Shown in pieces: positions 1 through 64,000 of a stretch of DNA of 64,000 bases. Every line of letters starts with the position of its first letter. Position 1 is the stretch's first letter. The notes below the pieces were generated by a model, which saw only the letters and a list, made by a program, of their open reading frames with translations, did not search any database and was not told where the DNA came from. A program made the translations under genes and the position numbers. This stretch comes from Minisyncoccota bacterium (lineage in GTDB: Bacteria; Patescibacteriota; Minisyncoccia; Phycocordibacterales; GWA1-40-21), in NCBI GenBank assembly GCA_041659365.1, contig JBAZYH010000001.1, positions 37,590-101,589 of the forward strand. Direction: 5' to 3'.

Positions 1-538
1 TACTTAATAATCTCTTAGCGAGGTCTTCCAACGAAAAAGCAAACTCGAAAACAAATCCGCCTAAATTGTCTACGAAAATCCATTTGTAGAAATCCTCGGC
101 TCCGCCGAGGTTAACAAGAGTATCTTTTTTCTTTTTGTCCTCGTGGAGATAATGTCCGTAAAACCAATCATCAAGAATATTTTTAATCGTTTTGCTTTCC
201 TTTACCGGAATACCAGCAGGAAAACTGATTGTTAAATTTTCATCGTAATCACTTTGGCATTTTTGCAACTCTATTTTTTCGTCGGGCCTAACATATTGCA
301 TAAAAACAGGGAACATTTTCTTAAAACTTGTAGGTTCGCTTTCCATGTAAAGCTTTCGCACATCAAGAATAAACGAGCGAAGCAATTCCTCATTGGGTTT
401 TTGAGCATTTGGCCGCGAGTAGATAATATCGAACAGATTATTTTTCTGAAATTCCGCCATAAATGGTCGGGCGCGTATACGCCCGACCAAATCAACAAAA
501 TCAGTTATTTTTTTGCGGTCAGAATCTATCATCGGCAT
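1..538 (-). CDS. hypothetical protein, partial (C-terminus runs off the window start)
   Basis: Open frame on the minus strand from ATG at 536-538 to position 1 with no stop (MPMIDSDRKKITDFVDLVGRIRARPF...LEDLAKRLLS). Missing from the ORF track because it lacks a stop. No recognisable family. Confidence 0.35.
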   Translation of the reverse strand, partial: MPMIDSDRKKITDFVDLVGRIRARPFMAEFQKNNLFDIIYSRPNAQKPNEELLRSFILDVRKLYMESEPTSFKKMFPVFMQYVRPDEKIELQKCQSDYDENLTISFPAGIPVKESKTIKNILDDWFYGHYLHEDKKKKDTLVNLGGAEDFYKWIFVDNLGGFVFEFAFSLEDLAKRLLS

Positions 539-918
539 CCTATTATTTTATTTTTAATCCACTTAAATACATCAAATTTATTTTTTACTTCGATAAATTT
601 TTGATTATAGGTTTTATTGGAATCCAGTTTTCCTAGTTCGTAATTTTTTTCTTCTTGTATTTTTCCGAGTTTTTCTTCCAAGGCAATTACCCATTCAGAT
701 GTCGTATCATAGTTTATTCTCTCATCACCCCAATTATCTAATACTTGTTTATTTTTATTGGTAAACTCAAATTCAATCTTGTCTATGCTCAAATTATTAT
801 CTTTTAAATTTTTCTCAGCAGATAATTTTTCAACTTCTCTTTTTTCTTTATCTGAAAATAAATTAAATATCATTTTTAATAAATCCATAATTACGTCTTT
901 ATCTTTTCTTACTTGCAT
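529..918 (-). CDS. hypothetical protein (Lys/Glu-rich)
   Basis: ORF 529-1002. The annotated 5' end overlaps the upstream protease gene, so an internal Met at about 918 or 888 is the more likely start. No family recognised. Confidence 0.3.
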   Translation of the reverse strand: MQVRKDKDVIMDLLKMIFNLFSDKEKREVEKLSAEKNLKDNNLSIDKIEFEFTNKNKQVLDNWGDERINYDTTSEWVIALEEKLGKIQEEKNYELGKLDSNKTYNQKFIEVKNKFDVFKWIKNKIIGCR

Positions 919-1841
919 TATTTTACGGCCCACGCATTTAATATTCGACCTAACGATTCTATTTCGCCAAGTGTTGCATATGTGGGCATCCCAATAAAAC
1001 AATTGTTTTTTGTAAGAACCGCAATTCCGCCAGAATTTCCAGCATCAATTTTTGCCGATGTGATAAAATAATCACCGTCAATACCGGAAATAATACCTTC
1101 TGTTGCTGTAATGTCCGTCTTAGAACCTATAGTTGGATAACCCAAAACTAATACGTCATCTCCGATTTTTGGATCACCTTTTTTACAATAATTTTGTATT
1201 TTTCGTGCAATCAAATCTGAATCTGGATTATTTGGGGTTATGACAGCATTATCATAATTTTCTGAGGACAAAACGGCCCCGGCCTCTTCGCCAACTTTGT
1301 AGACTTTATCAATATCTGGGAAAGTGATCTCGCATTTATTTGGTCTATAATTATCACTACTGACTACATGTTTATTTGTATGTACAACAGGAAACCATGG
1401 CCCATAAGAACCATCGGGGTTTACGCGTCGAAGAGATTCCACCCAACCGGAACCTGCAGACATTTCCCCCGAACTCCACGCACAAACAATATAAGCCAAA
1501 CTTTTACGCCAAAAAGAAATTATTTCACCTAAACTCAACCGATCATTTTCTATATTTATCGTACTTTCTAATTGCTGCTGTTTTTCTTTCGTTGTCGCAC
1601 TTTCTTGTTTGAGTTTCTCAATCTCTGATTTCGCTTCTTCCAAAGATTTTTGTTGTGCCTCCGCTAGCTCCCGCATCTTACTTTCTTTATCTTGTGTCGT
1701 CTTCTCTTTTTCGGCTTCTGCTATTTTGTAGTTTTGGTATTGCTCCACACCGACATATCCCACACCACCAATCACAAATATACCGACAATAATAGCAACT
1801 AAAATTGGAATTTGTATAAAACCTTTTTGTTTATTTTTCAT
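918..1841 (-). CDS. trypsin-like serine protease with N-terminal membrane anchor and coiled-coil
   Basis: N-terminal TM helix, a long coiled-coil (EKEKTTQDKESKMRELAEAQQ...), and a C-terminal chymotrypsin-fold core with active-site-like DAGNSGG. Confidence 0.55.
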   Translation of the reverse strand: MKNKQKGFIQIPILVAIIVGIFVIGGVGYVGVEQYQNYKIAEAEKEKTTQDKESKMRELAEAQQKSLEEAKSEIEKLKQESATTKEKQQQLESTINIENDRLSLGEIISFWRKSLAYIVCAWSSGEMSAGSGWVESLRRVNPDGSYGPWFPVVHTNKHVVSSDNYRPNKCEITFPDIDKVYKVGEEAGAVLSSENYDNAVITPNNPDSDLIARKIQNYCKKGDPKIGDDVLVLGYPTIGSKTDITATEGIISGIDGDYFITSAKIDAGNSGGIAVLTKNNCFIGMPTYATLGEIESLGRILNAWAVK

Positions 1842-1902
1842 AACAAAATTATATCATTTACACTTTAATAAAACAAAAAATAATGATTTCCTATTTTGTG
1901 TA

Positions 1903-2640
1903 TATCACGAGTTACTAAATTTTTTAAAATCAACTCCCAGTGGATTTTAAAAAGACGACGAAATATACAGGGAATCTTCCATTACATGGACAGTACAATA
2001 CGATTAATTAAAGGATTTCTATTTTGTGTGGTCAGGAATATTTTCTCGTCGACACTCAAAAATTTCACGACCCTAGCTCGTGATTTTGTTTGCTAACAAA
2101 ATATCACTGCGCTTTCCACAAACTAAAAAACCACTTTTTAAAATCAGCTCCCGGCAGATTTTTAAAAATACGTTACAGGGACGTGAGTACACTTATCTCC
2201 CTCGACTAAAACTTTTTCGTCAAAAAGTTTTGTCTGGGCACCGCCTCGCATTTTTATTTACTAATAAAAATTGGCTCCGGCGTTCGATCCATGACGTGAG
2301 CAAATACTTTTGCTCACTTCGGGTCCACGTGTATCACGAGTTACTAAGTATAATTTTTCGCTACGCTCAAATTCTACGTAAGTACTCGCGACCCCAGCTC
2401 AGTAATTTGCCTGCTGACAAATTATACCTGCACTTTCCACAAACTAAAAAACCGCAGCAGTGCGGTTTTTCTTAACGTTTGTGGACCCGACAGGGATATC
2501 GAAGCTTACAGCTTCAGTACCCCTATTGGCTCACTTATTCGTGATTACACTCTAAGTTTGGCTCAATAGGGCTTCGATCCCTGACGTAAGTGCTATTCAA
2601 AGCACTTACTTCGGGTCCACTCGAAAAACAAAAACCGCCT
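1903..2640. repeat. two tandem copies of a noncoding unit (about 1903-2330 and 2331-2640) containing tRNA-Ala 3'-end-like fragments and hairpins
   Basis: Shared blocks tatcacgagttactaa (1903, 2331) and ctttccacaaactaaaaaacc (2110, 2440). tRNA 3'-half-like GGCGTTCGATCC...CGGGTCCAC (2273-2327) and GGGCTTCGATCCCTGACG...CGGGTCCAC (2568-2620) each carry a perfect hairpin inserted before the acceptor strand. Inverse copy gtggacccgacagggatatcgaagc at 2481-2505. Confidence 0.55.
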
Positions 2641-2664
2641 TAAAAGCGGTTAAGTTTTTCAGAG

Positions 2665-2737
2665 TGGACCCGACAGGGATCGAACCTGCCACCCCCTCAT
2701 TGCAAATGAGGTGCTCTACCAAATGAGCTACGGGCCC
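2665..2737 (-). tRNA. tRNA-Ala (anticodon UGC)
   Basis: Reverse complement GGGCCCGTAGCTCATTTGGTAGAGCACCTCATTTGCAATGAGGGGGTGGCAGGTTCGATCCCTGTCGGGTCCA folds as a cloverleaf. It has a 7-bp acceptor stem with the G3:U70 Ala identity pair, anticodon loop TTTGCAA, and T-loop TTCGATC. CCA is not encoded. Confidence 0.85.
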
Positions 2738-2799
2738 AAAAATATTTAATTATCAACCTAATTGCAAACTCGGGTCACAGATATTTTTTTGGTAAAAAA

Positions 2800-2891
2800 T
2801 TCTTCGACCCCGACTCCTTCACCTTCGTTCAGTCCGTCTTTTCACTTGGGTCCCTAACCCAAGCTCAACTCCACCACCTGAGCTAGGGCCC
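2800..2891 (-). other. tRNA-like fragment / degenerate tRNA (5' half resembles tRNA-Ala)
   Basis: Reverse complement begins GGGCCCTAGCTCAGGTGGTGGAG (acceptor plus D-arm like), but no canonical anticodon or T-arm could be folded. Confidence 0.3.
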
Positions 2892-3073
2892 AATATTTAA
2901 CTAACAAACGAAACAAAATTACTTTTGTAACGCTTGATATATTAGCATATTAATATATTTTTTCCAAGTGATTTAGCAAAATCACAATTATATAATACTT
3001 ATAAAATTTTACTAATACAATTAGTAAGAATTTTAACGAACGACGATAATTCACAGACGTCTATAATCTACGA

Positions 3074-4063
3074 CTAATCACTATCATTCTCTATTTTCTT
3101 ACCATTTAAAGCTAGTGTAATAATATGATCTAGAAAATGAGGAAAAGCACAACCAATAGCTTCTAATGATTTGGGTAATAATGATTCTTTTGTTAGACCA
3201 GGAAGTGAATTAACTTCGAGTATATATATCCCCCTCTTGTGACTTACAATGAAATCAGACCTCGAATAATGTCTTAAACCAAGTACCCTATGGGCTTCTA
3301 CCGCCATATTTTGTATGGTCTCTTTTTCTTTTGAAGAAAAATTACCCGGACATACTTCCTCTGAACACCCAGAATATTTTTCATCATAACCCCAAAAGCC
3401 TATTTCTCTGGGCTTAAGAATCTCGATAGGTAAAAGTGGATAAATACTTTTTTCTCTAAAATTTTCTATGACACCACATGTTGCTTCCCTTCCTTGTATA
3501 AATTCCTCAACAATTAAAAAATCTGAATGTCTAAACGCCTCCTCCATGGCAGGAATTATATCTTTAACGGATTTAACAATAGTAACACCGAGAGAAGAAC
3601 CGCTACCCCCTGGCTTCACAATCGCTGGCATAGGGAATGTTTTAAAAATCTCTTGTGCTTTTTCTTCCGTATTTTCACCTTTTTTAACAACTATATAAAC
3701 AGGAGTTTTTAGTCCAGCTTTTATAAAAAAATCTTTTGCAAGTACTTTATTCATACCAATAGCAGAAGCCAGAGCTTTGGAACCAGTGTATTTTACACCA
3801 AAATGATTCATCAACTGTTGAACTTTTCCGTCTTCACCATATTCACCATGAAGAGCATTAAAAACAACATCAACATCTCGAAAAACTTTTGCAGGAGCTA
3901 CTGAAACACCATCAACATACCACCCACCATTTTTAGAAATAAAAACATCTGTGGGAATATATTTATCAGGTAAATTTTCTAAAACACTCTTCCCTGTTTT
4001 AAAAGAAACTTCTGATTCCCTGCTAGGTCCGCCACGTAAAACAGCTACTTTTATTCTTTTCAT
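3074..4063 (-). CDS. ddl: D-alanine--D-alanine ligase
   Basis: Full-length ATP-grasp Ddl pattern: KVAVLRGGPSRESEVSFKTG, ALHGEYGEDGKVQQLMNHFGVKYTGS, KPGGSGSSLGVT, EVNSLPGLT. Confidence 0.9.
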   Translation of the reverse strand: MKRIKVAVLRGGPSRESEVSFKTGKSVLENLPDKYIPTDVFISKNGGWYVDGVSVAPAKVFRDVDVVFNALHGEYGEDGKVQQLMNHFGVKYTGSKALASAIGMNKVLAKDFFIKAGLKTPVYIVVKKGENTEEKAQEIFKTFPMPAIVKPGGSGSSLGVTIVKSVKDIIPAMEEAFRHSDFLIVEEFIQGREATCGVIENFREKSIYPLLPIEILKPREIGFWGYDEKYSGCSEEVCPGNFSSKEKETIQNMAVEAHRVLGLRHYSRSDFIVSHKRGIYILEVNSLPGLTKESLLPKSLEAIGCAFPHFLDHIITLALNGKKIENDSD

Positions 4064-4142
4064 AATAATATTATATCACTTATAAAAACAAAATTAAAAT
4101 AAAATACCGCCCTCATTAAAGAGAAGCGGCATTTTCAAGCTT

Positions 4143-4538
4143 TTATTCGCTTATGGATGTAAATTCAACTTCTTTACCGATAACACTGACTTTATACAAC
4201 TTTCCAATCTCAGGAATAGCCATATACTTACGATCAGTCAGCCAAGTAAAAACATTGCAAAGTATAGGTTCCCTCTCTTTTCCCTCCATTACATCAAGAA
4301 GTATGTAAATTCCATGTATATTGCGACAATAACACAGTATTTTTACAACACGACCGCCTATTTCACCAGCGAAATCTCTTGTTGGTTTACCAAGACTTTT
4401 CTTGCTACCAGAAGCAATTCCCTTATTAAAAGCTACCCCTTTCGCGTCATTAAGGACAAGAAGCATCCCTAAAAATAAGAAAACAGCAAAGATAAAAACT
4501 GTCATAAAGACCCGAAACCAAAACATACTCATGTACAT
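4143..4538 (-). CDS. hypothetical single-pass membrane protein
   Basis: N-terminal TM helix followed by a 100-aa soluble domain. No family recognised. Confidence 0.4.
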   Translation of the reverse strand: MYMSMFWFRVFMTVFIFAVFLFLGMLLVLNDAKGVAFNKGIASGSKKSLGKPTRDFAGEIGGRVVKILCYCRNIHGIYILLDVMEGKEREPILCNVFTWLTDRKYMAIPEIGKLYKVSVIGKEVEFTSISE

Positions 4539-4600
4539 CCTGAACCTCCTTTATTCAAACGTTTAAAAAACAACTCCATCGAGAATACTATATCTTTATT

Positions 4601-5932
4601 CTATTTTGTAAAGATAGACCTTTTTTCTCTATGATATTTAATAGCAAACCTATGAGCTTCACTGTTTGCAAGTAAAATATCGTTTGAATACTTTTCTGTT
4701 ATATTTTTAGATCCCAATATTGCTTTCGGTTTATGATATTCATCTTTTAAGACAGAAACAATCTCAATTTTAGATACTTCGCTCACCAAGGTCTCTCCTT
4801 TTTGAGGATTCAAGGAAAGACCTTTCTTCATTTCATTCAAAACTTTTCTAGCAACATTTATCTGAGCTTTTCCACCATCTACCACAATAATCTGAGGGAA
4901 AGCCCATTCTAAATGTTTAAACCTTCTCTCTAAAATTTCTCTCAAAGCATCAGTATCACTCCCCTTACTATTTCTTATAATAAATTTTCTATATTCATTT
5001 TTATTTATTTCTCCGTTTTCTATTACAGTCATTACACCAACATTATTTGTACCTGAAAGATGAGCTACATCATAAGCTTCAATACGAAACAGATGCGGAC
5101 TAGACGCGGATTTTATGCTGACTTGACGCGGAAAATTAAAAACATTTTCTTCATTATATTCAATATTCGACATTCTGTATTCATCTTTTATAAGAGCTAC
5201 ATCTTGAATATGATTTAGTGCGAAAATAGTTTTTTTAATATTATTTGCTTTTTCGAATTGTTGATTCTTAGCAAAAATGTTCATCTCTTTTTCAAGATTT
5301 TTTATTATTTGTTTTTTTCTACCTTCAAAAAATAATTTTATATTTTTAATGGTTTTTTGATATTCTTTCTTTGTAACCAAACCAACACAAACACCAGGAC
5401 AAAGTCCTATTTGATAATTAAAACATGGTTTATCCTGACCAATCTTACATTTATCTCTAAAAGGGAAAATTTTCCTTACTATTTTTATAGCTTCTTTAAG
5501 CTGACTTCCGTTTGTGTATGGTCCAAATTTTTCTTTAATCGAGTATTCTAATTTTTCAATATTTTCTAAATTTCTTCCACGTTCAACTAAAACTCTAGGA
5601 TAGTCCTCTTTTGTAATAACAACATAATTAAAACTCTTATTATCTTTTTCTTTTGTATTATATTTTGGTTGATGTTTTTTTATAAGCTCAGCTTCTAAAA
5701 TAATTGCCTCGAGAACTGAGTCTGTTTCTATATAATCAATTTTATCTGCAAGAAAAACCATATCCACAATAAGAGGACTTCTCATGGCTATCAAATCACT
5801 AGAAAAATAACTTTTTACTCTATCTTTAAGAGATGTAGCTTTTCCAATATACAAAATCCCTTTTCCTTTTTTGAAAAGATAGACACCAGGATTTTCTGGT
5901 AAAATATTATTTTTTATATATTGACTATTCAT
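4601..5932 (-). CDS. uvrC: excinuclease ABC subunit C (UvrC), short form lacking C-terminal HhH domain
   Basis: GIY-YIG N-terminus (PGVYLFKKGKGILYIGKATSLKDRVKSYF), UVR-like motif (FEKANNIKKTIFAL), and RNaseH-like endonuclease domain (RIEAYDVAHLSGT...IIVVDGGKAQI). 443 aa against about 600 typical. Confidence 0.85.
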   Translation of the reverse strand: MNSQYIKNNILPENPGVYLFKKGKGILYIGKATSLKDRVKSYFSSDLIAMRSPLIVDMVFLADKIDYIETDSVLEAIILEAELIKKHQPKYNTKEKDNKSFNYVVITKEDYPRVLVERGRNLENIEKLEYSIKEKFGPYTNGSQLKEAIKIVRKIFPFRDKCKIGQDKPCFNYQIGLCPGVCVGLVTKKEYQKTIKNIKLFFEGRKKQIIKNLEKEMNIFAKNQQFEKANNIKKTIFALNHIQDVALIKDEYRMSNIEYNEENVFNFPRQVSIKSASSPHLFRIEAYDVAHLSGTNNVGVMTVIENGEINKNEYRKFIIRNSKGSDTDALREILERRFKHLEWAFPQIIVVDGGKAQINVARKVLNEMKKGLSLNPQKGETLVSEVSKIEIVSVLKDEYHKPKAILGSKNITEKYSNDILLANSEAHRFAIKYHREKRSIFTK

Positions 5933-5995
5933 ATTTAATATGATTACATATTATCAGAAGTTATTAAACAACTCAAACAAAAAAAGGAGCTGATT

Positions 5996-6262
5996 ATGTT
6001 TTGGTCTTATGTTATGCAATCCCGCATTCTTACTGGAATACTTATCATTATTCCTGTAATTCTTTTTTTACTCTCCACGTTTGACAAAAGAGACGAAAAA
6101 AAAGAGATACTGGAACTTGAGCTTGTCGATACAAGTGATTCTGAAACAGATATGGTGGGAATAAGAAAAAAGGGAGTATTGTTTAGACGTAAACTTTACG
6201 CCGTTGCGATAGTTTTTATTATACTTTGTCTACTCAAAGAGTGCTTCTTTTGGCACTTCTGA
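5996..6262 (+). CDS. small two-TM membrane protein
   Basis: Strong RBS aaggag 8 nt upstream; two hydrophobic helices; followed by terminator accccgcgtacacaacgcggggt plus T-run at about 6268-6300. Confidence 0.5.
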   Translation: MFWSYVMQSRILTGILIIIPVILFLLSTFDKRDEKKEILELELVDTSDSETDMVGIRKKGVLFRRKLYAVAIVFIILCLLKECFFWHF

Positions 6263-6376
6263 ACCCTCTACCCCGCGTACACAACGCGGGGTAAGTTTTT
6301 ATTTCTTTATCATTTTTTCATAGCCCAGTAACACAACTCTGTTGCAGGATGAAGTCAGTCACAAGACAGGTTTACC

Positions 6377-7975
6377 TTACTTTTGTTTCTTATTTAATAC
6401 TCTCTTTAAGTATTTTCCTGTGAAGCTCTTCCCATTCATCGCAATATCTTCAGGAGTACCTTTTGCTATAATTTGTCCACCTTTATCTCCACCTTCTGGA
6501 CCAATATCTATAACATAATCAGCAGATTTTATGAGATCCATATTGTGTTCAATAACCATTACTGTATTTCCATTGTCTACAAGCTTTTGTAAAATCTCTA
6601 TAAGTTTTTTTACATCTTCATAATGAAGACCGATAGTTGGTTCGTCCAAGAAATAAATCGTCTTATACATTCCTGGTCTGTAAAGTTCTGAGGAAATTTT
6701 TACTCTTTGTGCCTCTCCACCCGAAAGGGTTGTTGCAGACTGTCCAAGCTTCAAATATCCAAGACCAACGTCATTTAGACATTTTATTCTATCGTAAACA
6801 TTGGGTATATCTAAAAAGAAATCCTGCGCCTCTTCTACAGTCATATCAAGTACTTGATGAACATTTTTTCCTTTATATTTTACTTCCAAAGTTTCTTTCA
6901 TAAATCTTTTTCCATTACAAATATCACAAGGTACATAAACCGTAGGAAGAAAATGCATTTCAACTTCTATGTTTCCATTACCTTCACAAGTTTCGCAACG
7001 CCCACCTTTTACGTTAAAAGAAAATCTATTTGCCTTCCATCCCCTTTCACGAGCCATCACAGTTGAAGCAAAAAGCTCACGAATAAATGTCCAACATCCA
7101 GTATATGTCGCCGGGTTTGAACGAGGAGTTCTACCTATTGGAGACTGATCTATCATTACAGTTCTGCTTATATATTCTGAACCAGTAAATGACGCGCAGT
7201 TATGAGTCTCCGTTGATCTCATTTTTCTCTCAAGTCTTGCCTGAAGATTTTTATATAATATTTCATATATAAAAGAAGATTTTCCAGAACCAGAAACTCC
7301 AGTGACACAAACAAGTTTACCTAGAGGAACATCAATATCCATATTTTTAATATTAAATATCTTTCCCCCTCTTATTTTTAATTTTCCTTTATCTTGATCC
7401 CTTCTTTTTTCTGGAATCTCTATTCTATCTTCTCCACGCAAATAACTAAGAGTAAGTGATCCACTTTCATTTTTCTTTGCTGTTAAAAGTTCGTCGAGAT
7501 ATCCAGTGACGACAACTTCTCCACCATGGACCCCAGCACCAGGACCAATATCTACGATAAAATCGGAAGCATACATGGTATCTTCGTCATGTTCCACAAC
7601 AATAATAGTATTACCTAAATCTCTAAGATCTGTAAGCGTTTTTATGAGTTTGTCATTATCTCTCTGGTGTAGTCCTATGGTTGGTTCATCGAGCACATAA
7701 AGCGCACCTACGAGCCCAGAGCCGAGCTGGGAGGCAAGACGGATCCTTTGAGCCTCTCCTCCAGAAAGTGTGTTTGCTCTTCTATTTAATGATAAATATT
7801 CTATACCAACATTGGTCATAAACAAAAGTCTAGAATCTATCTCTTTCAAAATAACATTCGATATTTCTTTTTCTGTTTCAGTAAGTTTTACTTCATTAAT
7901 AAAAGTTTTTGCATCTGTAATAGATTTTGCAACGTAGTCTACAATATTTAGACCATTTATAAGTATATGAAGTGC
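6377..7975 (-). CDS. uvrA: excinuclease ABC subunit A (UvrA), C-terminal segment, in frame with the upstream segment
   Basis: The same frame continues straight after the TAA: ALHILINGLNIVDYVAKSITDAKTFINEVKLTETEKEISNVILKEIDSRLLFMTNVGIEYLSL, then LSGGEAQRIRLASQLGSGLVG, the second ABC domain and LSGGEAQRVKI. The first Met of the track ORF is at 7849. Confidence 0.85.
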   Translation of the reverse strand, partial: ALHILINGLNIVDYVAKSITDAKTFINEVKLTETEKEISNVILKEIDSRLLFMTNVGIEYLSLNRRANTLSGGEAQRIRLASQLGSGLVGALYVLDEPTIGLHQRDNDKLIKTLTDLRDLGNTIIVVEHDEDTMYASDFIVDIGPGAGVHGGEVVVTGYLDELLTAKKNESGSLTLSYLRGEDRIEIPEKRRDQDKGKLKIRGGKIFNIKNMDIDVPLGKLVCVTGVSGSGKSSFIYEILYKNLQARLERKMRSTETHNCASFTGSEYISRTVMIDQSPIGRTPRSNPATYTGCWTFIRELFASTVMARERGWKANRFSFNVKGGRCETCEGNGNIEVEMHFLPTVYVPCDICNGKRFMKETLEVKYKGKNVHQVLDMTVEEAQDFFLDIPNVYDRIKCLNDVGLGYLKLGQSATTLSGGEAQRVKISSELYRPGMYKTIYFLDEPTIGLHYEDVKKLIEILQKLVDNGNTVMVIEHNMDLIKSADYVIDIGPEGGDKGGQIIAKGTPEDIAMNGKSFTGKYLKRVLNKKQK

Positions 7976-8986
7976 TTATTCTCTAAGTCTCGCACCCTTA
8001 CACTTTTCACAATCTTCATCAGAGAAAAAATCTTTTGTTCCAAGACCATTACACTCACTACATGCTCCATAGGGTGAGTTAAAAGAAAAAAGTCTAGGCT
8101 CTATCTCAGGATAAGAATATCCATCATAAGGGCACATGAATTTTACAGAAATCATTTTCTCTTCTTCAGGAGTTTCTATCTTAAGTAAACCTTTTGACTC
8201 ATCTATAGCTTTTTCTACAGCATCAGATAAACGCTCCTTAATAGCATCTTTTTTATCCTTAAACTCACTTATATAAAATTCATCGACAAGAACGTCTATG
8301 TCGTGTTTTTTATTTTTTGAAAGAATTATTTGATCCCTAAGCTTTTTAAGTTGACCATCTATTTTTACTGATTCATATCCTTTTTCAAGTAAATCATAAA
8401 GAAGCTGATAATATTCTCCTTTTCTTCCCACAACTACAGGTGAAAAAATTTTTATTTTATCACTTACAACTTCTACTCCAAGAATTTCCCTAGAATTCTT
8501 TGGTGCTTTAATTGCATAAACTGTATGAAAAATTGTTTCTAAGATTTCTTCCTTTGAAAGCTTCTTTATTTCTCTTCCACAAACCAAACAATGTGGTCTA
8601 CCAATTCTTGCAAAAAGAATTCTAAGATAATCATAAATTTCTGTAATAGTAGCTACTGTGGAACGAGGGTTATTTGAACGAGATTTTTGATCTATAGAAA
8701 TAGCTGGTGAAAGACCAATGATTTCATCCACATCCGGCTTCTGCATCTGATGTAAGAATTGTCTTGCATATGAAGAAAGTGACTCTATATATCTACGCTG
8801 GCCTTCCGCAAAAATAGTATCAAAAGCAAAAGATGACTTCCCTGAACCGGAAAGGCCTGTAACTGCTATCATCTTATTTCGAGGCATCTCAACTGTGATA
8901 TTCTTAAGATTATGAGTTCTAGCACCCCTTACAATAATCTTGTCAGAATTATGATTTACATCTGTTTTTGTTTTTTTTGTATTCAT
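7976..8986 (-). CDS. uvrA: excinuclease ABC subunit A (UvrA), N-terminal segment ending at an in-frame TAA
   Basis: UvrA N-terminus with Walker A ([25 protein letters not shown]) and zinc-finger region ([32 protein letters not shown]). Stop TAA at 7976-7978. Confidence 0.85.
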
Positions 8987-9082
8987 ATAACATTAAATGC
9001 CCTCTAGGTTTGCCCTAGGGGTTTATACTGAATTTATATAGTAACAATTAGTATGAAGATTGTAAATAGGTATACTTATTTT

Positions 9083-9111
9083 GACAATCAACTACATAAA
9101 CGATAACATAA
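9083..9111 (+). promoter_or_regulatory. sigma70-like promoter candidate for the NUDIX gene (TTGACA, 17 nt, TAACAT)
   Basis: ttgacaatcaactacataaacgataacat lies 8 nt upstream of the ATG at 9119. A near-identical tttgacaatcaa core also occurs at 13201. Confidence 0.35.
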
Positions 9112-9118
9112 ATAAAAA

Positions 9119-9550
9119 ATGATCTATCTTAAAAAACCTAAAAAATTCAATAGCATATTTGAAGTTGTAAGTTGTTTCTTTGAAAAAGATGGAAAAATTT
9201 TACTATTACACCGCCAGGACTACAAGCCACAAGGAAATACTTGGGGTGTTCCCGCAGGAAAAGTTGAAGTTAATGAAATTCCCATAGACGCTATTACTCG
9301 AGAACTCAAAGAAGAAATTAGCTACAAAATCAATACAGATACTTTTAAACTCACTAAAACAATTTATGTAAAATATCCTAAATACGATTTTATATATCAC
9401 ATATATTATTTACCTATAACAAAAAATTTTGAAATAAAAATTGACCCAAAAGCCCACAAAGATTTTAAATGGATAACACCTAAAGAAGCTTTAAATATGA
9501 ATTTGATTCAAGATTTAGATGCTTGTATTAAAATACAATATAATATTTAA
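9119..9550 (+). CDS. NUDIX hydrolase
   Basis: Nudix box GVPAGKVEVNEIPIDAITRELKEEISY. Confidence 0.85.
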   Translation: MIYLKKPKKFNSIFEVVSCFFEKDGKILLLHRQDYKPQGNTWGVPAGKVEVNEIPIDAITRELKEEISYKINTDTFKLTKTIYVKYPKYDFIYHIYYLPITKNFEIKIDPKAHKDFKWITPKEALNMNLIQDLDACIKIQYNI

Positions 9551-9570
9551 AAATAAAAACTTTAAAAAAT

Positions 9571-9665
9571 AATTATAATTTACACATATCAGCTATAGCT
9601 GATATGTGTAAATTATAATTATTTTAATACAAGAAGACGACTCGCAAAGCGAGTCGTCTTCTTGT
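9571..9665. terminator. bidirectional terminator region between convergent genes: 50-bp perfect palindrome plus a second perfect hairpin
   Basis: aattataatttacacatatcagctatagctgatatgtgtaaattataatt (9571-9620) and acaagaagacgactcgcaaagcgagtcgtcttcttgt (9629-9665), flanked by A/T runs. Confidence 0.55.
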
Positions 9666-9703
9666 ATTTATTTTAAAAATTTTATGAACTTTTTACTTCT
9701 ATC

Positions 9704-10084
9704 CTATCCCAAAACTTTCTCTGCAGCTTCAACTATTTCATCAAGAGAAAGTATAGCTTTAACCAGAAACATTCTTGCACCGAGTCTGGTCCCTCTCTCC
9801 ACATCAGATTTCTGTCCAAGATTCGAAAGAATAATGACTGGGGTGCCTTTTGATCTCTCATCTAAATTAAGATTCTCCATAACCTCAAAACCATTTACTT
9901 TGGGTAAAAGTAAATCAAGCAAAACTAAATCATACCTATTTAACTTAATCATAGAAATAGCGTCCTCACCATTTGAAGCCCGCCCGATGAGGGCCTTCTC
10001 ATCTATAAATTTCTTTGCAAGCATTTCGCTTAGAAGATTATCATCTTCAACTATCAATATTTTTTTACCATCAAATTTTGCCAT
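9704..10084 (-). CDS. response regulator, stand-alone receiver (CheY-like) domain
   Basis: KILIVEDD...phospho-acceptor D in LVLLDLLLP...conserved T/K region (VIILSNLG...K). 126 aa with no output domain. Confidence 0.85.
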   Translation of the reverse strand: MAKFDGKKILIVEDDNLLSEMLAKKFIDEKALIGRASNGEDAISMIKLNRYDLVLLDLLLPKVNGFEVMENLNLDERSKGTPVIILSNLGQKSDVERGTRLGARMFLVKAILSLDEIVEAAEKVLG

Positions 10085-10098
10085 TTTATTTTTAAAAA

Positions 10099-10809
10099 TT
10101 ATTCAAGTAGTAACAATATTGTAACCGTTGTCCCTTCATTTAGAGTTGAATCTATTTTAATACTACCACCATTCATTTCAAGTATTTTTCTTGTAGTATA
10201 AAGACCAATTCCACTTTTTCCAGGTTTCATTTCTATAGTATTTTCACCCTTAATAAATCCATCAAAAATATTTTTTAATCTTTCTGGGGAAATACCGACA
10301 CCTGTATCTTTTACAATTAGTCTTAAACTACTACTAATTTTATCAACAGAGATAATAACCTTACCGTTTGGCGAATATCTAAGTGCGTTGTCTACAACGT
10401 TTATAATAGCAAGTTCTATCGTCTCCATATCAGCAAAGGCGGTGGCCTCAGTACATCTATTATACTCAACTATATTATTTTTTTCTTGAACTAAATATTT
10501 TAAATTTTTTAAGACATTATCTATCAATAAACATAGATTAAATCTCTCTTTTTTAAAATCAAGCTTTTTACTGTCTTTAAAAAGATTTAATACTTCCTCT
10601 GTAATATTTATAGACTCCAAAACTTTATTATAAGACTCTTTTACTAATTGAATATCTCCGTCCTTTTTTTCTGAAATAATTGACTCAAGTAGCCACCTTG
10701 CACCATTTAATGGAGTACGAAGTCTATGAACAAGAGCCATAATTAATGTTTTATCAAAACTACACATCCTTAGATCTTCTTCCTTTTCCTTTCTCTTAAA
10801 AAAATTCAT
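10099..10809 (-). CDS. sensor histidine kinase (soluble; HisKA + HATPase_c)
   Basis: H-box LVHRLRTPLNGARW, N-box NVVDNALRYS, G-boxes KDTGVGISPERL and GKSGIGLY. Overlaps or abuts the receiver gene, so a two-component operon. Confidence 0.8.
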   Translation of the reverse strand: MNFFKRKEKEEDLRMCSFDKTLIMALVHRLRTPLNGARWLLESIISEKKDGDIQLVKESYNKVLESINITEEVLNLFKDSKKLDFKKERFNLCLLIDNVLKNLKYLVQEKNNIVEYNRCTEATAFADMETIELAIINVVDNALRYSPNGKVIISVDKISSSLRLIVKDTGVGISPERLKNIFDGFIKGENTIEMKPGKSGIGLYTTRKILEMNGGSIKIDSTLNEGTTVTILLLLE

Positions 10810-10860
10810 AAGATGATTATATCACAAGGAACAAAATATTGAACTATAAAAAATACACTA

Positions 10861-10982
10861 AACCTGGATTGCTTCGCTTCGCTCGCAAAGACACAAATTA
10901 TTAATAATGAAAAAACAGATTTCATTTTGTGAAATCTGTTTTTATTATATGTCTTTGCGAGCGAAGCGAAGCAATCCAGGTT
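10861..10982. repeat. composite palindromic element: 33-bp inverted arms (aacctggattgcttcgcttcgctcgcaaagaca) flanking a terminator-like hairpin
   Basis: Arms at 10861-10893 and 10950-10982 are perfect reverse complements. Core: aaaaaacagatttcattttgtgaaatctgttttt. The same architecture recurs at 24442-24553. Confidence 0.6.
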
Positions 10983-10999
10983 GATTTTATTAAAATTTT

Positions 11000-13063
11000 T
11001 TATTTCTTCCTTTTAATAGTTTTGACCTTTGGAGTCATTACCTTTATTTTTTCTTTCAACAATAAAATTTCGTCTCGAAGAATAGAAGCGGACTCGAAAT
11101 CTAATATTTTTACAGCGGCATTCATCTGTATTTCTTTCTGTCGAATAAGCTTTTCTGGATTTTTAACAGAGGATACCTCATCTATTCTCAAAAGCTCCTG
11201 CACGGCTTTATCATGATCACTTCTCAAATGTTCAGTAATATCTTTTATAGCCTTAATTATAGTCCTTGGAGTTATGCCATTTTTTTTATTATAGGCTATC
11301 TGTATATCTCTTCTTCTATTTGTTTCTTCTAAAGCTCTTTCTATAGAACCTGTGATTCTATCTGCATAAAGAACAACCCGTCCAGCTACGTTTCTGGCTG
11401 CACGTCCTATTGTCTGTATAAGTGAGGTATCCGAACGCAAAAATCCTTCTTTATCAGCATCAAGTATTCCTATAAACTCTACTTCTGGAAGATCAAGACC
11501 CTCTCTGAGCAAGTTTACTCCTACAAGACAGTCAAACTTCCCTCTTCTAAAACTTGTAAGAATTTCTATTCTGTCTATAGTTTTTATTTCACTATGTAAA
11601 TATTCTGCTTTAACACCTTTTTCTTTTAAATATTCACTAAGATCTTCTGCCATCTTTTTAGTAAGTGTTGTAGCAATAACTCTTCCGCCTCCTTTTATAA
11701 CTTTTAATGATTCATCTATAAAATCAAAAACTTGAGATTTATTTTTATTCTTCACTTCAGTAATCGGCCTTATTTCTACAACAGGATCAATAAGTCCAGT
11801 AGGCCTAATAACCTGCTCAACTATTTGTTCAGAATTTTCTCTCTCGTAATCTCCTGGAGTTGCTGAAGTAAAAATAACTTGATTTATTCTCTCCTCAAAT
11901 TCATCAAACTTTAGTGGTCTATTGTCCTTTGCAGATGGAAGCCTAAAACCATAATCTATAAGAGTTTTCTTTCTTGAAGCATCTCCCGCATACATACCAC
12001 GAATCTGAGAGACAGCTACGTGTGATTCATCTATAACAGTAAGAAAATCTGGAGTACCATCTTCTTTTTTAGGAAAATATTCAAGCAGACTGTCTGGAGC
12101 TTCTCCTGGATTTTTACCAGAAAAATGTCTGGAATAATTTTCTATACCATTACAATAACCAACCTCTTTTATTAAAGCGAGATCATAAGTAGTTCTCCTT
12201 CGAAGTCTTTCTGCTTCAAGATTTTTACCTTCCTTTTTCAAATCTTCGAGTTGTTTTTCCAACTCCGCTTTTATACTTTTGAAGGCTCTTTCTTGTTGTT
12301 CCTTATCTGTAATAAAATGTTTTGCAGGAAAGATAAAAATCGATTGTATATTATCTTCAACAATATTTCTTGAAACAGAATCTATTCTGGTAATAGCTGA
12401 GACTTCGTCATTCTCAATATCTATCCTTATAATAATCTTTTCGTTTACTGGCATTACTTCAATAGAATTACTTACTGCTCTAAATGTTCCAGATTTGATA
12501 TCAGAATTTGTTCTTTCAAAGTAAACACTTATAAGCTTCCTTACTAAATCTTGTCTTGAATAACTATCTCCTATTTTTAGTTTAAGATTAACTTTTTCAT
12601 ATTCCTTTGGACTTCCTAAACCATATATACAAGAAACTGATGCGACAATTATCACATCTTTCCTTGTAAGAAGTGCCTGAGTAGAAGCATGACGAAGTCG
12701 ATCAATTTCCTCATTTATCATTGCCTCTTTTTCTATATAAGTATCTGTAACAGGCATATAAGCCTCTGGCTGATAATAGTCATAATAAGAGACAAAATAA
12801 TGTACAGCATTATCAGGGAAGAATTCTTTATATTCTTGAGCAAGCTGAGCCGCAAGGGTTTTATTGTGAGCTATTACAAGAGTTGGTTTCTGTATTTGCT
12901 GGATAACATTTGCAACTGTAAAAGTTTTTCCAGAGCCAGTAACACCAAAAAGGGTTTGTTTTTTAAACCCCTTTTTAATCCCTTCAACTAGCTGTTCAAT
13001 TGCATTTGGCTGGTCACCAGCGGGAGCATAATCAGCTCGAATTTTAAACTTATTTTGTGACAT
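11000..13063 (-). CDS. uvrB: excinuclease ABC subunit B (UvrB)
   Basis: ADYAPAGDQPNAIEQLVEGI, Walker A GVTGSGKTFTVANVI, helicase motifs, C-terminal UVR domain. The track ORF starts at 13084, but the likely start is the Met at 13063 (MSQNKFKIRADY), because the upstream codons fall inside the repeat element. Confidence 0.9.
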   Translation of the reverse strand: MSQNKFKIRADYAPAGDQPNAIEQLVEGIKKGFKKQTLFGVTGSGKTFTVANVIQQIQKPTLVIAHNKTLAAQLAQEYKEFFPDNAVHYFVSYYDYYQPEAYMPVTDTYIEKEAMINEEIDRLRHASTQALLTRKDVIIVASVSCIYGLGSPKEYEKVNLKLKIGDSYSRQDLVRKLISVYFERTNSDIKSGTFRAVSNSIEVMPVNEKIIIRIDIENDEVSAITRIDSVSRNIVEDNIQSIFIFPAKHFITDKEQQERAFKSIKAELEKQLEDLKKEGKNLEAERLRRRTTYDLALIKEVGYCNGIENYSRHFSGKNPGEAPDSLLEYFPKKEDGTPDFLTVIDESHVAVSQIRGMYAGDASRKKTLIDYGFRLPSAKDNRPLKFDEFEERINQVIFTSATPGDYERENSEQIVEQVIRPTGLIDPVVEIRPITEVKNKNKSQVFDFIDESLKVIKGGGRVIATTLTKKMAEDLSEYLKEKGVKAEYLHSEIKTIDRIEILTSFRRGKFDCLVGVNLLREGLDLPEVEFIGILDADKEGFLRSDTSLIQTIGRAARNVAGRVVLYADRITGSIERALEETNRRRDIQIAYNKKNGITPRTIIKAIKDITEHLRSDHDKAVQELLRIDEVSSVKNPEKLIRQKEIQMNAAVKILDFESASILRDEILLLKEKIKVMTPKVKTIKRKK

Positions 13064-13078
13064 AATTTTGTTTTTGTG

Positions 13079-13154
13079 TGTCATTCCCGTGAAGACGGTA
13101 ATCCATGAATATTATATTTCTGTCATTGCGAGGTAGTCCGTCGCAATCCAGGTT
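13079..13154. repeat. two short palindromic repeat elements (TGTCATT-hairpin-AATCC family)
   Basis: tgtcattcccgtgaagacggtaatccatg (13079-13107) and tgtcattgcgaggtagtccgtcgcaatccaggtt (13121-13154). Confidence 0.6.
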
Positions 13155-13289
13155 ATATTAACTGATTCTATATTACCCTTGAATGAATAATAATAACATT
13201 TGACAATCAAACAATGATTATGCTACATTTTAAAAGGAAAGACAAGTGTTTTTTTTAAAAAAAAACACAAAGAAAAAGGATAGTACGTT

Positions 13290-13592
13290 ATGGAACTGTC
13301 AAAAGAAAGAATGGGTAAGATTGCAATATTAATGCTCAAGAAAATCTATGAGAGACACCAGAGTAAAATGGGTATTCTCGGCCACATCAATGCCGTGGAG
13401 TTCGTGGAAGATATTTCAGCTGATTGTGCCGACCTTCCCAAGGAAGACGACATCAAGCTCGAAGAATACTTCGCTGTAATGAGTAAGATTCTTCCGAAAG
13501 AAAGTCAGGGAACATACGATGAGGCAGTGAAAAATTTCCTGGAGAAAAAATTAGTTGCTACAAAGTCACCCGAACCCGAATCGAAAAGCTGA
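13290..13592 (+). CDS. hypothetical small acidic protein; GC-rich (about 42%) relative to genome
   Basis: RBS aaaaaggat; clear codon periodicity; followed by GC-rich terminator aaaaccgcgtgcacgacacacgcggttttctt (13655-13690). Confidence 0.5.
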   Translation: MELSKERMGKIAILMLKKIYERHQSKMGILGHINAVEFVEDISADCADLPKEDDIKLEEYFAVMSKILPKESQGTYDEAVKNFLEKKLVATKSPEPESKS

Positions 13593-13654
13593 TCTTTTTT
13601 ACAGCATTTTGACAAAGGTTTTCAAGGACGGAACAATCATCCCTACTTGAAAAT

Positions 13655-13690
13655 CAAAAACCGCGTGCACGACACACGCGGTTTTCTTAT
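13655..13690 (+). terminator. intrinsic terminator (copy 1 of an identical pair)
   Basis: ccgcgtg-cacgaca-cacgcgg stem-loop plus T-run. An identical 36-bp sequence sits at 14204-14239. Confidence 0.6.
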
Positions 13691-13795
13691 TTTTTAAAAA
13701 TTGAGTTCAAACTAAAATTGACTTAATCTGACTTATTATGTAGTCTTTTAACTAGGAAATCAAGTTCTCAAACAAAACGAGTAAAAGGAGCCAGT

Positions 13796-14182
13796 ATGAA
13801 AAGGTTTTTAGTCCGATCATCGAAAGAGAACCAGTTTTGGACTTTTTTGATCAAAAAAAGCCGTAACGGAAAAATGGGGTTATGGTTTGTGATGGTGTAT
13901 GTTAAGAGTCTCAACTTTATTACCCTTTCCCCCGTCTGGAGAAAGATTGAAAATAATGGGTTACCAAAAAATATTGGTACCCATGGCCGTTTCATTCTTG
14001 GTGGAGACATCAAGCTACTTGGTGGTGACGATGCTGGATCAAATGAAAAAGAATACATCTCACAAACAACACAAAGTGGCTCTGTTAAACACACACTTCC
14101 TTGTGACGGTTTTGGCAGAGAAAAAATATTTCGCACTCTTCTCTTACTTTCAAAAGAAAGCTCTGGAGAACAGGTTGTCTAA
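13796..14182 (+). CDS. hypothetical protein; moderately GC-rich
   Basis: Consensus RBS aaaaggagcc, 5 nt, then ATG; followed by the second copy of the identical terminator (14204-14239). Overlapping alternative-frame ORFs (13899-14462 +, 13768-14136 -) are judged spurious. Confidence 0.4.
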   Translation: MKRFLVRSSKENQFWTFLIKKSRNGKMGLWFVMVYVKSLNFITLSPVWRKIENNGLPKNIGTHGRFILGGDIKLLGGDDAGSNEKEYISQTTQSGSVKHTLPCDGFGREKIFRTLLLLSKESSGEQVV

Positions 14183-14257
14183 GGCCCAAAACCTTAGGTT
14201 AATCAAAAACCGCGTGCACGACACACGCGGTTTTCTTCTGTCACTTAAGCGACAAAA

Positions 14258-14725
14258 TCAGTCGAATCGTTTACAATTTCTACCTACAAACCAAGGTTTT
14301 TTCTCTAAATATTCAATAATAAACTCCCCTTTTCTTTTGTGGACATTATACCTTGCCTTAAAAGTTAACCATCCACAAATATCAACATTTCCCTTTTTAA
14401 TTACGTCAACCGGTAATTTAAAAAGAGAACAAAGAGTCAGTCTTGATTCTTTATCAAAATAACCAGATAAAAAATAATCACTATAATTATATTCTATATT
14501 TTCAATACCTGTAATTACAACAGATATAGCAATTGCAGTTGTACTTTTTTCCCATCCTTTTATTGGTTGTAAGAGAATTTTAAAAATTACAGGAAAACCA
14601 AAAGGCGAATTTCCCCCACTACTACCTAATGATGGTAAAGTAATTGAAAGCGAAGTTAAAACACTATGAAGTGAAGGTCCATCATCGATACTTGTAGTTA
14701 CCAGTTCTCTTTTTTCGGTAGTCAT
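14258..14725 (-). CDS. hypothetical protein
   Basis: Good RBS (aaaaaggagagtcgtATG); 155 aa; no family recognised. Confidence 0.45.
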   Translation of the reverse strand: MTTEKRELVTTSIDDGPSLHSVLTSLSITLPSLGSSGGNSPFGFPVIFKILLQPIKGWEKSTTAIAISVVITGIENIEYNYSDYFLSGYFDKESRLTLCSLFKLPVDVIKKGNVDICGWLTFKARYNVHKRKGEFIIEYLEKKPWFVGRNCKRFD

Positions 14726-14885
14726 ACGACTCTCCTTTTTGAATGAACAAGCGTATTAGTTGATGAATACACGATACATCCTTATTTCCAGTTTTACCTA
14801 GAAACGACCCAACCATACAGTCAGGAATTAATTCATTTTTATATTATATATAATATGTAGTAATGTCAATTTTTAGGATTATAAA

Positions 14886-14921
14886 TTTTACACATATACG
14901 CCATGGCGTATATGTGTAAAA
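14886..14921. repeat. perfect palindrome TTTTACACATATACGCCATGGCGTATATGTGTAAAA (copy 1 of 3)
   Basis: Perfect inverted repeat centred on CCATGG, flanked by T- and A-runs. It lies downstream of the tgt stop, so it is probably a bidirectional terminator. Confidence 0.6.
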
Positions 14922-14940
14922 TTAATTTATTAAAATACTT

Positions 14941-15066
14941 AACCTGGATTGCGACGTCAGAATACTTCCTCGCAATGACAGAAGGGGAATTTTGCGAAGC
15001 AAAATTCCCCTCTCTCCTATTTATTTTCTTTTTGTCATTGCGAGTTACTACGTCGCAATCCAGGTT
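14941..15066. repeat. two short palindromic repeat elements in opposite orientation, plus a central hairpin
   Basis: aacctggattgcgacgtcagaatacttcctcgcaatgaca (14941-14980); ggggaattttgcgaagcaaaattcccc hairpin (14984-15010); tgtcattgcgagttactacgtcgcaatccaggtt (15043-15066). Confidence 0.55.
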
Positions 15067-15076
15067 AATTTTTATT

Positions 15077-16378
15077 TTATTTAAGATATTTACTTAAAAA
15101 TTCTTTTCTAAATTTATCAAAATTATTATCTAGTATACTCTGACGGATTTTTTTAACTAGATTAACAATAAAATAGATATTATGTATTGAAGCTAGTGTT
15201 CCACCAAGCATTTCTTTACCATGGAAAAGATGACACAAATAAGCTCTAGAATAATTCTTACATGTATAACACGCGCAATCATCTTCAACGGGTTTTATAT
15301 CTATTCTAAACTCGTTATTCATTATATGAATCTTCCCTGTCTTAGTGTAAATAGTTCCGTTTCTTCCAAGCCTTGTTGGTAATACACAATCAAAAAGATC
15401 TATACCATTTTCGATTCCCATAAATAAATCTTCTGGTTCACCAATACCCAAAAGGTGTCTTGGTTTTTCTTCTGGAAGTATCTCATTTACCCATTTTACA
15501 GCAGTAGACATATCTTCTTTAGCGAAAGAACCACCTATTCCAAAACCATCAAACTTTTCTCCATCTATCTCCATTTCTGAAATTACTTTTGCAGATTTCT
15601 TTCTTAAATTTTCATCTCTACCACCTTGGATAATTCCGAATAATGCTGGGCCAAAAAAATCCTGGATTCCCGCCTCCGCGAGAATGACAGATTCGGTTTT
15701 TGTTTCTTTCAACTTTTCACTTTGAACTTTTAACTTGAGATGTTCTTCCAGACAGCGCTTTGCCCAAGAATGAGTCCTCTCAAGTGCCTCCTCTTGATAC
15801 TTCAAATCTTCGGATGGTGAAGTACACTCATCAAAAGCAAATATCATATCTGCACCTAAGTTATGTTGTATCTGTATAGATCTCTCAGGAGTAATATAGT
15901 GAACAGAACCATCTATATGAGATGTAAAAGAAACTCCATCCTGTCCTATCTTTGCCAGCCTTGGAGCATTTGAATCATCAAATCTTTCAGGAATCAAAAG
16001 AGATGGATTAGTTATTTGTATAACTTTTGATATTTCTTTTCCATAAGCAGCACCAAGAGAAAAAACTTGAAAACCACCAGAATCAGTCATACTCGGTCCG
16101 TGCCAGTTCATCATTTTATTTAAACCACCCATTTTCTTCACAGATTCATCTCCAGGCTGAAGATATAAGTGATATGTATTTGCAAGGACTACTTGAGCTC
16201 CAGTATCTCTCACCTGCTCAGGATTGACCGATTTTACTGTCCCCTTAGTCCCAACCACCACAAAAGCAGGGGTTTCTATTATCCCGTGAGCTGTTTCTAT
16301 AGTTCCTGCTCTTCCAAGCTTTCCTTCAAGCTTTTTTTCTATTTTAAAATTAATAGCTTTCACTTGGTTAATATACAT
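15077..16378 (-). CDS. tgt: queuine tRNA-ribosyltransferase
   Basis: GRAGTIETAHGIIETPAFVVVGTKG, VLANTYHLYLQPG, zinc site CACYTCKNYSRAYLCHL. The track ORF runs to 16477, but that extension overlaps a repeat element, so the Met at 16376-16378 (MYINQVKAINF) is the likely start. Confidence 0.85.
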   Translation of the reverse strand: MYINQVKAINFKIEKKLEGKLGRAGTIETAHGIIETPAFVVVGTKGTVKSVNPEQVRDTGAQVVLANTYHLYLQPGDESVKKMGGLNKMMNWHGPSMTDSGGFQVFSLGAAYGKEISKVIQITNPSLLIPERFDDSNAPRLAKIGQDGVSFTSHIDGSVHYITPERSIQIQHNLGADMIFAFDECTSPSEDLKYQEEALERTHSWAKRCLEEHLKLKVQSEKLKETKTESVILAEAGIQDFFGPALFGIIQGGRDENLRKKSAKVISEMEIDGEKFDGFGIGGSFAKEDMSTAVKWVNEILPEEKPRHLLGIGEPEDLFMGIENGIDLFDCVLPTRLGRNGTIYTKTGKIHIMNNEFRIDIKPVEDDCACYTCKNYSRAYLCHLFHGKEMLGGTLASIHNIYFIVNLVKKIRQSILDNNFDKFRKEFLSKYLK

Positions 16379-16430
16379 GAATAAATATATTACTGCAAAG
16401 AGATAAAAAATGCATTTAAGATAGAGAGTA

Positions 16431-16551
16431 AAGCTGAGCGTTTTAAAAGCCTTACGGAAATAAATTTGTAGCAACAAATTTATTGAGTAGAGAAAAAGCC
16501 CCGCGACGGCGGGACTTTTATCGTGCTTTCAAAACGCTCTGCGAGCGAGCC
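16431..16551. repeat. about 120-bp intergenic repeat (second copy, inverted, at 42118-42246)
   Basis: The reverse complement ggctcgctcgcagagcgttttgaaagcacgata...ttctctactca...ttccgtaaggcttttaaaa...gctcagc matches 42118-42246 with a different internal hairpin. Confidence 0.5.
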
Positions 16552-16552
16552 T

Positions 16553-17014
16553 CTATTTAACTTCCAATAATTCAACCTCAAAAATCAAAGTAGAATTTCC
16601 AGGTATAGGACCGTAATCATTTGGACCATAAGCAAAATCTGGAGGTATCACGAGAAGTCTCTTTCCACCAACTTTCATACCTTCTATACCTATGTCCCAA
16701 CCTTTAATAACCATTCCTGATCCAAGTGTAAATTCAAAAGGAACACCTCTATCTCTAGAACTATCAAACTTCTTACCATCTGCAAACACACCAGTATAGT
16801 GAACCTTTACAGTTTTACCTGCTGTAGCAACATCACCAGTACCTAGAGTTAAATCTTTTTGGTCAATCTGTATAACTTGAGTATCTTCTTGTTGAGTCAT
16901 TTCATTTTTATTATTATCTGAACCTATAAAATTATTTACTAATCCCGCGCCTCCAACCATCGCGAGTATAACTATAATCGAAACAGCGACTGCAATTGAT
17001 GTTTTTTTATCCAT
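16553..17014 (-). CDS. FKBP-type peptidyl-prolyl cis-trans isomerase, membrane-anchored or secreted
   Basis: N-terminal TM/signal; FKBP core [62 protein letters not shown]. Confidence 0.8.
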
Positions 17015-17123
17015 ACTTTTTTAAACTAATAAATTAAACTAATAAATTATTGACCTATCTTATATACAAATATTATATCACACGTAAAAAATAAAAAAAC
17101 GATTACCTTTTAAAAAGATGTGA

Positions 17124-17138
17124 TATAATTTATCCATG
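17124..17138 (+). promoter_or_regulatory. extended -10 (TGaTATAAT) ending 6 nt before the LOG start codon; possible leaderless transcript
   Basis: gatgtgatataatttatccATG; no room for a Shine-Dalgarno. Confidence 0.3.
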
Positions 17139-17867
17139 ATTTTTAAAAATATTTTTTCTAATAAAAAGGAATCCAATGTAGTAAAGGCAGTAAATAATTA
17201 TATATCAGCTGGCCCCATAACTACCAAAAGGATGGAAGAAATTATTAAAAAAAGGACAAAAACCACTGATAGAGAGTTTGAAAAAGGATATAAATTAATA
17301 AAGAAATATCCAAGATCAGTAAGTATCCTAGGTTCAGCAAGATTCAAGGAAGATAATATATACTACAAGCAAGCACGATCTCTAGCATATAGAATAGTAA
17401 AAGAACTAAAATATGCTGTAGTTACTGGTGGTGGTCCGGGGGTAATGGAAGCAGCAAATAGAGGGGCTTTTGAAGGGGAAGGTGTTTCTCTTGGTATCAC
17501 TATCAAACTTCCAAAAGAACAGGGTACGAACAAATATGTTACTGAATTTGCAGAATTTGAATATTTTTTCAGTAGAAAAACAATATTGTTTTTCTCAGCA
17601 GAAACTTATATTTATTATCCTGGAGGTTTTGGTACTATGGATGAATTTTTTGAAATAGTAACATTAATACAAACCAAAAAAATACCTAAAGTTCCAGTAG
17701 TTCTTGTTGGAAAAGAATTCTGGCAACCGCTTCTTGCTCTCATTAAAGAAGAATTATATGAAGATAATGCAACTATAAACGAAATCGACATGGAACTTTA
17801 TAAAATAGTTGATTCTGAAGATGAAATATTAGATATAATTCGAAAAGCTCCATATAGACAGGAATGA
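17136..17867 (+). CDS. LOG-family protein (Rossmann-fold nucleotide-binding; lysine-decarboxylase-like / cytokinin riboside 5'-monophosphate phosphoribohydrolase family)
   Basis: Motifs VVTGGGPGVMEAANRGA and YYPGGFGTMDEFFE. Uses a TGA stop. Confidence 0.8.
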   Translation: MIFKNIFSNKKESNVVKAVNNYISAGPITTKRMEEIIKKRTKTTDREFEKGYKLIKKYPRSVSILGSARFKEDNIYYKQARSLAYRIVKELKYAVVTGGGPGVMEAANRGAFEGEGVSLGITIKLPKEQGTNKYVTEFAEFEYFFSRKTILFFSAETYIYYPGGFGTMDEFFEIVTLIQTKKIPKVPVVLVGKEFWQPLLALIKEELYEDNATINEIDMELYKIVDSEDEILDIIRKAPYRQE

Positions 17868-17966
17868 TAATAAGTTAAAAGTAGAAAGTTTAAAGTTAAA
17901 AGCAATACAAATACAAAAACCACTTAAATTAAGTGGTTTTTGTATTTGTATTAAATTGTCCTTATA

Positions 17967-18326
17967 TTATATTCTATATTCCTCAAGTTTTTTTGCAACA
18001 GCAAGGGCTGTTAAATTTTCTTTTGTTTGTGCTGCACCAGGTAAATTTTCCCATAATTCTAAAATTGACTTAGAAAAAGCTTGCGCATTTTTAGCAAAAT
18101 TAATCCATCCTTCATTAGGACCAAATTCATCTTCTGATACACTAACTGTTTCTGGAGTAATATTAAACTCAGCACCATTTCTATCCCAAGTGAATTTACC
18201 TTCTCCAACCTTTTTTATTCCTTCAAGAGATTCACCATAAATTGGAGCATCCATGTATGCAACTACAGCTTCATCAAACAAGGGTTTATATATTTCTTTT
18301 TTCTCAACATCTTTAATTTCTTCCAT
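17967..18326 (-). CDS. hypothetical acidic protein
   Basis: 119 aa; no family recognised. Terminator-like hairpin aaaaccacttaaattaagtggttttt lies downstream at about 17915-17945. Confidence 0.4.
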   Translation of the reverse strand: MEEIKDVEKKEIYKPLFDEAVVAYMDAPIYGESLEGIKKVGEGKFTWDRNGAEFNITPETVSVSEDEFGPNEGWINFAKNAQAFSKSILELWENLPGAAQTKENLTALAVAKKLEEYRI

Positions 18327-18461
18327 ATTTTTATTATTAAATTACTAATACCCTAATTTTACCCCCCCTATAACTTTTTGCAATAGCAATAACAAAAAGT
18401 TCGGGCGAACACTTTTTACTAAAAGTGTTTTAGCCCCGAAAAATAATGCAAGCATATATTG

Positions 18462-18633
18462 TGTCATTCCCGTACAGACGAGAATCTAGTATTAATCAAT
18501 ACAACCTGGATTCCCTTTTTCAAGAGAATGACAATACAAAAAACTAATTAACCTGGATTGCTTCGTTCCTCGCAAAGACAATACTCATACAAATACTAAT
18601 ACTGGATTCCCGCCTACGCGGGAACGACAATAC
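18462..18633. repeat. cluster of four short palindromic repeat elements (TGTCATT...AATCC family), 9-16 bp apart
   Basis: tgtcattcccgtacagacgagaatctagtatt; aacctggattccctttttcaagagaatgacaatac; aacctggattgcttcgttcctcgcaaagacaatac; actggattcccgcctacgcgggaacgacaatac. Confidence 0.6.
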
Positions 18634-18640
18634 AAAAAAC

Positions 18641-18677
18641 GAGGAGACACCTTTTTGAGGATTTAAGGTCTCACCTC
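18641..18677. repeat. conserved imperfect hairpin element GAGGAGACACC-loop-GGTCTCACCTC (copy a), flanked by A- and T-runs
   Basis: caaaaaacGAGGAGACACCtttttgaggatttaaGGTCTCACCTCgtttttt. Other copies at 25861-25897, 30035-30071 and 30629-30665; partial copy at 46805-46828. Confidence 0.6.
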
Positions 18678-18735
18678 GTTTTTTGTTATTTTCCGCGTAA
18701 GGTCAGCGTGGTTCCGCGTCTTGTCCGCGATAGAT

Positions 18736-19467
18736 CTATTTCAACCCAAATGAAGCTTTAACCGTAACCATAATATTTTTATTTATTTTTGAAGTGTCAT
18801 AAGTTCCATAATCTGAAATTTCAAGGGAATTTGAAGGAAGCACCTGTACAACTCCACTTGAAGCAGATTTCAAAGTACCAACTTTCATGCCTGTACTTTC
18901 TGCCATTTTATTTGCTCTGGCCATTGCATCTTTTATAGCATCACTAAGCAAGCTAACTCTAACTTCAGGAAGCTTTGAATAATAATATTCAACAGGATTT
19001 ACACTAAAAATAACCCCTTGATTTATAAGTTGTTGTGCAGACTGAGCTAAAGATGTTATTTTTGTAATATCCTTAGACGAAACTTCAACCTGCTGTCTTA
19101 AAGTGTATTCTTTTTCTGTTTGAATATTATTATTGTAATTATAATTTTCAAACATAGATACAGTAGAGATTGTTATATCTTTTTCATCTATACCCTGTGT
19201 TTTTAAAAAACTTTTTACTTTAACAAGATCACTCGCAATTTGTTCATAACCCCACTTAAGAGAACTAACCTTTACTATTCTTGTAAATTCACCCGTAAAT
19301 TTTGCATTGTCAGAAACAACCTGTAGGCTAGCAGAGCCAGTCACAGTAAGTGAATCGGAAGAATATCTTGAGCTATAAAATACGGTTGAAAAAATTATTG
19401 TAGACAAAACAAGTCCCCCAGTAATAATAGCGTAACCAAGTATATTTATATTTTTTGTATTTTCCAT
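18736..19467 (-). CDS. SIMPL/DUF541-like periplasmic protein (putative)
   Basis: N-terminal TM, then a domain with the order LTVTGSASLQVVSDNAKFTGEF...ITISTVSMFENY...VQVLP that resembles YggE/BP26-type SIMPL proteins. The match is judged by eye only. Confidence 0.45.
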   Translation of the reverse strand: MENTKNINILGYAIITGGLVLSTIIFSTVFYSSRYSSDSLTVTGSASLQVVSDNAKFTGEFTRIVKVSSLKWGYEQIASDLVKVKSFLKTQGIDEKDITISTVSMFENYNYNNNIQTEKEYTLRQQVEVSSKDITKITSLAQSAQQLINQGVIFSVNPVEYYYSKLPEVRVSLLSDAIKDAMARANKMAESTGMKVGTLKSASSGVVQVLPSNSLEISDYGTYDTSKINKNIMVTVKASFGLK

Positions 19468-19609
19468 TTTTTAATCTTATTATTTTATAAATTTGTCTGT
19501 TCAAGTAGTCTTTATAAACTTTATGAACTTTTTACTTTTAACTTGTTTATATTATACACCCAAAATATACTTATTACTATATATCAATATCTGTGCTATA
19601 TTAAGACAC

Positions 19610-20311
19610 ATGGAAGAAAAAAAAGAAATAAGAATAAACAAGTACCTAGCAGACAAAGGGGTTTGTACGAGAAGAGAAGCTGACAAAATAATTGAAGCCG
19701 GTAAGGTTTTTATTAATGGCAGAAAAGCTATCTTGGGAGACAAAATTAAAGAAACTGATAGTGTTGAAGTCAAAAATAAAACTAAGAAAACCTACCTATA
19801 CTATGCCTACAATAAACCCAGAGGAATAATAACCCATAGTCCACAAAATGGAGAAAAGGATATAGCTTCATCTATAGGACTCAAAGGAGTCTTTCCTATT
19901 GGTAGACTAGATAAAGATTCTGAGGGTCTGATAATACTTACAAATGATGGAAAAATAACAGATAGACTACTTAGTCCAAAATATGAACACGACAAAGAAT
20001 ACGTAGTAAAAACTAAGTCTCCTGTAAAGCAGTTCCATCTTTCTGTAATGGAAGGAGGTATGCAACTCGAAGGTATAGAAACAAAACCATGCAAAACAAA
20101 GATATTAAGTGATGACTCTTTCTCTATAGTTTTAACAGAGGGACAAAAACATCAAATAAGAAGAATGTGTGACAATCTTTCTATACAAATAGAATCCTTA
20201 AAAAGAGTTCGTATTATGAATATAAAAATAAACGATCTAAAGACAAATATGTATCGAAAAATAGAAGGTGAGGAACTAAAAAAGTTTCTTACTTCCCTAT
20301 CTCTAGAATAA
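19610..20311 (+). CDS. pseudouridine synthase, RsuA/RluB family (S4 domain + catalytic domain)
   Basis: S4 INKYLADKGVCTRREADKIIEAGKVFINGRKA; catalytic IGRLDKDSEGLIILTNDG. The track ORF starts at 19493 with an implausible hydrophobic leader, so the start is set at the Met at 19610 (MEEKKEIRI). Confidence 0.8.
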   Translation: MEEKKEIRINKYLADKGVCTRREADKIIEAGKVFINGRKAILGDKIKETDSVEVKNKTKKTYLYYAYNKPRGIITHSPQNGEKDIASSIGLKGVFPIGRLDKDSEGLIILTNDGKITDRLLSPKYEHDKEYVVKTKSPVKQFHLSVMEGGMQLEGIETKPCKTKILSDDSFSIVLTEGQKHQIRRMCDNLSIQIESLKRVRIMNIKINDLKTNMYRKIEGEELKKFLTSLSLE

Positions 20312-20312
20312 T

Positions 20313-21389
20313 TTAGTTTATTTTAATACACTCATTAAAAGATTGAACTTCTTTATTATATAAAGTTGTCGAGTCTTTTATATTTGAGGCAAGATTATTA
20401 AAAATATGAGCTAAGTTATTATACTCAGAGACCTTCTCATTATATTTTACAACATCAGAAGTACTAGCAACTTTTAATTCACCCTCAACTTTTTTAAGGT
20501 TTATCTTTACCACACTTAAAGCATCATTATTTTTTTCTATCGTTGCTTTGTTAGAATTATTTGGCTCAACACAAAAAGACATCGGCTTACTAAAAATCTG
20601 TGCTGATATCCATACTTTTTTACCTTTATATTCACCCTCCCTTGAATATACACCGATTTCTGTATAATTTTTATTTAAAATATTTGCTCGATGTCCTTCA
20701 CTGTCCATCCAAGCCTGAACGATTTCTCTAGAACTACCAAAATTACCCAATGCAATATTTTCACCAATTATTATATATTTATAATTATTTTTTTCTGCCA
20801 GCTTAGAAGCAGAGTCTCCCGTAGGAGAAACATGCTCAAAATAAGTTTTTGCAAACATATCGTCAACACGCCCTTTTGCTATCTTCGTTAGACTATCGCT
20901 TGATTTAAGCTGCGTAAGATTTGTAGCATTTTTATTTCTCTCAATATTTGTCCAATATATTATCTGACCATCATTCAAAATCAAACTATCATTCGGACTT
21001 TCACTATCTACGAGTGGTTGGGGTAAAAGCTTATTTTTTGTTACAATATTCTTTTCTGTAATAATAGGAGTTGTGGTGCTTTCAATACCGATTTTTTCTT
21101 CTTTAACTAACGTAAGATATTCTTTCTCTTTCCCAACACAAACTTTATTACCAAAAAGTACCCTGAATTCACCTTCTTTCCATTGACCATTAGAGACAGC
21201 AAAAAAATATTGAATACAAAATTCTCTTCTTATTTGCTCGGTAATATTACTGTCTATAAAAATAATAATATTATCTATCTTTTGAAAGATTGTGTCTAAG
21301 GCAGAAGCTTTAGTAATAGAGATAGAAAAAATACAAAAAAATATCACCACCAAGAATAGTATTTTTGTGCCAATTTTATACAAATTCAT
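20313..21389 (-). CDS. secreted CAP/SCP (PR-1-like, YkwD-type) domain protein
   Basis: Signal peptide; CAP core GRVDDMFAKTYFEHVSPTGDSASKLAEKNNYKYIIIGENIALGNFGSSREIVQAWMDSEGHRANILNKNYTEIGV. Confidence 0.6.
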   Translation of the reverse strand: MNLYKIGTKILFLVVIFFCIFSISITKASALDTIFQKIDNIIIFIDSNITEQIRREFCIQYFFAVSNGQWKEGEFRVLFGNKVCVGKEKEYLTLVKEEKIGIESTTTPIITEKNIVTKNKLLPQPLVDSESPNDSLILNDGQIIYWTNIERNKNATNLTQLKSSDSLTKIAKGRVDDMFAKTYFEHVSPTGDSASKLAEKNNYKYIIIGENIALGNFGSSREIVQAWMDSEGHRANILNKNYTEIGVYSREGEYKGKKVWISAQIFSKPMSFCVEPNNSNKATIEKNNDALSVVKINLKKVEGELKVASTSDVVKYNEKVSEYNNLAHIFNNLASNIKDSTTLYNKEVQSFNECIKIN

Positions 21390-21450
21390 ATATCAATATA
21401 TTATCACAAAAATACTTTTTTGTATTTTATTTATAGTGTATAATATCTAT

Positions 21451-21858
21451 ATGAATTTTTTGAAAACTATTTTTGGTTATCTTAAATGGCACTATGGAAA
21501 AGCTCTCTTTGCAACATTCTCTTTATGGAAAAATCTTCTTTTTTTCCTGTTACGTTTTTTTTCACTTAAAAGTTTACTCACAAATTTCTTTGCACCATGG
21601 AAAAGACTCACAGAAAGCTATCCTAGAAATTTTGGAATAGACTCAGATACCCTGAAAAAGTATCTAAATACTTTTACTATAAATACAATAATGAGATTGT
21701 TCGGAATGATTTTCAGAACTTTTGCGATTACTATTGGACTAATCTGTTGTCTTACTTTTATTCTCCTACTTCCTTTTACACTAGCTTTTTGGTTAGCTTT
21801 ACCTGTTTTAATAATAGGATCTTTTTTATTTGGGTTAGTCTTAATCTTCTCCTATTAA
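21451..21858 (+). CDS. small polytopic membrane protein (about 135 aa), immediately upstream of the ClpB-like gene
   Basis: Start set at the Met at 21451 (MNFLKTIFGY); 3-4 TM helices. The ClpB-like ORF starts 7 nt after the stop, so probably co-transcribed. Confidence 0.45.
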   Translation: MNFLKTIFGYLKWHYGKALFATFSLWKNLLFFLLRFFSLKSLLTNFFAPWKRLTESYPRNFGIDSDTLKKYLNTFTINTIMRLFGMIFRTFAITIGLICCLTFILLLPFTLAFWLALPVLIIGSFLFGLVLIFSY

Positions 21859-21864
21859 ATTTTT

Positions 21865-24336
21865 ATGAAAATCAACGATTATTTAAAACAAAGTTCCTTA
21901 CATAATGTATTAACCGTAGAATCTATTGTTTCAGAAAACTTCAGAAATAAAATATCTAAATTTTCTGAAAATATGATTTATATTATTATTTTTGTAATAA
22001 TAATATATTTTCTAATAAAAGATACGGAAAAGTTTATTATATACAAACAAGCTATAGACTTCATAATACCTAAAATTATTGGACTACTCTTTATAAATAT
22101 TGGTTTACTATTTTTTTCAAAATTAATAGACTTTTATTTCTCTTCTACATACTACTTTGAAAAAATAACAAAAAATAATTATAGTAAAGATGAAATGTAT
22201 ACTTTTTCTGTTGGAAGGGTTCTTTATGCAGGTAGAAAAACAGATATTTTACATGGCTTCATGGATTCAAAAATAGGAAAGGAAGTTTTTCTAAGACTTG
22301 GTATTGGAGACGAAGATAAAGAAAATTTCTACAATACACAAAAAATAGAACCCGAAGATGTAATGCCTCAATCTAAAGGAGACATAATGAAACTGGAAGA
22401 TATTATAAATTATCTTTGTGATTACAAGAAAAATTTCATTAGTTTCTTAAACGAAAAAGGTATAAATAAAAATGACCTACTAGGAACAATAAACTGGGTT
22501 ATATATGAAATAGAGTCAGAAGAATACGAAAAACAGTGGTGGAGACCAGAAACTCTATTAAAAACAAAAGGTATGTTTGATGATTGGTCTTTTGGCAAAA
22601 CATATGTCCTCGATAAATACAGTAGAAATATATTAGAAGACGAAGAGGTCAACTCTGAGGCGATGATAATATCTAACCGTGAATCAGAAGTAGTACAAAT
22701 AGAAAATGCCCTTTCAAAATCTTCTGGTTCAAATGTAATGCTTGTAGGAAATCCTGGTCAAGAAAAAATTCAGGTAATATGGAGTCTTTGTAGAAACCTC
22801 AAAAAAAGAAAAGTTACTTCAAAAATACTTGGTAAAAAAGCTATACTCCTCTCAGTAAATTCTCTTATTTCTGTGTGCAAAGATAAAAACTCTTTTGAAG
22901 AACAACTAATAAAAATATTAAATGAGGTAACACACTCTGGAAATATTTTTCTTGTTATAGATAATTTTATTCAACTTTCAAATACAGCAAAAAAGCTTGG
23001 CAGCGATTTCACAAATATTTTTAATCCATTCTTAGAAAATTCTATTGTTCAGATAATCGCCCTGGTAAATACAAATGATTTTCACCAGTATATTGAAAAA
23101 GATAAAACATTACTTAATAACTTTGAAGTTATTTATGTTAAACCATTAGCTACAGAAGAAATAATAAAAATAATTTATGCTTCTGCACTAAACACAGAAA
23201 AACATTATGGTATATATTTTACATATCAAGCAATCAAAGAACTCGCCGAAGGTTCCGCGTACTACTTCTCTGATGGGGTTTCGACAGATAAAGCAATATC
23301 TCTTCTAAACGAAATATCTCCTTGGGCTAAAAGAAATGATAAAATTATTATTGGAAAAGATGAAGTTCTAGATTTTATAGAAAAAAAGACAAATATTCCT
23401 ACAAGTGGAAAAATATCGATAGATGAAAAAGATAAACTCTTAAAACTTGAGGAACTAATTCAAAAAAGAGTTATTGGGCAAGATGACGCTATTGTAGCTA
23501 TTAGTAATGCTCTAAGAAGAGCTAGAACAGGCGTAAGGAACCAAAATAAGCCTATAGGGTCATTCTTATTCTTTGGACCAACTGGTGTAGGAAAAACCGA
23601 AACAGCAAAAGCTTTAGCATACGTGTTTTTTGGTAATGAAGAAAACATGATGAGACTGGATATGTCTGAATATCAAACAGATGACGCAATAGAGAAACTC
23701 ACCGGTTCATTTACTACAGGTAAAACTGGAATCTTCTCAGATATGTTAAGAGAAAAACAATACGGTGTTATTCTTTTAGACGAATTTGAAAAAGCAAATA
23801 AAGATGTATTGAACTTATTTCTTCAAATATTTGATGAGGGATTTTTCTCCGATATGTCAGGACAAAAGATAAATACCAGAAATATTATTTTTATAGCCAC
23901 ATCAAACGCTGGAGCAGATACAATATTTGACATAGTAAATAAAGGTGAAAATCCAAAAAATAAAAAAGAGGAAATAATTGCAGATATAGTAAGTAGAGGT
24001 TTATTTAAACCAGAGCTTATAAACCGCTTTGATGGGACAATAATTTTTAAACCACTAGAGCACGATGATTTACTTAAAATTGCAGATATAATGCTAAAAA
24101 AAGTTTCCGAAAGAATACTTGAAAAAGGTCTCTCCATTGAATATGGTGATGACGTAATAGAATATATAATTACAAATGGAACAAACAAAGTTTTTGGTGC
24201 AAGACCTATGAATAGATTTATACAAGACTCCATAGAAGCACAAACAGCAAAACTTATAATTTCTGGAGAAGCAGTTTCTGGACGAACAATAAAATTTATT
24301 ATTGAGAATAATATACTTTTAGCAAAGATTGTATAG
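21865..24336 (+). CDS. membrane-anchored ClpA/ClpB-like AAA+ ATPase with a degenerate first nucleotide-binding domain
   Basis: The N-terminal 100 aa hold 2-3 TM helices instead of a Clp N-domain. D1 Walker A is degenerate (VMLVGNPGQEKIQVIW). D2 is canonical ClpB-like: VIGQDDAIVAISNALRRARTGVRNQNKPIGSFLFFGPTGVGKTETAKALA...ILLDEFEKANKDVLNLFLQIFDEG...FIATSNAG...ELINRFD. Confidence 0.75.
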   Translation: MKINDYLKQSSLHNVLTVESIVSENFRNKISKFSENMIYIIIFVIIIYFLIKDTEKFIIYKQAIDFIIPKIIGLLFINIGLLFFSKLIDFYFSSTYYFEKITKNNYSKDEMYTFSVGRVLYAGRKTDILHGFMDSKIGKEVFLRLGIGDEDKENFYNTQKIEPEDVMPQSKGDIMKLEDIINYLCDYKKNFISFLNEKGINKNDLLGTINWVIYEIESEEYEKQWWRPETLLKTKGMFDDWSFGKTYVLDKYSRNILEDEEVNSEAMIISNRESEVVQIENALSKSSGSNVMLVGNPGQEKIQVIWSLCRNLKKRKVTSKILGKKAILLSVNSLISVCKDKNSFEEQLIKILNEVTHSGNIFLVIDNFIQLSNTAKKLGSDFTNIFNPFLENSIVQIIALVNTNDFHQYIEKDKTLLNNFEVIYVKPLATEEIIKIIYASALNTEKHYGIYFTYQAIKELAEGSAYYFSDGVSTDKAISLLNEISPWAKRNDKIIIGKDEVLDFIEKKTNIPTSGKISIDEKDKLLKLEELIQKRVIGQDDAIVAISNALRRARTGVRNQNKPIGSFLFFGPTGVGKTETAKALAYVFFGNEENMMRLDMSEYQTDDAIEKLTGSFTTGKTGIFSDMLREKQYGVILLDEFEKANKDVLNLFLQIFDEGFFSDMSGQKINTRNIIFIATSNAGADTIFDIVNKGENPKNKKEEIIADIVSRGLFKPELINRFDGTIIFKPLEHDDLLKIADIMLKKVSERILEKGLSIEYGDDVIEYIITNGTNKVFGARPMNRFIQDSIEAQTAKLIISGEAVSGRTIKFIIENNILLAKIV

Positions 24337-24441
24337 AAAGAGTTAAAAGTTTGTAAAGTTCATAAAGCCTGCCCCGTAGCTAACTTTTTCCTTCAAAAAA
24401 GTTATGGTACTGGGGTAAAAAGTTAATAAAATACAAACGTT

Positions 24442-24615
24442 CTAGATTGCTTCGCTTTGCTCGCAAAGACACACAAAAAAAATAACACAAAGAGGTTTTT
24501 GCAAAGCAAAAACCTCTTTGTGTCTTTGCGAGCAAAGCGAAGCAATCCAGGTTTGTATTTATTTTTTTGTTGTCATTCCCATGCAGACAGCCTGCCCGCC
24601 TTAGGAGGGGGAATC
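24442..24615. repeat. composite palindromic element (inverted 30-bp arms around a 37-bp hairpin) plus one more short palindromic element
   Basis: ctagattgcttcgctttgctcgcaaagaca / cacaaagaggtttttgcaaagcaaaaacctctttgtg / tgtctttgcgagcaaagcgaagcaatccaggtt; then tgtcattcccatgcagacagcctgcccgccttaggagggggaatc (24571-24615). Sits between convergent genes. Confidence 0.6.
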
Positions 24616-24705
24616 TATAATTCTAATATAAAAAATAGCCTCATAAAATTTAAAATAAATTTTATGAGGCTATTTTTCGTAATCGTCTGTGTTCATTTTA
24701 TTAAA

Positions 24706-25014
24706 TTAGACGGTCTCAAGTTTTGCTTTGAGAGAATTCTCAACTTTAGCTCTTGCTTTGGTTTTAGATTTCTTCTCCTTACAGTCTAGATAGTAGATGC
24801 TTATCATTGTACCTATTGCGCAACCTAATGCATAAAATAGTACAATCCAAACATTATCTAGGTTATTAATTATTTTATCGAGTACATAATACCAGATTAA
24901 AATATTAATAAATGTGATGGAACCACTCGACAAAACCATGTTTTTAGAAACAAAATGTGTCCAAGTAGTTGCAATTATCATTTCAACGATACCAACAAAG
25001 AATATCATCAACAT
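24706..25014 (-). CDS. hypothetical 3-TM membrane protein
   Basis: 102 aa, hydrophobic, Lys-rich C-terminal tail. Confidence 0.4.
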   Translation of the reverse strand: MLMIFFVGIVEMIIATTWTHFVSKNMVLSSGSITFINILIWYYVLDKIINNLDNVWIVLFYALGCAIGTMISIYYLDCKEKKSKTKARAKVENSLKAKLETV

Positions 25015-25118
25015 AACTGTTTTGGATATTAAATTTTTAAAGTTCGACCAATAAAAATAACAAAGTCGTACTTTGTTATTTACCTTTGTATTATAACATA
25101 TTTTATGTATTTTGCAAG

Positions 25119-25825
25119 CTAAATAAATCCCTTTAAATAAGCTAGTCTTTCCCTTTCTGGAAACTTTTCTATAGCATATCTAAGCATAGTTCTTGGGATC
25201 TTTCTATAATATTTATTTAAAAAAAACTCTTCATCTTTTAAAGATCTCTTTCCTACTTCTCGAAGCATCCAACCGACAGCTTTATGTATAAGGTCATGTT
25301 TATCCCCCATCAATATCTCAGCAATTTTAAAAACATCTTTATACTCTCCATTTTTAATAAAAGTATAAGTAGAAATAATAGAAATTCTTTTTTCCCAAAG
25401 GTTTTTTGATACAGCAAATTTATACAACAAATATTTCGGCTTATCTATCAAGTATTCACCGACTATTCTAGGAGCTGAAAGATCTACCAAATCCCAATTG
25501 TTAGCCTGCTTTGCATTTTTAATATAAAATTCAAAGACTTTTGCTTTTTCTAGACCATTTGCCTTTTCAAATTTATCTACAAGTATAAATAAAGCGCAAA
25601 TCCTTTCTTCGTGTATTTTTGAATACAAAATTTTCTTAACTTCTGATAATTTTAGATCTCTATATTTTTAGCAACCTTTCTCGTATTAGGAACAATAATT
25701 CCTAGAAATATATCTCCTTCTCCATACTCCCCCTTTTTTGTTTTAAAAAACCTCTGCAAAATATTCGCCTTTTCAAAATTTGCAAGACTTATTAACTCAC
25801 TTTTTATATCTTCCACTTTAGCCAT
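25119..25825 (-). pseudogene. DNA alkylation repair glycosylase AlkD/AlkC-like (HEAT-repeat), disrupted by a frameshift at a T5/A5 homopolymer
   Basis: N-terminal fragment 25652-25825 ([57 protein letters not shown]) and C-terminal 169-aa ORF 25119-25628 (..SKIHEERICALFIL..WDLVDLSAPRIVG..IHKAVGWMLREVGKR..) are in different frames. Adding one base to the run at 25665-25669 fuses them into one protein. Confidence 0.6.
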
Positions 25826-25860
25826 ATCCTTATTATACTCATTTTAATGAAATAAAAAAT

Positions 25861-25897
25861 GAGGAGACGCCTTTTTTAATTCTCAAGGCCTCACCTC
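25861..25897. repeat. conserved imperfect hairpin element (copy b) with compensatory change
   Basis: GAGGAGACGCCttttttaattctcaaGGCCTCACCTC; A>G on the left arm is matched by T>C on the right arm, compared with the other copies. Confidence 0.6.
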
Positions 25898-25971
25898 ATT
25901 TTTTAAATTATAAAAATATTTATCAATACTTTATAAACTTTAAACTTTTTACTTTTAACTACTTCAGTTAA

Positions 25972-27399
25972 TTAAACGAAAGTAATCGCTTTACCCTTTT
26001 TACTTCCTCTTCCTGTTCTACCTATTCTATGAACATAGTCATCATAAGTAGCAGGAATATCATAGTTTATAACATGAGTTATATCTGCGACATCTATACC
26101 TCTTGCAGCCACATCTGTAGCAACAAGTATATTAATACCATTATTTTTAAATTGACTTAATGCCCTATCTCTTTTCGGTTGATTTTTATCACCATGAATA
26201 GAGTCAGCTTTAAAACCTCTATCAACAAGAGTATTGGAAAGTCTTTCTACACCATGTTTTGTTCTACCAAAGATAAGGACTTTACTAAATTCTGGTTTAG
26301 TCAACAAATCGTGTAATACATCGATTTTTTCTTGACCAGCAATCCTTACAACATCTTGATCAACATTTTTTGCAGTACTTCCAGTTTTAACAGAAACAGT
26401 TACAGGATTCTTTAAGAACTCCTTAATAAGCTTTTCTATATCTGGAGAGATTGTAGCTGAGAAGAATAAAGTATGTCTAGTCTTAGACATCTTTGACATA
26501 ATAAGCTTCATATCTGCTATGAATCCCATATCAAGCATTCTATCTGCCTCATCGAGTACTATAGTTGAGAAAGGTGCAAGATTGATACATTTTCTATTTA
26601 CCAAATCCTTTATTCTTCCTGGTGTACCTATAATAAAGTTATTCCAATATTTAAGCTCAGAAATCTGTCTACCTATGGGCATACCTCCTACACAACATAC
26701 AGAATATATTTTAAATCCTGCAGTAAAACTTTTTAATTCTTGATCTATCTGCATCGCGAGCTCTCTTGTAGGAACTACTATAAGTATCTCCTCCTTAGGA
26801 TTTAAAAGAACTTTTTGAATAAGGGGAATAAGAAAAGCTGCCGTCTTACCAGTACCAGTATTTGCAATACCAACAACGTCACTTCCACTAAGAATATGAG
26901 GAATTATTTTGTCTTGCACTGGAGTAGGCTCACAGTAACCTTTATCACAGATATTCTTTTTTAATTTTTCATCAATCTTAAAATCCTTAAAAAGATTTTC
27001 TGGAGTAAATTTTTCAACTACTTCATCTGCGACTGCTTTGTTTATAAATTTTGAAAAATGGATATTTTGTCCAGTATTTCTATTTCCACTTGGTCTTCTG
27101 TTTGAAGAAAAACCTCTGCTACCGCCAAAAGATGGTCTACCTGAATTTCCACTAAAAGGTTTTTTGTCACCTCTATTGAAAAATGGTTGTCTTACAAAAC
27201 TACTTGTTGAAGCTGTTCTTGTATTACTTTTTTGGTCTGAGGAAAAAGATTCACCTTTGGGTGAACTAAAATCCTTCCTACCTGTGCTTCTCTTAGATTT
27301 TCCACCAAAGGAAGAACTAAAAGGCGCAACTTTTCTAAATTGTGTCCTATACATATAATTATTTAAAACAGCAAAAATCGCCGTTTTCTTGGCTTTCAA
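25972..27399 (-). CDS. DEAD-box ATP-dependent RNA helicase with N-terminal Gly/Arg/Ser-rich disordered extension
   Basis: Q-motif region PTPVQDKIIP, Walker A ANTGTGKTAAF, DEAD (VLDEADRMLDMGF), SAT, HRIGRTGR. The real start may be an internal Met near 27354. Confidence 0.85.
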   Translation of the reverse strand: MKAKKTAIFAVLNNYMYRTQFRKVAPFSSSFGGKSKRSTGRKDFSSPKGESFSSDQKSNTRTASTSSFVRQPFFNRGDKKPFSGNSGRPSFGGSRGFSSNRRPSGNRNTGQNIHFSKFINKAVADEVVEKFTPENLFKDFKIDEKLKKNICDKGYCEPTPVQDKIIPHILSGSDVVGIANTGTGKTAAFLIPLIQKVLLNPKEEILIVVPTRELAMQIDQELKSFTAGFKIYSVCCVGGMPIGRQISELKYWNNFIIGTPGRIKDLVNRKCINLAPFSTIVLDEADRMLDMGFIADMKLIMSKMSKTRHTLFFSATISPDIEKLIKEFLKNPVTVSVKTGSTAKNVDQDVVRIAGQEKIDVLHDLLTKPEFSKVLIFGRTKHGVERLSNTLVDRGFKADSIHGDKNQPKRDRALSQFKNNGINILVATDVAARGIDVADITHVINYDIPATYDDYVHRIGRTGRGSKKGKAITFV

Positions 27400-27546
27400 A
27401 ATAGTATTGATAAAAGCCGTTATTATTAATCGTTAAATGAAGCACGGATTCTGCGACATTTTCACGCTTAATCAGTGAGATTCCCTACTAAATGGGATTT
27501 CATTAACTTTATAAGTATAGCAAAAATAGGATTAGTTGTCAAGACT

Positions 27547-28188
27547 TTATCGAATACAACGAAATAAACCTATATCACCATCATTGTTATATGTTAAATT
27601 AGGAACAACAACACCATTACCATATTCAACAATATAAAACATTCCACCATCTTCTGTTTCTGTACTAGATAAATAAAAACCAGCTTCACTATTTCTTTTA
27701 AATTTTAAATCATTATTTCCAAAAACTTGATAAGTTAAAGTTTCAATAATTTCATCTTTTGTTGGAAGTCTTTTACCCTTAGAAAAACATTTATCTTTTG
27801 CGTAAGAATAAACACCCTTATCATCTTCATCATCCCATAAATTAAGACTATATTCTGAACATTTATCTGTTGTCTCTCCACAATTAATACCAAAATACAT
27901 TAACTGAGGATTAGGAGTAATTTCTGGTATATAAACCTTACTTTCGTCAGATAATGCTACTTCTAAATCATTTATGGTACCCCCAGGATAATATCCGTTA
28001 TCAGAATAAAACATATTTATAGCATTTTTAACTTGTGCAAGCTGTTGTATTCCAGCAGTTTCTTTTGCTTTTTCTTTTGCATTATTTAAAGAAACTATAA
28101 CAATAGTAGTTAAAAACCCAATGATTGATACAACAACCAGTATTTCTATAAGAGTAAAACCTTTTAAAAATTTATTCCTATTTTTCAT
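27547..28188 (-). CDS. type IV pilin-like protein (prepilin-type N-terminal cleavage/methylation domain)
   Basis: N-terminus KGFTLIEILVVVSIIGFLTTIVIVSL is the class III signal (G/FTLIE) plus hydrophobic helix; the C-terminal globular domain has several Cys. Confidence 0.7.
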   Translation of the reverse strand: MKNRNKFLKGFTLIEILVVVSIIGFLTTIVIVSLNNAKEKAKETAGIQQLAQVKNAINMFYSDNGYYPGGTINDLEVALSDESKVYIPEITPNPQLMYFGINCGETTDKCSEYSLNLWDDEDDKGVYSYAKDKCFSKGKRLPTKDEIIETLTYQVFGNNDLKFKRNSEAGFYLSSTETEDGGMFYIVEYGNGVVVPNLTYNNDGDIGLFRCIR

Positions 28189-28279
28189 AACATTATTATA
28201 TCACTTAATGATTACAAAACCCCATCAGTAATCCTCTCTCTTCCTCCAAATATACAGAACACTTGGTATTCTGTATATT

Positions 28280-29065
28280 TTAAAATAAAGAACCTTTACC
28301 TAAATAATGTCTAAGTGTATATATCCAGTCTTCATCATCATTTTCATTCTCGAGTTTTGAATTCAAAAGCCATTCTAAATATCGTCTGTCGGTCCTCAAC
28401 ACTTCCTCTATTTGTTTATCTTTATATTTTCCAAAAGTAAATATTGTAAAGAGAGATGGTTTTTCTGATATTTCCAACATTTTATCTATTGCATCTATAT
28501 CACTTGGTAATTCTTCTTTTACTTTTAACAAAAGTCTTTGAAAAATAGCATATAAAACATTTACATCACCTTCGGCGTCGTGCGCACTACCTTCTACTTC
28601 AAGATCAAGAAAATATCTTAAATACTGGAGGTTATATTCTGGTATAAGATTTTTAGGATCTAAATATCTAGCAACTCTTAAAGTACAGATCTTTTTAGGG
28701 ACTTTTAATCCTTCTGCTTCAAGCATGGCAATATCAAATTTTGTATTATGAGCTACAAGTATTCCGTCTTTCAACAAAATCTCTAAATCTTTTGACATTG
28801 GACTACCAATGAATGGTGGTTTATCAACCAACATTTTATTTGTAATATGAGTAATACTCATAGATTTTACAGACATAGGAAGCGGTGGTTTAAAGTATTC
28901 AGTAAAGGTCCCCTTTGAGGTTTTATAACAAACCTGACAAAGTCTATCTTTGCCCAATTCATTACCTGTTGTTTCTGTATCTAAAAATATTAATTCTTTC
29001 ATCTGATTTTGCAAAATCACGTCACCCAACTGTCCTCTTAGGGGGACGCAAACTGATTTAGACAT
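28280..29065 (-). CDS. DEDDh 3'-5' exonuclease (DnaQ/ExoX-like) with C-terminal DUF3820-like motif
   Basis: Exo I LIFLDTETTG, Exo II VAHNTKFDIAML, Exo III HDAEGDVNVL; C-terminal FGKYKDKQIEEVLRTDRRYLEWLL. Confidence 0.75.
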   Translation of the reverse strand: MSKSVCVPLRGQLGDVILQNQMKELIFLDTETTGNELGKDRLCQVCYKTSKGTFTEYFKPPLPMSVKSMSITHITNKMLVDKPPFIGSPMSKDLEILLKDGILVAHNTKFDIAMLEAEGLKVPKKICTLRVARYLDPKNLIPEYNLQYLRYFLDLEVEGSAHDAEGDVNVLYAIFQRLLLKVKEELPSDIDAIDKMLEISEKPSLFTIFTFGKYKDKQIEEVLRTDRRYLEWLLNSKLENENDDEDWIYTLRHYLGKGSLF

Positions 29066-29233
29066 ATTCTTAAAAATATGACATTATCTATTAAAATTTA
29101 TAAATTAAGTATATCAAAAAATATGATATTAAAATAGAGAAAATAAATCTGGATTGCCAAGAATTAATAGACAAACAAATGAAAAAACAAACTAGGTTTA
29201 ATAAAATAAAAACATATGATATTAAATCAATAC

Positions 29234-29923
29234 TTAATGATTATACTTAATATTCATCTCTCTATCCATATCGTCCATATATTCTTTTGTGGTTTTAAGT
29301 TTTATATCTTTTATTGATAAAACAGCATTTACTTCACCGCGACTAATTAATTTAAATACTAATTGCAATTTTGTTGATTCAAATATTGGTTCAGCTGTAC
29401 CATCCATATAATCATCACGAGACATCTGAAGATCTGAACCAATATATCCAATTATTTCAGAATTGTCATTTAAATCTTTAAGAGATACAACAAAATAGTC
29501 TCCATCACCAGCCTTGGTAAATTTATAATTAAAAGTCAAAACTCCACCATCAAAATCTTTCGGAACATCAACTACTGCAAACACACCAGCATTAGCTTCT
29601 TCTTTTATGAGATACTCACCATTATTAAATATAACATCCCCAAATGTTTCAAAAATATTTTTTATTGTGTTTGTATTAAATTCACTTATTGATAAAACTT
29701 TTGATTTTATTGTTGTCGTCCCAACATTTCCATCAGAAACTGTCATATTTACTACTTTATCATTATCAATAATATTATCAGTAGTCGTTGTTGCTATTAT
29801 GGAGATAGTATTTTGTACATTTATTTTTTTATTTACATAAATATAAAAACCCCCACCAATTAATAACAAAATAATAACTGCAATTATTATTGAAAGTTTA
29901 AAATATTTTTGATTATTTTTCAT
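29234..29923 (-). CDS. hypothetical membrane-anchored extracytoplasmic protein
   Basis: N-terminal TM; Thr/Asn-rich linker; 150-aa domain; no family recognised. Confidence 0.4.
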   Translation of the reverse strand: MKNNQKYFKLSIIIAVIILLLIGGGFYIYVNKKINVQNTISIIATTTTDNIIDNDKVVNMTVSDGNVGTTTIKSKVLSISEFNTNTIKNIFETFGDVIFNNGEYLIKEEANAGVFAVVDVPKDFDGGVLTFNYKFTKAGDGDYFVVSLKDLNDNSEIIGYIGSDLQMSRDDYMDGTAEPIFESTKLQLVFKLISRGEVNAVLSIKDIKLKTTKEYMDDMDREMNIKYNH

Positions 29924-30034
29924 AATAAAATTATATCAAAATCTATTTAATAATGATACTTTAATTTATTTTATAAATACCACTTTGTCTTTACGAGTAG
30001 AAAAAAATAATCCAGATTTAATAAAACAAAAATC

Positions 30035-30071
30035 GAGGAGACACCTTTTTGAAGATTTAAGGTCTCACCTC
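30035..30071. repeat. conserved imperfect hairpin element (copy c)
   Basis: aaaaatcGAGGAGACACCtttttgaagatttaaGGTCTCACCTCaattttt; downstream of the RRM gene stop region. Confidence 0.6.
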
Positions 30072-30131
30072 AATTTTTGTTTAAAAAAAAACACACTTTC
30101 GTGTGTTTTTTTAAAAAACTCTAAGATAATA

Positions 30132-30398
30132 TTAGTATCTGCTTGGTCTTTCTTCCTTTGGTCTTGCTTCGTTTACTGTCAATTTTCTGCCATCAAGCTC
30201 TTGACCATTCCACATCTCTATAGCTGCCTTTGCACCTTCATCTGTTGCCATCTCAACAAAGCCGAAGCCTTTTGATCTACCTGTCATTTTGTCCATGATG
30301 ATAGCTGCTGATGTAACTTCTCCTGCTTTTGAAAAAGCTGCTGATAAAGCGTCCTCTGATGTGCTATAAGAAACACCACCTACATATAATTTCTTCAT
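30132..30398 (-). CDS. RNA-binding protein with single RRM domain
   Basis: RNP-2 LYVGGV, RNP-1 KGFGFVEM; 88 aa. Confidence 0.8.
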   Translation of the reverse strand: MKKLYVGGVSYSTSEDALSAAFSKAGEVTSAAIIMDKMTGRSKGFGFVEMATDEGAKAAIEMWNGQELDGRKLTVNEARPKEERPSRY

Positions 30399-30628
30399 TC
30401 TCTAAATATATTAACACTAACTTAATAAAACCCTAAAATTTTCCAGGAGATAGAAAGATGACTAACCTTTCAAAAATATCCAAGATACTTCTTAGTTATT
30501 GACAAGTATATACCATATTGAATATTTTGTCAACATCAAAAATATCCTATTTTATAAGGGTATCTGTTGATAACTTTAGTTTATACAAACTTAATTACCT
30601 TCTATAGATAAATAGAAATAAAAAAACT

Positions 30629-30665
30629 GAGGAGACACCTTTTTAAAGATTTAAGGTCTCACCTC
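30629..30665. repeat. conserved imperfect hairpin element (copy d), immediately downstream of rpoD
   Basis: aaaaaactGAGGAGACACCtttttaaagatttaaGGTCTCACCTCggtttttt. Confidence 0.6.
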
Positions 30666-30681
30666 GGTTTTTTCTACTTAT

Positions 30682-31923
30682 TTAATAACTCTGCAATCTA
30701 TTTATCTTCTCATGATTTCTTATCTTTTCATGAGCCTTGGCTTCAATCTGTCTTATTCTCTCTCTTGTAACGCCAAATTCTGTTCCCACCTCTTCAAGAG
30801 TGTGAGTAACCCCATCATTTAAACCATGTCTCATTTCAAGTATTTTTCTTTCTTTGAGAGAAAGATCGTCGAGTATTTCTTTTACTTGGTCGGATAATAT
30901 TCTTCTTGAAGATTCTTGATCTGGAGAAAGTATCTTATCATCTGCAACAAAGTCCCCGAGAGTAGACTTACCATCATCACTATCATCACCAACGGGTGCC
31001 TCGAGAGAAACAGTATCTTGGTCAATCTTTTCAATCATATAAACTTTTTCTACTTCAAGACCCATCTCTGTAGCGATTTCATCTGACATTGGTTCTCTAC
31101 CCAAATCTTGTGAAAGTCTTCTGTAAACTTGTTTGTATTTTGCAATAGTTTCAACCATGTGTACGGGGACACGAATAGTTCTTGATTGATCTGCGAGAGC
31201 TCTTGTAATAGCTTGTCTGATCCACCATGTAGCATAAGTAGAAAACTTATAACCCTTTGTCCAATCAAATTTATCTACAGCTTTAAAAAGACCCAGGTTT
31301 CCTTCTTGTATCAAATCAAGAAGTGTAAGATCTGCACTTCTACCAACATATTTTTTTGCAATAGAAACAACAAGTCTAAGGTTTGCTTTTGCAAGAAGAC
31401 TCTTCGCTTCTGTATCACCGGCCTCAATTTTCCTAGCCAAATCTTTCTCCATAGAAGCACTTATAAGTGGGTACTGCCCTATTTCTTTAAGATAAATTTG
31501 TATAGAGTCATAGCTAGCATCTGCTGATCTACCACTATATGTATATTTCTTTACTTGTTCATCAAGAACCTCAAGCATTCCACCTCCTTCAAGAACGTCG
31601 ATACCAGCGACTATAAATTTATTATAAAGTTCATCAAGAAAAATAACATCGTCTTCAATCTTTGGAAATTCTTTTAAAATCTCATCATAAGTAACAAAAC
31701 CTCTTTCTCTACCCTTATTCAATATTCTTTCGGCCTTAATATCACTTTCTCTCCTTTTAATAGAAACTTTGGGAGAAGAAATTGTTTTTTGTTTTATTTC
31801 TTCTTTTTTAGCAACTTTTTTAACAACAGTTTTTTTGACTGGCTTTGCTTTTATAACTTTTGGTTTAGAGACTTTTGCTTTTTTTGCCTTAGATACAACT
31901 TTTGTTTTTTTCTTTGATGACAT
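30682..31923 (-). CDS. rpoD: RNA polymerase sigma factor RpoD (sigma-70 family) with Lys-rich N-terminal region
   Basis: Region 2 [54 protein letters not shown]; region 4 [23 protein letters not shown]. Confidence 0.9.
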
Positions 31924-31927
31924 ATTT

Positions 31928-33670
31928 TTATATAAATTTATTAACTTCTTTTTTAATCTCGCCCAGCCTTTTCATTATTTCATTCAACCTTATTGATATT
32001 GAACTTGCCCTATCTGTAGCTTTTTCACCTTCGGCCTTTTTTAAATCTGACAACAAACTAGTAATCTCTTTTTTAAAATATTCTTCCTGTAAATTTAACA
32101 GGAGGTATTCTATTTCTCTCTTTATTTTATTATCATCTAAATTACCATAATACCCTTCAGCCTCAAATGCAAGTTCACTTTGTTTATCTTTCAGTTCAGT
32201 TTCAAATTTATTATAATTATCTTGTCCTAAGATGTCCTTAATTTTAACTTTCAAACCACCAGAATCTATTATAGTTTTATCTTTTAATGTCTCCTGACTA
32301 GCTATTATAGATGCCAAACTTCTTTCTATAGAACCTTTCTTTAATCTATCTGAACTTATCTCTCTTTCTATTGTTTTATTTTCCTCTTGATTCTTTATTT
32401 GAAACTCTTCATCCAATTTTACTTTATTCAAATCCTCCATTACATATTCTTCTTTCGTCCCTACTATATCTGCAATCTTTGCCACATATCTACCTTTTTC
32501 AGTTTCACTTTGCAAAAGATAAATATACGGTAGTACCCGCTTTTTTATTTCTGGCCAAAGTTTTTTCTTATCTGTAATTTCTGAAGTTATTCTATTTAAA
32601 AGAAAATCAATCAAATGTATAGAATTTTTTATAACATCTTTAAATTTCTCTTTGTCCTTTAATACTAAATCTGCAGGATCAAAACCATCTGGTATTGCCG
32701 CAACTTTAACATCCATTCCTAAAGATAGAGCTAACGCCCACCCCCTTTCTGCAGCTTTTGCCCCGGCATTATCAGAATCAAAAGACATTATTATCTTATT
32801 TGAAATTCTTTTTAATATAGTTAAATGATCAATAGTGAGAGCTGTCCCAGAAGAAGCTACGGTATTTGTAAAACCAGCTTGATGAGACATTATTATATCC
32901 ATTTGACCTTCTACAAGAATAGAAAAATCAAACTTTCTAATAGAGTGTTTTGCTCTATCAAGTCCGTAAAGAATTCTAGATTTATCAAAAACTTCTGTTT
33001 GTGGACTATTCAAGTATTTTGCAGACTTTCCATCATCATGAAGAATTCTTCCTGAGAAAGCAATAACTCTTCCAGCAGTATCAAAGATAGGAAACATTAT
33101 TCTACCTCTGAATCTATCATAAGTGTTTTGACCTTCTGTCTTTATCATACCAGCACGAAGCATTTCATCATCAGTATAACCTTTTGACTTCAAATATTCA
33201 TATATAGTTCTCCATTCATCTCTCACATATCCTACTCTCCACTCTTTAATAGTTTTTTCTGTAAGTCCTCTCTTCTTTAAATATTCAAGAGGTATTTCTT
33301 CGTCCAACAAATTCTTCTCTAAAAACAAAGTTGTAGCTTCAAGTAGTGAAAATATTCTTTCTCTTTTATCATCAACTTTTGGAGCAAACTGTTCTATAGT
33401 AATACCCGCTTTGTCTGCAAGAAGTTTTAATGCACCAATAAAATCTATACTTTCAAACTCTTGAACAAAAGTAAAAATATCTCCCTTTGCCTGACATCCA
33501 AAACAGTAGTAACTTCCGCGATCTGGAGACACAAAAAAAGACGGCGTTTTTTCATTGTGAAAAGGACACCTTGCTTTGAAGTTGTTACCAGCTCTTTCTA
33601 ATTTTATGTAAGAGCCGACAACTTCTTCAATACTTAATTTTTCTTTTATTTGTTCTACGGATGAGGACAT
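31928..33670 (-). CDS. dnaG: DNA primase DnaG
   Basis: CHC2 zinc finger [30 protein letters not shown]; [32 protein letters not shown]...SFDSDNAG. Confidence 0.9.
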
Positions 33671-33681
33671 AAATATAATAT

Positions 33682-34686
33682 TTATTTAATTAAAAAATAA
33701 TTATCACTAGAATCACAAATGTTTTTACCACCTATAAAATCACAAATTTTAATCTTATATTTAGTATTAGTTTTAATGTCATTATCTCCAGGAAAAGATG
33801 ATACAAAAACCCCTTCTCCTAAATTATCAATATAATAACGATTATCCTCTCTTACGATTGAATCATTAGTATCAATAATATAAACCTTAAAATTTGGCAA
33901 CGAAGAATATACACCGTTAATACTAGATGTTGCCGATGGAAAATATTTATTTCCCTCTGAGGTAGTCCACCTAAACATTAAATCTCCGGCCATAATAATC
34001 TGACTATAAGGGATAACTTCACCTCCATTTGGTGAAAGAACAGTAATTGAGGGTTGAATTAAGGTTGCTTCACATTTTTCCTCCCAAACTCTCAAGCATT
34101 TATTTTTTACTTCACACCAAGAATATCCAGCTGAACCTGTACAACCATGAATATCTTTATCACCACCTACAATATTATTCATAAATTTAAATGATGAAAT
34201 AATATTTTGACCAACTAGATATTCTGGTGAAGCCTCTTTAGTTGCTTTACTAACATCTAAATTCCACCAAGATTGAGCAGGCTGGTTACTACCAAAATCA
34301 GCAATAGATTCTATTCGCCCATCTGGCATATATATCAAGACACGATAACTGACCCCGATACTTTGGTATCCTGGAAAATTGTAACGGAGAGGGCTTTCAA
34401 CTGTTATTGATACAGTAACTGCATTTGATGTATTATTAATATTACTTTTATCAATAATTTTCCAATCTGATGGATATTTTACTTCAAATCCACCCCAAGT
34501 ATTTGTATAAGTTTTCCAATCTTTAGTCTCATCTATAGTTGGTGCAGATCTACCAGGAAAACAAAGCGGTGGCCAACAAGGGAAATTACTCTTTGATGTT
34601 TTTATATAGAATATTCCACCGCCAATTGCAAAAATAGCAACAATAGCGATTATTATAGGAATGACGAAACCTTTTTGTGAATTCAT
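33682..34686 (-). CDS. hypothetical membrane-anchored/secreted protein (Cys-containing extracytoplasmic domain)
   Basis: N-terminal TM IPIIIAIVAIFAIGGGIFYI; no family recognised. Confidence 0.4.
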   Translation of the reverse strand: MNSQKGFVIPIIIAIVAIFAIGGGIFYIKTSKSNFPCWPPLCFPGRSAPTIDETKDWKTYTNTWGGFEVKYPSDWKIIDKSNINNTSNAVTVSITVESPLRYNFPGYQSIGVSYRVLIYMPDGRIESIADFGSNQPAQSWWNLDVSKATKEASPEYLVGQNIISSFKFMNNIVGGDKDIHGCTGSAGYSWCEVKNKCLRVWEEKCEATLIQPSITVLSPNGGEVIPYSQIIMAGDLMFRWTTSEGNKYFPSATSSINGVYSSLPNFKVYIIDTNDSIVREDNRYYIDNLGEGVFVSSFPGDNDIKTNTKYKIKICDFIGGKNICDSSDNYFLIK

Positions 34687-34774
34687 AGTTTAATTAATTA
34701 ATCTAATTAATAAACAATTTTTAGGAGTCGGTCTTTATGAAGATAATCCCCGAAACAATCTATTTTTAAAAATT

Positions 34775-34858
34775 CTGGATTGCTTCGGGATTGCCCTCGC
34801 AAAGACGAACTCGATACCCTGAAAGGAACTCTGGATTCCCGTCTTCACGGGAATGACA
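34775..34858. repeat. two short palindromic repeat elements between rpoC stop and downstream gene
   Basis: ctggattgcttcgggattgccctcgcaaagacg (34775-34807); ctggattcccgtcttcacgggaatgaca (34831-34858). Confidence 0.55.
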
Positions 34859-34884
34859 AATACCTTAAAACTATAATCTAAAAT

Positions 34885-37800
34885 CTAATTTTCGTAACTA
34901 TCTCCATCCAACTCTTGTTGAAGATCTTTTATCATTTGGTATTTCTTACTACCCGCAAAACCAGTACCAGCAGGAATTACTCTACCAATAATAACATTTT
35001 CTTTTAGACCAGTTAAACTATCTTTTGTACCCTTAATAGCAGCATTTATAAGTATTCTTACTGTGTGTTGGAATGATGCAGCTGAAAGGAAACTCCTTCT
35101 GGAAAGTGAAGATTCTGTAATACCCATAACCATAAGTTTTGCTTCCATTTCTTTTCCTTTCTTTTCTTTGATATCTCTATTTTCAAGAACTAAATCAAGT
35201 TCATCGATAATATCTCCAATGCAATAATCTGAAGTACCTGGATCAGTAACAACCTTCTTTGAGAACATTTGTTTAACAATAATCTCAATGTGTTTTCTAG
35301 CAACAGCTTCTCCTTGAAGTTCATAAGGTTTACCAACTTCAGTAATAATATAATCCATCGCTCTATCTTTTCCTGCGAATTCAAATATTTCATCTGTATC
35401 TGCAGAACCATCTGTAAGTAGTTGTCCTTTCGCAATCTTTTCTCCAACTTTTACAAGTGGCATTCTTTTTGGACTAAACACATACTCAACTTCACCAGAC
35501 TTCTTTACCTTACCCTTATCTTCTATATCAGCCATAACTGTAATTATTTTTTCTTTACCAAAATCTTTTACAGAAGTTACAAGTCCGTTTACAGTAGCAA
35601 CTATAGCAGGGTTCTTTGGTCTTCTCTTTTCAAAGATTTCTTCAACTCTAGGCAAACCTTGTGTAATATCTCCACCAACAGATGCAGTACCTCCAGAGTG
35701 GAAAGTTCTCATTGTAAGCTGTGTACCTGGCTCACCGATAGCCTGTGCAGCTATTGTACCAACAGCTTCTCCAACATCTATAAGTGCACTTCTTCCAAGA
35801 TCCATACCGTAACATTTTGCACAAATACCGTGTAGTGTTTTACATGACAATGGTGATCTAGCAACAATTCTTTCTACTTCAGCTTGTTCTATCTTTTGTG
35901 CATCATCCTTTGTAAGTAAATGTCCTTTTTCGAACATAACCTTTCCATCTTTTAGAATCACATCTTCAGCAAGTACTCTACCTCTAATATTTTTTGCTAC
36001 AGAAGAGCCTGTGTCCATACCTGAATTTCCTTTTATAATAATACCTTCTTTTGTTCCACAATCTTGTTCTGTAATTATTATATCCTGAGCAACATCAAAC
36101 AATCTTCTTGTAAGATATCCGGCTTTAGCAGTGTTTAATGCTGTGTCTGTAAGACCTTTTCTTGAACCGTGAGTTGTAATGAAATATTCAATAGGTGTAA
36201 GACCTTCTTTTGTAGAACTTATAACTGGGAATTCAATAGTTTCACCCATTGTGTTCTGAATCAAACCTTTCATACCAGCCATTTGTGTAAGAGAACCTAG
36301 AGATCCTCTAGCTCCTGACTTCCACATATCATATACAGAACCATTCTTATCAAGTGCTCCAGGAATAAGTTTCTCGAGCTCACCTTTTGCACCCTGCCAT
36401 ATTTCAACATTTCTTCTAACTCTTTCTTCTTCAGTTAGTAAACCTTCATTAAACTGTTCCATAACTTCCAAAGATTTACCTTTTGCAGATTTAATAACAC
36501 CTCCTTTTTCTACAGGAATTTGTACGTCATCAATACCCCAAGTAACTCCAGAAACTGTTGCATATTTAAATCCAAAATTCTTAATCTTATCCATGATAGG
36601 AGCAATCTTGTCTGGACCATGTTGTATTATAAGATCATCAATAATTTTTGATATTTGTTTTTTATCTATCTCTTTATTTACAAAAGGATAGTCACTAGGA
36701 AGAACACTGTTGAAAAGTAATCTTCCAACACTAGTCTCAAAAAGTTGTCCATTAAACTGAGCATACTTTATTTTTTCTGATGGTAAGATTTTTATTTTTG
36801 TTCTAAATCCTACAATACCAAGATCATATGCAGTAATACCAGCATTTGTAGATGAAAAATATTTACCCTCTCCCTTTTCACCTTCAACAATTTTTGTCAT
36901 CCAGAAACAACCAAGAACGATATCCAAAAGCTTTGCAGAAATTGTTGGTTCTCCATTTCCTGGTCTCAAAACGTTTTTATTAGCAGCCATTATATCTCGT
37001 GCCTCTCTTTGTGCTTCTTCTCCAAGTGGTACGTGAACAGCCATCTGGTCACCATCGAAGTCAGCATTAAAAGCAGTACATACAAGTGGGTGAACTTGAA
37101 TAGCATTACCCTCTATAAGTATAGGTCTGAAAGCTTGAATACCAAGCCTGTGAAGTGTAGGTGCTCTGTTTAAAAGTACATATTTATCTTTAATAACATC
37201 TTCAAGTATTGCCCAAACTTCGGCTACGCCATCATCTATAAGCTTACCTGCACCTCTTATATTGTAAGCTAATTCTTTACTCAAAAGCTGAGAAATAACA
37301 AACGGTCTAAAAAGCTCAAGTGCCATATGTTTTGGCAAACCACACTGGTCAAGATGAAGATCAGGACCAACAACAATAACGGATCTACCTGAATAGTCTA
37401 CACGCTTACCCAAAAGGTTAAGTCTAAACAAACCTCTTTTACCCTTAAGGTTATCTGCGAGAGATTTAAGAGGTCTCTTTTGTGATGCACTTCCTAAAGC
37501 TGAAAATAGTGAGTTACCATGTCTAATAGAATTATCTATAAGAGCGTCTACAGCTTCTTGTAAAATTCTTTTTTCATTTCTTAAAATAACATCAGGAGCA
37601 CTTATTTCTTTAAGCTTAAGTAATCTATTATTTCTATTTATAACTCTTCTGTACAAATCATTCACATCTGATGTAGCAAATCTACCTCCATCAAGCGGAA
37701 CCATAGGTCTAAGTGCTGGTGGTATAACTGGAATTTTTGTAAGGAACATCCACTCAGGTCTTGAACCAGAAGCTATCATAGATCTTATAAGACTAAGTCT

Positions 37801-38562
37801 CTTATTTAATTTTTCACTATCAATAGTATTTGCTTTTTCAAGTTTTCCTTCAATTTTCTTTGCAAGCTCTACTAAATCAAGTTTTTTTAATATTTCATAA
37901 ATAACTTCTCCACCGATACCAGCTTCAAAAGCTGCACCGTATTTAATAGAAAACTTATGGAACATAACTTCATCCAAAACTTTTCCTTCTTGGATACTCT
38001 CAACTTCTTTCTTTGCATTAAGAGCCATCTCTTTAAGAGCCTCCTTCGTCTTTTCGTCTGTAACAGATTTTACTTTGTTTTTGAATTCGTTATCTATTTC
38101 TTTAAGAATTCTTTCTTTTTCTGATTCTGTTGTTTTTATAATTATGTATCCTGCAAAGTATATAACTTTTTCAAGATCACCTACTGACATTCCCATTATT
38201 GCACCCAATCTTGAAGGAGTACCCCTCAAAAACCAGATATGAGAAACAGGTGATGAAAGCGCAATGTGTCCCATTCTCTCTCTTCTTACTATTGATCTTA
38301 TTATTTCAACCCCACATTTTTCACAAACAATTCCCTTATATCTTATACCTTTGTATTTACCACAGTAACATTCATAATCCTTATCTGGACCAAATATCTT
38401 CTCATCGAAAAGTCCGCCTCTTTCTGATCTCTGAGTTCTGTAATTTATAGTTTCTGGTTTTGTGATCTCACCAAAAGACCATCCTTCGATGACTTCTGGA
38501 GAAGCAACACTAATAGATATTATGTTGAAATTTTGATCTGCTGATGATTTATTTATTTTCAT
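34885..38562 (-). CDS. rpoC: DNA-directed RNA polymerase subunit beta'
   Basis: Zinc finger CYCGKYKGIRYKGIVCEKCGVEI, catalytic NADFDGDQMAVH, full-length 1225 aa. Confidence 0.95.
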   Translation of the reverse strand: MKINKSSADQNFNIISISVASPEVIEGWSFGEITKPETINYRTQRSERGGLFDEKIFGPDKDYECYCGKYKGIRYKGIVCEKCGVEIIRSIVRRERMGHIALSSPVSHIWFLRGTPSRLGAIMGMSVGDLEKVIYFAGYIIIKTTESEKERILKEIDNEFKNKVKSVTDEKTKEALKEMALNAKKEVESIQEGKVLDEVMFHKFSIKYGAAFEAGIGGEVIYEILKKLDLVELAKKIEGKLEKANTIDSEKLNKRLSLIRSMIASGSRPEWMFLTKIPVIPPALRPMVPLDGGRFATSDVNDLYRRVINRNNRLLKLKEISAPDVILRNEKRILQEAVDALIDNSIRHGNSLFSALGSASQKRPLKSLADNLKGKRGLFRLNLLGKRVDYSGRSVIVVGPDLHLDQCGLPKHMALELFRPFVISQLLSKELAYNIRGAGKLIDDGVAEVWAILEDVIKDKYVLLNRAPTLHRLGIQAFRPILIEGNAIQVHPLVCTAFNADFDGDQMAVHVPLGEEAQREARDIMAANKNVLRPGNGEPTISAKLLDIVLGCFWMTKIVEGEKGEGKYFSSTNAGITAYDLGIVGFRTKIKILPSEKIKYAQFNGQLFETSVGRLLFNSVLPSDYPFVNKEIDKKQISKIIDDLIIQHGPDKIAPIMDKIKNFGFKYATVSGVTWGIDDVQIPVEKGGVIKSAKGKSLEVMEQFNEGLLTEEERVRRNVEIWQGAKGELEKLIPGALDKNGSVYDMWKSGARGSLGSLTQMAGMKGLIQNTMGETIEFPVISSTKEGLTPIEYFITTHGSRKGLTDTALNTAKAGYLTRRLFDVAQDIIITEQDCGTKEGIIIKGNSGMDTGSSVAKNIRGRVLAEDVILKDGKVMFEKGHLLTKDDAQKIEQAEVERIVARSPLSCKTLHGICAKCYGMDLGRSALIDVGEAVGTIAAQAIGEPGTQLTMRTFHSGGTASVGGDITQGLPRVEEIFEKRRPKNPAIVATVNGLVTSVKDFGKEKIITVMADIEDKGKVKKSGEVEYVFSPKRMPLVKVGEKIAKGQLLTDGSADTDEIFEFAGKDRAMDYIITEVGKPYELQGEAVARKHIEIIVKQMFSKKVVTDPGTSDYCIGDIIDELDLVLENRDIKEKKGKEMEAKLMVMGITESSLSRRSFLSAASFQHTVRILINAAIKGTKDSLTGLKENVIIGRVIPAGTGFAGSKKYQMIKDLQQELDGDSYEN

Positions 38563-38594
38563 ATTTTTGTTTTTAGTTATTTTATTTGCAAAAA

Positions 38595-41500
38595 TTATTT
38601 TTCATCATTATCGTCACTCAAATCTTCATTCTTGAGTTCAACGTTAAGACCAAGACCTTTCATACTATTAAGTAATACAAGGAATGATGCTGGTAAGTTT
38701 GGTTGCTTTAATCTTTCTCCTTTAACTATAGAGTCAAACGCGGCTGATCTTCCTACAATATCATCTGATTTGATAGTGAGCATTTCTCTGAGTGTATAAG
38801 CAGCACCGTAACCCAATAGAGCCCACACCTCCATTTCTCCAAATCTCTGTCCTCCTCCTTGTGCTCTTCCTCCCAAAGGCTGTTGAGTAATCATTGAGTA
38901 AGGTCCGATAGATCTCATGTGTATCTTGTCTTCAACTTCATGGTGCAGTTTCAAGATATACATATATCCAACTGAAATATCTTGTTCAAAATGTTGACCA
39001 TTTCTTCCATCATAGAGTCTCATTTTACCTGATTCATTGTAACCTGATTTTTTAAGTTCTTCTTTTATTTCTTTTTCTGTAGCACCCATAAATGGTGGAA
39101 CAACAGCTTGGTAGTTTAAAGTATTTGCAGCAAGACCAAGGTGGAGCTCAAGAATCTGTCCTAAGTTCATACGAGAAGGAACACCAAGCGGTGTGAGGAT
39201 AAGATCTACAGGAGTACCATCTTCCATATAAGGCATATCTTCAACTGGTAATATTCTTGAGATAACTCCTTTGTTTCCGTGTCTTCCAGCAAGTTTGTCT
39301 CCAACAGAAATATTTCTAAGTTGAGCGATTTCTATATGTATTCTCTTTATTATACCTGATTCAAGCTTATCTCCATTTTCTCTTGAAAAGATTTTTACAG
39401 TAATAATTCTTCCTCTCTTTCCGCTTTCGAGTCTCTTTGATGTATCTTTTACATCTCTTGCTTTTTCTCCGAAAATTGATCTTAGGAGTCTCTCTTCTGG
39501 TGTAAGTTGTGTTTCTCCTTTTGGAGTAATCTTACCTACAAGTATATCTCCAGGAACAACTTCAGCACCAACTCTTATAATACCGTCTTCATCTAAGTTT
39601 TTAAGTTTTGATTCACCAACGTTTGGAATATCATGAGTTGTAACTTCAGGTCCAAGTTTTGTATCGCGAACATTTACAACAAATTCTTCAATGTGGATAG
39701 ATGAGAATTTACTGTTCTTTACCATTCTCTCTGAAATAATTATAGCGTCTTCATAGTTTGAACCGCTCCATGTCATGAAAGCAACAAGTGCATTTTGACC
39801 AATAGCCATTTCTCCGTTTACAGAAGAAGATGTATCAGCGAGTAAATCACCTTTCTTAACTTTCTGTCCAAGATCTACTGATGGTCTCTGATGGAAAGGA
39901 GTAAAACCGTTTGTTCTTGAAAAACTTACAAGTCTGTGCTCTTTTTCTTTTCCACTCTTTGTACCTTTTACAACAATTCTTCTAGCATCAACCGCAGTAA
40001 CAGTACCTTCTTCTTCTGAGAAAATAACTCTTCCTGTATATTTTGCTGCTGCTGCCTCAATACCTGTAGCAACTAAAGGTGCTTCCGCGACAACACAAGG
40101 AACTGCCTGCTTTTGCATGTTTGATCCCATCAATGCTCTGTTTGCATCATCGTGGTTTAGGAATGGAATCATAGATGTAGCAATAGAAAATGCTTGGTTT
40201 GCAGAAACATCTATGTAGTTAACTTCTTCTCTTTTAACAAGAGTTGGAATACCATTTACACGAACTTCAACCTCATCATCTGTGATCTTTCCTTTATCAT
40301 CATAATGAGTAGCACCGTGAGCAATCTTGAAACCTTCTTCTTCTAAAGCGTTAAAATATTTTACTTCATCTGTAACAACTCCTTTTATAACTTTTGCATA
40401 AGGAGTTTCAATCATTCCAAAATCATTAACTCTAGCATATGTTGAGAGTCTCAAAATAAGACCGATGTTCTGACCTTCAGGTGTGTGAATTGGACAAACT
40501 CTTCCATAGTGTGAAGGGTGAACGTCTCTAACTTCAAAACCAGCTCTTTCTCTTGTAAGTCCTCCAGGTCCTAGAGCAGATAATGTTCTCAAGTGTTCAA
40601 TTTCTTCGAGAATGTTTGTCTGTTGCATAAACTGAGACAATTGGTTTGTTGTAAAGAATTCTTTTATTCTAGCTTGTAGGGGTCTTGAAGAAACAAATTG
40701 TACAGGCATAGTAATATCAGGGTCTATAGTAGACATTCTATCCTGAATATTTCTTTTCATCTGTGCAATACCAACTCTGATTTTTGCTTGTAGTAATTCT
40801 CCAACGAATCTTATTCTTCTTGAACCCAAATGGTCGATATCATCTTCTACGGCTTCTGGATCATTGTTTAAAGCAACAATGTTTTTTACAATCACAACCA
40901 AATCATCAACAGTAATGTTTTTCTTTTCAAGAGACTCCTCATCCATAGGTTTATTAAATCTCTTGTTGAATTTAAATCTTCCAACTCTTGAAATATCGTA
41001 TCTCTCTTTATTGAAAATAGAATCCACAAAACCTTTTGCGTTTTCTGCAGAAGCTAGATCTCCGTCTCTAAGTCTTTTATATATTTCAAGGAATGAATCA
41101 TCCTGAGTTTTTGCATGATCCTTAAGTATAGTAGTTTCTATAACCTTAAGAGCTTCTTCATCATCTTTAAATAATTCCAAAATTTCTTTTTCTGTCTTTA
41201 TACCCAAAACTCTCAAAAGAGAAGAAATCGCGAACTTTCTCTTTTTATCAATTTTTACGTATATAGCACCGTCAGACTCAGATTCTATTTCAATCCAAGC
41301 ACCTCTTGCAGGAATAACTTTTGCACCGAAGAAATTCTTTCCTTTTGAATCATTCAATGTAAAGAAAATACCGTATGATCTTGCAAGCTGAGGAACAACA
41401 ACTCTTTCAATACCATTGATAATGAAAGTACCGTGATCTGTCATTAGAGGAATTTCTGAAAGGAAAATCTCTTGCTCTTTTGTTGTACCAAGAGTTTTAT

Positions 41501-41843
41501 TTACCAACTTTACTTTAGCTTTAAACTGACCCTCAAAAGAAATTTTCTTTTCTTTAGAATAAAATTCGTCGTACTTTGGAGCTGCAACTTCTAGACCAGT
41601 AAAAGACAATTCAAACTTTTTGTCTGCATAATCCTTTATTGGAGAAAATTCTTTCAAAACATCTCCTATACCTTCACTGAGAAGCCATCTGTAAGACTTC
41701 ATCTGGTGATCCACTAGATTAGGAATGTCGATAAGAGGTTTCTTGAATTTATTGAAATACTTTTTTTCAAGTTTTCCTCCCAACACTCCGTCTATCAAAA
41801 CATTTGCGGGTTTTTTCATCATTGCTCTGTTTATAGTTAACAA
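38595..41843 (-). CDS. rpoB: DNA-directed RNA polymerase subunit beta
   Basis: Full-length 1082 aa with conserved beta-subunit blocks (GEMEVWALLGYGAAYTLREMLTIKSDD; rifampicin-region-like QLSQFMQQTN). Confidence 0.95.
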   Translation of the reverse strand: MLTINRAMMKKPANVLIDGVLGGKLEKKYFNKFKKPLIDIPNLVDHQMKSYRWLLSEGIGDVLKEFSPIKDYADKKFELSFTGLEVAAPKYDEFYSKEKKISFEGQFKAKVKLVNKTLGTTKEQEIFLSEIPLMTDHGTFIINGIERVVVPQLARSYGIFFTLNDSKGKNFFGAKVIPARGAWIEIESESDGAIYVKIDKKRKFAISSLLRVLGIKTEKEILELFKDDEEALKVIETTILKDHAKTQDDSFLEIYKRLRDGDLASAENAKGFVDSIFNKERYDISRVGRFKFNKRFNKPMDEESLEKKNITVDDLVVIVKNIVALNNDPEAVEDDIDHLGSRRIRFVGELLQAKIRVGIAQMKRNIQDRMSTIDPDITMPVQFVSSRPLQARIKEFFTTNQLSQFMQQTNILEEIEHLRTLSALGPGGLTRERAGFEVRDVHPSHYGRVCPIHTPEGQNIGLILRLSTYARVNDFGMIETPYAKVIKGVVTDEVKYFNALEEEGFKIAHGATHYDDKGKITDDEVEVRVNGIPTLVKREEVNYIDVSANQAFSIATSMIPFLNHDDANRALMGSNMQKQAVPCVVAEAPLVATGIEAAAAKYTGRVIFSEEEGTVTAVDARRIVVKGTKSGKEKEHRLVSFSRTNGFTPFHQRPSVDLGQKVKKGDLLADTSSSVNGEMAIGQNALVAFMTWSGSNYEDAIIISERMVKNSKFSSIHIEEFVVNVRDTKLGPEVTTHDIPNVGESKLKNLDEDGIIRVGAEVVPGDILVGKITPKGETQLTPEERLLRSIFGEKARDVKDTSKRLESGKRGRIITVKIFSRENGDKLESGIIKRIHIEIAQLRNISVGDKLAGRHGNKGVISRILPVEDMPYMEDGTPVDLILTPLGVPSRMNLGQILELHLGLAANTLNYQAVVPPFMGATEKEIKEELKKSGYNESGKMRLYDGRNGQHFEQDISVGYMYILKLHHEVEDKIHMRSIGPYSMITQQPLGGRAQGGGQRFGEMEVWALLGYGAAYTLREMLTIKSDDIVGRSAAFDSIVKGERLKQPNLPASFLVLLNSMKGLGLNVELKNEDLSDDNDEK

Positions 41844-42117
41844 ACATTAATAAAGCTAATAAAACAGCCAAATGTTGGTTTTCCCACTGAGAAAAATAAG
41901 TACGATTTTGAGAATAAATTCTCATAAAACTAAAATACAGAAAAAAAGACACCTCTTCCTTTTAAGGTTTCTTTTTCCTCTTTTTTAGTTTTATCTTATT
42001 TTTCTAAGCAAGATATTTTTCCAACTTAATCTGGCCTATACATTTGGCGCTTTACGCCTGCAACTCATTCATATTTAAAGCTAAAGATAGTATATATTAA
42101 TTAATAAAAAAAGTAAA

Positions 42118-42374
42118 GGCTCGCTCGCAGAACTTTTCTAAAGCACGATATAAATTTTTTCGTCAAAAAATTTATTCTCTACTCAGGTAATTTTTTGCTA
42201 AAAATTACCTTCCGTAAGGCTTTTAAAAAGCTCAGCTTCGCTCGCTATTGTGAATTCAATATCCTTGTGAGGTGAGTATTTTTAGTATTGTATTTGTATT
42301 GTCATTCCTGCGTAGGCAGGAATCCAGTATTATCGTATTTGTGTCATTACGAGCAAGGCGTAGTAATCCAGGTT
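42118..42374. repeat. repeat-rich leader upstream of rpoB: about 120-bp repeat (copy of 16431-16551) followed by two short palindromic elements
   Basis: ggctcgctcgcagaacttttctaaagcacgatataaa...ttccgtaaggcttttaaaaagctcagcttcgctcgc (42118-42246); ttgtcattcctgcgtaggcaggaatccagtatt (42299-42331); tgtcattacgagcaaggcgtagtaatccaggtt (42342-42374). Confidence 0.55.
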
Positions 42375-42508
42375 AATTGAATTTCCCCTTATTTATAGAC
42401 ATATTTATGAATTTATACAAAATCATTGACAAATATAGTAATAGGGTGTATAATAGGATGTAGGAAGTAAATCAACCCCAGTAAGGTGATTTTGAAAAGG
42501 AGGGTTTT

Positions 42509-42910
42509 ATGAAAAACTGGATGCTCGGTGCACTAATGATGGGATTAGGGTTTTTACTCTTTGTTTCCGTCTGTACACGTACACTAGGTCCCTGTAATAA
42601 AAAATCAGAGACCCAGACCAAAACCGAAATCGAGGAGGTTGTCGCAACTACCTTGGGTTGGAGGGAAATCAAATCCCTGCCAGTCCCTGTTGTGACTACC
42701 AACGCGAGCATTTATACTTATGTCAGTCAGCTGAAATTCGGATTCGGTGATGGGCCGATTCACACTGCACTGATTACCAAAGTAGTGACTTTTAAGTACT
42801 GGAAAATCGGTGACGAAGTTCTCGTCGTAATGGTTCCAGGAACAGTCGGCAACATTCCGACACCAACCTTCATCGTGATCGATTATCGTCCACAGGAACA
42901 GAAGAAATAA
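42509..42910 (+). CDS. putative lipoprotein, hypothetical; strongly GC-rich (about 47%) relative to genome
   Basis: Strong RBS aaaaggagggtttt-ATG; signal peptide with lipobox-like FVSVC; followed by terminator agcacctagcgaaagcgggtgct plus T-run (42947-42978). Confidence 0.5.
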   Translation: MKNWMLGALMMGLGFLLFVSVCTRTLGPCNKKSETQTKTEIEEVVATTLGWREIKSLPVPVVTTNASIYTYVSQLKFGFGDGPIHTALITKVVTFKYWKIGDEVLVVMVPGTVGNIPTPTFIVIDYRPQEQKK

Positions 42911-42981
42911 TCCTGTAGTTCGATGAACACAATCACAAACAGCAGCACCTAGCGAAAGCGGGTGCTGTTTTCTTTTTCCCC

Positions 42982-43020
42982 GTCATTGCGAGAAGGTAAT
43001 CCGACGTCGCAATCCAGGTT
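42982..43020. repeat. short palindromic repeat element
   Basis: gtcattgcgagaaggtaatccgacgtcgcaatccaggtt. Confidence 0.55.
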
Positions 43021-43023
43021 AAT

Positions 43024-43605
43024 TTACAAAAACTTCTTAATCTTAAAATCTTCAAACAACTGTAACCCTTTAATCTGTTCTGGAGTTATTTTAGTAGAGT
43101 CATATTTAATATCAAAAGTATCAGGGTCATAAAAAGTCACATCACTTACCCCAGCTTTTTTAAGCTCATAAACTATAAGTGGTGCATGCCCTGTACATGG
43201 TATATCTATCTGAACTTTTAATTCACTCAAGTCACTAGCGAGTACAAAATTTGCTCCACTTTTTATATTTGTCATCCAAGGGAACACAACATAAAAAAGT
43301 AAAACATTTACAAGTATCATACTAGAAAAAAGAATCGATATATGTCTGACTTTATTTGTACAACATTGTTTCTTAAAATAAAAATATGAATATACAGAAG
43401 CAATAATAAAAGAGAGAATTACTGAAGCAGGAAAAATCCATTTACTAGATAAAAAGTTTTTTAAAAAAGCTGTTCCAAAACCAACCCCAGTGATCATAAG
43501 TATTGCAAAAGCAATACACCCTATATGAGGAATAATTGAAAGTAAAATCCCCTTTCCTATACCAGAACCAATATTATTTTTTTGTTTGTTTTGCTCTTTT
43601 TGCAT
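43024..43605 (-). CDS. hypothetical membrane protein (4 TM) with C-terminal soluble domain
   Basis: Hydrophobic helices; C-terminal IDIPCTGHAPLIVYELKKAGVSDVTFYDP domain; no family recognised. Confidence 0.45.
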   Translation of the reverse strand: MQKEQNKQKNNIGSGIGKGILLSIIPHIGCIAFAILMITGVGFGTAFLKNFLSSKWIFPASVILSFIIASVYSYFYFKKQCCTNKVRHISILFSSMILVNVLLFYVVFPWMTNIKSGANFVLASDLSELKVQIDIPCTGHAPLIVYELKKAGVSDVTFYDPDTFDIKYDSTKITPEQIKGLQLFEDFKIKKFL

Positions 43606-43646
43606 TACTAAATAATTATAACATATAAAATAATGAAATATTTTTT

Positions 43647-43717
43647 TGTCATTGCGAGGTAGTCCGTCGCAATCCAGGTTTTATAAATTCTGGATTCCCG
43701 TCTACACGGGAATGACA
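43647..43717. repeat. two short palindromic repeat elements
   Basis: tgtcattgcgaggtagtccgtcgcaatccaggtt (43647-43680; identical to 13121-13154); ctggattcccgtctacacgggaatgaca (43690-43717). Confidence 0.6.
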
Positions 43718-43747
43718 ATACAAAAATCAAGGTTAAACCTTAGTTTT

Positions 43748-44830
43748 TTATTCAACCCTAAAATTCACCCTTCCTATCACCTTTCCTTTCAAGGTTAAAA
43801 TATTAACTCTCCACTCACCTAAAGAAACGCTGTATTTTTCTGAATATGTCCTGTAACCATCATCTCTACCACCGACAATCGAAAGATTAACCCTACCCGA
43901 AGTAATCCATTCTTTTTTAATTTCGTCATAATACTGCCACTCGTGTATTATCTTTGTATCAAATTTTGTCGGAGAAAAAATCGAAGTAAAAACATACGTA
44001 GGCTCACCTTCTATTTTATGATAGATCTCATAAACTCTAAAATAATCTCTCCAGGTTTTCATCTCTCCTTTTAAAATATATTCACCATTTTTATCCTTAC
44101 TAACAAAGCGGTAAACCCCCGCATCTTTCAAAGCAAGAGGTATTGGAGGAATAATATTTCCAAAATACATTCCATTCATTATTATAAAAGTTCCTAAAAT
44201 ACTATAGATTAGTCCTCTCTTACTTTTAACAAACTTTTCCTTTGCAAAAATTATAAGTATCTTAGCTATCAACCAAATAAAAAATAAACTTAATATTCCA
44301 CTATAAATAAAAACGTCATCTCCAATTCTTCCAAAAAATACTGGTAATAAATAAATCAAAAACATATATACAGAAAGAAACAAAGTAACTAGTTGTAATG
44401 TAAGTTTAGAATAATGTTTTACCCAAATTTCATTACCTATTAGTAGAGCAAATATTATCAAAATAAAAGGCCAACTCAAAAATAAGGTAGAACTTCTAAA
44501 ATAAAAAACTATATAAGTACTAAATAAATTACCAAAAGCAAACTGTATAATAAAGGTCAGCCAAAAATCTATATCGTTACCATATTCACTTTTAATTTTT
44601 CCTGCCTTAACTTTGTTATCTAAATAATGTAAAAATATAATTCCAAATACAGCTATAAATAACTGTATTAATATCCAAAGATTATTCGTAAGATTATCTA
44701 CCCTAGTTAAAGTAAGTGGTGTTATTATTAAACCAAGAATAAGACCAGAAGATGAAAAAAATCTACTATACTTTTCAAAAAGTTTTATTAGGTTTCCTAT
44801 TATTTTTTTTAATTTAATTATAAAATTCAT
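43748..44830 (-). CDS. hypothetical polytopic membrane protein (about 8 TM) with C-terminal beta-rich domain
   Basis: Multiple hydrophobic helices; C-terminal about 100-aa soluble domain; no family recognised. Confidence 0.5.
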   Translation of the reverse strand: MNFIIKLKKIIGNLIKLFEKYSRFFSSSGLILGLIITPLTLTRVDNLTNNLWILIQLFIAVFGIIFLHYLDNKVKAGKIKSEYGNDIDFWLTFIIQFAFGNLFSTYIVFYFRSSTLFLSWPFILIIFALLIGNEIWVKHYSKLTLQLVTLFLSVYMFLIYLLPVFFGRIGDDVFIYSGILSLFFIWLIAKILIIFAKEKFVKSKRGLIYSILGTFIIMNGMYFGNIIPPIPLALKDAGVYRFVSKDKNGEYILKGEMKTWRDYFRVYEIYHKIEGEPTYVFTSIFSPTKFDTKIIHEWQYYDEIKKEWITSGRVNLSIVGGRDDGYRTYSEKYSVSLGEWRVNILTLKGKVIGRVNFRVE

Positions 44831-44877
44831 TTTTAAAATATGTAATCATAGAAAAAAATTAGTATTTGCTTTGTATT

Positions 44878-44956
44878 GTGTCATCCTCGCGTATGCGGGG
44901 ATCCAGTATTTGAATTATTTTAAAAATCCTGGATTCCCGTCTGCACGGGAATGACA
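44878..44956. repeat. two short palindromic repeat elements
   Basis: tgtgtcatcctcgcgtatgcggggatccagtatt (44878-44910); cctggattcccgtctgcacgggaatgaca (44928-44956). Confidence 0.55.
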
Positions 44957-44975
44957 TACAAATAGAAAAATTAAT

Positions 44976-45494
44976 TTACATTTTTCTAGAATCATATGCC
45001 CAGTGTAATAATGTCTGCCTTTGTTTTGTTCTACAATAAATATCTTTTACCCTACAATTATTCCTTATTTGTCCAACATGTCTTCTCATCTTTTTCCATC
45101 TAGAGATTTGTTTTCTGTCTTCGTCTTGTAGCCTCCTTCCCATATAATACCGACAATACCACTGAAACCATCCTCTAGGGTCACATTCATTATTTATCCA
45201 ACCTTTCCTTCTCCAAACCAACAAAGATTGACTAGCATTTACTCCAAAATAATTTAATTTAGGGTCATGCACATCGTGACAAAGTTTTGCTTTTTTAAAC
45301 CAATCTTTTGGAAATTCCTTTTGACAATCTGTCATATATTTTCCACCAAAAACTCCAAGCTCAAGCATTTCATTAGGAGATAAATCTGGTTTAAAATCTT
45401 TATCAAAATTCTTCCCTACCGGTTCAGTAAGTTCGTACTTATAATTTTCCTGCATTAAATCATTTACTAAAATCTTTTTCATCTTTAAAAACAA
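44976..45494 (-). CDS. conserved-looking hypothetical protein, Trp/Cys/Arg-rich
   Basis: 172 aa; motifs GWFQWYCRYYMGRR, RQTLLHWAYD. Overlaps the M29 gene's 3' end by 10 nt, so operonic. Family not recognised. Confidence 0.5.
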   Translation of the reverse strand: MFLKMKKILVNDLMQENYKYELTEPVGKNFDKDFKPDLSPNEMLELGVFGGKYMTDCQKEFPKDWFKKAKLCHDVHDPKLNYFGVNASQSLLVWRRKGWINNECDPRGWFQWYCRYYMGRRLQDEDRKQISRWKKMRRHVGQIRNNCRVKDIYCRTKQRQTLLHWAYDSRKM

Positions 45495-46756
45495 TACTGT
45501 CCATTTTCAAATATTATTTTTTCTTTTCCATCTTTCAAATAAGCAGTGATTTTTCTATCAGTTGTACTAATAATATCATTATGTACAGAAGAATTATTAT
45601 AACCAAGTTTTTCCCAAGTATTTTTTGAAACTTTATCTGGATTTCCTATATAACAATCGTGATATGAATTACCAATAGCAATATGCGTATTACCATATTT
45701 ACCACCAAAATTTTCATCATATAAGGTATTCGCCATAAACTTTGTTATCCTTGAAAATCTTTTATCGGTCATAGAAAATTCTCCGATTTTATTTGCTCCT
45801 TCAGTAGCAATAATCTCTTTTAGAAGTTTTTCATTCTTTTCCGCCTTACTTTTTATAATAATACCATCTTTAAATTCGAGTTCTATACCTTCAATAAAAT
45901 TCCCAAAAGCATAAAGCGGCTGATTAAATTTAACATGACCATTTGTACCCCTCCAATCTGGAGAAGTAAAAATCTCAAAACTCGGGATATTTCTTCCACT
46001 ACCACCAACCCATTTTCTCTTATCACCTATCTTAATCCATAAGTCTGTACTCTCACTTTCAATATGAACTTGATCAATATCCATATTGTTTAATTTCTCC
46101 TTATAAATCTCCATTTCATCATAAACAGATTTCCATTTTGCAACAGGGTCTTTCTCATCTAAGAAACATGATTTAATTATTTGATTCCAATATTCCTTAA
46201 AAGTCATTCTAGACTCCTTAGCAATCTCCTCAGTAGCATAAGTACCCAAAGTCCAAGTAAATTTTCCTGCATTTTCTTTTTTGTCTCTCCACTCTCTCCA
46301 TGGTTTAAAAATCTTACTTCTAGACATTATTTTTTTGGAATCTATTTTTTGTAATGATCTTAAGTTAGTTTCACTATCAATAAAAATAGAATGATCAACT
46401 TGATTGAGCAAACCTTTCATATAAGAAGCTGGAAAAAATTCTACTTGATGGTCTTCAGAATACAAATAAAAATCTTGATCGACGTTATAATCTTTATCAT
46501 TTGAAGGACGGTAATCAGATATAACATGTCCACCAGCTTTCCATATAGCCCTTCTTATCTCTATATACAAAGGTTTAGCAACTTCCTGTACTATAAGTTG
46601 AACTACCTCGCCCTTTTTAATTCCAGCTCCACTACCCAAAGCAAAATTTACTAATACATTTGCATAATTTTCTAAAATTCTTTTTGACGGGCAGTAAACT
46701 TTTTTCATGTGATTTTGTATTTTTGAAAAAATGAGGTGATGATCTTGCAAGATCAT
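45485..46756 (-). CDS. aminopeptidase, M29 (AmpS/aminopeptidase T) family
   Basis: N-terminal ILENYANVLVNFALGSGAGIKKGEVVQL and downstream HIAIG/metal-ligand blocks resemble M29 aminopeptidases. Judged by eye. Confidence 0.65.
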   Translation of the reverse strand: MILQDHHLIFSKIQNHMKKVYCPSKRILENYANVLVNFALGSGAGIKKGEVVQLIVQEVAKPLYIEIRRAIWKAGGHVISDYRPSNDKDYNVDQDFYLYSEDHQVEFFPASYMKGLLNQVDHSIFIDSETNLRSLQKIDSKKIMSRSKIFKPWREWRDKKENAGKFTWTLGTYATEEIAKESRMTFKEYWNQIIKSCFLDEKDPVAKWKSVYDEMEIYKEKLNNMDIDQVHIESESTDLWIKIGDKRKWVGGSGRNIPSFEIFTSPDWRGTNGHVKFNQPLYAFGNFIEGIELEFKDGIIIKSKAEKNEKLLKEIIATEGANKIGEFSMTDKRFSRITKFMANTLYDENFGGKYGNTHIAIGNSYHDCYIGNPDKVSKNTWEKLGYNNSSVHNDIISTTDRKITAYLKDGKEKIIFENGQYCF

Positions 46757-46804
46757 GTCGCGTAGTGTCCGTTGAAACGCGACGCAAACTAATAGAAAAC
46801 TTCC
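46752..46804 (-). promoter_or_regulatory. conserved leader hairpin abutting the M29 start codon (second copy at 58091-58142)
   Basis: mRNA sense: GGAAGTTTTCTATTAGTTTGCGTCGCGTTTCAACGGACACTACGCGAC-ATG. Stem GTCGCGT/ACGCGAC here; GTCGCGC/GCGCGAC in the other copy, a compensatory pair. Confidence 0.45.
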
Positions 46805-46843
46805 TTAAATCTTAAAAAGGTGTCTCCTCATTTTTTCTTCTCT

Positions 46844-47590
46844 CTACTTCTTTATAAATCCCTCAAGAGCTTTCAACGCTTCAACAGGAACCATATATAC
46901 AACAGTATTAGACTGGTCTGAAGACATATCATTTATAGACTGAAGAGTTCTCAAATGAAGAGCACCTGGTGTAGCAGCAAGCATCGCAGCTGCTTTTGAA
47001 ATATTTTCAGATGCAGCAAGCTCTCCTTCAGAATTAATAATAACGGCTCTCTTTTCTCTTTCTGCTTCTGCTTGTTTACCAATAGTTCTTTCCATTTCAG
47101 CAGGAAGACTTACATCTTTAAGCTCAACGTTCTGAACCTTCAAACCCCAGGCATCTGTTTCTTTGTCTACAATTTCTCTTATTCTGTCAGCAATCTTATC
47201 CCTACTTGAAAGAAGTTCATCGAGAGTAACCTCACCCACAATATTTCTCATCGTTGTCTGAGCGTATTGTGATATTGCGTATCTAAAATCCTCAACCTCA
47301 ATAATTGCCTTGTTTGCATCAGAAACTTTATAATAAATAACAGCATTAACTTTTACAGAAACATTGTCTCTTGTAATAGCATTCTGATCTGGAACATCTA
47401 CGGCTTTTATTCTAACATCTACCTTTTGATAACTTTGAAAAATAGGCAAAACAATTCTCCACCCAGGCTCCATAATTCCCGAAAACTTTCCTATTGTAAA
47501 TCTTACACCTCTTTCATATTGATTAATCTGTTTAATAGAAATCAATAATACAAAACCAACAAAAAATAATAAATCCCAAAAAATATTCAT
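46844..47590 (-). CDS. SPFH/band-7 (stomatin/prohibitin-like) membrane protein
   Basis: N-terminal TM; SPFH core YERGVRFTIGKF...VDVPDQNAITRDNVSVKVNAVIYYKV; C-terminal coiled coil. Confidence 0.8.
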   Translation of the reverse strand: MNIFWDLLFFVGFVLLISIKQINQYERGVRFTIGKFSGIMEPGWRIVLPIFQSYQKVDVRIKAVDVPDQNAITRDNVSVKVNAVIYYKVSDANKAIIEVEDFRYAISQYAQTTMRNIVGEVTLDELLSSRDKIADRIREIVDKETDAWGLKVQNVELKDVSLPAEMERTIGKQAEAEREKRAVIINSEGELAASENISKAAAMLAATPGALHLRTLQSINDMSSDQSNTVVYMVPVEALKALEGFIKK

Positions 47591-48012
47591 AATATTATTA
47601 TTAAATTAACTTATAATACATTGATTATATCATATGGGATTTCATTACAAATTTAAATTAAGTCTATTTACATAATCATCATTAAACGGCTTAAAATATA
47701 ACTATAAAAAGTTATCCACAACATATGTTTGACGCTAATGCAAAATGTTGTCATCATATAAATATGCATATTAAAAGATATTGCGAATTAAATAGAAATT
47801 ACATGCCGATCTCTCACGTCGGTCTCTTTAGTATTTATACCTCAGATAAAATGTTCAATATTTCGTTTAGCCGCGATATTTTTAAAAGGTCACGCAGATC
47901 TTAAAAAATAAATCTCTTTCTTAATTAGAAAAATCTCGGCTGAGCAAAAGTCGAGATTTTTGTTTGGCATTGTTCTTTAAACTGTTCCTTAACAACTCAA
48001 AAAAGGTGGTAA

Positions 48013-49203
48013 ATGATGAAAAAGTCAGTCGTAGTATGTTATTTATCTATTCTTTCCCTCTTCACTATGGGGATAGGATTTCACGCAGGAATTTACTCAA
48101 ACTTCTTGCGTTCTGCCGGACTAGATGAACTTCAAATAAATCTAGTAAATGTGTTCTTCTTCGTGACACTGTTTCTGTTTGAAATTCCAACAGGTATCTT
48201 TGCAGATGTGTATGGTCGTAAGAAATCTTTCTTGATTTCTTGTTCCCTACTTTCTGTATCAATGCTTGTGTATTCTTTCTCAGAAACGTTCTGGGGTTTC
48301 TCTTTTGCAGAAACCATCGCAGCAATAGGTATAACTTTCTACAGCGGTGCTTTCCAAGCATGGTTTGTAGATAGTTTAAAACACCATGGATATGGAGGAA
48401 AATTAAACAAAGTATTTGCATGGGAGAGCACGACAAGATCACTTTCTTGTATAGCAAGTGCGATTGTTGGTGGATACCTTGCAGATATTTCATATTCCCT
48501 ATCATGGCTCGCTGGAGGAATATTCTATATCATTACACTCGTGATTTCAGCAGTTGTAATGAAAGAAGAATACTTCAAACATAAGCACCACTCACTTGGA
48601 GAAGCTCTAAGTGTAATGAAGTTAACAGCAATTGGGAGTATTCGTTTCACTCGTAGAAATAAAGCATTTCGTTTTGTCGTCATTATCGGCACAATACAAA
48701 TGTTTTGTTTTATGGCTCCCAATATGCAATGGCAAAAAATATTCATTGATAAAGTAAATTTGAATGTCTATATGGGGATTGTTATGGCATTCATACAAAT
48801 CATGGTCATTATTGGTAGTCAAATATCTAGGAAAAATATTTTTAATTTTTCTACAAACGAGAAAGTAGGTATGGCAATAAGCCAACTAATAATCGGTATC
48901 GGAATAACATTCACAGTCATATTTCAAAGTTTTCCGATAACAATAGTATTTTTCTTGATGCACGAGGTCGGAAGAGGTATGTTTGGACCAATCAAAAGTA
49001 GCTATCTTCAGGAAAATATTCCTTCGAAGAAAAGGGCTACTATTGGTTCATTTGAGTCAATGTATACACATATCGGTGGGGCTTTAGGACTTGTCGCGTC
49101 TGGTTGGATTGCTAAAGATATTGGTATTCCGGCAGCATGGATCATGTCTGGCTTAATCTTAATAGTTATGAGTATCTTTGTGTTTGTTAAAAACAAAAAA
49201 TAA
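48013..49203 (+). CDS. MFS transporter
   Basis: 12 predicted TM helices; MFS signature GIFADVYGRKKSF in loop 2-3. RBS aaaaaggtgg. Confidence 0.8.
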   Translation: MMKKSVVVCYLSILSLFTMGIGFHAGIYSNFLRSAGLDELQINLVNVFFFVTLFLFEIPTGIFADVYGRKKSFLISCSLLSVSMLVYSFSETFWGFSFAETIAAIGITFYSGAFQAWFVDSLKHHGYGGKLNKVFAWESTTRSLSCIASAIVGGYLADISYSLSWLAGGIFYIITLVISAVVMKEEYFKHKHHSLGEALSVMKLTAIGSIRFTRRNKAFRFVVIIGTIQMFCFMAPNMQWQKIFIDKVNLNVYMGIVMAFIQIMVIIGSQISRKNIFNFSTNEKVGMAISQLIIGIGITFTVIFQSFPITIVFFLMHEVGRGMFGPIKSSYLQENIPSKKRATIGSFESMYTHIGGALGLVASGWIAKDIGIPAAWIMSGLILIVMSIFVFVKNKK

Positions 49204-49295
49204 TATATGAACTCGAATAAATATATAAACAAATCGGTCAGTTTTTTCTTTTTAGAAAAAACTGACCGATTTTTGTCTGTTTATATTTTATCCCC

Positions 49296-49649
49296 CTACT
49301 TCCCAATCTTCCCCAACAACAAACTAAACAATTCATAAAAGTTAGATTGTACCTCAGCCTGATCCGTAGCTTTAGTAAACTTCTCCCAACAAGCAAAAGC
49401 ATCTTTGTCTTTTAGAGCTCGTATAGAGTTTTCTAGTTGTAATCTATCTTCAAATGAGACTTCTTTATTACCTCGGAGTACTTTATCTACAAACAACCTA
49501 GTAAATGATAATACATCACTATTAATTCGTTGTTTTTGTTCTATTGTATCTATTTCTTTTATAACGACAAAGTACTTCACAGTGAAGAAGACGTTGCTTA
49601 TTACAAGTGATGCAAACAATATAATTATCAAAACTTTTAATCTATTCAT
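49296..49649 (-). CDS. hypothetical protein with N-terminal TM helix
   Basis: 117 aa; no family recognised. Confidence 0.4.
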   Translation of the reverse strand: MNRLKVLIIILFASLVISNVFFTVKYFVVIKEIDTIEQKQRINSDVLSFTRLFVDKVLRGNKEVSFEDRLQLENSIRALKDKDAFACWEKFTKATDQAEVQSNFYELFSLLLGKIGK

Positions 49650-49663
49650 ACTAATATATCTTA

Positions 49664-52600
49664 TTAATAATTAATCTTTCTACCACGACGAATGATAAAA
49701 ATTGTTACAAAGTATATTAAAGCAATAGAGACTATTAAGGTAAAAATATTCTGTACCTTAAACACCTTCCCCCACCCAAACTCCCCCTTCATCTCCACAT
49801 TCATAAATACACCTTTACTCTCCTCCACTTTGAATGATTCACTCTGGTAATCAGAGTATCCAAGGGCAGTAACTGTAAGGTAATAATCTCCAGGAGGAAC
49901 AAGGAATGAGTATCTTCCTGTCACATCGGTTGTTTGTGGATTCTTTTGTTTGAAATTATCTCCTGGCCAGAGTTCGTAGGTAGAAGTCTCTGGATTCTTC
50001 CAGTAGATAGAAGATACAGCATTAGCAATACGTATTTCTTTGTCACCACCAATCTTCTCATATATATATCCTTCAGGATCAACAAGTACAATCATACTTA
50101 GTTCTCTTTGTTCTTTCGTTTTATCTTCATAACTAATTATGGTCTTTAGTTCATATTGTCCAAGAGTATATGGAGAAGACACATCTGCAGTCCAGATACC
50201 ATTACCACTATCCTTGTAATCAAACTTAGCTACAACAAGTTCTCTTTCCTCTACAGCATCTAGTACTGAAGCATTTTGTTTTACATAACTTTCTTGAAAC
50301 ATTAGATATCCATCGATTCTTTTAGCTTTTGATTCTGGTTTGACTGCAAACTTGAGTAACTGTCCTTGTATAGTGTTTAATTTTTGTGTAGTAAATCCCT
50401 CATTTGATACAGATAGTTTTACATTTAAATCTATAGATTCATCGAATGTTCTTACAAAGATTAAGTTTGTAGGAACTTTATTACTTTGTGTTTGTGTGAA
50501 GTTTGAAATAGAAATATTGTTTGATAGACCAAAGTATTCTGCAAGACCTGGTAATAAAACTCCACCCATAGATAGGTCATTATTTAATGATGTTATAGTT
50601 GGGAACTTATTTATTATGTTCTTGAAAGCTACTGGTAAGTTGATGAGGTTCACCATTTCTGATGGAACTATTTCTCCTATATTATTATTTAAATTAGTTT
50701 GATCTTCTTCTGTAACAGATACTGGTGGAAGAGTAACTTCTGGTACTGGTATTATTGAAGTAATAATATCAATAATCTTTTCTATTGTAGGTGTGGTACT
50801 TAGGGTAACTGAGGTAGAAACAACTGATGAAGCTACGTTTGAAGCATCAAGTGATCTTGCATATACAGTATAGTCCCCATCAGGACAGGTTGTATCTGCT
50901 CCACAGAGATTGTATTCATATGTGGTTTGTACTGGAATGATTATCGCTTTATTGAAATCTGGATTATTAGATATTATTATCAGCTTGGTATCTGTATTGG
51001 GTGTGATATTAAGTGTGACTATTCTATCATCAGTCCTATTTGATGTTCGTATATCAAATAGGTTATCTGGTGTAGTTTGTGATGTTGTTGTAATAGGTTC
51101 TGATGTAGTTGTTCCACCGCTACTACCTCTTACTCTATATGTTATGTGAGTTGTACTACTTGTAGAGTCAGAATTATTGTAAGAATCATTACATGCAATG
51201 TATATGTCTTTAGTACCTGAAGTAAATGATGGTAGTGTACATGAGATTAATAAACTATTTGATGTACATGAGATGTCTGCTGACATATCATCATATGATT
51301 TGTTTGTAATGGCTAGTCTACAATCTCCATTTTCACTTATAGTGAAAGTTACAAGTTGACTTGCACGTGAGATATAGGAGTCGTCTGCAGGGGAAACACT
51401 TGATACTGTCGGTGCACTAGCATCCCATGTAAGTATATATTCATCATATGTAGAATTTCCTGCATTATCTGTGACTGTAAGTCTAATTGTATAAGTACCA
51501 TCTGTAGTTGCAGATATTGTTGTTGATGAAGCTGTAGTTGTACCGAATGTTATACCTATACCAGACCAAAGATATGAAGCTATACCTGAAGTAGTATCGC
51601 TTGATGTAGAAGTCTGAGTGAAGGTGGATGATCGAGTTTGATCTAATCCAACAGTAGTCGTTGGAACTGTGATATCAAGTATAAATGACCCCATAGAAGT
51701 AAAACTAGACGCAAGCGATCCATCATTATTTTGTGCACACCAATAATATGTACCATCCAAACCGATAGTAGATGATGGGGTGTAGGTAGTTGTGGCAGAA
51801 TCAGAAACAGTTTCTGTAGATGTACCAGAATTTACAATGTTTAAATTATTTAAACAATCATTTGCTGTAGTAGAAGATATACGATAGTTGGTAGTACCAG
51901 TATCTCCAGTATTTGGATCTGAATAATAAGCTGAGAGTGTCGGAGTGTTGTCGTTTGTATAAGAAGCGTTTGACGGAGATACTAATGTTGGTATGTTTGG
52001 AGCAGAGTTGAATGTCCAATTTGTATTATTACCACTATCTACAGAGTTCATTGGAGCTATTGCTTTCCCACTTGCAGTAGAATCTTTTATATTTAAATAG
52101 TTTGCTATGACAGTAGCTGGATTACTTACATTAATATTCCACTTGGTGCCAGAGATACTTGATATCAAACTAAGTAAATTATTTGCTATACCACTGAGTG
52201 TAAGAGAATTAGATATATTTGTAGTAGAGTTTGCCGCAAACGTAAGAGTACTGCTACTTGTAACTGATTTTACAAAATTATAGAAAGTATTTGAACCTGT
52301 TATGGATTGATTTTCTCCATTGAAAGTTATTGTAGAGCTACCTGTGTTGAAAGTGCCGGAGTTGGTGAGGTTTCCACTGAGGTTTATGTTGTGGTTGTTG
52401 GTTGTAAAAATAGAATTCGCACTGATTGTAAAATCACCCAAGAATGTTACTGGATTTTGTAGACTAATTGTTGAAATACTTAAATCAACTTCATTTCCAG
52501 AACCCAAATTATAAATATCATCTATTTCACTTTGCGTTAAGGCAACATTATAAATCCTAATATCATCCAAGCTTCTTTCCTGATTGTTTACTGAAGGTAG

Positions 52601-55600
52601 AGAACCTAATAAAAATGACAAACCCGTTGTATCTACTGAAGCAGAAGATGTCAAAGGTGATGTTGCCAAAACTCCATTAATATATGTTTTCCAAGAGCTA
52701 CCATCTCTCATAAATGTTAGATGCGTCCATTCTCCACCACTTATGGGCATAGAATATTGTCCTTCTCCAGCTGGAGTATTAAACGCAATTCTACCACTAT
52801 TACTCCAATATGAATAAATAACATAATTACTGAATCCAAACAAACCAGCATGAGAAGAACTATTTGACATTCTCGCCCAGAAAGATATTGTCCAATTATT
52901 AGTTCCACTAAAAGTATCTTTAATAACAGAGGCATCTATATTATTTTCTCCTGAAAATGCCAAGGCAGTATTTATTTTTCCTGAGGTTGTTAATATACTT
53001 GTATCTTGAGAAGCCGTCACATCAAAATTATTTGAGGTATTATCATCCACTGTTGTTCCACTCGTATCATTCATCCTATAATGAGCAACAAGTCCATTTG
53101 CGACTGAAGAAAAAATTGATACATCATTCAAATTAGAAACCCCCACATCCAAAGACGTAGTCGCCCCGTTAAGAGTCAACGTTCCACCATTTGCATTAAA
53201 ATTATCAGAGTTTGTAAAATTACCAGAGACAGTAAGATTACCAGAAGTAGAGTTAAATGTTCCAGAATTGATTAATAAATCTCCAGTTAAAGTAATACTG
53301 TTCGTTCCTCCATTAAATACTCCATTGTCTTGAGTAAAATCACCTGAAATAGAAAGTGTACCAGAGGTTGAATTAAATATTCCATCTGATATAGATAAGT
53401 TACCACTTAGAGTTATGGCTCCTGTTCCTCCATTGAAAGTTCCATTGCTTTGAGTGAAACCACTCGTACTAAGTGTATTTGATATTGTAAGAGTTCCTAC
53501 ATTTAGTATTACCCCACCAGTAAAGGTATTAGCTCCTGTAAGAGATAATTCTCCTGTACCAGCTTTTGTCATAGAGTATGCACCAGAGACTATTCCTCCG
53601 ACAGTAAGTTTAGCGGTGTTGTTTGTGGTAATGATACGATTTGCTGGTAAGGTAATATTTGCAGTACCCAGATTCAAATCATTAGTTCCACCAAAAGTAA
53701 TATCACCACTCCATGTCTGCGCATTATTTCCAGACAGTGTCACAGCACTAACTGAAGTATTATCTATTGTTCCACCTACTATAATAAGTGAACCTGCACC
53801 AATAGCACCAGCACTATTTATATTTAATGTACCAGCATTTAGAGTTGTAGATGTTATTGTGTTTGAGTTTATTAAAGTCAGTATTCCATCATTTTGAGTA
53901 ATGGAAGTTGCTGTAATAGTATATGATGATGTTTGAGTTATTGTGCCTGTATAACCTGTAGCAATAGTAAGAGTACCAGTAGTAACATTTGTATCTATAT
54001 CACAATTTGTTGTGTCGGCACTATCAAAAGTTACTGGTTGTCCTGCCTCAGGAACTCCAGCTCCACCTGCACCTCCAGAAGTTAATGACCAATTGTTTGT
54101 ATCATTCCAACTAGATGTTGAACCTACCCAATATTTAGATACTGAAGGAGTTGAAGGAATAGCCACTTCTCCTGCTATCCATGTTGGTCCACTTATTAAT
54201 GTTCCATTATTTGCACTATCTGAGAAATCAGAAACTGCTGTTCCTGTACCTTCATCAAAATGATAACCAGCAACTAAACCACTATTAAACGGAGCTACTG
54301 TTTTGTCTCCATAAACTCCAGTACCACTATTATATAGACCGAGTATTTCTGGAGCTGATAAAGTACGGTTCCAGATATTTATTTCGTCCAAACCACCATT
54401 CAAAAACCAAGATGAATCAGCACCCATGCCGAAATATTTAATATTGACGATATTTGTGATTGGTTTAGAGTCTTGGTATTGCGCACCGTCAATATAAAGT
54501 GTTGCGGTTCGTCCAACTCCTTCTGTATATGACTCTGTTAGAGTGACTAAATGCCAACCAGTCCAAGTAAGACCATCCATACCCATCCAATTAATTTGGA
54601 CGCCATCAGTATTTGAGCCAAAATAAAGATTATTATCAGAATACCAAAGACCAAAGTATGCCACATTTACACCTGTACCTCCAATCAAAGCATTGGATGC
54701 TGTAAAATCCTTTACCCATAGTGAATATGTCATATCAACACCACTGTCTGCTATTGGAGTTGTCAAATCGACATAACTACTTCCACCAAAACTCAAAGCA
54801 TAACTACCTTCAGTTGGATCAACTACGTAATCCACCTCCACCTCTCCGATAATCTTTAGATCAAAAACATCTGTCGGACTACCAAGCTCAGGTATAAGCT
54901 TTTTATAAAGTCCTTCATGATCAATATTAAATGTAGCGACAAGTTGATTAGTATCTGTAGTATAAGCTTCTATAGTTACAGGAGTAGAACTTGCAGGTTT
55001 GGCATAGATAGTAATATCATTTGCATTAGTAAGTATTTTTTCAAAGGTAACTCTGACATATTGTCCATCTGATAAAGGAGCGTAGTTACCATCTTGTGTT
55101 TTTACAGTGTCATAAATATCAGCAAGTATTTCTTTGTTTGCATCAAGTTGAAAAGCTTTTGAAATAAATATGATTTCAAAAGTCTGGACTGATAAGTGAG
55201 GTACTGTCCATTCTACATAGTCTAGCTTTCCATTGTTGTCGAGGTCATATGCTTTGAAGGTGACATTCTGATCTCCGTTGTTTGACCACTTTATTTTTAT
55301 TTTATCTTCTTGTCCTACTTTATATATTTCAGGAATGTTTGTAAAAGCCAGAACGTTTGTTATTGGTATTTCTCCTTCTACAGAAGAAACAGTAACTACC
55401 TTACCTGTGTCTGTTGTAGCTTCGGCTATTGTAGGGGCTGGAGTTTCATATTCAACAGTAACCAAGTCGGTTGATGTTGCAGTTGTAGAAGTAGAAGTTG
55501 TACTTGTTATAAATGTTGGAATTGATGTAGATGCTAATTCATCTAAAACTTTTATATCTTCATTTGACGAACCTCCACCACCTCCACCTGTTGTGATTTC

Positions 55601-56443
55601 TTCTTCTGCTTGTCCATTTTCTAGAGTGGATGTAGCTATATCTTCTGCTTGCCCGTTTTCTAGGGTTGTTGTAGAAACATCTGTCTCATCGGTAGTAGTT
55701 GCTACTTCGTCTGTGGTAGTACCTACGTCTGTAATTATTATCTCTTCTGTGGTAGTTGATACCAATTCTGTTGATGTGGAAACTTCTTCAATAGTAGATA
55801 CTACTTCGTCTGTTGTACTTGCTAATTCATCTACAACATCTTCAATAACTACATCATTTACAACATTTGTACTTTCTTCATTTATAACTTCTTCAATTAC
55901 AACAGGTGTTTCTTCTTCTGGTATGTCAACTACAGCAGAAACATCTACAGTAACCATTTCTGGTTCTGTAGAAGCTTCATCTACAGTAGCAAAAGAAGAA
56001 CCTACTTTTGAGAAGGCTCGACTTATTGAAGCAAAGAAACCTTTTGTATTTTGTTTCTTTACTAATTCAGCTAGAGCAAGTGATGCTTCTGATTTACTTC
56101 TTTCGTTTGATAATTTAGATAGTTTAATTCTGTCTTCGTTTGTGAGTTTAGAAGATGTTTGTATTTTGTTATTACTTACTGTAGATGTAGATATTTTTAT
56201 ATCATTAGCAATACTAGGAATCTCTACTAGATGTTGTAACCTATTTATATCGGAAACACTTACTGTTTTTATCCATCTAATTGGCTCACCTCCAAGTGAT
56301 GGGAGTTGCTTTATACTAAAGTTACTTACAATGGATTTGTTGCCTGTACTTGGAGCAAAGTAAAACAAAGCAAAAGCTATAATGAATGATCCGAGAATAG
56401 GAGAGATTGTTTTTATGCTTTTAAAAATGTTTTGTTTGTTCAT
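49664..56443 (-). CDS. giant cell-surface protein (2259 aa): N-terminal signal-anchor, Thr/Ser-rich low-complexity, two LamG/concanavalin-like lectin domains, beta-helix-like repeats, carboxypeptidase-regulatory-like beta-sandwich, C-terminal TM helix plus RRGRK tail
   Basis: LamG-like motifs LDEINIWNRTLSAPEI and SLDDIRIYNVALTQSEIDDIYN; repetitive TLT/GN segments (NTAKLTVGGIVSG...GTGELSLTGANTFTGGVILNVGTLTISN); CarbopepD_reg-like TGRYSFLVPPGDYYLTVTALGYSDYQSESFKV; C-terminus FTLIVSIALIYFVTIFIIRRGRKINY. Confidence 0.8.
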   Translation of the reverse strand: MNKQNIFKSIKTISPILGSFIIAFALFYFAPSTGNKSIVSNFSIKQLPSLGGEPIRWIKTVSVSDINRLQHLVEIPSIANDIKISTSTVSNNKIQTSSKLTNEDRIKLSKLSNERSKSEASLALAELVKKQNTKGFFASISRAFSKVGSSFATVDEASTEPEMVTVDVSAVVDIPEEETPVVIEEVINEESTNVVNDVVIEDVVDELASTTDEVVSTIEEVSTSTELVSTTTEEIIITDVGTTTDEVATTTDETDVSTTTLENGQAEDIATSTLENGQAEEEITTGGGGGGSSNEDIKVLDELASTSIPTFITSTTSTSTTATSTDLVTVEYETPAPTIAEATTDTGKVVTVSSVEGEIPITNVLAFTNIPEIYKVGQEDKIKIKWSNNGDQNVTFKAYDLDNNGKLDYVEWTVPHLSVQTFEIIFISKAFQLDANKEILADIYDTVKTQDGNYAPLSDGQYVRVTFEKILTNANDITIYAKPASSTPVTIEAYTTDTNQLVATFNIDHEGLYKKLIPELGSPTDVFDLKIIGEVEVDYVVDPTEGSYALSFGGSSYVDLTTPIADSGVDMTYSLWVKDFTASNALIGGTGVNVAYFGLWYSDNNLYFGSNTDGVQINWMGMDGLTWTGWHLVTLTESYTEGVGRTATLYIDGAQYQDSKPITNIVNIKYFGMGADSSWFLNGGLDEINIWNRTLSAPEILGLYNSGTGVYGDKTVAPFNSGLVAGYHFDEGTGTAVSDFSDSANNGTLISGPTWIAGEVAIPSTPSVSKYWVGSTSSWNDTNNWSLTSGGAGGAGVPEAGQPVTFDSADTTNCDIDTNVTTGTLTIATGYTGTITQTSSYTITATSITQNDGILTLINSNTITSTTLNAGTLNINSAGAIGAGSLIIVGGTIDNTSVSAVTLSGNNAQTWSGDITFGGTNDLNLGTANITLPANRIITTNNTAKLTVGGIVSGAYSMTKAGTGELSLTGANTFTGGVILNVGTLTISNTLSTSGFTQSNGTFNGGTGAITLSGNLSISDGIFNSTSGTLSISGDFTQDNGVFNGGTNSITLTGDLLINSGTFNSTSGNLTVSGNFTNSDNFNANGGTLTLNGATTSLDVGVSNLNDVSIFSSVANGLVAHYRMNDTSGTTVDDNTSNNFDVTASQDTSILTTSGKINTALAFSGENNIDASVIKDTFSGTNNWTISFWARMSNSSSHAGLFGFSNYVIYSYWSNSGRIAFNTPAGEGQYSMPISGGEWTHLTFMRDGSSWKTYINGVLATSPLTSSASVDTTGLSFLLGSLPSVNNQERSLDDIRIYNVALTQSEIDDIYNLGSGNEVDLSISTISLQNPVTFLGDFTISANSIFTTNNHNINLSGNLTNSGTFNTGSSTITFNGENQSITGSNTFYNFVKSVTSSSTLTFAANSTTNISNSLTLSGIANNLLSLISSISGTKWNINVSNPATVIANYLNIKDSTASGKAIAPMNSVDSGNNTNWTFNSAPNIPTLVSPSNASYTNDNTPTLSAYYSDPNTGDTGTTNYRISSTTANDCLNNLNIVNSGTSTETVSDSATTTYTPSSTIGLDGTYYWCAQNNDGSLASSFTSMGSFILDITVPTTTVGLDQTRSSTFTQTSTSSDTTSGIASYLWSGIGITFGTTTASSTTISATTDGTYTIRLTVTDNAGNSTYDEYILTWDASAPTVSSVSPADDSYISRASQLVTFTISENGDCRLAITNKSYDDMSADISCTSNSLLISCTLPSFTSGTKDIYIACNDSYNNSDSTSSTTHITYRVRGSSGGTTTSEPITTTSQTTPDNLFDIRTSNRTDDRIVTLNITPNTDTKLIIISNNPDFNKAIIIPVQTTYEYNLCGADTTCPDGDYTVYARSLDASNVASSVVSTSVTLSTTPTIEKIIDIITSIIPVPEVTLPPVSVTEEDQTNLNNNIGEIVPSEMVNLINLPVAFKNIINKFPTITSLNNDLSMGGVLLPGLAEYFGLSNNISISNFTQTQSNKVPTNLIFVRTFDESIDLNVKLSVSNEGFTTQKLNTIQGQLLKFAVKPESKAKRIDGYLMFQESYVKQNASVLDAVEERELVVAKFDYKDSGNGIWTADVSSPYTLGQYELKTIISYEDKTKEQRELSMIVLVDPEGYIYEKIGGDKEIRIANAVSSIYWKNPETSTYELWPGDNFKQKNPQTTDVTGRYSFLVPPGDYYLTVTALGYSDYQSESFKVEESKGVFMNVEMKGEFGWGKVFKVQNIFTLIVSIALIYFVTIFIIRRGRKINY

Positions 56444-56531
56444 GCAAAAATAATATAAAAGAAGATCTCTTTTTATGGAGTAATTTTATCATGATAGTGA
56501 AGGTAAATAAAGGAGAAATGGGTGTGGATAA

Positions 56532-56996
56532 TTATTTGTTTAACCAAGTGATTGTAAGTTGCAAAATAGTTGCGAAAGAGACCCAAAGTAAATAAGGAAT
56601 ATTAATATAAGCAACCCAGGTAACATATGGAAAAATAATAATAATAGACCAGATAAGTGTTCCGAGAATTAATAATATATCCATCGCAGCCAATAGGTTA
56701 TTTTGTAAACTAAACTGAAAGTATGTAAAAGAAAAATTAAAAACTAAGTTTAATATAAAAGGTAATAAAACAATAAAAGGAATTTTGTTTGTAAAATATA
56801 AATAAATAACATATCCAAAAGAAATAGCAATAAGTATATAAAGAAAAGTCCAAACTGGACCAAATATCCAAGAAGGTGGAGCAAAAAATGGTCTGATTAA
56901 TGTGGAATACCAATTATATTGAGTCATAAAAAAATAAATTATTTTAATAAATATACGTAGCCCATCCTCACTTTTTATATTAATATTATATAACAA
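56532..56996 (-). CDS. TspO/MBR family tryptophan-rich sensory protein
   Basis: WYSTLIRPFFAPPSWIFGPVWTFLYILIAISFGY plus 5 TM helices. The probable start is the internal Met (MTQYNWY) near 56927. Confidence 0.7.
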   Translation of the reverse strand: MLYNINIKSEDGLRIFIKIIYFFMTQYNWYSTLIRPFFAPPSWIFGPVWTFLYILIAISFGYVIYLYFTNKIPFIVLLPFILNLVFNFSFTYFQFSLQNNLLAAMDILLILGTLIWSIIIIFPYVTWVAYINIPYLLWVSFATILQLTITWLNK

Positions 56997-57034
56997 ATAT
57001 CAAACCCCCGCACTCATAATGCAGGGGTTATCAT

Positions 57035-57298
57035 TTATCTGGTATAGTAGCTTTTTGTGGGATTAGTAATACCGATAAAAAAAAGACCGAAAATACCAAA
57101 AGAAAAACATGTAAGGATATGCGGCTTATGTAATTGGGATATCTTGAATCTGATTCCCTTTTGAGTAAAAATCGATGTAATCAAAAAAGTAAAAATACCA
57201 GATAAAAAATAAATCCATAAAAAATCAATTCCTATCACCAACCAAAGTATCATCATTAAAGTAAATAATACAAGGGCAACACTTTTTTTCATATTCAT
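57035..57298 (-). CDS. small 2-3 TM membrane protein
   Basis: 87 aa, hydrophobic. Confidence 0.35.
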   Translation of the reverse strand: MNMKKSVALVLFTLMMILWLVIGIDFLWIYFLSGIFTFLITSIFTQKGIRFKISQLHKPHILTCFSFGIFGLFFIGITNPTKSYYTR

Positions 57299-57418
57299 AC
57301 GAATCCTCCTTTTTTGTTTAAAAACAACAAGTTCATTAATAGGTATAATTTATTGTTGTTTACTTGTCAATTTAAATCCTATTTTTTCTAATTAGTTTAC
57401 TATAGGTAATTCATTAAT

Positions 57419-57452
57419 TTCACACATATACGCCATGGCGTATATGTATGTT
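57419..57452. repeat. 34-bp palindrome (copy 2, one mismatch) overlapping the stop codon of the Cas2-like ORF
   Basis: ttcacacatatacgccatggcgtatatgtatgtt. Confidence 0.6.
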
Positions 57453-57840
57453 AATTAAAAATATTATTTTTTTCTGAATATTCTTTTGCTAATCTAAAAG
57501 TTTTTAAATTATCTTTCAATCCTATAGATTTAATATAATCAACAAAACTTTTTGGTAACGGAGAAGGTCCAACCCAAACACTCCTCTGAATCATTACATA
57601 ACCAAACTTTTTTAAATGTCTACGAAGCCAATCTCGTTCAGTCTTTTGATCGTGTGAGATATCATACATAACAATTAATTTTTTAGGTGATTCTTTTTTG
57701 AAATTTGATTGAAACGAAACATTGTATGTATCTCTTACTTTATTTTTTCTATTTTCTTTTTTTCTTTTATCAAAATCAGGACTACTTGTTGGAATACCAA
57801 AAGAATTAACCCACACCCCTTTATAGTTATGTTTACTCAT
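57451..57840 (-). CDS. Cas2-like ferredoxin-fold small protein with a 50-aa basic N-terminal extension; solitary, no other cas genes or array
   Basis: Residues about 54-100 (KKLIVMYDISHDQKTERDWLRRHLKKFGYVMIQRSVWVG) match the Cas2 beta-alpha-beta core (lvvYDis..krRrkvaklLkryG.rvQySVFec). C-terminal LKDNLKTFRL resembles the Cas2 DSVRIYRL strand. Bracketed by identical palindromes. Confidence 0.4.
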   Translation of the reverse strand: MSKHNYKGVWVNSFGIPTSSPDFDKRKKENRKNKVRDTYNVSFQSNFKKESPKKLIVMYDISHDQKTERDWLRRHLKKFGYVMIQRSVWVGPSPLPKSFVDYIKSIGLKDNLKTFRLAKEYSEKNNIFN

Positions 57841-57855
57841 TTTAATATTATATAC

Positions 57856-57893
57856 TTTTTACACATATACGCCATGGCGTATATGTGTAAAAA
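57856..57893. repeat. 34-bp perfect palindrome (copy 3) immediately upstream of the Cas2-like ORF
   Basis: tttttacacatatacgccatggcgtatatgtgtaaaaa. Confidence 0.6.
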
Positions 57894-57954
57894 GTAATAA
57901 ATTATTTTTTTAAATAATACTTTTATATTATTATTGTTGTGTTAGTATAGATAT

Positions 57955-58079
57955 TGAATTTCCGATTTGGGTGTAGGTAGTCCTCTACCGAATAACGAGG
58001 CGTCGGATAAAACGCCTACAAGGGTTTTCGGGCCTAGAGACCCAACTTCTACCAGCTCTGCACATGAGAGCTGGTTTTT
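57955..58079 (+). ncRNA. candidate small structured RNA (GC-rich island ending in intrinsic terminator); family unknown
   Basis: About 115 nt at about 48% GC in a 25% GC spacer, with internal helices (aggcgtcggataaaacgcct; gggcctagagaccc). Ends with cagctctgcacatgagagctgg plus TTTTT (58053-58079). Attempts to fold it as tRNA, tmRNA or SRP RNA failed. Confidence 0.25.
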
Positions 58080-58090
58080 CATTTAGCAAA

Positions 58091-58142
58091 ATGATGTCGC
58101 GCAATTGTCCATTAAAGCGCGACACAAACTAATAGACATCTC
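58091..58142 (-). promoter_or_regulatory. second copy of the conserved leader hairpin element (see 46752-46804)
   Basis: Minus-sense: GTGGAGATGTCTATTAGTTTGTGTCGCGCTTTAATGGACAATTGCGCGAC-ATCATTTTGCTAAATG, followed by a short GC-rich Arg-rich frame without an ATG. Confidence 0.4.
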
Positions 58143-58162
58143 CACATTTTTTATTTTTGTCA

Positions 58163-58852
58163 TTATCTGAAAGATTTTTCATATTTTGAATCTAAATAAA
58201 TCCTATCAATTACTACCTTTAGAAAATTTGCAATAAATGAATTATCAATTCTATAGAAAAACTTCTTTGCACGAGATAAGAATACTGTGCTTTCTTTAAA
58301 GACTATCAAAGTACAATTTCCTGACAACGGCTCGTTTAAAAAACGAGCTGAGCCACTTCTATCCTTTATCGCATTATTCTCATTATTACTAAGTGCCAAC
58401 TTAAAATAATGTAATGCTTTTAAACTACCAATACCTTTTAAAATAATCCCCTTATTTGAAATCTTCTTCTGCCAATTTAAAAAATTAATTCGATCATTAA
58501 ATAAAGACTTTATTTCCTCATCTGTTTCTATTGAATAAATAACCTCACCTTTTTTTAGATTCAATAATTCCTCAAAAAAATTATTGATTTGTGATAAAGA
58601 ATCATTTTGCTTGAACTCACATTTTATATATTTATTATCACATAAAGAATACAAAAAACCATCTTTAATGGTTATTTTTTTTCTATTTAATGTATTCAAT
58701 GAGTTATAAATACTAGTACGAGCAATATTCAACTTTTTACTTATTTCAGATACAGAAAGAAACCTATTTTTTTGAAGTAGATTAAATATCTTTTCTTCAG
58801 TTGGTTTTAATACTAAAAAATCTCTTACTTTCATATATTGAATAGTGTACAT
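58163..58852 (-). CDS. winged-helix transcriptional regulator (TrmB/MarR-like N-terminal HTH) with C-terminal domain
   Basis: N-terminal LKPTEEKIFNLLQKNRFLSVSEISKKLNIARTSIYNSLNTL, typical of wHTH regulators; 229 aa. Confidence 0.5.
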   Translation of the reverse strand: MYTIQYMKVRDFLVLKPTEEKIFNLLQKNRFLSVSEISKKLNIARTSIYNSLNTLNRKKITIKDGFLYSLCDNKYIKCEFKQNDSLSQINNFFEELLNLKKGEVIYSIETDEEIKSLFNDRINFLNWQKKISNKGIILKGIGSLKALHYFKLALSNNENNAIKDRSGSARFLNEPLSGNCTLIVFKESTVFLSRAKKFFYRIDNSFIANFLKVVIDRIYLDSKYEKSFR

Positions 58853-58919
58853 TATATGTACAAATAATGCAAAAAAAACTTCCTTATTGTTTAATGATTA
58901 TAGAAAGGAGATTAAAAGC

Positions 58920-59090
58920 ATGAGAAGAAACAAAAATGAAGAAATTAGAAAAGCAATTGAAAAACTTCAAAAAAAGTGTGAACATGAATGGAAATATTCA
59001 CATCAGTATTGTCCGCACGGTCTAATGCGAAGTGTTCACTCCAAAGATATCTATGTATGTTCTGTATGTGGTGTAAAAGAAGAAAGGTGA
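58920..59090 (+). CDS. small zinc-ribbon protein (about 56 aa)
   Basis: RBS aaaggagattaaaagcATG; Cys/His ligands CEHEW...CPHG...CSVCG. Followed by terminator ctccaggaaagaattcctggag plus T-run (59100-59130). The track ORF start at 58845 is probably too far upstream. Confidence 0.45.
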   Translation: MRRNKNEEIRKAIEKLQKKCEHEWKYSHQYCPHGLMRSVHSKDIYVCSVCGVKEER

Positions 59091-59131
59091 CCTAAACCTG
59101 GCTCCAGGAAAGAATTCCTGGAGCTTTTTAT

Positions 59132-60274
59132 CTAAATCTTAAACTCAATCACATCTCCATCTTTAACTACATATTCCTTCCCTTCTGTTCTTACCAAACC
59201 TTTTTCTCTTGCTTGACCATAAGAACCAACTTCAAGAAGTTTATTCCATTCTATAACCTCAGCACGCACAAACTTTTCTTTAAAATCTCCATGTATAGCG
59301 GTTCCGGCTTCTGGTGCAGTCCACCCCTTTTTAATAGTCCAGGCGCGAGTTTCATCTTCTCCTGTAGTAAAATAAGTCATAAGACCAAGTAAGTCGTAGC
59401 CTGCTTTTATAAGATTATCTACTCCATCTTCCTTAGACAATTTTTCTTCTCCTGCTAAGGCACTTCTCATTTCTTCTTTTTCAGCACCCTCGAAATCTTT
59501 TAATTCTTGCTCTATACCTGCATCTACTATCACATATTTAGAGTTAGTTTCTTTTCCGCCAGAGGCGGATCCGCCTTGGGCGGAAAAGAAATCCATTAAC
59601 TTTTTCCAACGATCATCTTTTATATCATCCAAGTTTTTTCCACCAGTTTTTTTATTTAAAATATAAAGTATTGGTTTTGCAGTAAGAAGACAAAGTTTTT
59701 TCGCTTCTTCTATTTCCTTTTCATCTAAAACTGCAGTACTAGAAAGTTTTCCTACTTCAAGCACAGCGTTTAACTTTACTAATGCACTTTTCTCTATAAC
59801 AGCACTTTTACTTCCTCTTTTGATATCACTTTCTATATTACTAAGTCTTTTGGATACAGTCTGAAGATCAGCAAGAACGAGCTCAAGATTAATAGTCTCA
59901 ATATCTGAAAGTGGATTTATCACTCCATTTACATGAATAACGTTATCATCTTCAAAGATACGGACCACTTCAGCGATAGCATCTGTCTCACGAATATTTG
60001 TAAGGAATTTATTTCCCAAACCTTCACCAGCAGAAGCTCCTTTTACAAGTCCAGCAATATCCACAAATTCAACTGCAGCAGGAATAGTTTTTGCCGCTTT
60101 AGAAAATTCTGAAAGCTTCCAAAGTCTTGGGTCAGGTACAGCAACAACACCTACAGATGGATCTATAGTACAAAAAGGATAATTTTCACAAGCTACAGCC
60201 TTACGAGTAAGCGCATTAAAAAGTGTACTTTTCCCGACGTTTGGTAAACCTACAATTCCGATTGATAATGACAT
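59132..60274 (-). CDS. ychF: ribosome-binding ATPase YchF (Obg-like GTPase family)
   Basis: G1 GIVGLPNVGKSTLFNALT, G3/G4 blocks, C-terminal TGS domain (EFKI). Contains a Gly/Ser-rich insertion. Confidence 0.85.
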   Translation of the reverse strand: MSLSIGIVGLPNVGKSTLFNALTRKAVACENYPFCTIDPSVGVVAVPDPRLWKLSEFSKAAKTIPAAVEFVDIAGLVKGASAGEGLGNKFLTNIRETDAIAEVVRIFEDDNVIHVNGVINPLSDIETINLELVLADLQTVSKRLSNIESDIKRGSKSAVIEKSALVKLNAVLEVGKLSSTAVLDEKEIEEAKKLCLLTAKPILYILNKKTGGKNLDDIKDDRWKKLMDFFSAQGGSASGGKETNSKYVIVDAGIEQELKDFEGAEKEEMRSALAGEEKLSKEDGVDNLIKAGYDLLGLMTYFTTGEDETRAWTIKKGWTAPEAGTAIHGDFKEKFVRAEVIEWNKLLEVGSYGQAREKGLVRTEGKEYVVKDGDVIEFKI

Positions 60275-60381
60275 AATGTAAATACTTTAGCAGATTTTTT
60301 TATTTTAAGATAGGTTTTTTCTATAATAGACTAATCACAATAAATTAAAAAACTTCATAATATATTATGAAGTTTTTTAAT

Positions 60382-60612
60382 TTATTGCATCAGTTTTCTT
60401 AATTCATTCTGATTCTCTCTCATAACTTCCATGGATGCAGACATCTGATCCTTACCTTCCTTCATCTTTTGTTCAATCTTTTTTGCTATATCATTAAAGA
60501 ATTCTGGATTCTTTTCTATAGCTCCTATTATCTTATTTTGTTGATCTTCTGGAAGCCCCTTCATCTGCGACTTCAACATCTGCTTCATCATTATATTTTT
60601 GAAAAATCCCAT
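60382..60612 (-). CDS. hypothetical small Lys/Glu/Met-rich helical protein
   Basis: 76 aa; no RBS evident; low confidence. Confidence 0.3.
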   Translation of the reverse strand: MGFFKNIMMKQMLKSQMKGLPEDQQNKIIGAIEKNPEFFNDIAKKIEQKMKEGKDQMSASMEVMRENQNELRKLMQ

Positions 60613-60786
60613 ATGTTTATTTATCCGACCAAAATTATTTTTGGTTTAGGATTATTATTTAATTTAATAATTATTACTAGATATTTATATCATATTTTTA
60701 ATATTTTTAAAACATATAAAAAATGAAATTTTGCTTCACAAAATTCCCTTTTTTCTTAAAAACCAAAATATCAACTTTTATTTAAA

Positions 60787-62361
60787 TTAATTCTTTCCTG
60801 AAAACAAAATTTTATCGCCTTCATCCAAACCATAGATTATTTCTGTCATTCCATTATCACCCTGAATACCAATATTTATATTTTTAGTAACTATATTATT
60901 TCCATCCATTTTTTGTACGGAATATTTATCATCATTTTCGGATATCGCATACCTTGGTATAGACAAAACATTTTCTTTTTTGTTTACCTCTATCTCTACG
61001 TCTACAGTAAGTCCACTCTTTAATCTATTGTCTATTTTATCAAAGACAATCTTTAGTTTAAAATTTGGAATATTATCTATCAAAGTCTCTGCTGGTTCTA
61101 TATAAACAAGTTTTCCAACAAAATTCTCATTAGGAAAAGCATCCATTGTCATTTTTACAACATTACCAATATTAACTTTCCCTATGTTTATTTCTGGAAC
61201 GTATGCTTCTACTTCAAAGTTCGATATCGATATTACAGAAACCATAACAGTGTTAGGAGAAACTATCTCACCAACTTTTGCTTCCTGCTTAGTAATAATT
61301 CCATCTATGGGAGAATAAATTACGTTTTTTGAAAGCTGAGCCTGAATACCTGCAACTTGAGCCTTAGCACCTTCAACCAATGATTCCTGCGTATTTGTTT
61401 GTTCTAAAGTATATCCAGATTTCTTTACCTTTAACTCGCTTTGAGAAATCTTAGAAGAATAAGATAGTGATTCATATTCATTTATACTCGCTGTTAAATT
61501 GTTTATTGCTAAATTTATATTAGTTCTTGCCGTTGAAATATTTAATTTCCATACATCTATTTCTGCTTGGGTTATATAATCATCAGCTAATATAGAGCTT
61601 AAAGCAAAAGCACTATCATCAAGAAGTTTTTTTACTGCATTTAAATTTATTTTTGAAGTATTGTAGTAAATAGCAAGGTCTGACACTTCAGTTAAACTTC
61701 TGAGAGATTTATTCCAAGAAATAAGAATATCTTCTACATCATTTTTTTCACTCCTAATATCATCCTCCAAACCAGAATCGACACTAAATTTTAAATATGA
61801 ATTATACCTAACCGGATCAACAAAAATTGGGTAAAGTTTATTTCTAACAGAGTCATCTGCTACCGTATATGTGTCTCTAATATTATTCATTAAAGAAATT
61901 TTTGACTGATTAAAATCAGAGCTAGCTTTATCTGTTTTTATATACTGTAAATCAAGCTCTTCTGACCTTGTTCCCTTTATCATTTCAGAAAGTTTTGATT
62001 GCTCCGCAGAAAGATTAGCTTCTACTTGAAGTAAATTCGCATTTAACTCACTAGAATCAAGTCTCACTAGGGACTGCCCTAATTTTACAGTATCCCCAAC
62101 AGAAGCAAAAACATAGGTGACCTTACCACTCTTTTCAAAAGACAAATCAGCAGAAGAAGCAGATTTTGTCTTACCAGAAACACTTACAGTCTGAACAATA
62201 TCACTCCTTTTTACAGTTATTATTTCCTGTGTTTTATTTTTATTATTATTTATTAATGATAAAGATATTAAAATAACAACAATTATTATTGCGGGTATAA
62301 AAAATTTTGGCTTTTTAACAAAATTTAATATTTTATCTTTTGAATTTTTTATTTTTTCCAT
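60787..62361 (-). CDS. HlyD-family membrane fusion (periplasmic adaptor) protein, long coiled-coil form
   Basis: N-terminal TM; beta-barrel/lipoyl hairpin VSGKTKSASSADLSFEKSGKVTYVFASVGDTVKLGQSLVRLD; extended coiled coil. Upstream of the ABC ATPase and permease. Confidence 0.75.
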   Translation of the reverse strand: MEKIKNSKDKILNFVKKPKFFIPAIIIVVILISLSLINNNKNKTQEIITVKRSDIVQTVSVSGKTKSASSADLSFEKSGKVTYVFASVGDTVKLGQSLVRLDSSELNANLLQVEANLSAEQSKLSEMIKGTRSEELDLQYIKTDKASSDFNQSKISLMNNIRDTYTVADDSVRNKLYPIFVDPVRYNSYLKFSVDSGLEDDIRSEKNDVEDILISWNKSLRSLTEVSDLAIYYNTSKINLNAVKKLLDDSAFALSSILADDYITQAEIDVWKLNISTARTNINLAINNLTASINEYESLSYSSKISQSELKVKKSGYTLEQTNTQESLVEGAKAQVAGIQAQLSKNVIYSPIDGIITKQEAKVGEIVSPNTVMVSVISISNFEVEAYVPEINIGKVNIGNVVKMTMDAFPNENFVGKLVYIEPAETLIDNIPNFKLKIVFDKIDNRLKSGLTVDVEIEVNKKENVLSIPRYAISENDDKYSVQKMDGNNIVTKNINIGIQGDNGMTEIIYGLDEGDKILFSGKN

Positions 62362-62372
62362 CTTTTTTGTTG

Positions 62373-63065
62373 TTAACTAATAAATTTATTTTCTCCTGTT
62401 GTATTATCTGCTATCACTCCGTCTGATAATGTTATTACTCTATGAGCTACCATCGCATAATCTTTCTCATGAGTAACCATAACTATTGTCTGTCCCTCTC
62501 TACTAAGCTCCAAAAAAACTTTTAATACTGTCTCTGCCGTCTCACTATCTAAATTTGCCGTTGGTTCATCCGCAAAGATTATTTTTGGACTATGACCTAT
62601 TGCTCTCGCTATACTTACTCTCTGCTGTTGTCCACCAGATAATTGACTGGGAAGATTTTCTAACTTATCCAATAAACCAACTTTCTCGAGAGCAATCCTT
62701 GAAATACGTTCAGCAGTCTTTTTATCTGTACCTTGCATAAGAAGTGGTAACATAACATTTTCAAGAGAATTAAGTTCTGGTATAAGAGCATAATCTTGAA
62801 AAACAAAACCAAGTTCTCTTAATCTAAACTGTGTTTTCTCTTGTGGGTTAAGTTTAGAAATATTTACATTATCAACTATTATATCACCACTATTGGGTTC
62901 ATCTAAAAGACTGAGTTGATACATCAAAGTACTTTTTCCAGAACCAGATCTTCCAGTAATAGCGACAAATTCTCCTTTTTTTACATGTATATCAAGCCCT
63001 TTCAAAACAACAAGTTCAGAATCTCCTACTTTAAATTTTTTTATTATACCTTTTGCTTTTATCAT
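62373..63065 (-). CDS. ABC transporter ATP-binding protein (MacB/LolD-like)
   Basis: Walker A GRSGSGKST, signature LSGGQQQRVSIARA, Walker B IIFADEPT. The start is set at ATG 63063-63065 (MIKAKGIIKKF), because the track's upstream extension (TTG at 63098) runs into a repeat element. Confidence 0.85.
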   Translation of the reverse strand: MIKAKGIIKKFKVGDSELVVLKGLDIHVKKGEFVAITGRSGSGKSTLMYQLSLLDEPNSGDIIVDNVNISKLNPQEKTQFRLRELGFVFQDYALIPELNSLENVMLPLLMQGTDKKTAERISRIALEKVGLLDKLENLPSQLSGGQQQRVSIARAIGHSPKIIFADEPTANLDSETAETVLKVFLELSREGQTIVMVTHEKDYAMVAHRVITLSDGVIADNTTGENKFIS

Positions 63066-63073
63066 TTTTGTAT

Positions 63074-63106
63074 TGTCATTGCGAGCATAGCGTCGCAATC
63101 CAGGTT
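63074..63106. repeat. short palindromic repeat element 9 nt upstream of the ABC ATPase start codon
   Basis: tgtcattgcgagcatagcgtcgcaatccaggtt. Confidence 0.6.
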
Positions 63107-63175
63107 AATTTTATTTTTATTGTCTTTTCTTTATTTTACCATATTCAATATTCAACATTTTATATTCTCTCCAAA

Positions 63176-64000
63176 CTATCTTCCCAATATTGCGTCTAAA
63201 GTATTTTGCCTTACAACTATCTGTGCTGGTATGTATCCTGCGATTATTGTAGCAATCATTAAAAGCCCGACCCTTACCAAAACCCCAGAAATGGTCACCG
63301 AAAGTATTCCATCACTAAAAGGAAAATCTATTGGGTTTGCATCAAAGTAAGGTTTAAGTAAAGCAAAAAGTATTAGACACCCTAAAGCTGTTCCAATAAA
63401 AGCATAAAATATTGCCTGCCTTACATAAGCCGTTTTTATTGCACTTGATTCTATACCTATACCTTTTAATATTCCAATAAATTTTCTTCTAGTAATAGCA
63501 TTAATATAAATCACAATAAAAATAGTTATAGAAGCCACAACAAGTCCAATGCTTCCGACTACATTTCCTAAAAGTGCAAAAGTATTTATAAGGTCGGTAA
63601 GAAATTTTGGTTTTGCTTCATCAAACGTTTGAATCTTTCCATATTTATCTGCACCAGTCATCTTTATCGCATCTCTTACAAGCTCAGGGCTTATACCTGG
63701 TTTTATTTTTATCGCCATTTCATTTACATTGAAATCATTCTTACCTGCAAGTATCCTAAACTGAGATTCGGGCATAAAAACTCTTCTAGATATTTCATCA
63801 ACTTTTGTTTTTACAATACCTTTTATTATCATCTCTCTAGTATTTACACCGATAGTAATCCTCACTTTATCACCAACCTTCGCATCGCTTAAAGTAGAAA
63901 AGCCCGCAGTCTCTACAGGAAAATATTTCTTTAAAAGCATCGAACCTATTATCACTTTATCTGTATCATCTGCTTTTAAATATTCACCTTCTATTAAGAA
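63176..64000 (-). CDS. ABC transporter permease, FtsX-like (MacB/LolE-type), partial (N-terminus beyond window end)
   Basis: FtsX-type motif TRRKFIGILKGIGIESS and 3-4 C-terminal TM helices. The frame stays open through position 64000, upstream of the Met at 63955. Confidence 0.7.
   Translation of the reverse strand, partial: FLIEGEYLKADDTDKVIIGSMLLKKYFPVETAGFSTLSDAKVGDKVRITIGVNTREMIIKGIVKTKVDEISRRVFMPESQFRILAGKNDFNVNEMAIKIKPGISPELVRDAIKMTGADKYGKIQTFDEAKPKFLTDLINTFALLGNVVGSIGLVVASITIFIVIYINAITRRKFIGILKGIGIESSAIKTAYVRQAIFYAFIGTALGCLILFALLKPYFDANPIDFPFSDGILSVTISGVLVRVGLLMIATIIAGYIPAQIVVRQNTLDAILGR

Follow-up and report, generated by a model that had tools for sequence, protein, structure and literature searches.

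A giant putative adhesin from a Patescibacteria-type genome ends in a conserved anchor module whose gene is paired with that of a small membrane protein

Much of bacterial diversity belongs to the Patescibacteria, whose cultivated members live attached to host cells. To our knowledge, the mechanism by which their very large adhesins are displayed and retained is largely unknown. The stretch of DNA analysed here (the window, 64 kb in length, with a G+C content of ca. 32%) raises this question directly, in that its longest open reading frame (ORF) encodes a 2259-aa protein ending in a transmembrane (TM) helix and a short basic cluster. The original prediction likened this ending to a sortase- or exosortase-type sorting signal lacking the usual motifs, possibly the mark of an unrecognised anchoring pathway. 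What holds such a protein at the cell surface, and whether its tail is a sorting signal at all, is considered below.

The frame is uninterrupted from ATG to stop and, as predicted, is the largest gene in the window; a 6.8-kb open frame in AT-rich DNA far exceeds chance, so the gene is regarded as real (Table 1). Its first 35 residues combine basic residues (K3, K8, K11), a hydrophobic segment recognised by hydropathy at 13–31 and the string ‘PSTG’, fit either a signal peptide or a signal anchor, and are also kept in loci L002, L005, L008 and L009. The predicted Thr/Ser/Glu-rich stalk is found in the spacer at 160–345, with its TTDE repeats and, at 286, the Gly6 run. The constant domain that follows is 60–64% identical to its counterparts in L005 and L008 and 48% identical to that in the second gene of L092, with nothing beyond faint matches in Pfam. 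Both LamG modules named in the original prediction are recovered by Laminin_G_3 (PF13385; E = 7e-28, 98.1 bits against a gathering cut-off of 27.6) in two stretches, marked by LDEINIWN at 685 and LDDIRIYN at 1292. The autotransporter-like repeats it described fare less well, being represented by a single PATR repeat at 959–987 which only just reaches threshold in Pfam (27.0 bits against 27; NCBIfam TIGR02601, 27.4 against 19.85), and the translocator beta-barrel of type V autotransporters is absent by Pfam, the C-terminus being a single TM helix. The PKD-like domain sits within a constant stalk, shared at clade level, which starts near residue 1550, where similarity to the closest relative breaks off abruptly. 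Within the window clade, residues 1–545 and 1550–2259 are constant and the centre alone is variable.

Table 1. Features of the giant gene, its partner gene and the closing hairpin (positions in the window; aa, amino acids)
Feature	Residues	Position	Strand	Basis
Giant membrane-anchored surface protein, 2259 aa + stop		49664..56443	-	ORF call
Sec signal or signal anchor	1-35	56339..56443	-	sequence, hydropathy
Acidic Thr/Ser/Glu/Val-rich low-complexity spacer	160-345	55409..55966	-	sequence
Unannotated N-terminal constant domain	346-545	54809..55408	-	comparison with relatives
LamG/ConA-like domain 1 (boundaries approximate)	~550-715	54299..54796	-	Pfam, motif
Beta-helix-resembling Gly/Thr/Asn-rich repeats	~770-1110	53114..54136	-	sequence, Pfam, NCBIfam
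LamG/ConA-like domain 2	1176-1307	52523..52918	-	best Pfam stretch, motif
K319L-like PKD/Ig-like domain	1592-1668	51440..51670	-	Pfam
Conserved C-terminal anchor module	1915-2259	49667..50701	-	shared by all 80 genome relatives
Module beta-sandwich 1	~2018-2121	50081..50392	-	AlphaFold; generic Ig/FN3/pilin fold matches
Module beta-sandwich 2, CarboxypepD_reg-like	~2122-2219	49787..50080	-	AlphaFold, homologues, motifs
Juxtamembrane EFGWGKVFKVQN, TM helix IFTLIVSIALIYFVTIFII, basic stub RRGRK, INY	2220-2259	49667..49786	-	sequence, hydropathy, AlphaFold
117-aa partner gene		49296..49649	-	ORF, family, structure model pLDDT 90
Bidirectional terminator-like hairpin, 19-bp stem, closing the two-gene unit		49231..49272	.	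sequence

The C-terminal part of the protein belongs to a family. Relatives fetched with the last 340 aa as query have a whole module in common, and a genome scan places at least 198 such proteins in candidate-phyla-radiation (CPR) genomes; by record title, nearly all of the 80 loci listed are Patescibacteria/CPR assemblies or ‘uncultured bacterium’ bins. Module-bearing proteins measure 458–3785 aa, and in every one the module forms the C-terminus. It spans ca. 330 aa and begins with a linker (motifs LP..KFP..LPGL), after which come two beta-sandwiches, an aromatic juxtamembrane stretch, the TM helix and, last, a basic stub. The window copy is itself a member, 36–53% identical to each of the 73 others in alignment A3. 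Short forms, in which both the signal peptide and a repeat domain are conserved, account for most of the family. The distal domains differ between relatives, among them ten copies of DUF285, Calx-beta with DUF2341, LamG with Big_3, and an unannotated repeat, and by sequence comparison the N-terminal domains are mutually unrelated. Coverage of the giant protein follows the same division, residues 1900–2259 being matched in 75–80 of 80 relatives and residues 550–1300 in only 1–2. AlphaFold models the module as two beta-sandwiches and a TM helix with moderate confidence (pLDDT 65, 13 sequences); a fold search returns tandem Ig-like adhesins and pilins (8wxd, 2yn3; E ~1e-4 to 1e-5), a match that is generic because the TM-scores are only ~0.2. 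The carboxypeptidase-regulatory-like sandwich of the original prediction is matched by a modelled beta-sandwich with the motifs VDPEGY, YSFLVPPGxY and NxE, and by a precomputed annotation of most homologues (CarboxypepD_reg, PF13620; 23–26 bits in relatives against a cut-off of 32.3), while the giant protein itself gives no PF13620 match at E <= 0.1.

Within the module, the tail reads IFTLIVSIALIYFVTIFII-RRGRK, reaches a hydropathy peak of 2.85 and is helical in the AlphaFold model, and sequence, hydropathy and model therefore agree on the C-terminal TM helix and basic stub that had been predicted. Its pre-TM and TM alignment columns carry 2.4–2.5 bits, much as the folded domains do (2.3–3.2 bits), and, judged from this alignment, the tail is under specific constraint. 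The signature ‘QNILL...LIY...FTIRRGKK’ recurs among the closest relatives, in the window clade, and ‘DWKT..LLLYNFYRDK’ is found in most family members; the signature varies by clade, and a third group is without one.

The module gene is nearly always followed by a small partner gene, which in the window starts 14 nt downstream of the giant gene’s stop codon on the same strand. Its 117-aa product is modelled as a TM helix running on into a four-helix bundle (pLDDT 90), and the predicted topology is that of an N-in TM helix with ca. 5 residues in the cytoplasm and the bundle on the extracytoplasmic side. The family comprises 430 clusters at 50% identity, and the best 150 of its matches are all short (85–163 aa). 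R69, E73 and W88 are invariant in 119/119 sequences and present in the window gene, which is 92% identical to P0011, and the best-conserved residues fall in the ectodomain. Searches of Pfam, NCBIfam and the PDB assign neither module nor partner to a family above threshold. In genomes, the partner lies directly downstream of the module gene, on the same strand, at 74 of the 77 loci with room for it; conversely, a module ORF precedes the partner at 74/78 metagenome loci retrieved by a partner search, ending -31 to +163 nt upstream of it. The spacing outside the window mostly falls between -4 and +100 nt. Counted either way, and over deeply diverged lineages, the two genes are linked in ~96% of cases; the ~4% of loci that lack one of them are L009, L010, L035, L106, L138 and the second copy of L153. 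Pairwise identities of module and partner are correlated (r = 0.78; the highest value from 1000 permutations is 0.32), and for paralogous cassettes inside one genome the nearest neighbours match for both genes. Two genes that are tightly linked would, for that reason by itself, also be expected to diverge together.

The reading that best accounts for these observations, with a probability of roughly 0.6, is an adhesin that has exchangeable heads, is anchored by a stop-transfer helix and is accompanied by a cognate membrane partner. On this view a Patescibacteria (CPR)-type bacterium would export the protein, a giant cell-surface fibril or adhesin, by means of the hydrophobic signal at its N-terminus. 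The C-terminal helix would stop transfer and keep the chain in the cytoplasmic membrane; by the positive-inside rule the RRGRK stub is predicted to be cytoplasmic, and the C-terminus is probably left unprocessed. The ~330-aa module would form the constant base of the family, and the distal parts, here two LamG lectin-like domains, beta-helix-resembling repeats and PKD/Ig-like domains, would be freely swapped. The 117-aa protein, presumably co-transcribed, would act as the module’s cognate partner, most likely binding the membrane-proximal base and so stabilising, organising or retaining the anchor. The adhesin or host-attachment role suggested by the original prediction is reasonable for an exported multi-domain protein of this size that carries lectin-like modules, and it is from these domain types that the function is proposed. 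A more tentative possibility is that, should the N-terminal segment escape cleavage, the chain forms a hairpin anchored at both ends, with the LamG/beta-helix-like/LamG centre as its distal host-binding tip.

The sorting-signal interpretation, in which the tail is cleaved by a sortase-, exosortase- or rhombosortase-like enzyme and attached to wall or lipid, draws on the tripartite tail (conserved pre-TM segment, TM helix, basic cluster) and on its conserved clade-specific signatures; the hydrophobic helix and extreme C-terminal basic cluster of a sortase signal are both present. It is nevertheless improbable. By regular expression, LPXTG or LPXT[GASN] occurs nowhere in the giant protein, nor is such a motif seen in the family alignments, and PEP and PGF strings are absent from the whole protein, which bears out what had been noted of these motifs. 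The last GG pair falls at residue 2132, which leaves the final 90 residues free of one, and the sorting-signal models of NCBIfam give no match at E <= 0.1. A signature that differs by clade, and is missing from a third group, also speaks against it. In 49 window ORFs, secreted candidates included, Pfam detects no sortase domain, and no other ORF of the window has a comparable tail; no enzyme gene was found consistently linked to module loci, and the gene that is linked encodes a four-helix bundle matching neither enzymes nor other known families. Furthermore, when 1.5 Mb of related loci is searched for strict matches to the tail motif, 55 of the 59 found stand behind the ~330-aa module, and in the 80 loci listed an assembly has only one or two copies. 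The missing motifs, the module-bound tail and the lack of a window sortase speak against a portable sortase-type signal, and the tail is better described, from its sequence context, as the end of a conserved module. The proposed ‘unrecognised anchoring pathway’ accordingly falls as a sorting signal and is retained only in the sense of a dedicated anchor module with a small cognate partner.

Two further explanations accept the module and differ on what it, or its partner, is for. The protein may be primarily a structural envelope or S-layer-like component with a C-terminal helix anchor as in archaeal S-layer proteins, adhesion being secondary, the 600–850-aa short form the ancestral lattice or stalk subunit and the giants derived. 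The prevalence of short forms with their conserved signal peptide and repeat domain, the low copy number and the gene neighbourhood all fit this proposal: at ten loci rpsL-rpsG-fusA comes just after the cassette, and the window copy is ~7.5 kb from rpoBC, which suggests an old, vertically inherited envelope gene. It is unlikely all the same, given that lectin-type LamG domains and a hypervariable centre are typical of adhesins and that neither Pfam nor NCBIfam detects a lattice-forming or SLH-type domain in the giant protein or its relatives. The remaining explanation concerns the 117-aa product, which could be an independent small membrane protein (a transient chaperone or assembly factor) or an operon gene kept by linkage only, rather than a structural partner. 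A generic four-helix-bundle fold and the three orphans that no module gene precedes (L106, L138 and the second copy of L153) are what such a protein might show; the two-way linkage across deeply diverged lineages, the short gaps here and elsewhere, and co-divergence that holds even for paralogous cassettes within one genome make it a poor candidate explanation, and its probability is low.

Several known systems invite comparison. Gram-positive sortase substrates (LPXTG, TIGR01167) are likewise large modular surface proteins that start with an export signal and finish with a hydrophobic helix and basic residues, and the host of the giant protein is probably monoderm as well. A sortase signal is portable and ca. 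35 aa long, whereas the present tail lacks an LPXTG-like pentapeptide, is fused to a 330-aa module and has a small helical partner gene nearby in place of a sortase gene. PEP-CTERM, PGF-CTERM and GlyGly-CTERM signals share a superficially similar layout of signature, TM helix and basic residues. The exosortase, archaeosortase and rhombosortase systems, however, comprise many tagged proteins per genome together with a polytopic processing enzyme, whereas an assembly in the present listing has one or two copies, with no such enzyme linked. Archaeal S-layer stalk proteins are C-terminally TM-anchored, as in Sulfolobus SlaB, whose gene is adjacent to slaA. The module resembles SlaB in placing beta-sandwiches beside a single C-terminal TM anchor and in forming a two-gene unit for one surface structure, but no sequence relationship was found, the system is bacterial, and in place of a canopy subunit its second gene specifies a bitopic helical protein of 117 aa. 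Tandem beta-sandwiches with modular, variable distal domains are also shared with SiiE, Gram-positive shaft pilins and RTX/BAP-type adhesins, which are retained by type I secretion (T1SS) plugs, sortases or the outer membrane and not by a C-terminal TM helix and partner. The fold of the partner recalls the periplasmic four-helix-bundle sensors (TorS, QseE, NarQ and 4HB chemoreceptor domains), a very common fold; sequence similarity to these domains was not found, and the partner is without their second TM helix or cytoplasmic output domain.

Large ConA/FN3-bearing surface proteins have been reported from Patescibacteria (PMC13059738), and adhesins are essential for epibiotic growth in Saccharibacteria (PMC10633639). 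As far as the available text of these two papers goes, the lineage and the very large TM- or signal-peptide-bearing proteins with adhesion domains and a proposed role in host contact are held in common, and neither the C-terminal module nor the partner gene is described (PMC13059738; PMC10633639). A keyword search of the literature found no paper describing either.

What is new is a recurrent, unannotated anchor module with a strictly linked small partner, neither of them in Pfam or NCBIfam. The analysis also disposes of an attractive but mistaken annotation of the tail as a new sortase-type signal. Module and partner constitute a concrete candidate for a two-protein interaction. More tentatively, they may point to an undescribed display system specific to Patescibacteria, in which exchangeable adhesin heads would be grafted onto a constant two-protein membrane socket. 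The partner gene may also serve as a handle in metagenomes, where variable and probably host-specific adhesins could be sought just upstream of it.

The longest gene of the window, here called the giant gene, is a single ATG-to-stop open reading frame encoding a protein of 2259 amino acids. At the window's G+C content of ca. 32% stop codons are frequent, so that an open frame of 6.8 kb cannot be due to chance. Much of the architecture put forward in the original prediction is present: an N-terminal hydrophobic segment, a Thr/Ser/Glu-rich spacer (residues 160–345, containing TTDE repeats and, at 286, a Gly6 run), two LamG modules (two Laminin_G_3 stretches, E = 7e-28, with LDEINIWN at 685 and LDDIRIYN at 1292) and a C-terminal helix followed by RRGRK. 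The autotransporter-like repeat is represented by one PATR repeat (959–987), barely at threshold. The carboxypeptidase-regulatory-like sandwich finds no Pfam match in the window protein itself, its homologues matching below threshold or carrying precomputed annotation. A PKD-like domain is located at residues 1592–1668, and an unannotated N-terminal domain, which includes the EF-hand-like loop DLDNNGKLDYVEW, shares 60–64% identity with the relatives at loci L005 and L008, above the ca. 42% of the C-terminal end. Residues 1–545 are also conserved in the window clade, i.e., the window protein and its closest relatives, the centre alone being variable.

The C-terminal end belongs to a conserved anchor region of ca. 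330 amino acids (the module), composed of a linker, two beta-sandwiches, a juxtamembrane segment, a transmembrane (TM) helix and a basic stub. Proteins retrieved with the last 340 residues align along the full query, beyond the tail alone. Scanning a single genome for each species gave 198 module relatives, and 80 loci were fetched; as the loci come from pattern-based scans, these counts are lower bounds. In length the reconstructed host proteins vary between 458 and 3785 amino acids; every one ends in the module, and the regions before it differ, from ten DUF285 repeats to Calx-beta with DUF2341 or LamG with Big_3. A common short form of 600–850 amino acids places a signal peptide and an unannotated 'YAWSENIGWINFG' repeat region, which has no Pfam or NCBIfam match, before the module. 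At L053, L080 and many other loci this signal peptide ends in FA, followed by STTDGTID. When the window protein is compared with the 80 relatives by BLAST, residues 1900–2259 are common to 75–80 of them, residues 1600–1900 to about 10–30 and residues 550–1300 to one or two. In the closest available relative, the large protein shows 63% identity over residue 1554 to the C-terminus and cannot be aligned ahead of that point. This pattern of sharing and the break at 1554 indicate a constant C-terminal part and an exchangeable centre. The 80 loci listed represent 72 assemblies, eight of which carry at least two copies. Tandem arrangement occurs as well, given that at L092 a second giant gene, its N-terminus 48% identical to window residues 38–558, begins directly after the first module gene and its neighbour.

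Coordinates of features in the window and at the loci of relatives
Feature	Sequence	Position	Strand	Remark
Giant gene	Window	49664..56443	minus	
Unannotated N-terminal domain	Window	54809..55456		residues ~330–545
Partner gene	Window	49296..49649	minus	
Perfect 19-bp-stem hairpin	Window	49231..49272		after partner gene, between convergent partner gene and MFS transporter gene
uvrA, seemingly split	Window	6377..7849 and 7976..8986	minus	126 nt between; upstream ORF with UvrA_inter, downstream ORF with ABC ATPase part
PaaX_M / Cas2-like protein gene	Window	57451..57840	minus	small; ~1 kb upstream of giant gene
Type IV pilin-like protein	Window	27547..28188	minus	N_methyl motif
Short form with signal peptide	L053	9080-11158		
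Short form with signal peptide	L080	1070-2908		
Second giant gene	L092	3266-5113		
Membrane-protein genes and second partner copy after the module and partner genes	L153	3364-6463		L029 similar
Member without full TM helix	L035	2401-7131		
Member without full TM helix	L048	1-1149		
Member without full TM helix	L010	2-1588		
PaaX_M / Cas2-like family	L030	5668-6249		

An AlphaFold model of the module, built from a 13-sequence alignment (mean pLDDT 65), contains two beta-sandwiches (residues ~2018–2121 and ~2122–2219) and a helix spanning residues 2223–2255, with the first 100 module residues ill-defined. Foldseek returned tandem Ig-like adhesins and pilins, a generic resemblance (TM-score about 0.2, E about 1e-4 to 1e-5), and neither an NCBIfam family nor a PDB sequence relative of the module was found.

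All-against-all clustering of neighbouring ORFs yielded one outstanding cluster, an ORF of ~120 amino acids that directly follows the module gene, in the same orientation, at 69 of 81 loci. The window is one of these; there the ORF encodes a 117-residue membrane protein (the partner) 14 nt behind the giant gene. Re-checking with an HMM adds five loci and four loci have no downstream room, bringing the partner to 74 of the 77 loci with room. For the reverse search, metagenomes were scanned by means of the partner motif F[ED][DT]RL[KQ]LEN (28-sequence alignment); this identified 341 partner loci, of which 80 were fetched. Among the 78 partner genes with at least 200 nt upstream, 74 follow a module-bearing ORF at a distance of −31 to +163 nt; the remaining four comprise one behind a frameshifted module gene and three orphans. 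Pairwise identities of module and partner are correlated (r = 0.78, the highest value among 1000 permutations being 0.32), and the partner of the closest available relative is 77% identical. In genomes with two cassettes, each being a module gene with its partner gene, the nearest relatives elsewhere are identical for every module and its own partner (L032 with L028, L041 with L073, L026 with L014, L065 with L043), indicating that the pair duplicates and diverges as a unit. Behind the partner gene of the window, the hairpin looks, from its sequence, like a bidirectional terminator. At L153 the cassette is followed by a 728-residue multi-TM and TPR protein, a 173-residue TM protein and a second, divergent partner copy with no module gene before it. 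Other neighbours were considered as components of the system (rpsL/rpsG/fusA, M50 peptidase, TPR proteins, Lcl_C, PaaX_M) and rejected, each occurring in at most 13 of 81 loci; the PaaX_M / Cas2-like family is found close to the cassette at 5 loci.

Searched with a partner profile, 1.84 billion representative proteins yielded 430 clusters at E ≤ 1e-3; the best 150 hits are without exception short (85–163 amino acids). Comparison with Pfam, NCBIfam and PDB sequences gave nothing consistent: scattered weak Pfam matches on 119 partner sequences (Ge1_WD40 in 11, Imm58 in 7, DUF7809 in 7) were dismissed as noise, PDB matches to module or partner are at chance level (e.g., ubiquitin, E = 0.013) and the name 'NqrC' on one homologue was set aside as a mis-annotation. 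The AlphaFold model from the 119 sequences (pLDDT 90) shows a long helix, residues 3–58, and three short helices forming a four-helix bundle, the N-terminal hydrophobic stretch of the long helix being read as a TM segment. R69, E73 and W88 are present in 119/119 sequences, with F49, F53, R77, D81, F91 and Q101 nearly invariant; in the model these residues are placed in the ectodomain. Conservation is lower in the TM segment (N19 in 60/119).

The tail of the module is as conserved as its folded domains, with 2.4 bits per column before the TM helix and 2.5 bits within it versus 2.3–3.2 bits in the domains. In most members the ending is '...NIELKTKYWWLKIVDWKTILL..VIILLLYNFYRDKIRE'; in the window clade it is '...NIE[LM]K.KFSW....N[IL]QNILL(9)LIY(5)FTIRRGKK', of which the window's RRGRK is a variant, and in a third group it is not fixed. 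In a few members (L035, L048, L010) the end lacks a complete TM helix, e.g., '...HWWTNLISWFANLI'; their genes may have been truncated or frameshifted, or may encode secreted variants. L035 and L010 also have no downstream partner gene. That the tail is a true sortase- or exosortase-type signal, as originally proposed, is very unlikely: LPXTG, PEP and PGF are, as had been noted, absent from the entire giant protein, sorting-signal models do not match it and no sortase is encoded in the 64-kb window. Furthermore, the strict tail motifs YNF[YWF][RKN]D and [TI]IRR[GSR][KR] sit behind the module in 55 of their 59 matches in 1.5 Mb of DNA from related loci, one of the four exceptions being a frameshifted module gene.

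Building on the gene pairing, modularity and folds of the cassette, the giant protein would be a Sec-exported surface fibril, retained without processing by a stop-transfer helix that leaves the basic stub inside the cell. Its lectin-like variable part would face outward, probably in an adhesive role, and the partner, being small and bitopic, would attach through its ectodomain to the conserved base near the membrane. The about 5 residues it would have in the cytoplasm make inward signalling impossible. A partner whose action is only transient, or which is linked but does not interact, is improbable. The family might instead be an envelope or S-layer-like structural component, a role with which the predominance of short forms, the low copy number and the location near rpoBC or rpsL-rpsG-fusA agree; we consider this unlikely, if less remote. 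Returning to the retained fibril, it is speculative that in the window clade an uncleaved N-terminal segment would anchor both ends, making the LamG / beta-helix-like centre the distal tip; the segment has a possible cleavage site between PSTG and N.

The window is bacterial chromosome, encoding rpoB, rpoC, dnaG, a sigma-70 factor, YchF, UvrB/C, TGT, ClpB and one tRNA-Ala. All named relatives derive from Patescibacteria/CPR assemblies (e.g., Nomurabacteria, Staskawiczbacteria, Vogelbacteria, Paceibacterota), making a bacterium of this type the most likely source, and a phage origin was rejected because the viral contigs searched contain no relatives of either gene. The pilin-like protein is a candidate for a second surface-appendage component in the window, and the apparent split of uvrA may stem from a frameshift, mark a pseudogene or be an unusual division of the gene.

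Patescibacteria have previously been reported to carry large surface proteins with ConA or FN3 domains (PMC13059738), and adhesins to be important for epibiotic growth (PMC10633639), so that the giant protein as such belongs to a known kind of protein. The literature searched holds general statements on large Patescibacteria surface proteins and nothing on module or partner. Absent from Pfam, NCBIfam and the searched papers, what appears to be new is the conserved anchor module together with its obligately linked partner.

Follow-up and report, generated by a model that had tools for sequence, protein, structure and literature searches.

Genes and features at the locus

The DNA analysed is a stretch of 64 kb, referred to as the window, with 32% GC overall. 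The record of its own YchF protein gives a Candidatus Paceibacterota MAG as the origin. A sequence-only reading had drawn attention to a spacer in which a GC-rich candidate non-coding RNA with a terminator is followed by a second copy of a hairpin that also lies in front of an M29 aminopeptidase gene. The spacer is bordered by two minus-strand genes. GC content was 0.48 across 57950-58099 in comparison to 0.19-0.29 in the flanks, which agrees with the reported GC-rich block in an AT-rich spacer. The region contains the following features.

57451-57840, minus strand: gene for a protein with a PaaX_M/Cas2-like domain, left neighbour of the stretch under study
57857-57892, no strand assigned: 36-bp perfect palindrome TTTTTACACATATACGCCATGGCGTATATGTGTAAAAA, belonging to another dispersed family
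57926-57952, plus strand: AT-rich candidate promoter region of the RNA, from the alignment with the related contig L018, the promoter scan of L018 and boxes of the TGATATAAT type; candidate -10 boxes are TATTAT (57926-31), TGTTAGTAT (57940-48) and TAGATA (57947-52)
57956-58045, plus strand: conserved 90-nt core of the putative RNA, matching L018 7980-8069(-)
58051-58080, plus strand: intrinsic terminator of the RNA, with the stem at 58051-58075 and then a T-run
58079-58140, plus strand: copy A of a dispersed repeat (profile match 58081-58136)
58079-58094, plus strand: hairpin 1 of copy A, TCATTT AGCA AAATGA, overlapping the T-run of the RNA terminator
58095-58124, plus strand: hairpin 2 of copy A, made of TGTCGCGC, a 14-nt loop with TGTCCATTAAA, and GCGCGACA
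58125-58140, plus strand: conserved tail of copy A, CAAACTAATAGACATC
58163-58852, minus strand: winged-helix HTH gene, right neighbour of the stretch under study
58845-59090, plus strand: 81-aa zinc-ribbon-like ORF (CxxC...CxxC) with its own terminator
58163-59131, divergent pair: two-gene module made up of the HTH gene and the 81-aa ORF

Near-identical palindromes of ~34-36 bp (ACACATATACGCCATGGCGTATATGTGT) flank the PaaX_M/Cas2-like-domain gene at 57418-57450 and 57857-57892. The same palindrome was also found at 14886-14920 and as a variant at 9566-9625, with related copies in the contigs L014, L018 and L019. Their T-run is 5' of the stem and their A-run 3' of it, so these palindromes are not canonical terminators. 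The palindrome upstream of the RNA is conserved in position, with TCTACGCCATGGCGTAGA at the equivalent place in L018.

A dispersed 60-nt repeat

Copies of the repeat were collected by scanning species-representative genomes with the pattern GTCGCG-N10-18-CGCGACNCAAACTAAT and JGI metagenomes with a looser pattern, and by profile searches of all fetched DNA. In total 12 distinct full-length copies were found, three of them in the window and nine in related contigs (L002, L003 with two copies, L004, L006, L012, L013, L014 and L019). Partial copies exist besides, and truncated or tandem ones lie at L002 4414-4444, L003 1348-1375 and L013 1860-1890. A pattern match in L005 (Actinomycetota) was rejected as a chance match in GC-rich DNA. 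The three copies in the 64 kb of the window, a density of about one per 20 kb, are all intergenic. The two copies other than copy A, and the sequences that enclose one of them, are the following.

29005-29082, plus strand: copy C, diverged and absent from the sequence-only reading (profile match 29005-29060, E = 1.4e-6); hairpins 1 and 2 are GATTTTGCAAAATC and GTCACCC...GGGGGAC, with CATATT..AATATG as a third hairpin
46725-46739: left arm, GAAAAAATGAGGTGA, of an element of the D1 repeat family that encloses copy B
46740-46800, plus strand: copy B, with hairpin 1 at 46740-46755, hairpin 2 at 46756-46784 and then the tail (profile match 46741-46796)
46803-46836: loop and right arm, CCTTAAATCTTAAAAAGGTGTCTCCTCATTTTTT, of the same D1 element, directly downstream of the stop of the SPFH gene at 46844

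The match of about 80% between 58080-58140 and 46740-46800 that had been noticed earlier was reproduced by alignment, and the 19-mer CGCGACRCAAACTAATAGA occurs exactly twice in the window with 0.02 occurrences expected. Hairpin 1 of the repeat is TGATCTTGCAAGATCA, with the variants TCATTTAGCAAAATGA, TGATTCTGCAGAATCA and TTTTTGCAAAAA. Hairpin 2 is formed by (T)GTCGCGY and RCGCGAC(R) around a loop of 13-14 nt with an invariant TGTCC. The tail is RYAAACTAATAGAC, after which some copies have a third hairpin (GACATATCC..GGATATGAC). Of the stem cells in the alignment of the copies, 98.8% are paired and 6 of the 14 pairs change on both sides; the covariation score was reached by 0 of 500 shuffles. 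Covariation is present in both hairpins, with four of the six pairs in hairpin 1. The stem difference between GTCGCGC/GCGCGAC and GTCGCGT/ACGCGAC, on which the sequence-only reading had relied, is real and splits the 12 copies 6:6. The difference described there between ATC ATT TTG and ATG ATC TTG also exists; these letters belong to hairpin 1 and represent two compensated pairs (TCATTTAGCAAAATGA versus TGATCTTGCAAGATCA).

The loop, of 13 or 14 nt, and the tail carry indels of 1-2 nt that shift the frame, and therefore no reading frame is kept in the repeat. No consistent -35/-10 arrangement was found in it on either strand. A pseudoknot between the loop of hairpin 2 and the tail was considered and rejected, with pairing in 1-2 copies only. 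The copies are single or partial-tandem and there are no spacers of regular length, as would be found with CRISPR repeats; the neighbouring match to "Cas2" is to the Cas2-like domain of PaaX_M.

Context and nature of the repeat

Four copies (copy A, one of the two in L003, designated L003b, and those in L006 and L013) directly follow an intrinsic terminator and its T-run, and the copy in L002 overlaps a stop codon. The copies in L004, L014 and L019 and the other copy in L003 (L003a) lie within mosaics of other hairpin repeats; such mosaics were seen in L019 (6040-6320), L004, L003, L006 and L014. Copies B and C each adjoin a gene on the opposite strand, at its start. The presence of the repeat differs between close relatives.

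Copy B is nested in another repeat. Excising 60 nt (46743-46802) turns 46725-46836 into a near-perfect D1 element, consisting of an A-run, a hairpin and a T-run, and raises the local alignment score against four intact D1 copies from 45-59 to 70-80. The junctions are ambiguous by 1-3 nt and show no clear target duplication. In terms of filled and empty sites, the D1 element around copy B is intact but for the interruption. The junction between the RNA and ychF in L018 has no copy A; this junction is not a strictly orthologous empty site. The D1 family (AAAAAACGAGGTGAGACC...GGTGTCTCCTCGTTTTTT) is found at 18629, 25849, 30023 and 30617, and two of these copies, at 25849 and 30617, come shortly after stop codons. 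In all, the window holds at least four further families of hairpin-forming extragenic repeats, often clustered, and the same families occur in L013 and L019. Sequences of the others include GTCATTCCCG..CGGGAATCCAG and GTCTTTGCGAG..GCAATCCAGG, and their sites include 10850-11013, 13066-13161, 18457-18653 and 42293-44978.

Based on these comparisons the ~60-nt family appears to be peculiar to this Paceibacterota lineage and to behave like elements of the REP/BIME or MITE type. Copies accumulate in terminator hairpins or beside them, and in groups of other hairpin repeats, and compensatory change maintains the stems. The repeat may be mobile, as judged only from its nesting and distribution. An IS200-like Y1 transposase gene was observed near ychF in L021 (84-515), a strain-level variant of the relative with 93% identical ychF, and is absent from the sister contigs L019, L020 and L022. 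With this transposase, the only one seen, tblastn gave nothing in the window or in other repeat-bearing loci. By tblastn and inspection of its flanks, it is unrelated to the 60-nt repeat.

An explanation that overlaps with the one just given is that the repeat is a functional module selected by the host, rather than a selfish or mobile element, which would reinforce termination, protect 3' ends or bind a conserved protein. Its stems are compensated, its loop TGTCCNTTNAA and tail CAAACTAAT are almost invariant, and 6 of the 12 copies touch a terminator hairpin or a T-run. The nested copy B, too, leaves the outer stem and the U-run of the D1 element intact. A module of this kind is, however, at odds with the inconstant orientation of the copies, the three in the window being antisense to the surrounding genes and most others sense, with the existence of truncated and tandem partial copies, and with a presence that varies between close relatives. 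We consider selection by the host possible but rather unlikely as the full account, and keep to the element of REP/BIME or MITE type.

Two of the contigs, L006 and L018, are from the same assembly (GCA_964479775.1), which carries the label "uncultured Candidatus Saccharibacteria bacterium". The YchF proteins of this assembly and of the window are 85% identical, and gene order and all repeat families are common to both. The label looks wrong in the light of these similarities, and since the assembly comes from a close relative, the apparent spread of the repeat across classes would be an artefact of labelling.

Conserved core and terminator of the putative RNA

Loci of close relatives of YchF were fetched, and in one of them, L018, the GC-rich block was found again at 7946-8071(-), with ychF on the other strand (E = 1e-34, 86% identity over 123 nt; BLAST and nhmmer). 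With both methods L018 was the sole homologue outside the source organism. Identities between the window and L018 were as follows.

RNA core (57956-58045), 90 nt: 92%
ychF DNA: 82%
Third codon positions of ychF: 67%
RNA terminator: 66%
100 nt upstream of the RNA: 63%

The core is thus conserved above the neutral level, with 92% in comparison to 63-67% for intergenic DNA and third codon positions. Conservation sets in sharply a few bases after the AT-rich promoter-like region and stops at ACCCAA before the terminator. In L018 the promoter scan gave TTGATT-16-TATGAT on the strand of the RNA.

The intrinsic terminator that had been proposed for the plus strand was recovered as a hairpin of 9 pairs at 58051-58075 with the tail TTTTCATTTA; the terminator scan called 2 such sites in the region, with 0.4 expected. 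L018 has a terminator in the equivalent position with its T-run on the same strand. The stems are CCAGCTCT/AGAGCTGG in the window and CCAGTCAG/CTGACTGG in L018, so that four pairs have changed on both sides while pairing is kept. Both genomes therefore retain a terminator of the RNA's own on the plus strand. With a homologue, a core conserved far above neutral and a terminator kept by compensatory changes, the earlier call of a candidate ncRNA with a terminator gains support, and the GC-rich block is very likely a real small-RNA gene, as far as comparison of two genomes can tell.

The core differs between the window and L018 at seven positions, one of which is core position 1 and six of which are internal. 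Five of the six internal substitutions fall on proposed pairs of an RNAalifold-type model, and none of them loses pairing on the plus strand: the substituted pairs are U.G, G.U or U.U in the window and Watson-Crick in L018. A cloverleaf-like alternative fits almost as well, with one disruptive change. The two folds are distinguished by P0 (57959-57968/57999-58009) and cloverleaf P1 (57967-57972/58040-58045), respectively. Both are ~98% paired and both are drawn from two sequences, with 4-5 one-sided changes and no two-sided ones.

Thermodynamic folding showed no preference for the plus strand of the core. The plus strand was assigned mainly because of the terminator and the wobble pattern, as the folding energies do not discriminate. 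Alternatively, the minus strand of the core could be the functional one. It would then be a processed RNA or a 3'-UTR, placed after ychF in the relative and after the HTH gene in the window, and the conserved hairpin would supply the terminator or 5' stem of that transcript. In L018, read on the strand of ychF, the block indeed comes immediately after the ychF stop. Folding is equally good on both strands, and in L018 the core does slightly better on the minus strand (-29.7 versus -27.7 kcal/mol), and the invariant hairpin UUGGGUC-UCUA-GGCCCGA is better on the minus strand, where two U.G pairs take the place of C.A mismatches on the plus strand. Against this, the T-run is 3' of the hairpin on the plus strand only in both genomes, and the G.U and U.G pairs of the window at four substituted positions become A.C mismatches when read on the minus strand. 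The block is also conserved in the window although ~1 kb and two genes separate it from ychF, and its conservation stops sharply at the AT-rich promoter-like side. Function on the minus strand is improbable in our view, and the block is treated below as a plus-strand RNA.

Gene starts next to the repeat

The sequence-only reading had taken the hairpin either for a duplicated promoter or leader, which at the second site would drive a non-coding or antisense transcript, or for a cis-regulatory RNA acting on translation initiation of the M29 gene. Two of the three copies in the window, B and C, do stand immediately before the start of a minus-strand gene, and TTGCAA, the loop of hairpin 1, is similar to a -35 hexamer. 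The wider search gave a different picture, that of a dispersed family with 12 full-length copies in unrelated contexts: the motif recurs after terminators and stop codons and in repeat clusters, where most copies outside the window are placed, and near unrelated gene starts, in both orientations. At the M29 gene itself, a terminator-like hairpin of the upstream SPFH gene encloses copy B, and no sigma-70-like promoter was called in or next to this copy.

The M29 start codon was said to abut the hairpin, with its ATG inside a palindrome. This ATG (46756-46754) is merely the first of the maximal ORF. The Pfam match to M29 does not begin until residue 26, and the ATG further downstream, at 46708 (MKKVYCPSKRILENY...), is therefore probably the true start, which places it 33 nt from the element. 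Similarly, the ORF 28280..29065 has an artificial N-terminal extension through copy C. Its true start, MKELIFLDTETTG, is at 29002, and copy C ends 2 nt from the start of this DnaQ-like exonuclease gene on the other strand.

That the M29 gene has no Shine-Dalgarno (SD) sequence is correct. It is not special to this gene, as an SD-like motif was present at only 2 of 24 confident gene starts in the window. Many genes of the window have a TGATATAAT (extended -10) box that ends ~6 nt before the ATG (e.g. 1841, 4063, 17136, 28188, 29923 and 57840). With the box in this position and SD-like motifs nearly absent, the mRNAs of the source genome are suggested to be predominantly leaderless. At the site of copy A, moreover, the RNA is encoded on the opposite strand and terminates ahead of the element, and its homologue in L018 has no adjoining element. 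Taken together, a leader or cis-regulatory role at the M29 gene is very unlikely, and the hairpin is better read as part of the dispersed repeat. In practice the repeat makes called ORFs too long, the false N-termini of the M29 and exonuclease genes being examples. It also resembles leaders and can lead searches for motifs astray.

Class of the RNA

It is highly improbable that the block encodes a small protein, either from a 46-aa ORF at 57942..58082 (-) or from a TTG-started ORF of ~40 aa on the plus strand: open frames span it on both strands and the replacements in the plus frame are conservative (P/S, A/T, D/E, R/K, V/A), yet none of five core substitutions is synonymous in either frame (no synonymous change in 30 codons of the plus frame, all five core changes non-synonymous in the minus frame) while third positions of ychF are only 67% identical, L018 lacks a start codon for the minus-strand ORF, similarity is lost altogether in the C-terminal parts, and the four translated frames had no homologue among 5.8 billion proteins. 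Stop codons are rare in GC-rich islands, which also speaks against giving weight to the open frames. The block thus shows no synonymous excess, no conserved start and stop and no homologous proteins.

A riboswitch or other cis-acting 5' leader was rejected as well. There is no co-oriented gene downstream in either genome: in the window the RNA is followed by the repeat and the convergent HTH gene, and in L018 by the stop of the convergent ychF. A conserved pairing between sensor and terminator was also not seen, the 5' strand of the terminator being CCAGCTCT in one genome and CCAGTCAG in the other next to an unchanged core. The lack of a co-oriented downstream gene, together with a terminator stem that is free to vary while the core stays fixed, excludes a leader of the riboswitch type.

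No family of Rfam 15 (4227 models) matched the window or the homologue at gathering or permissive thresholds. The best overlapping matches had 13-26 bits in comparison to thresholds of 46-80, and all were noise. 5S rRNA, SRP RNA, 6S RNA, a tRNA-like RNA and a 23S fragment were considered by eye and dropped, with no model support. ARAGORN found only tRNA-Ala in the window, at another site. The covariance model of the core gave no further copy in 205 kb of related DNA. Searches of viral contigs and of phage and plasmid records for the RNA gave no match, and neither did BLAST against E. coli genomes. A duplex scan of the core against 56 gene starts of the window had a best value of -39.5 kcal/mol, which was equalled by 35% of shuffles.

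The tRNA-Ala gene (2665-2737, minus strand), the sole tRNA called, lies in a GC-rich stretch at 2040-2920. This stretch also holds a near-copy of the tRNA 3' end (2473-2506), T-arm-like pieces, a piece resembling the 5' half of a tRNA (2840-2892) and a direct repeat of 68 nt (2065-2132 and 2386-2453, 81% identical). ARAGORN and Rfam detected nothing in it beyond tRNA-Ala. The pieces may be att-site duplications, tRNA fragments or unusual tRNAs.

In the proposed model the RNA would be transcribed from the AT-rich promoter just upstream and end at its own intrinsic terminator, with a conserved core of ~90 nt that is probably structured. It would act in trans, most likely as a protein-binding structured RNA. 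This is favoured over a base-pairing regulator because the core evolves more slowly than the adjacent conserved GTPase gene ychF. Judged from the searches above, the small RNA appears to be of an undescribed class.

Variable region around the RNA and the repeat

In L018 the terminator of the RNA abuts the ychF stop codon, and neither the repeat nor the HTH module lies between the RNA and ychF. In the window the same interval (58081-59131, ~1 kb) holds repeat copy A, the HTH gene and the divergent 81-aa ORF. Homologous DNA of the module was found elsewhere with 73-76% identity over window positions 58196-59140 (L007, L008-L010 and L011). These homologues adjoin Phage_rep_O and methylase genes, an rve integrase gene, or TrwB/DUF87 (conjugation-type ATPase) genes, and the module is therefore judged to be accessory and probably part of a mobile element. 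Neither the RNA nor the repeat was found alongside homologues of the HTH gene (52-71% identical) in these phage-like, integrase and conjugation contexts. As ychF abuts the RNA in L018, while the repeat and an accessory module lie between them in the window, the side-by-side position of RNA and repeat reads as an accident of insertion history.

The window has ~10 kb between ychF and an MFS transporter gene (49300-59130) that are extra in comparison to L018 (7950-8213). They contain the HTH module, the PaaX-like gene, an 87-aa membrane protein, TspO, a 117-aa ORF and a 2259-aa surface-type protein (49664-56443). The M29 gene is likewise missing in L018, between the SPFH gene and the next gene. 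On this comparison 49300-59130 is a variable island.

Among the six ychF relatives that were fetched (81-93% identical) the RNA was present in L018 alone. It is missing at the ychF locus of the closest relatives, L019-L022 (ychF 93% identical), and of others, and hence it is either accessory or relocated.

The most likely reading of the spacer is that 57956-58080 (+) is a stand-alone small-RNA gene and 58079-58140 a dispersed extragenic repeat, two independent features that have come to be juxtaposed. Homology, conservation, covariation of the terminator and the hairpins, distribution and nesting were all observed directly. From these we infer transcription itself, the exact fold and function of the RNA, and the repeat's mode of spread. 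More tentatively, and with somewhat less than even confidence, we propose that the ~90-nt core represents a new structured-RNA class of genome-reduced Paceibacterota, absent from Rfam 15, and that the 60-nt unit is an unusually small mobile element which lands in terminator hairpins and leaves the hairpins intact.

Genomes in the candidate phyla radiation are tiny, and very few non-coding RNAs have been described from them. A small RNA with a near-constant core between species is thus a concrete candidate for a new RNA function in these symbionts, and one that can be put to the test. The nesting of copy B and the presence of at least four other hairpin-repeat families mean that such reduced genomes are still rich in extragenic repeats.

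Comparison with known systems

GC-rich intergenic islands in AT-rich genomes have been a comparative-genomics route to many families of the Rfam type "Gene; sRNA". With stand-alone bacterial sRNAs the RNA shares a GC-rich (48-50%) island in a genome of 32% GC, its own terminator, conservation above neutral, the lack of a coding signal and several possible helices. It differs in that no Rfam 15 model matched and in having two representatives only. With riboswitches and other terminator-ended 5' leaders it has in common a structured domain followed by an intrinsic terminator, whereas here no co-oriented gene lies downstream and no conserved antiterminator pairing is possible.

The repeat resembles the REP/BIME elements (REPINs) of Enterobacteria and Pseudomonas in being short, hairpin-forming and strictly extragenic, with stems kept by compensation, in forming mosaics with other repeat families and in often lying near terminators. 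Its three intergenic copies in the window and six covarying pairs fit a multi-copy hairpin of the REP type. It differs from them in its unit of ~60-75 nt with two different hairpins, a conserved loop of 13-14 nt and a conserved single-stranded tail, and there is no GTAG 5' of the hairpin and no RAYT/Y1 gene in the 64-kb window. In comparison to BOX, RUP and Correia MITEs (pneumococcal/Gram-positive, Neisseria) it has no sequence similarity and no terminal inverted repeats, its ends not being inverted copies of each other, or clear target duplication, and at 60 nt it is well below the typical MITE size. As in those elements, however, hairpin modules are variably combined, truncated and tandem partial copies occur, and the copies are nested in other repeats, lie near gene ends and can extend ORF calls.
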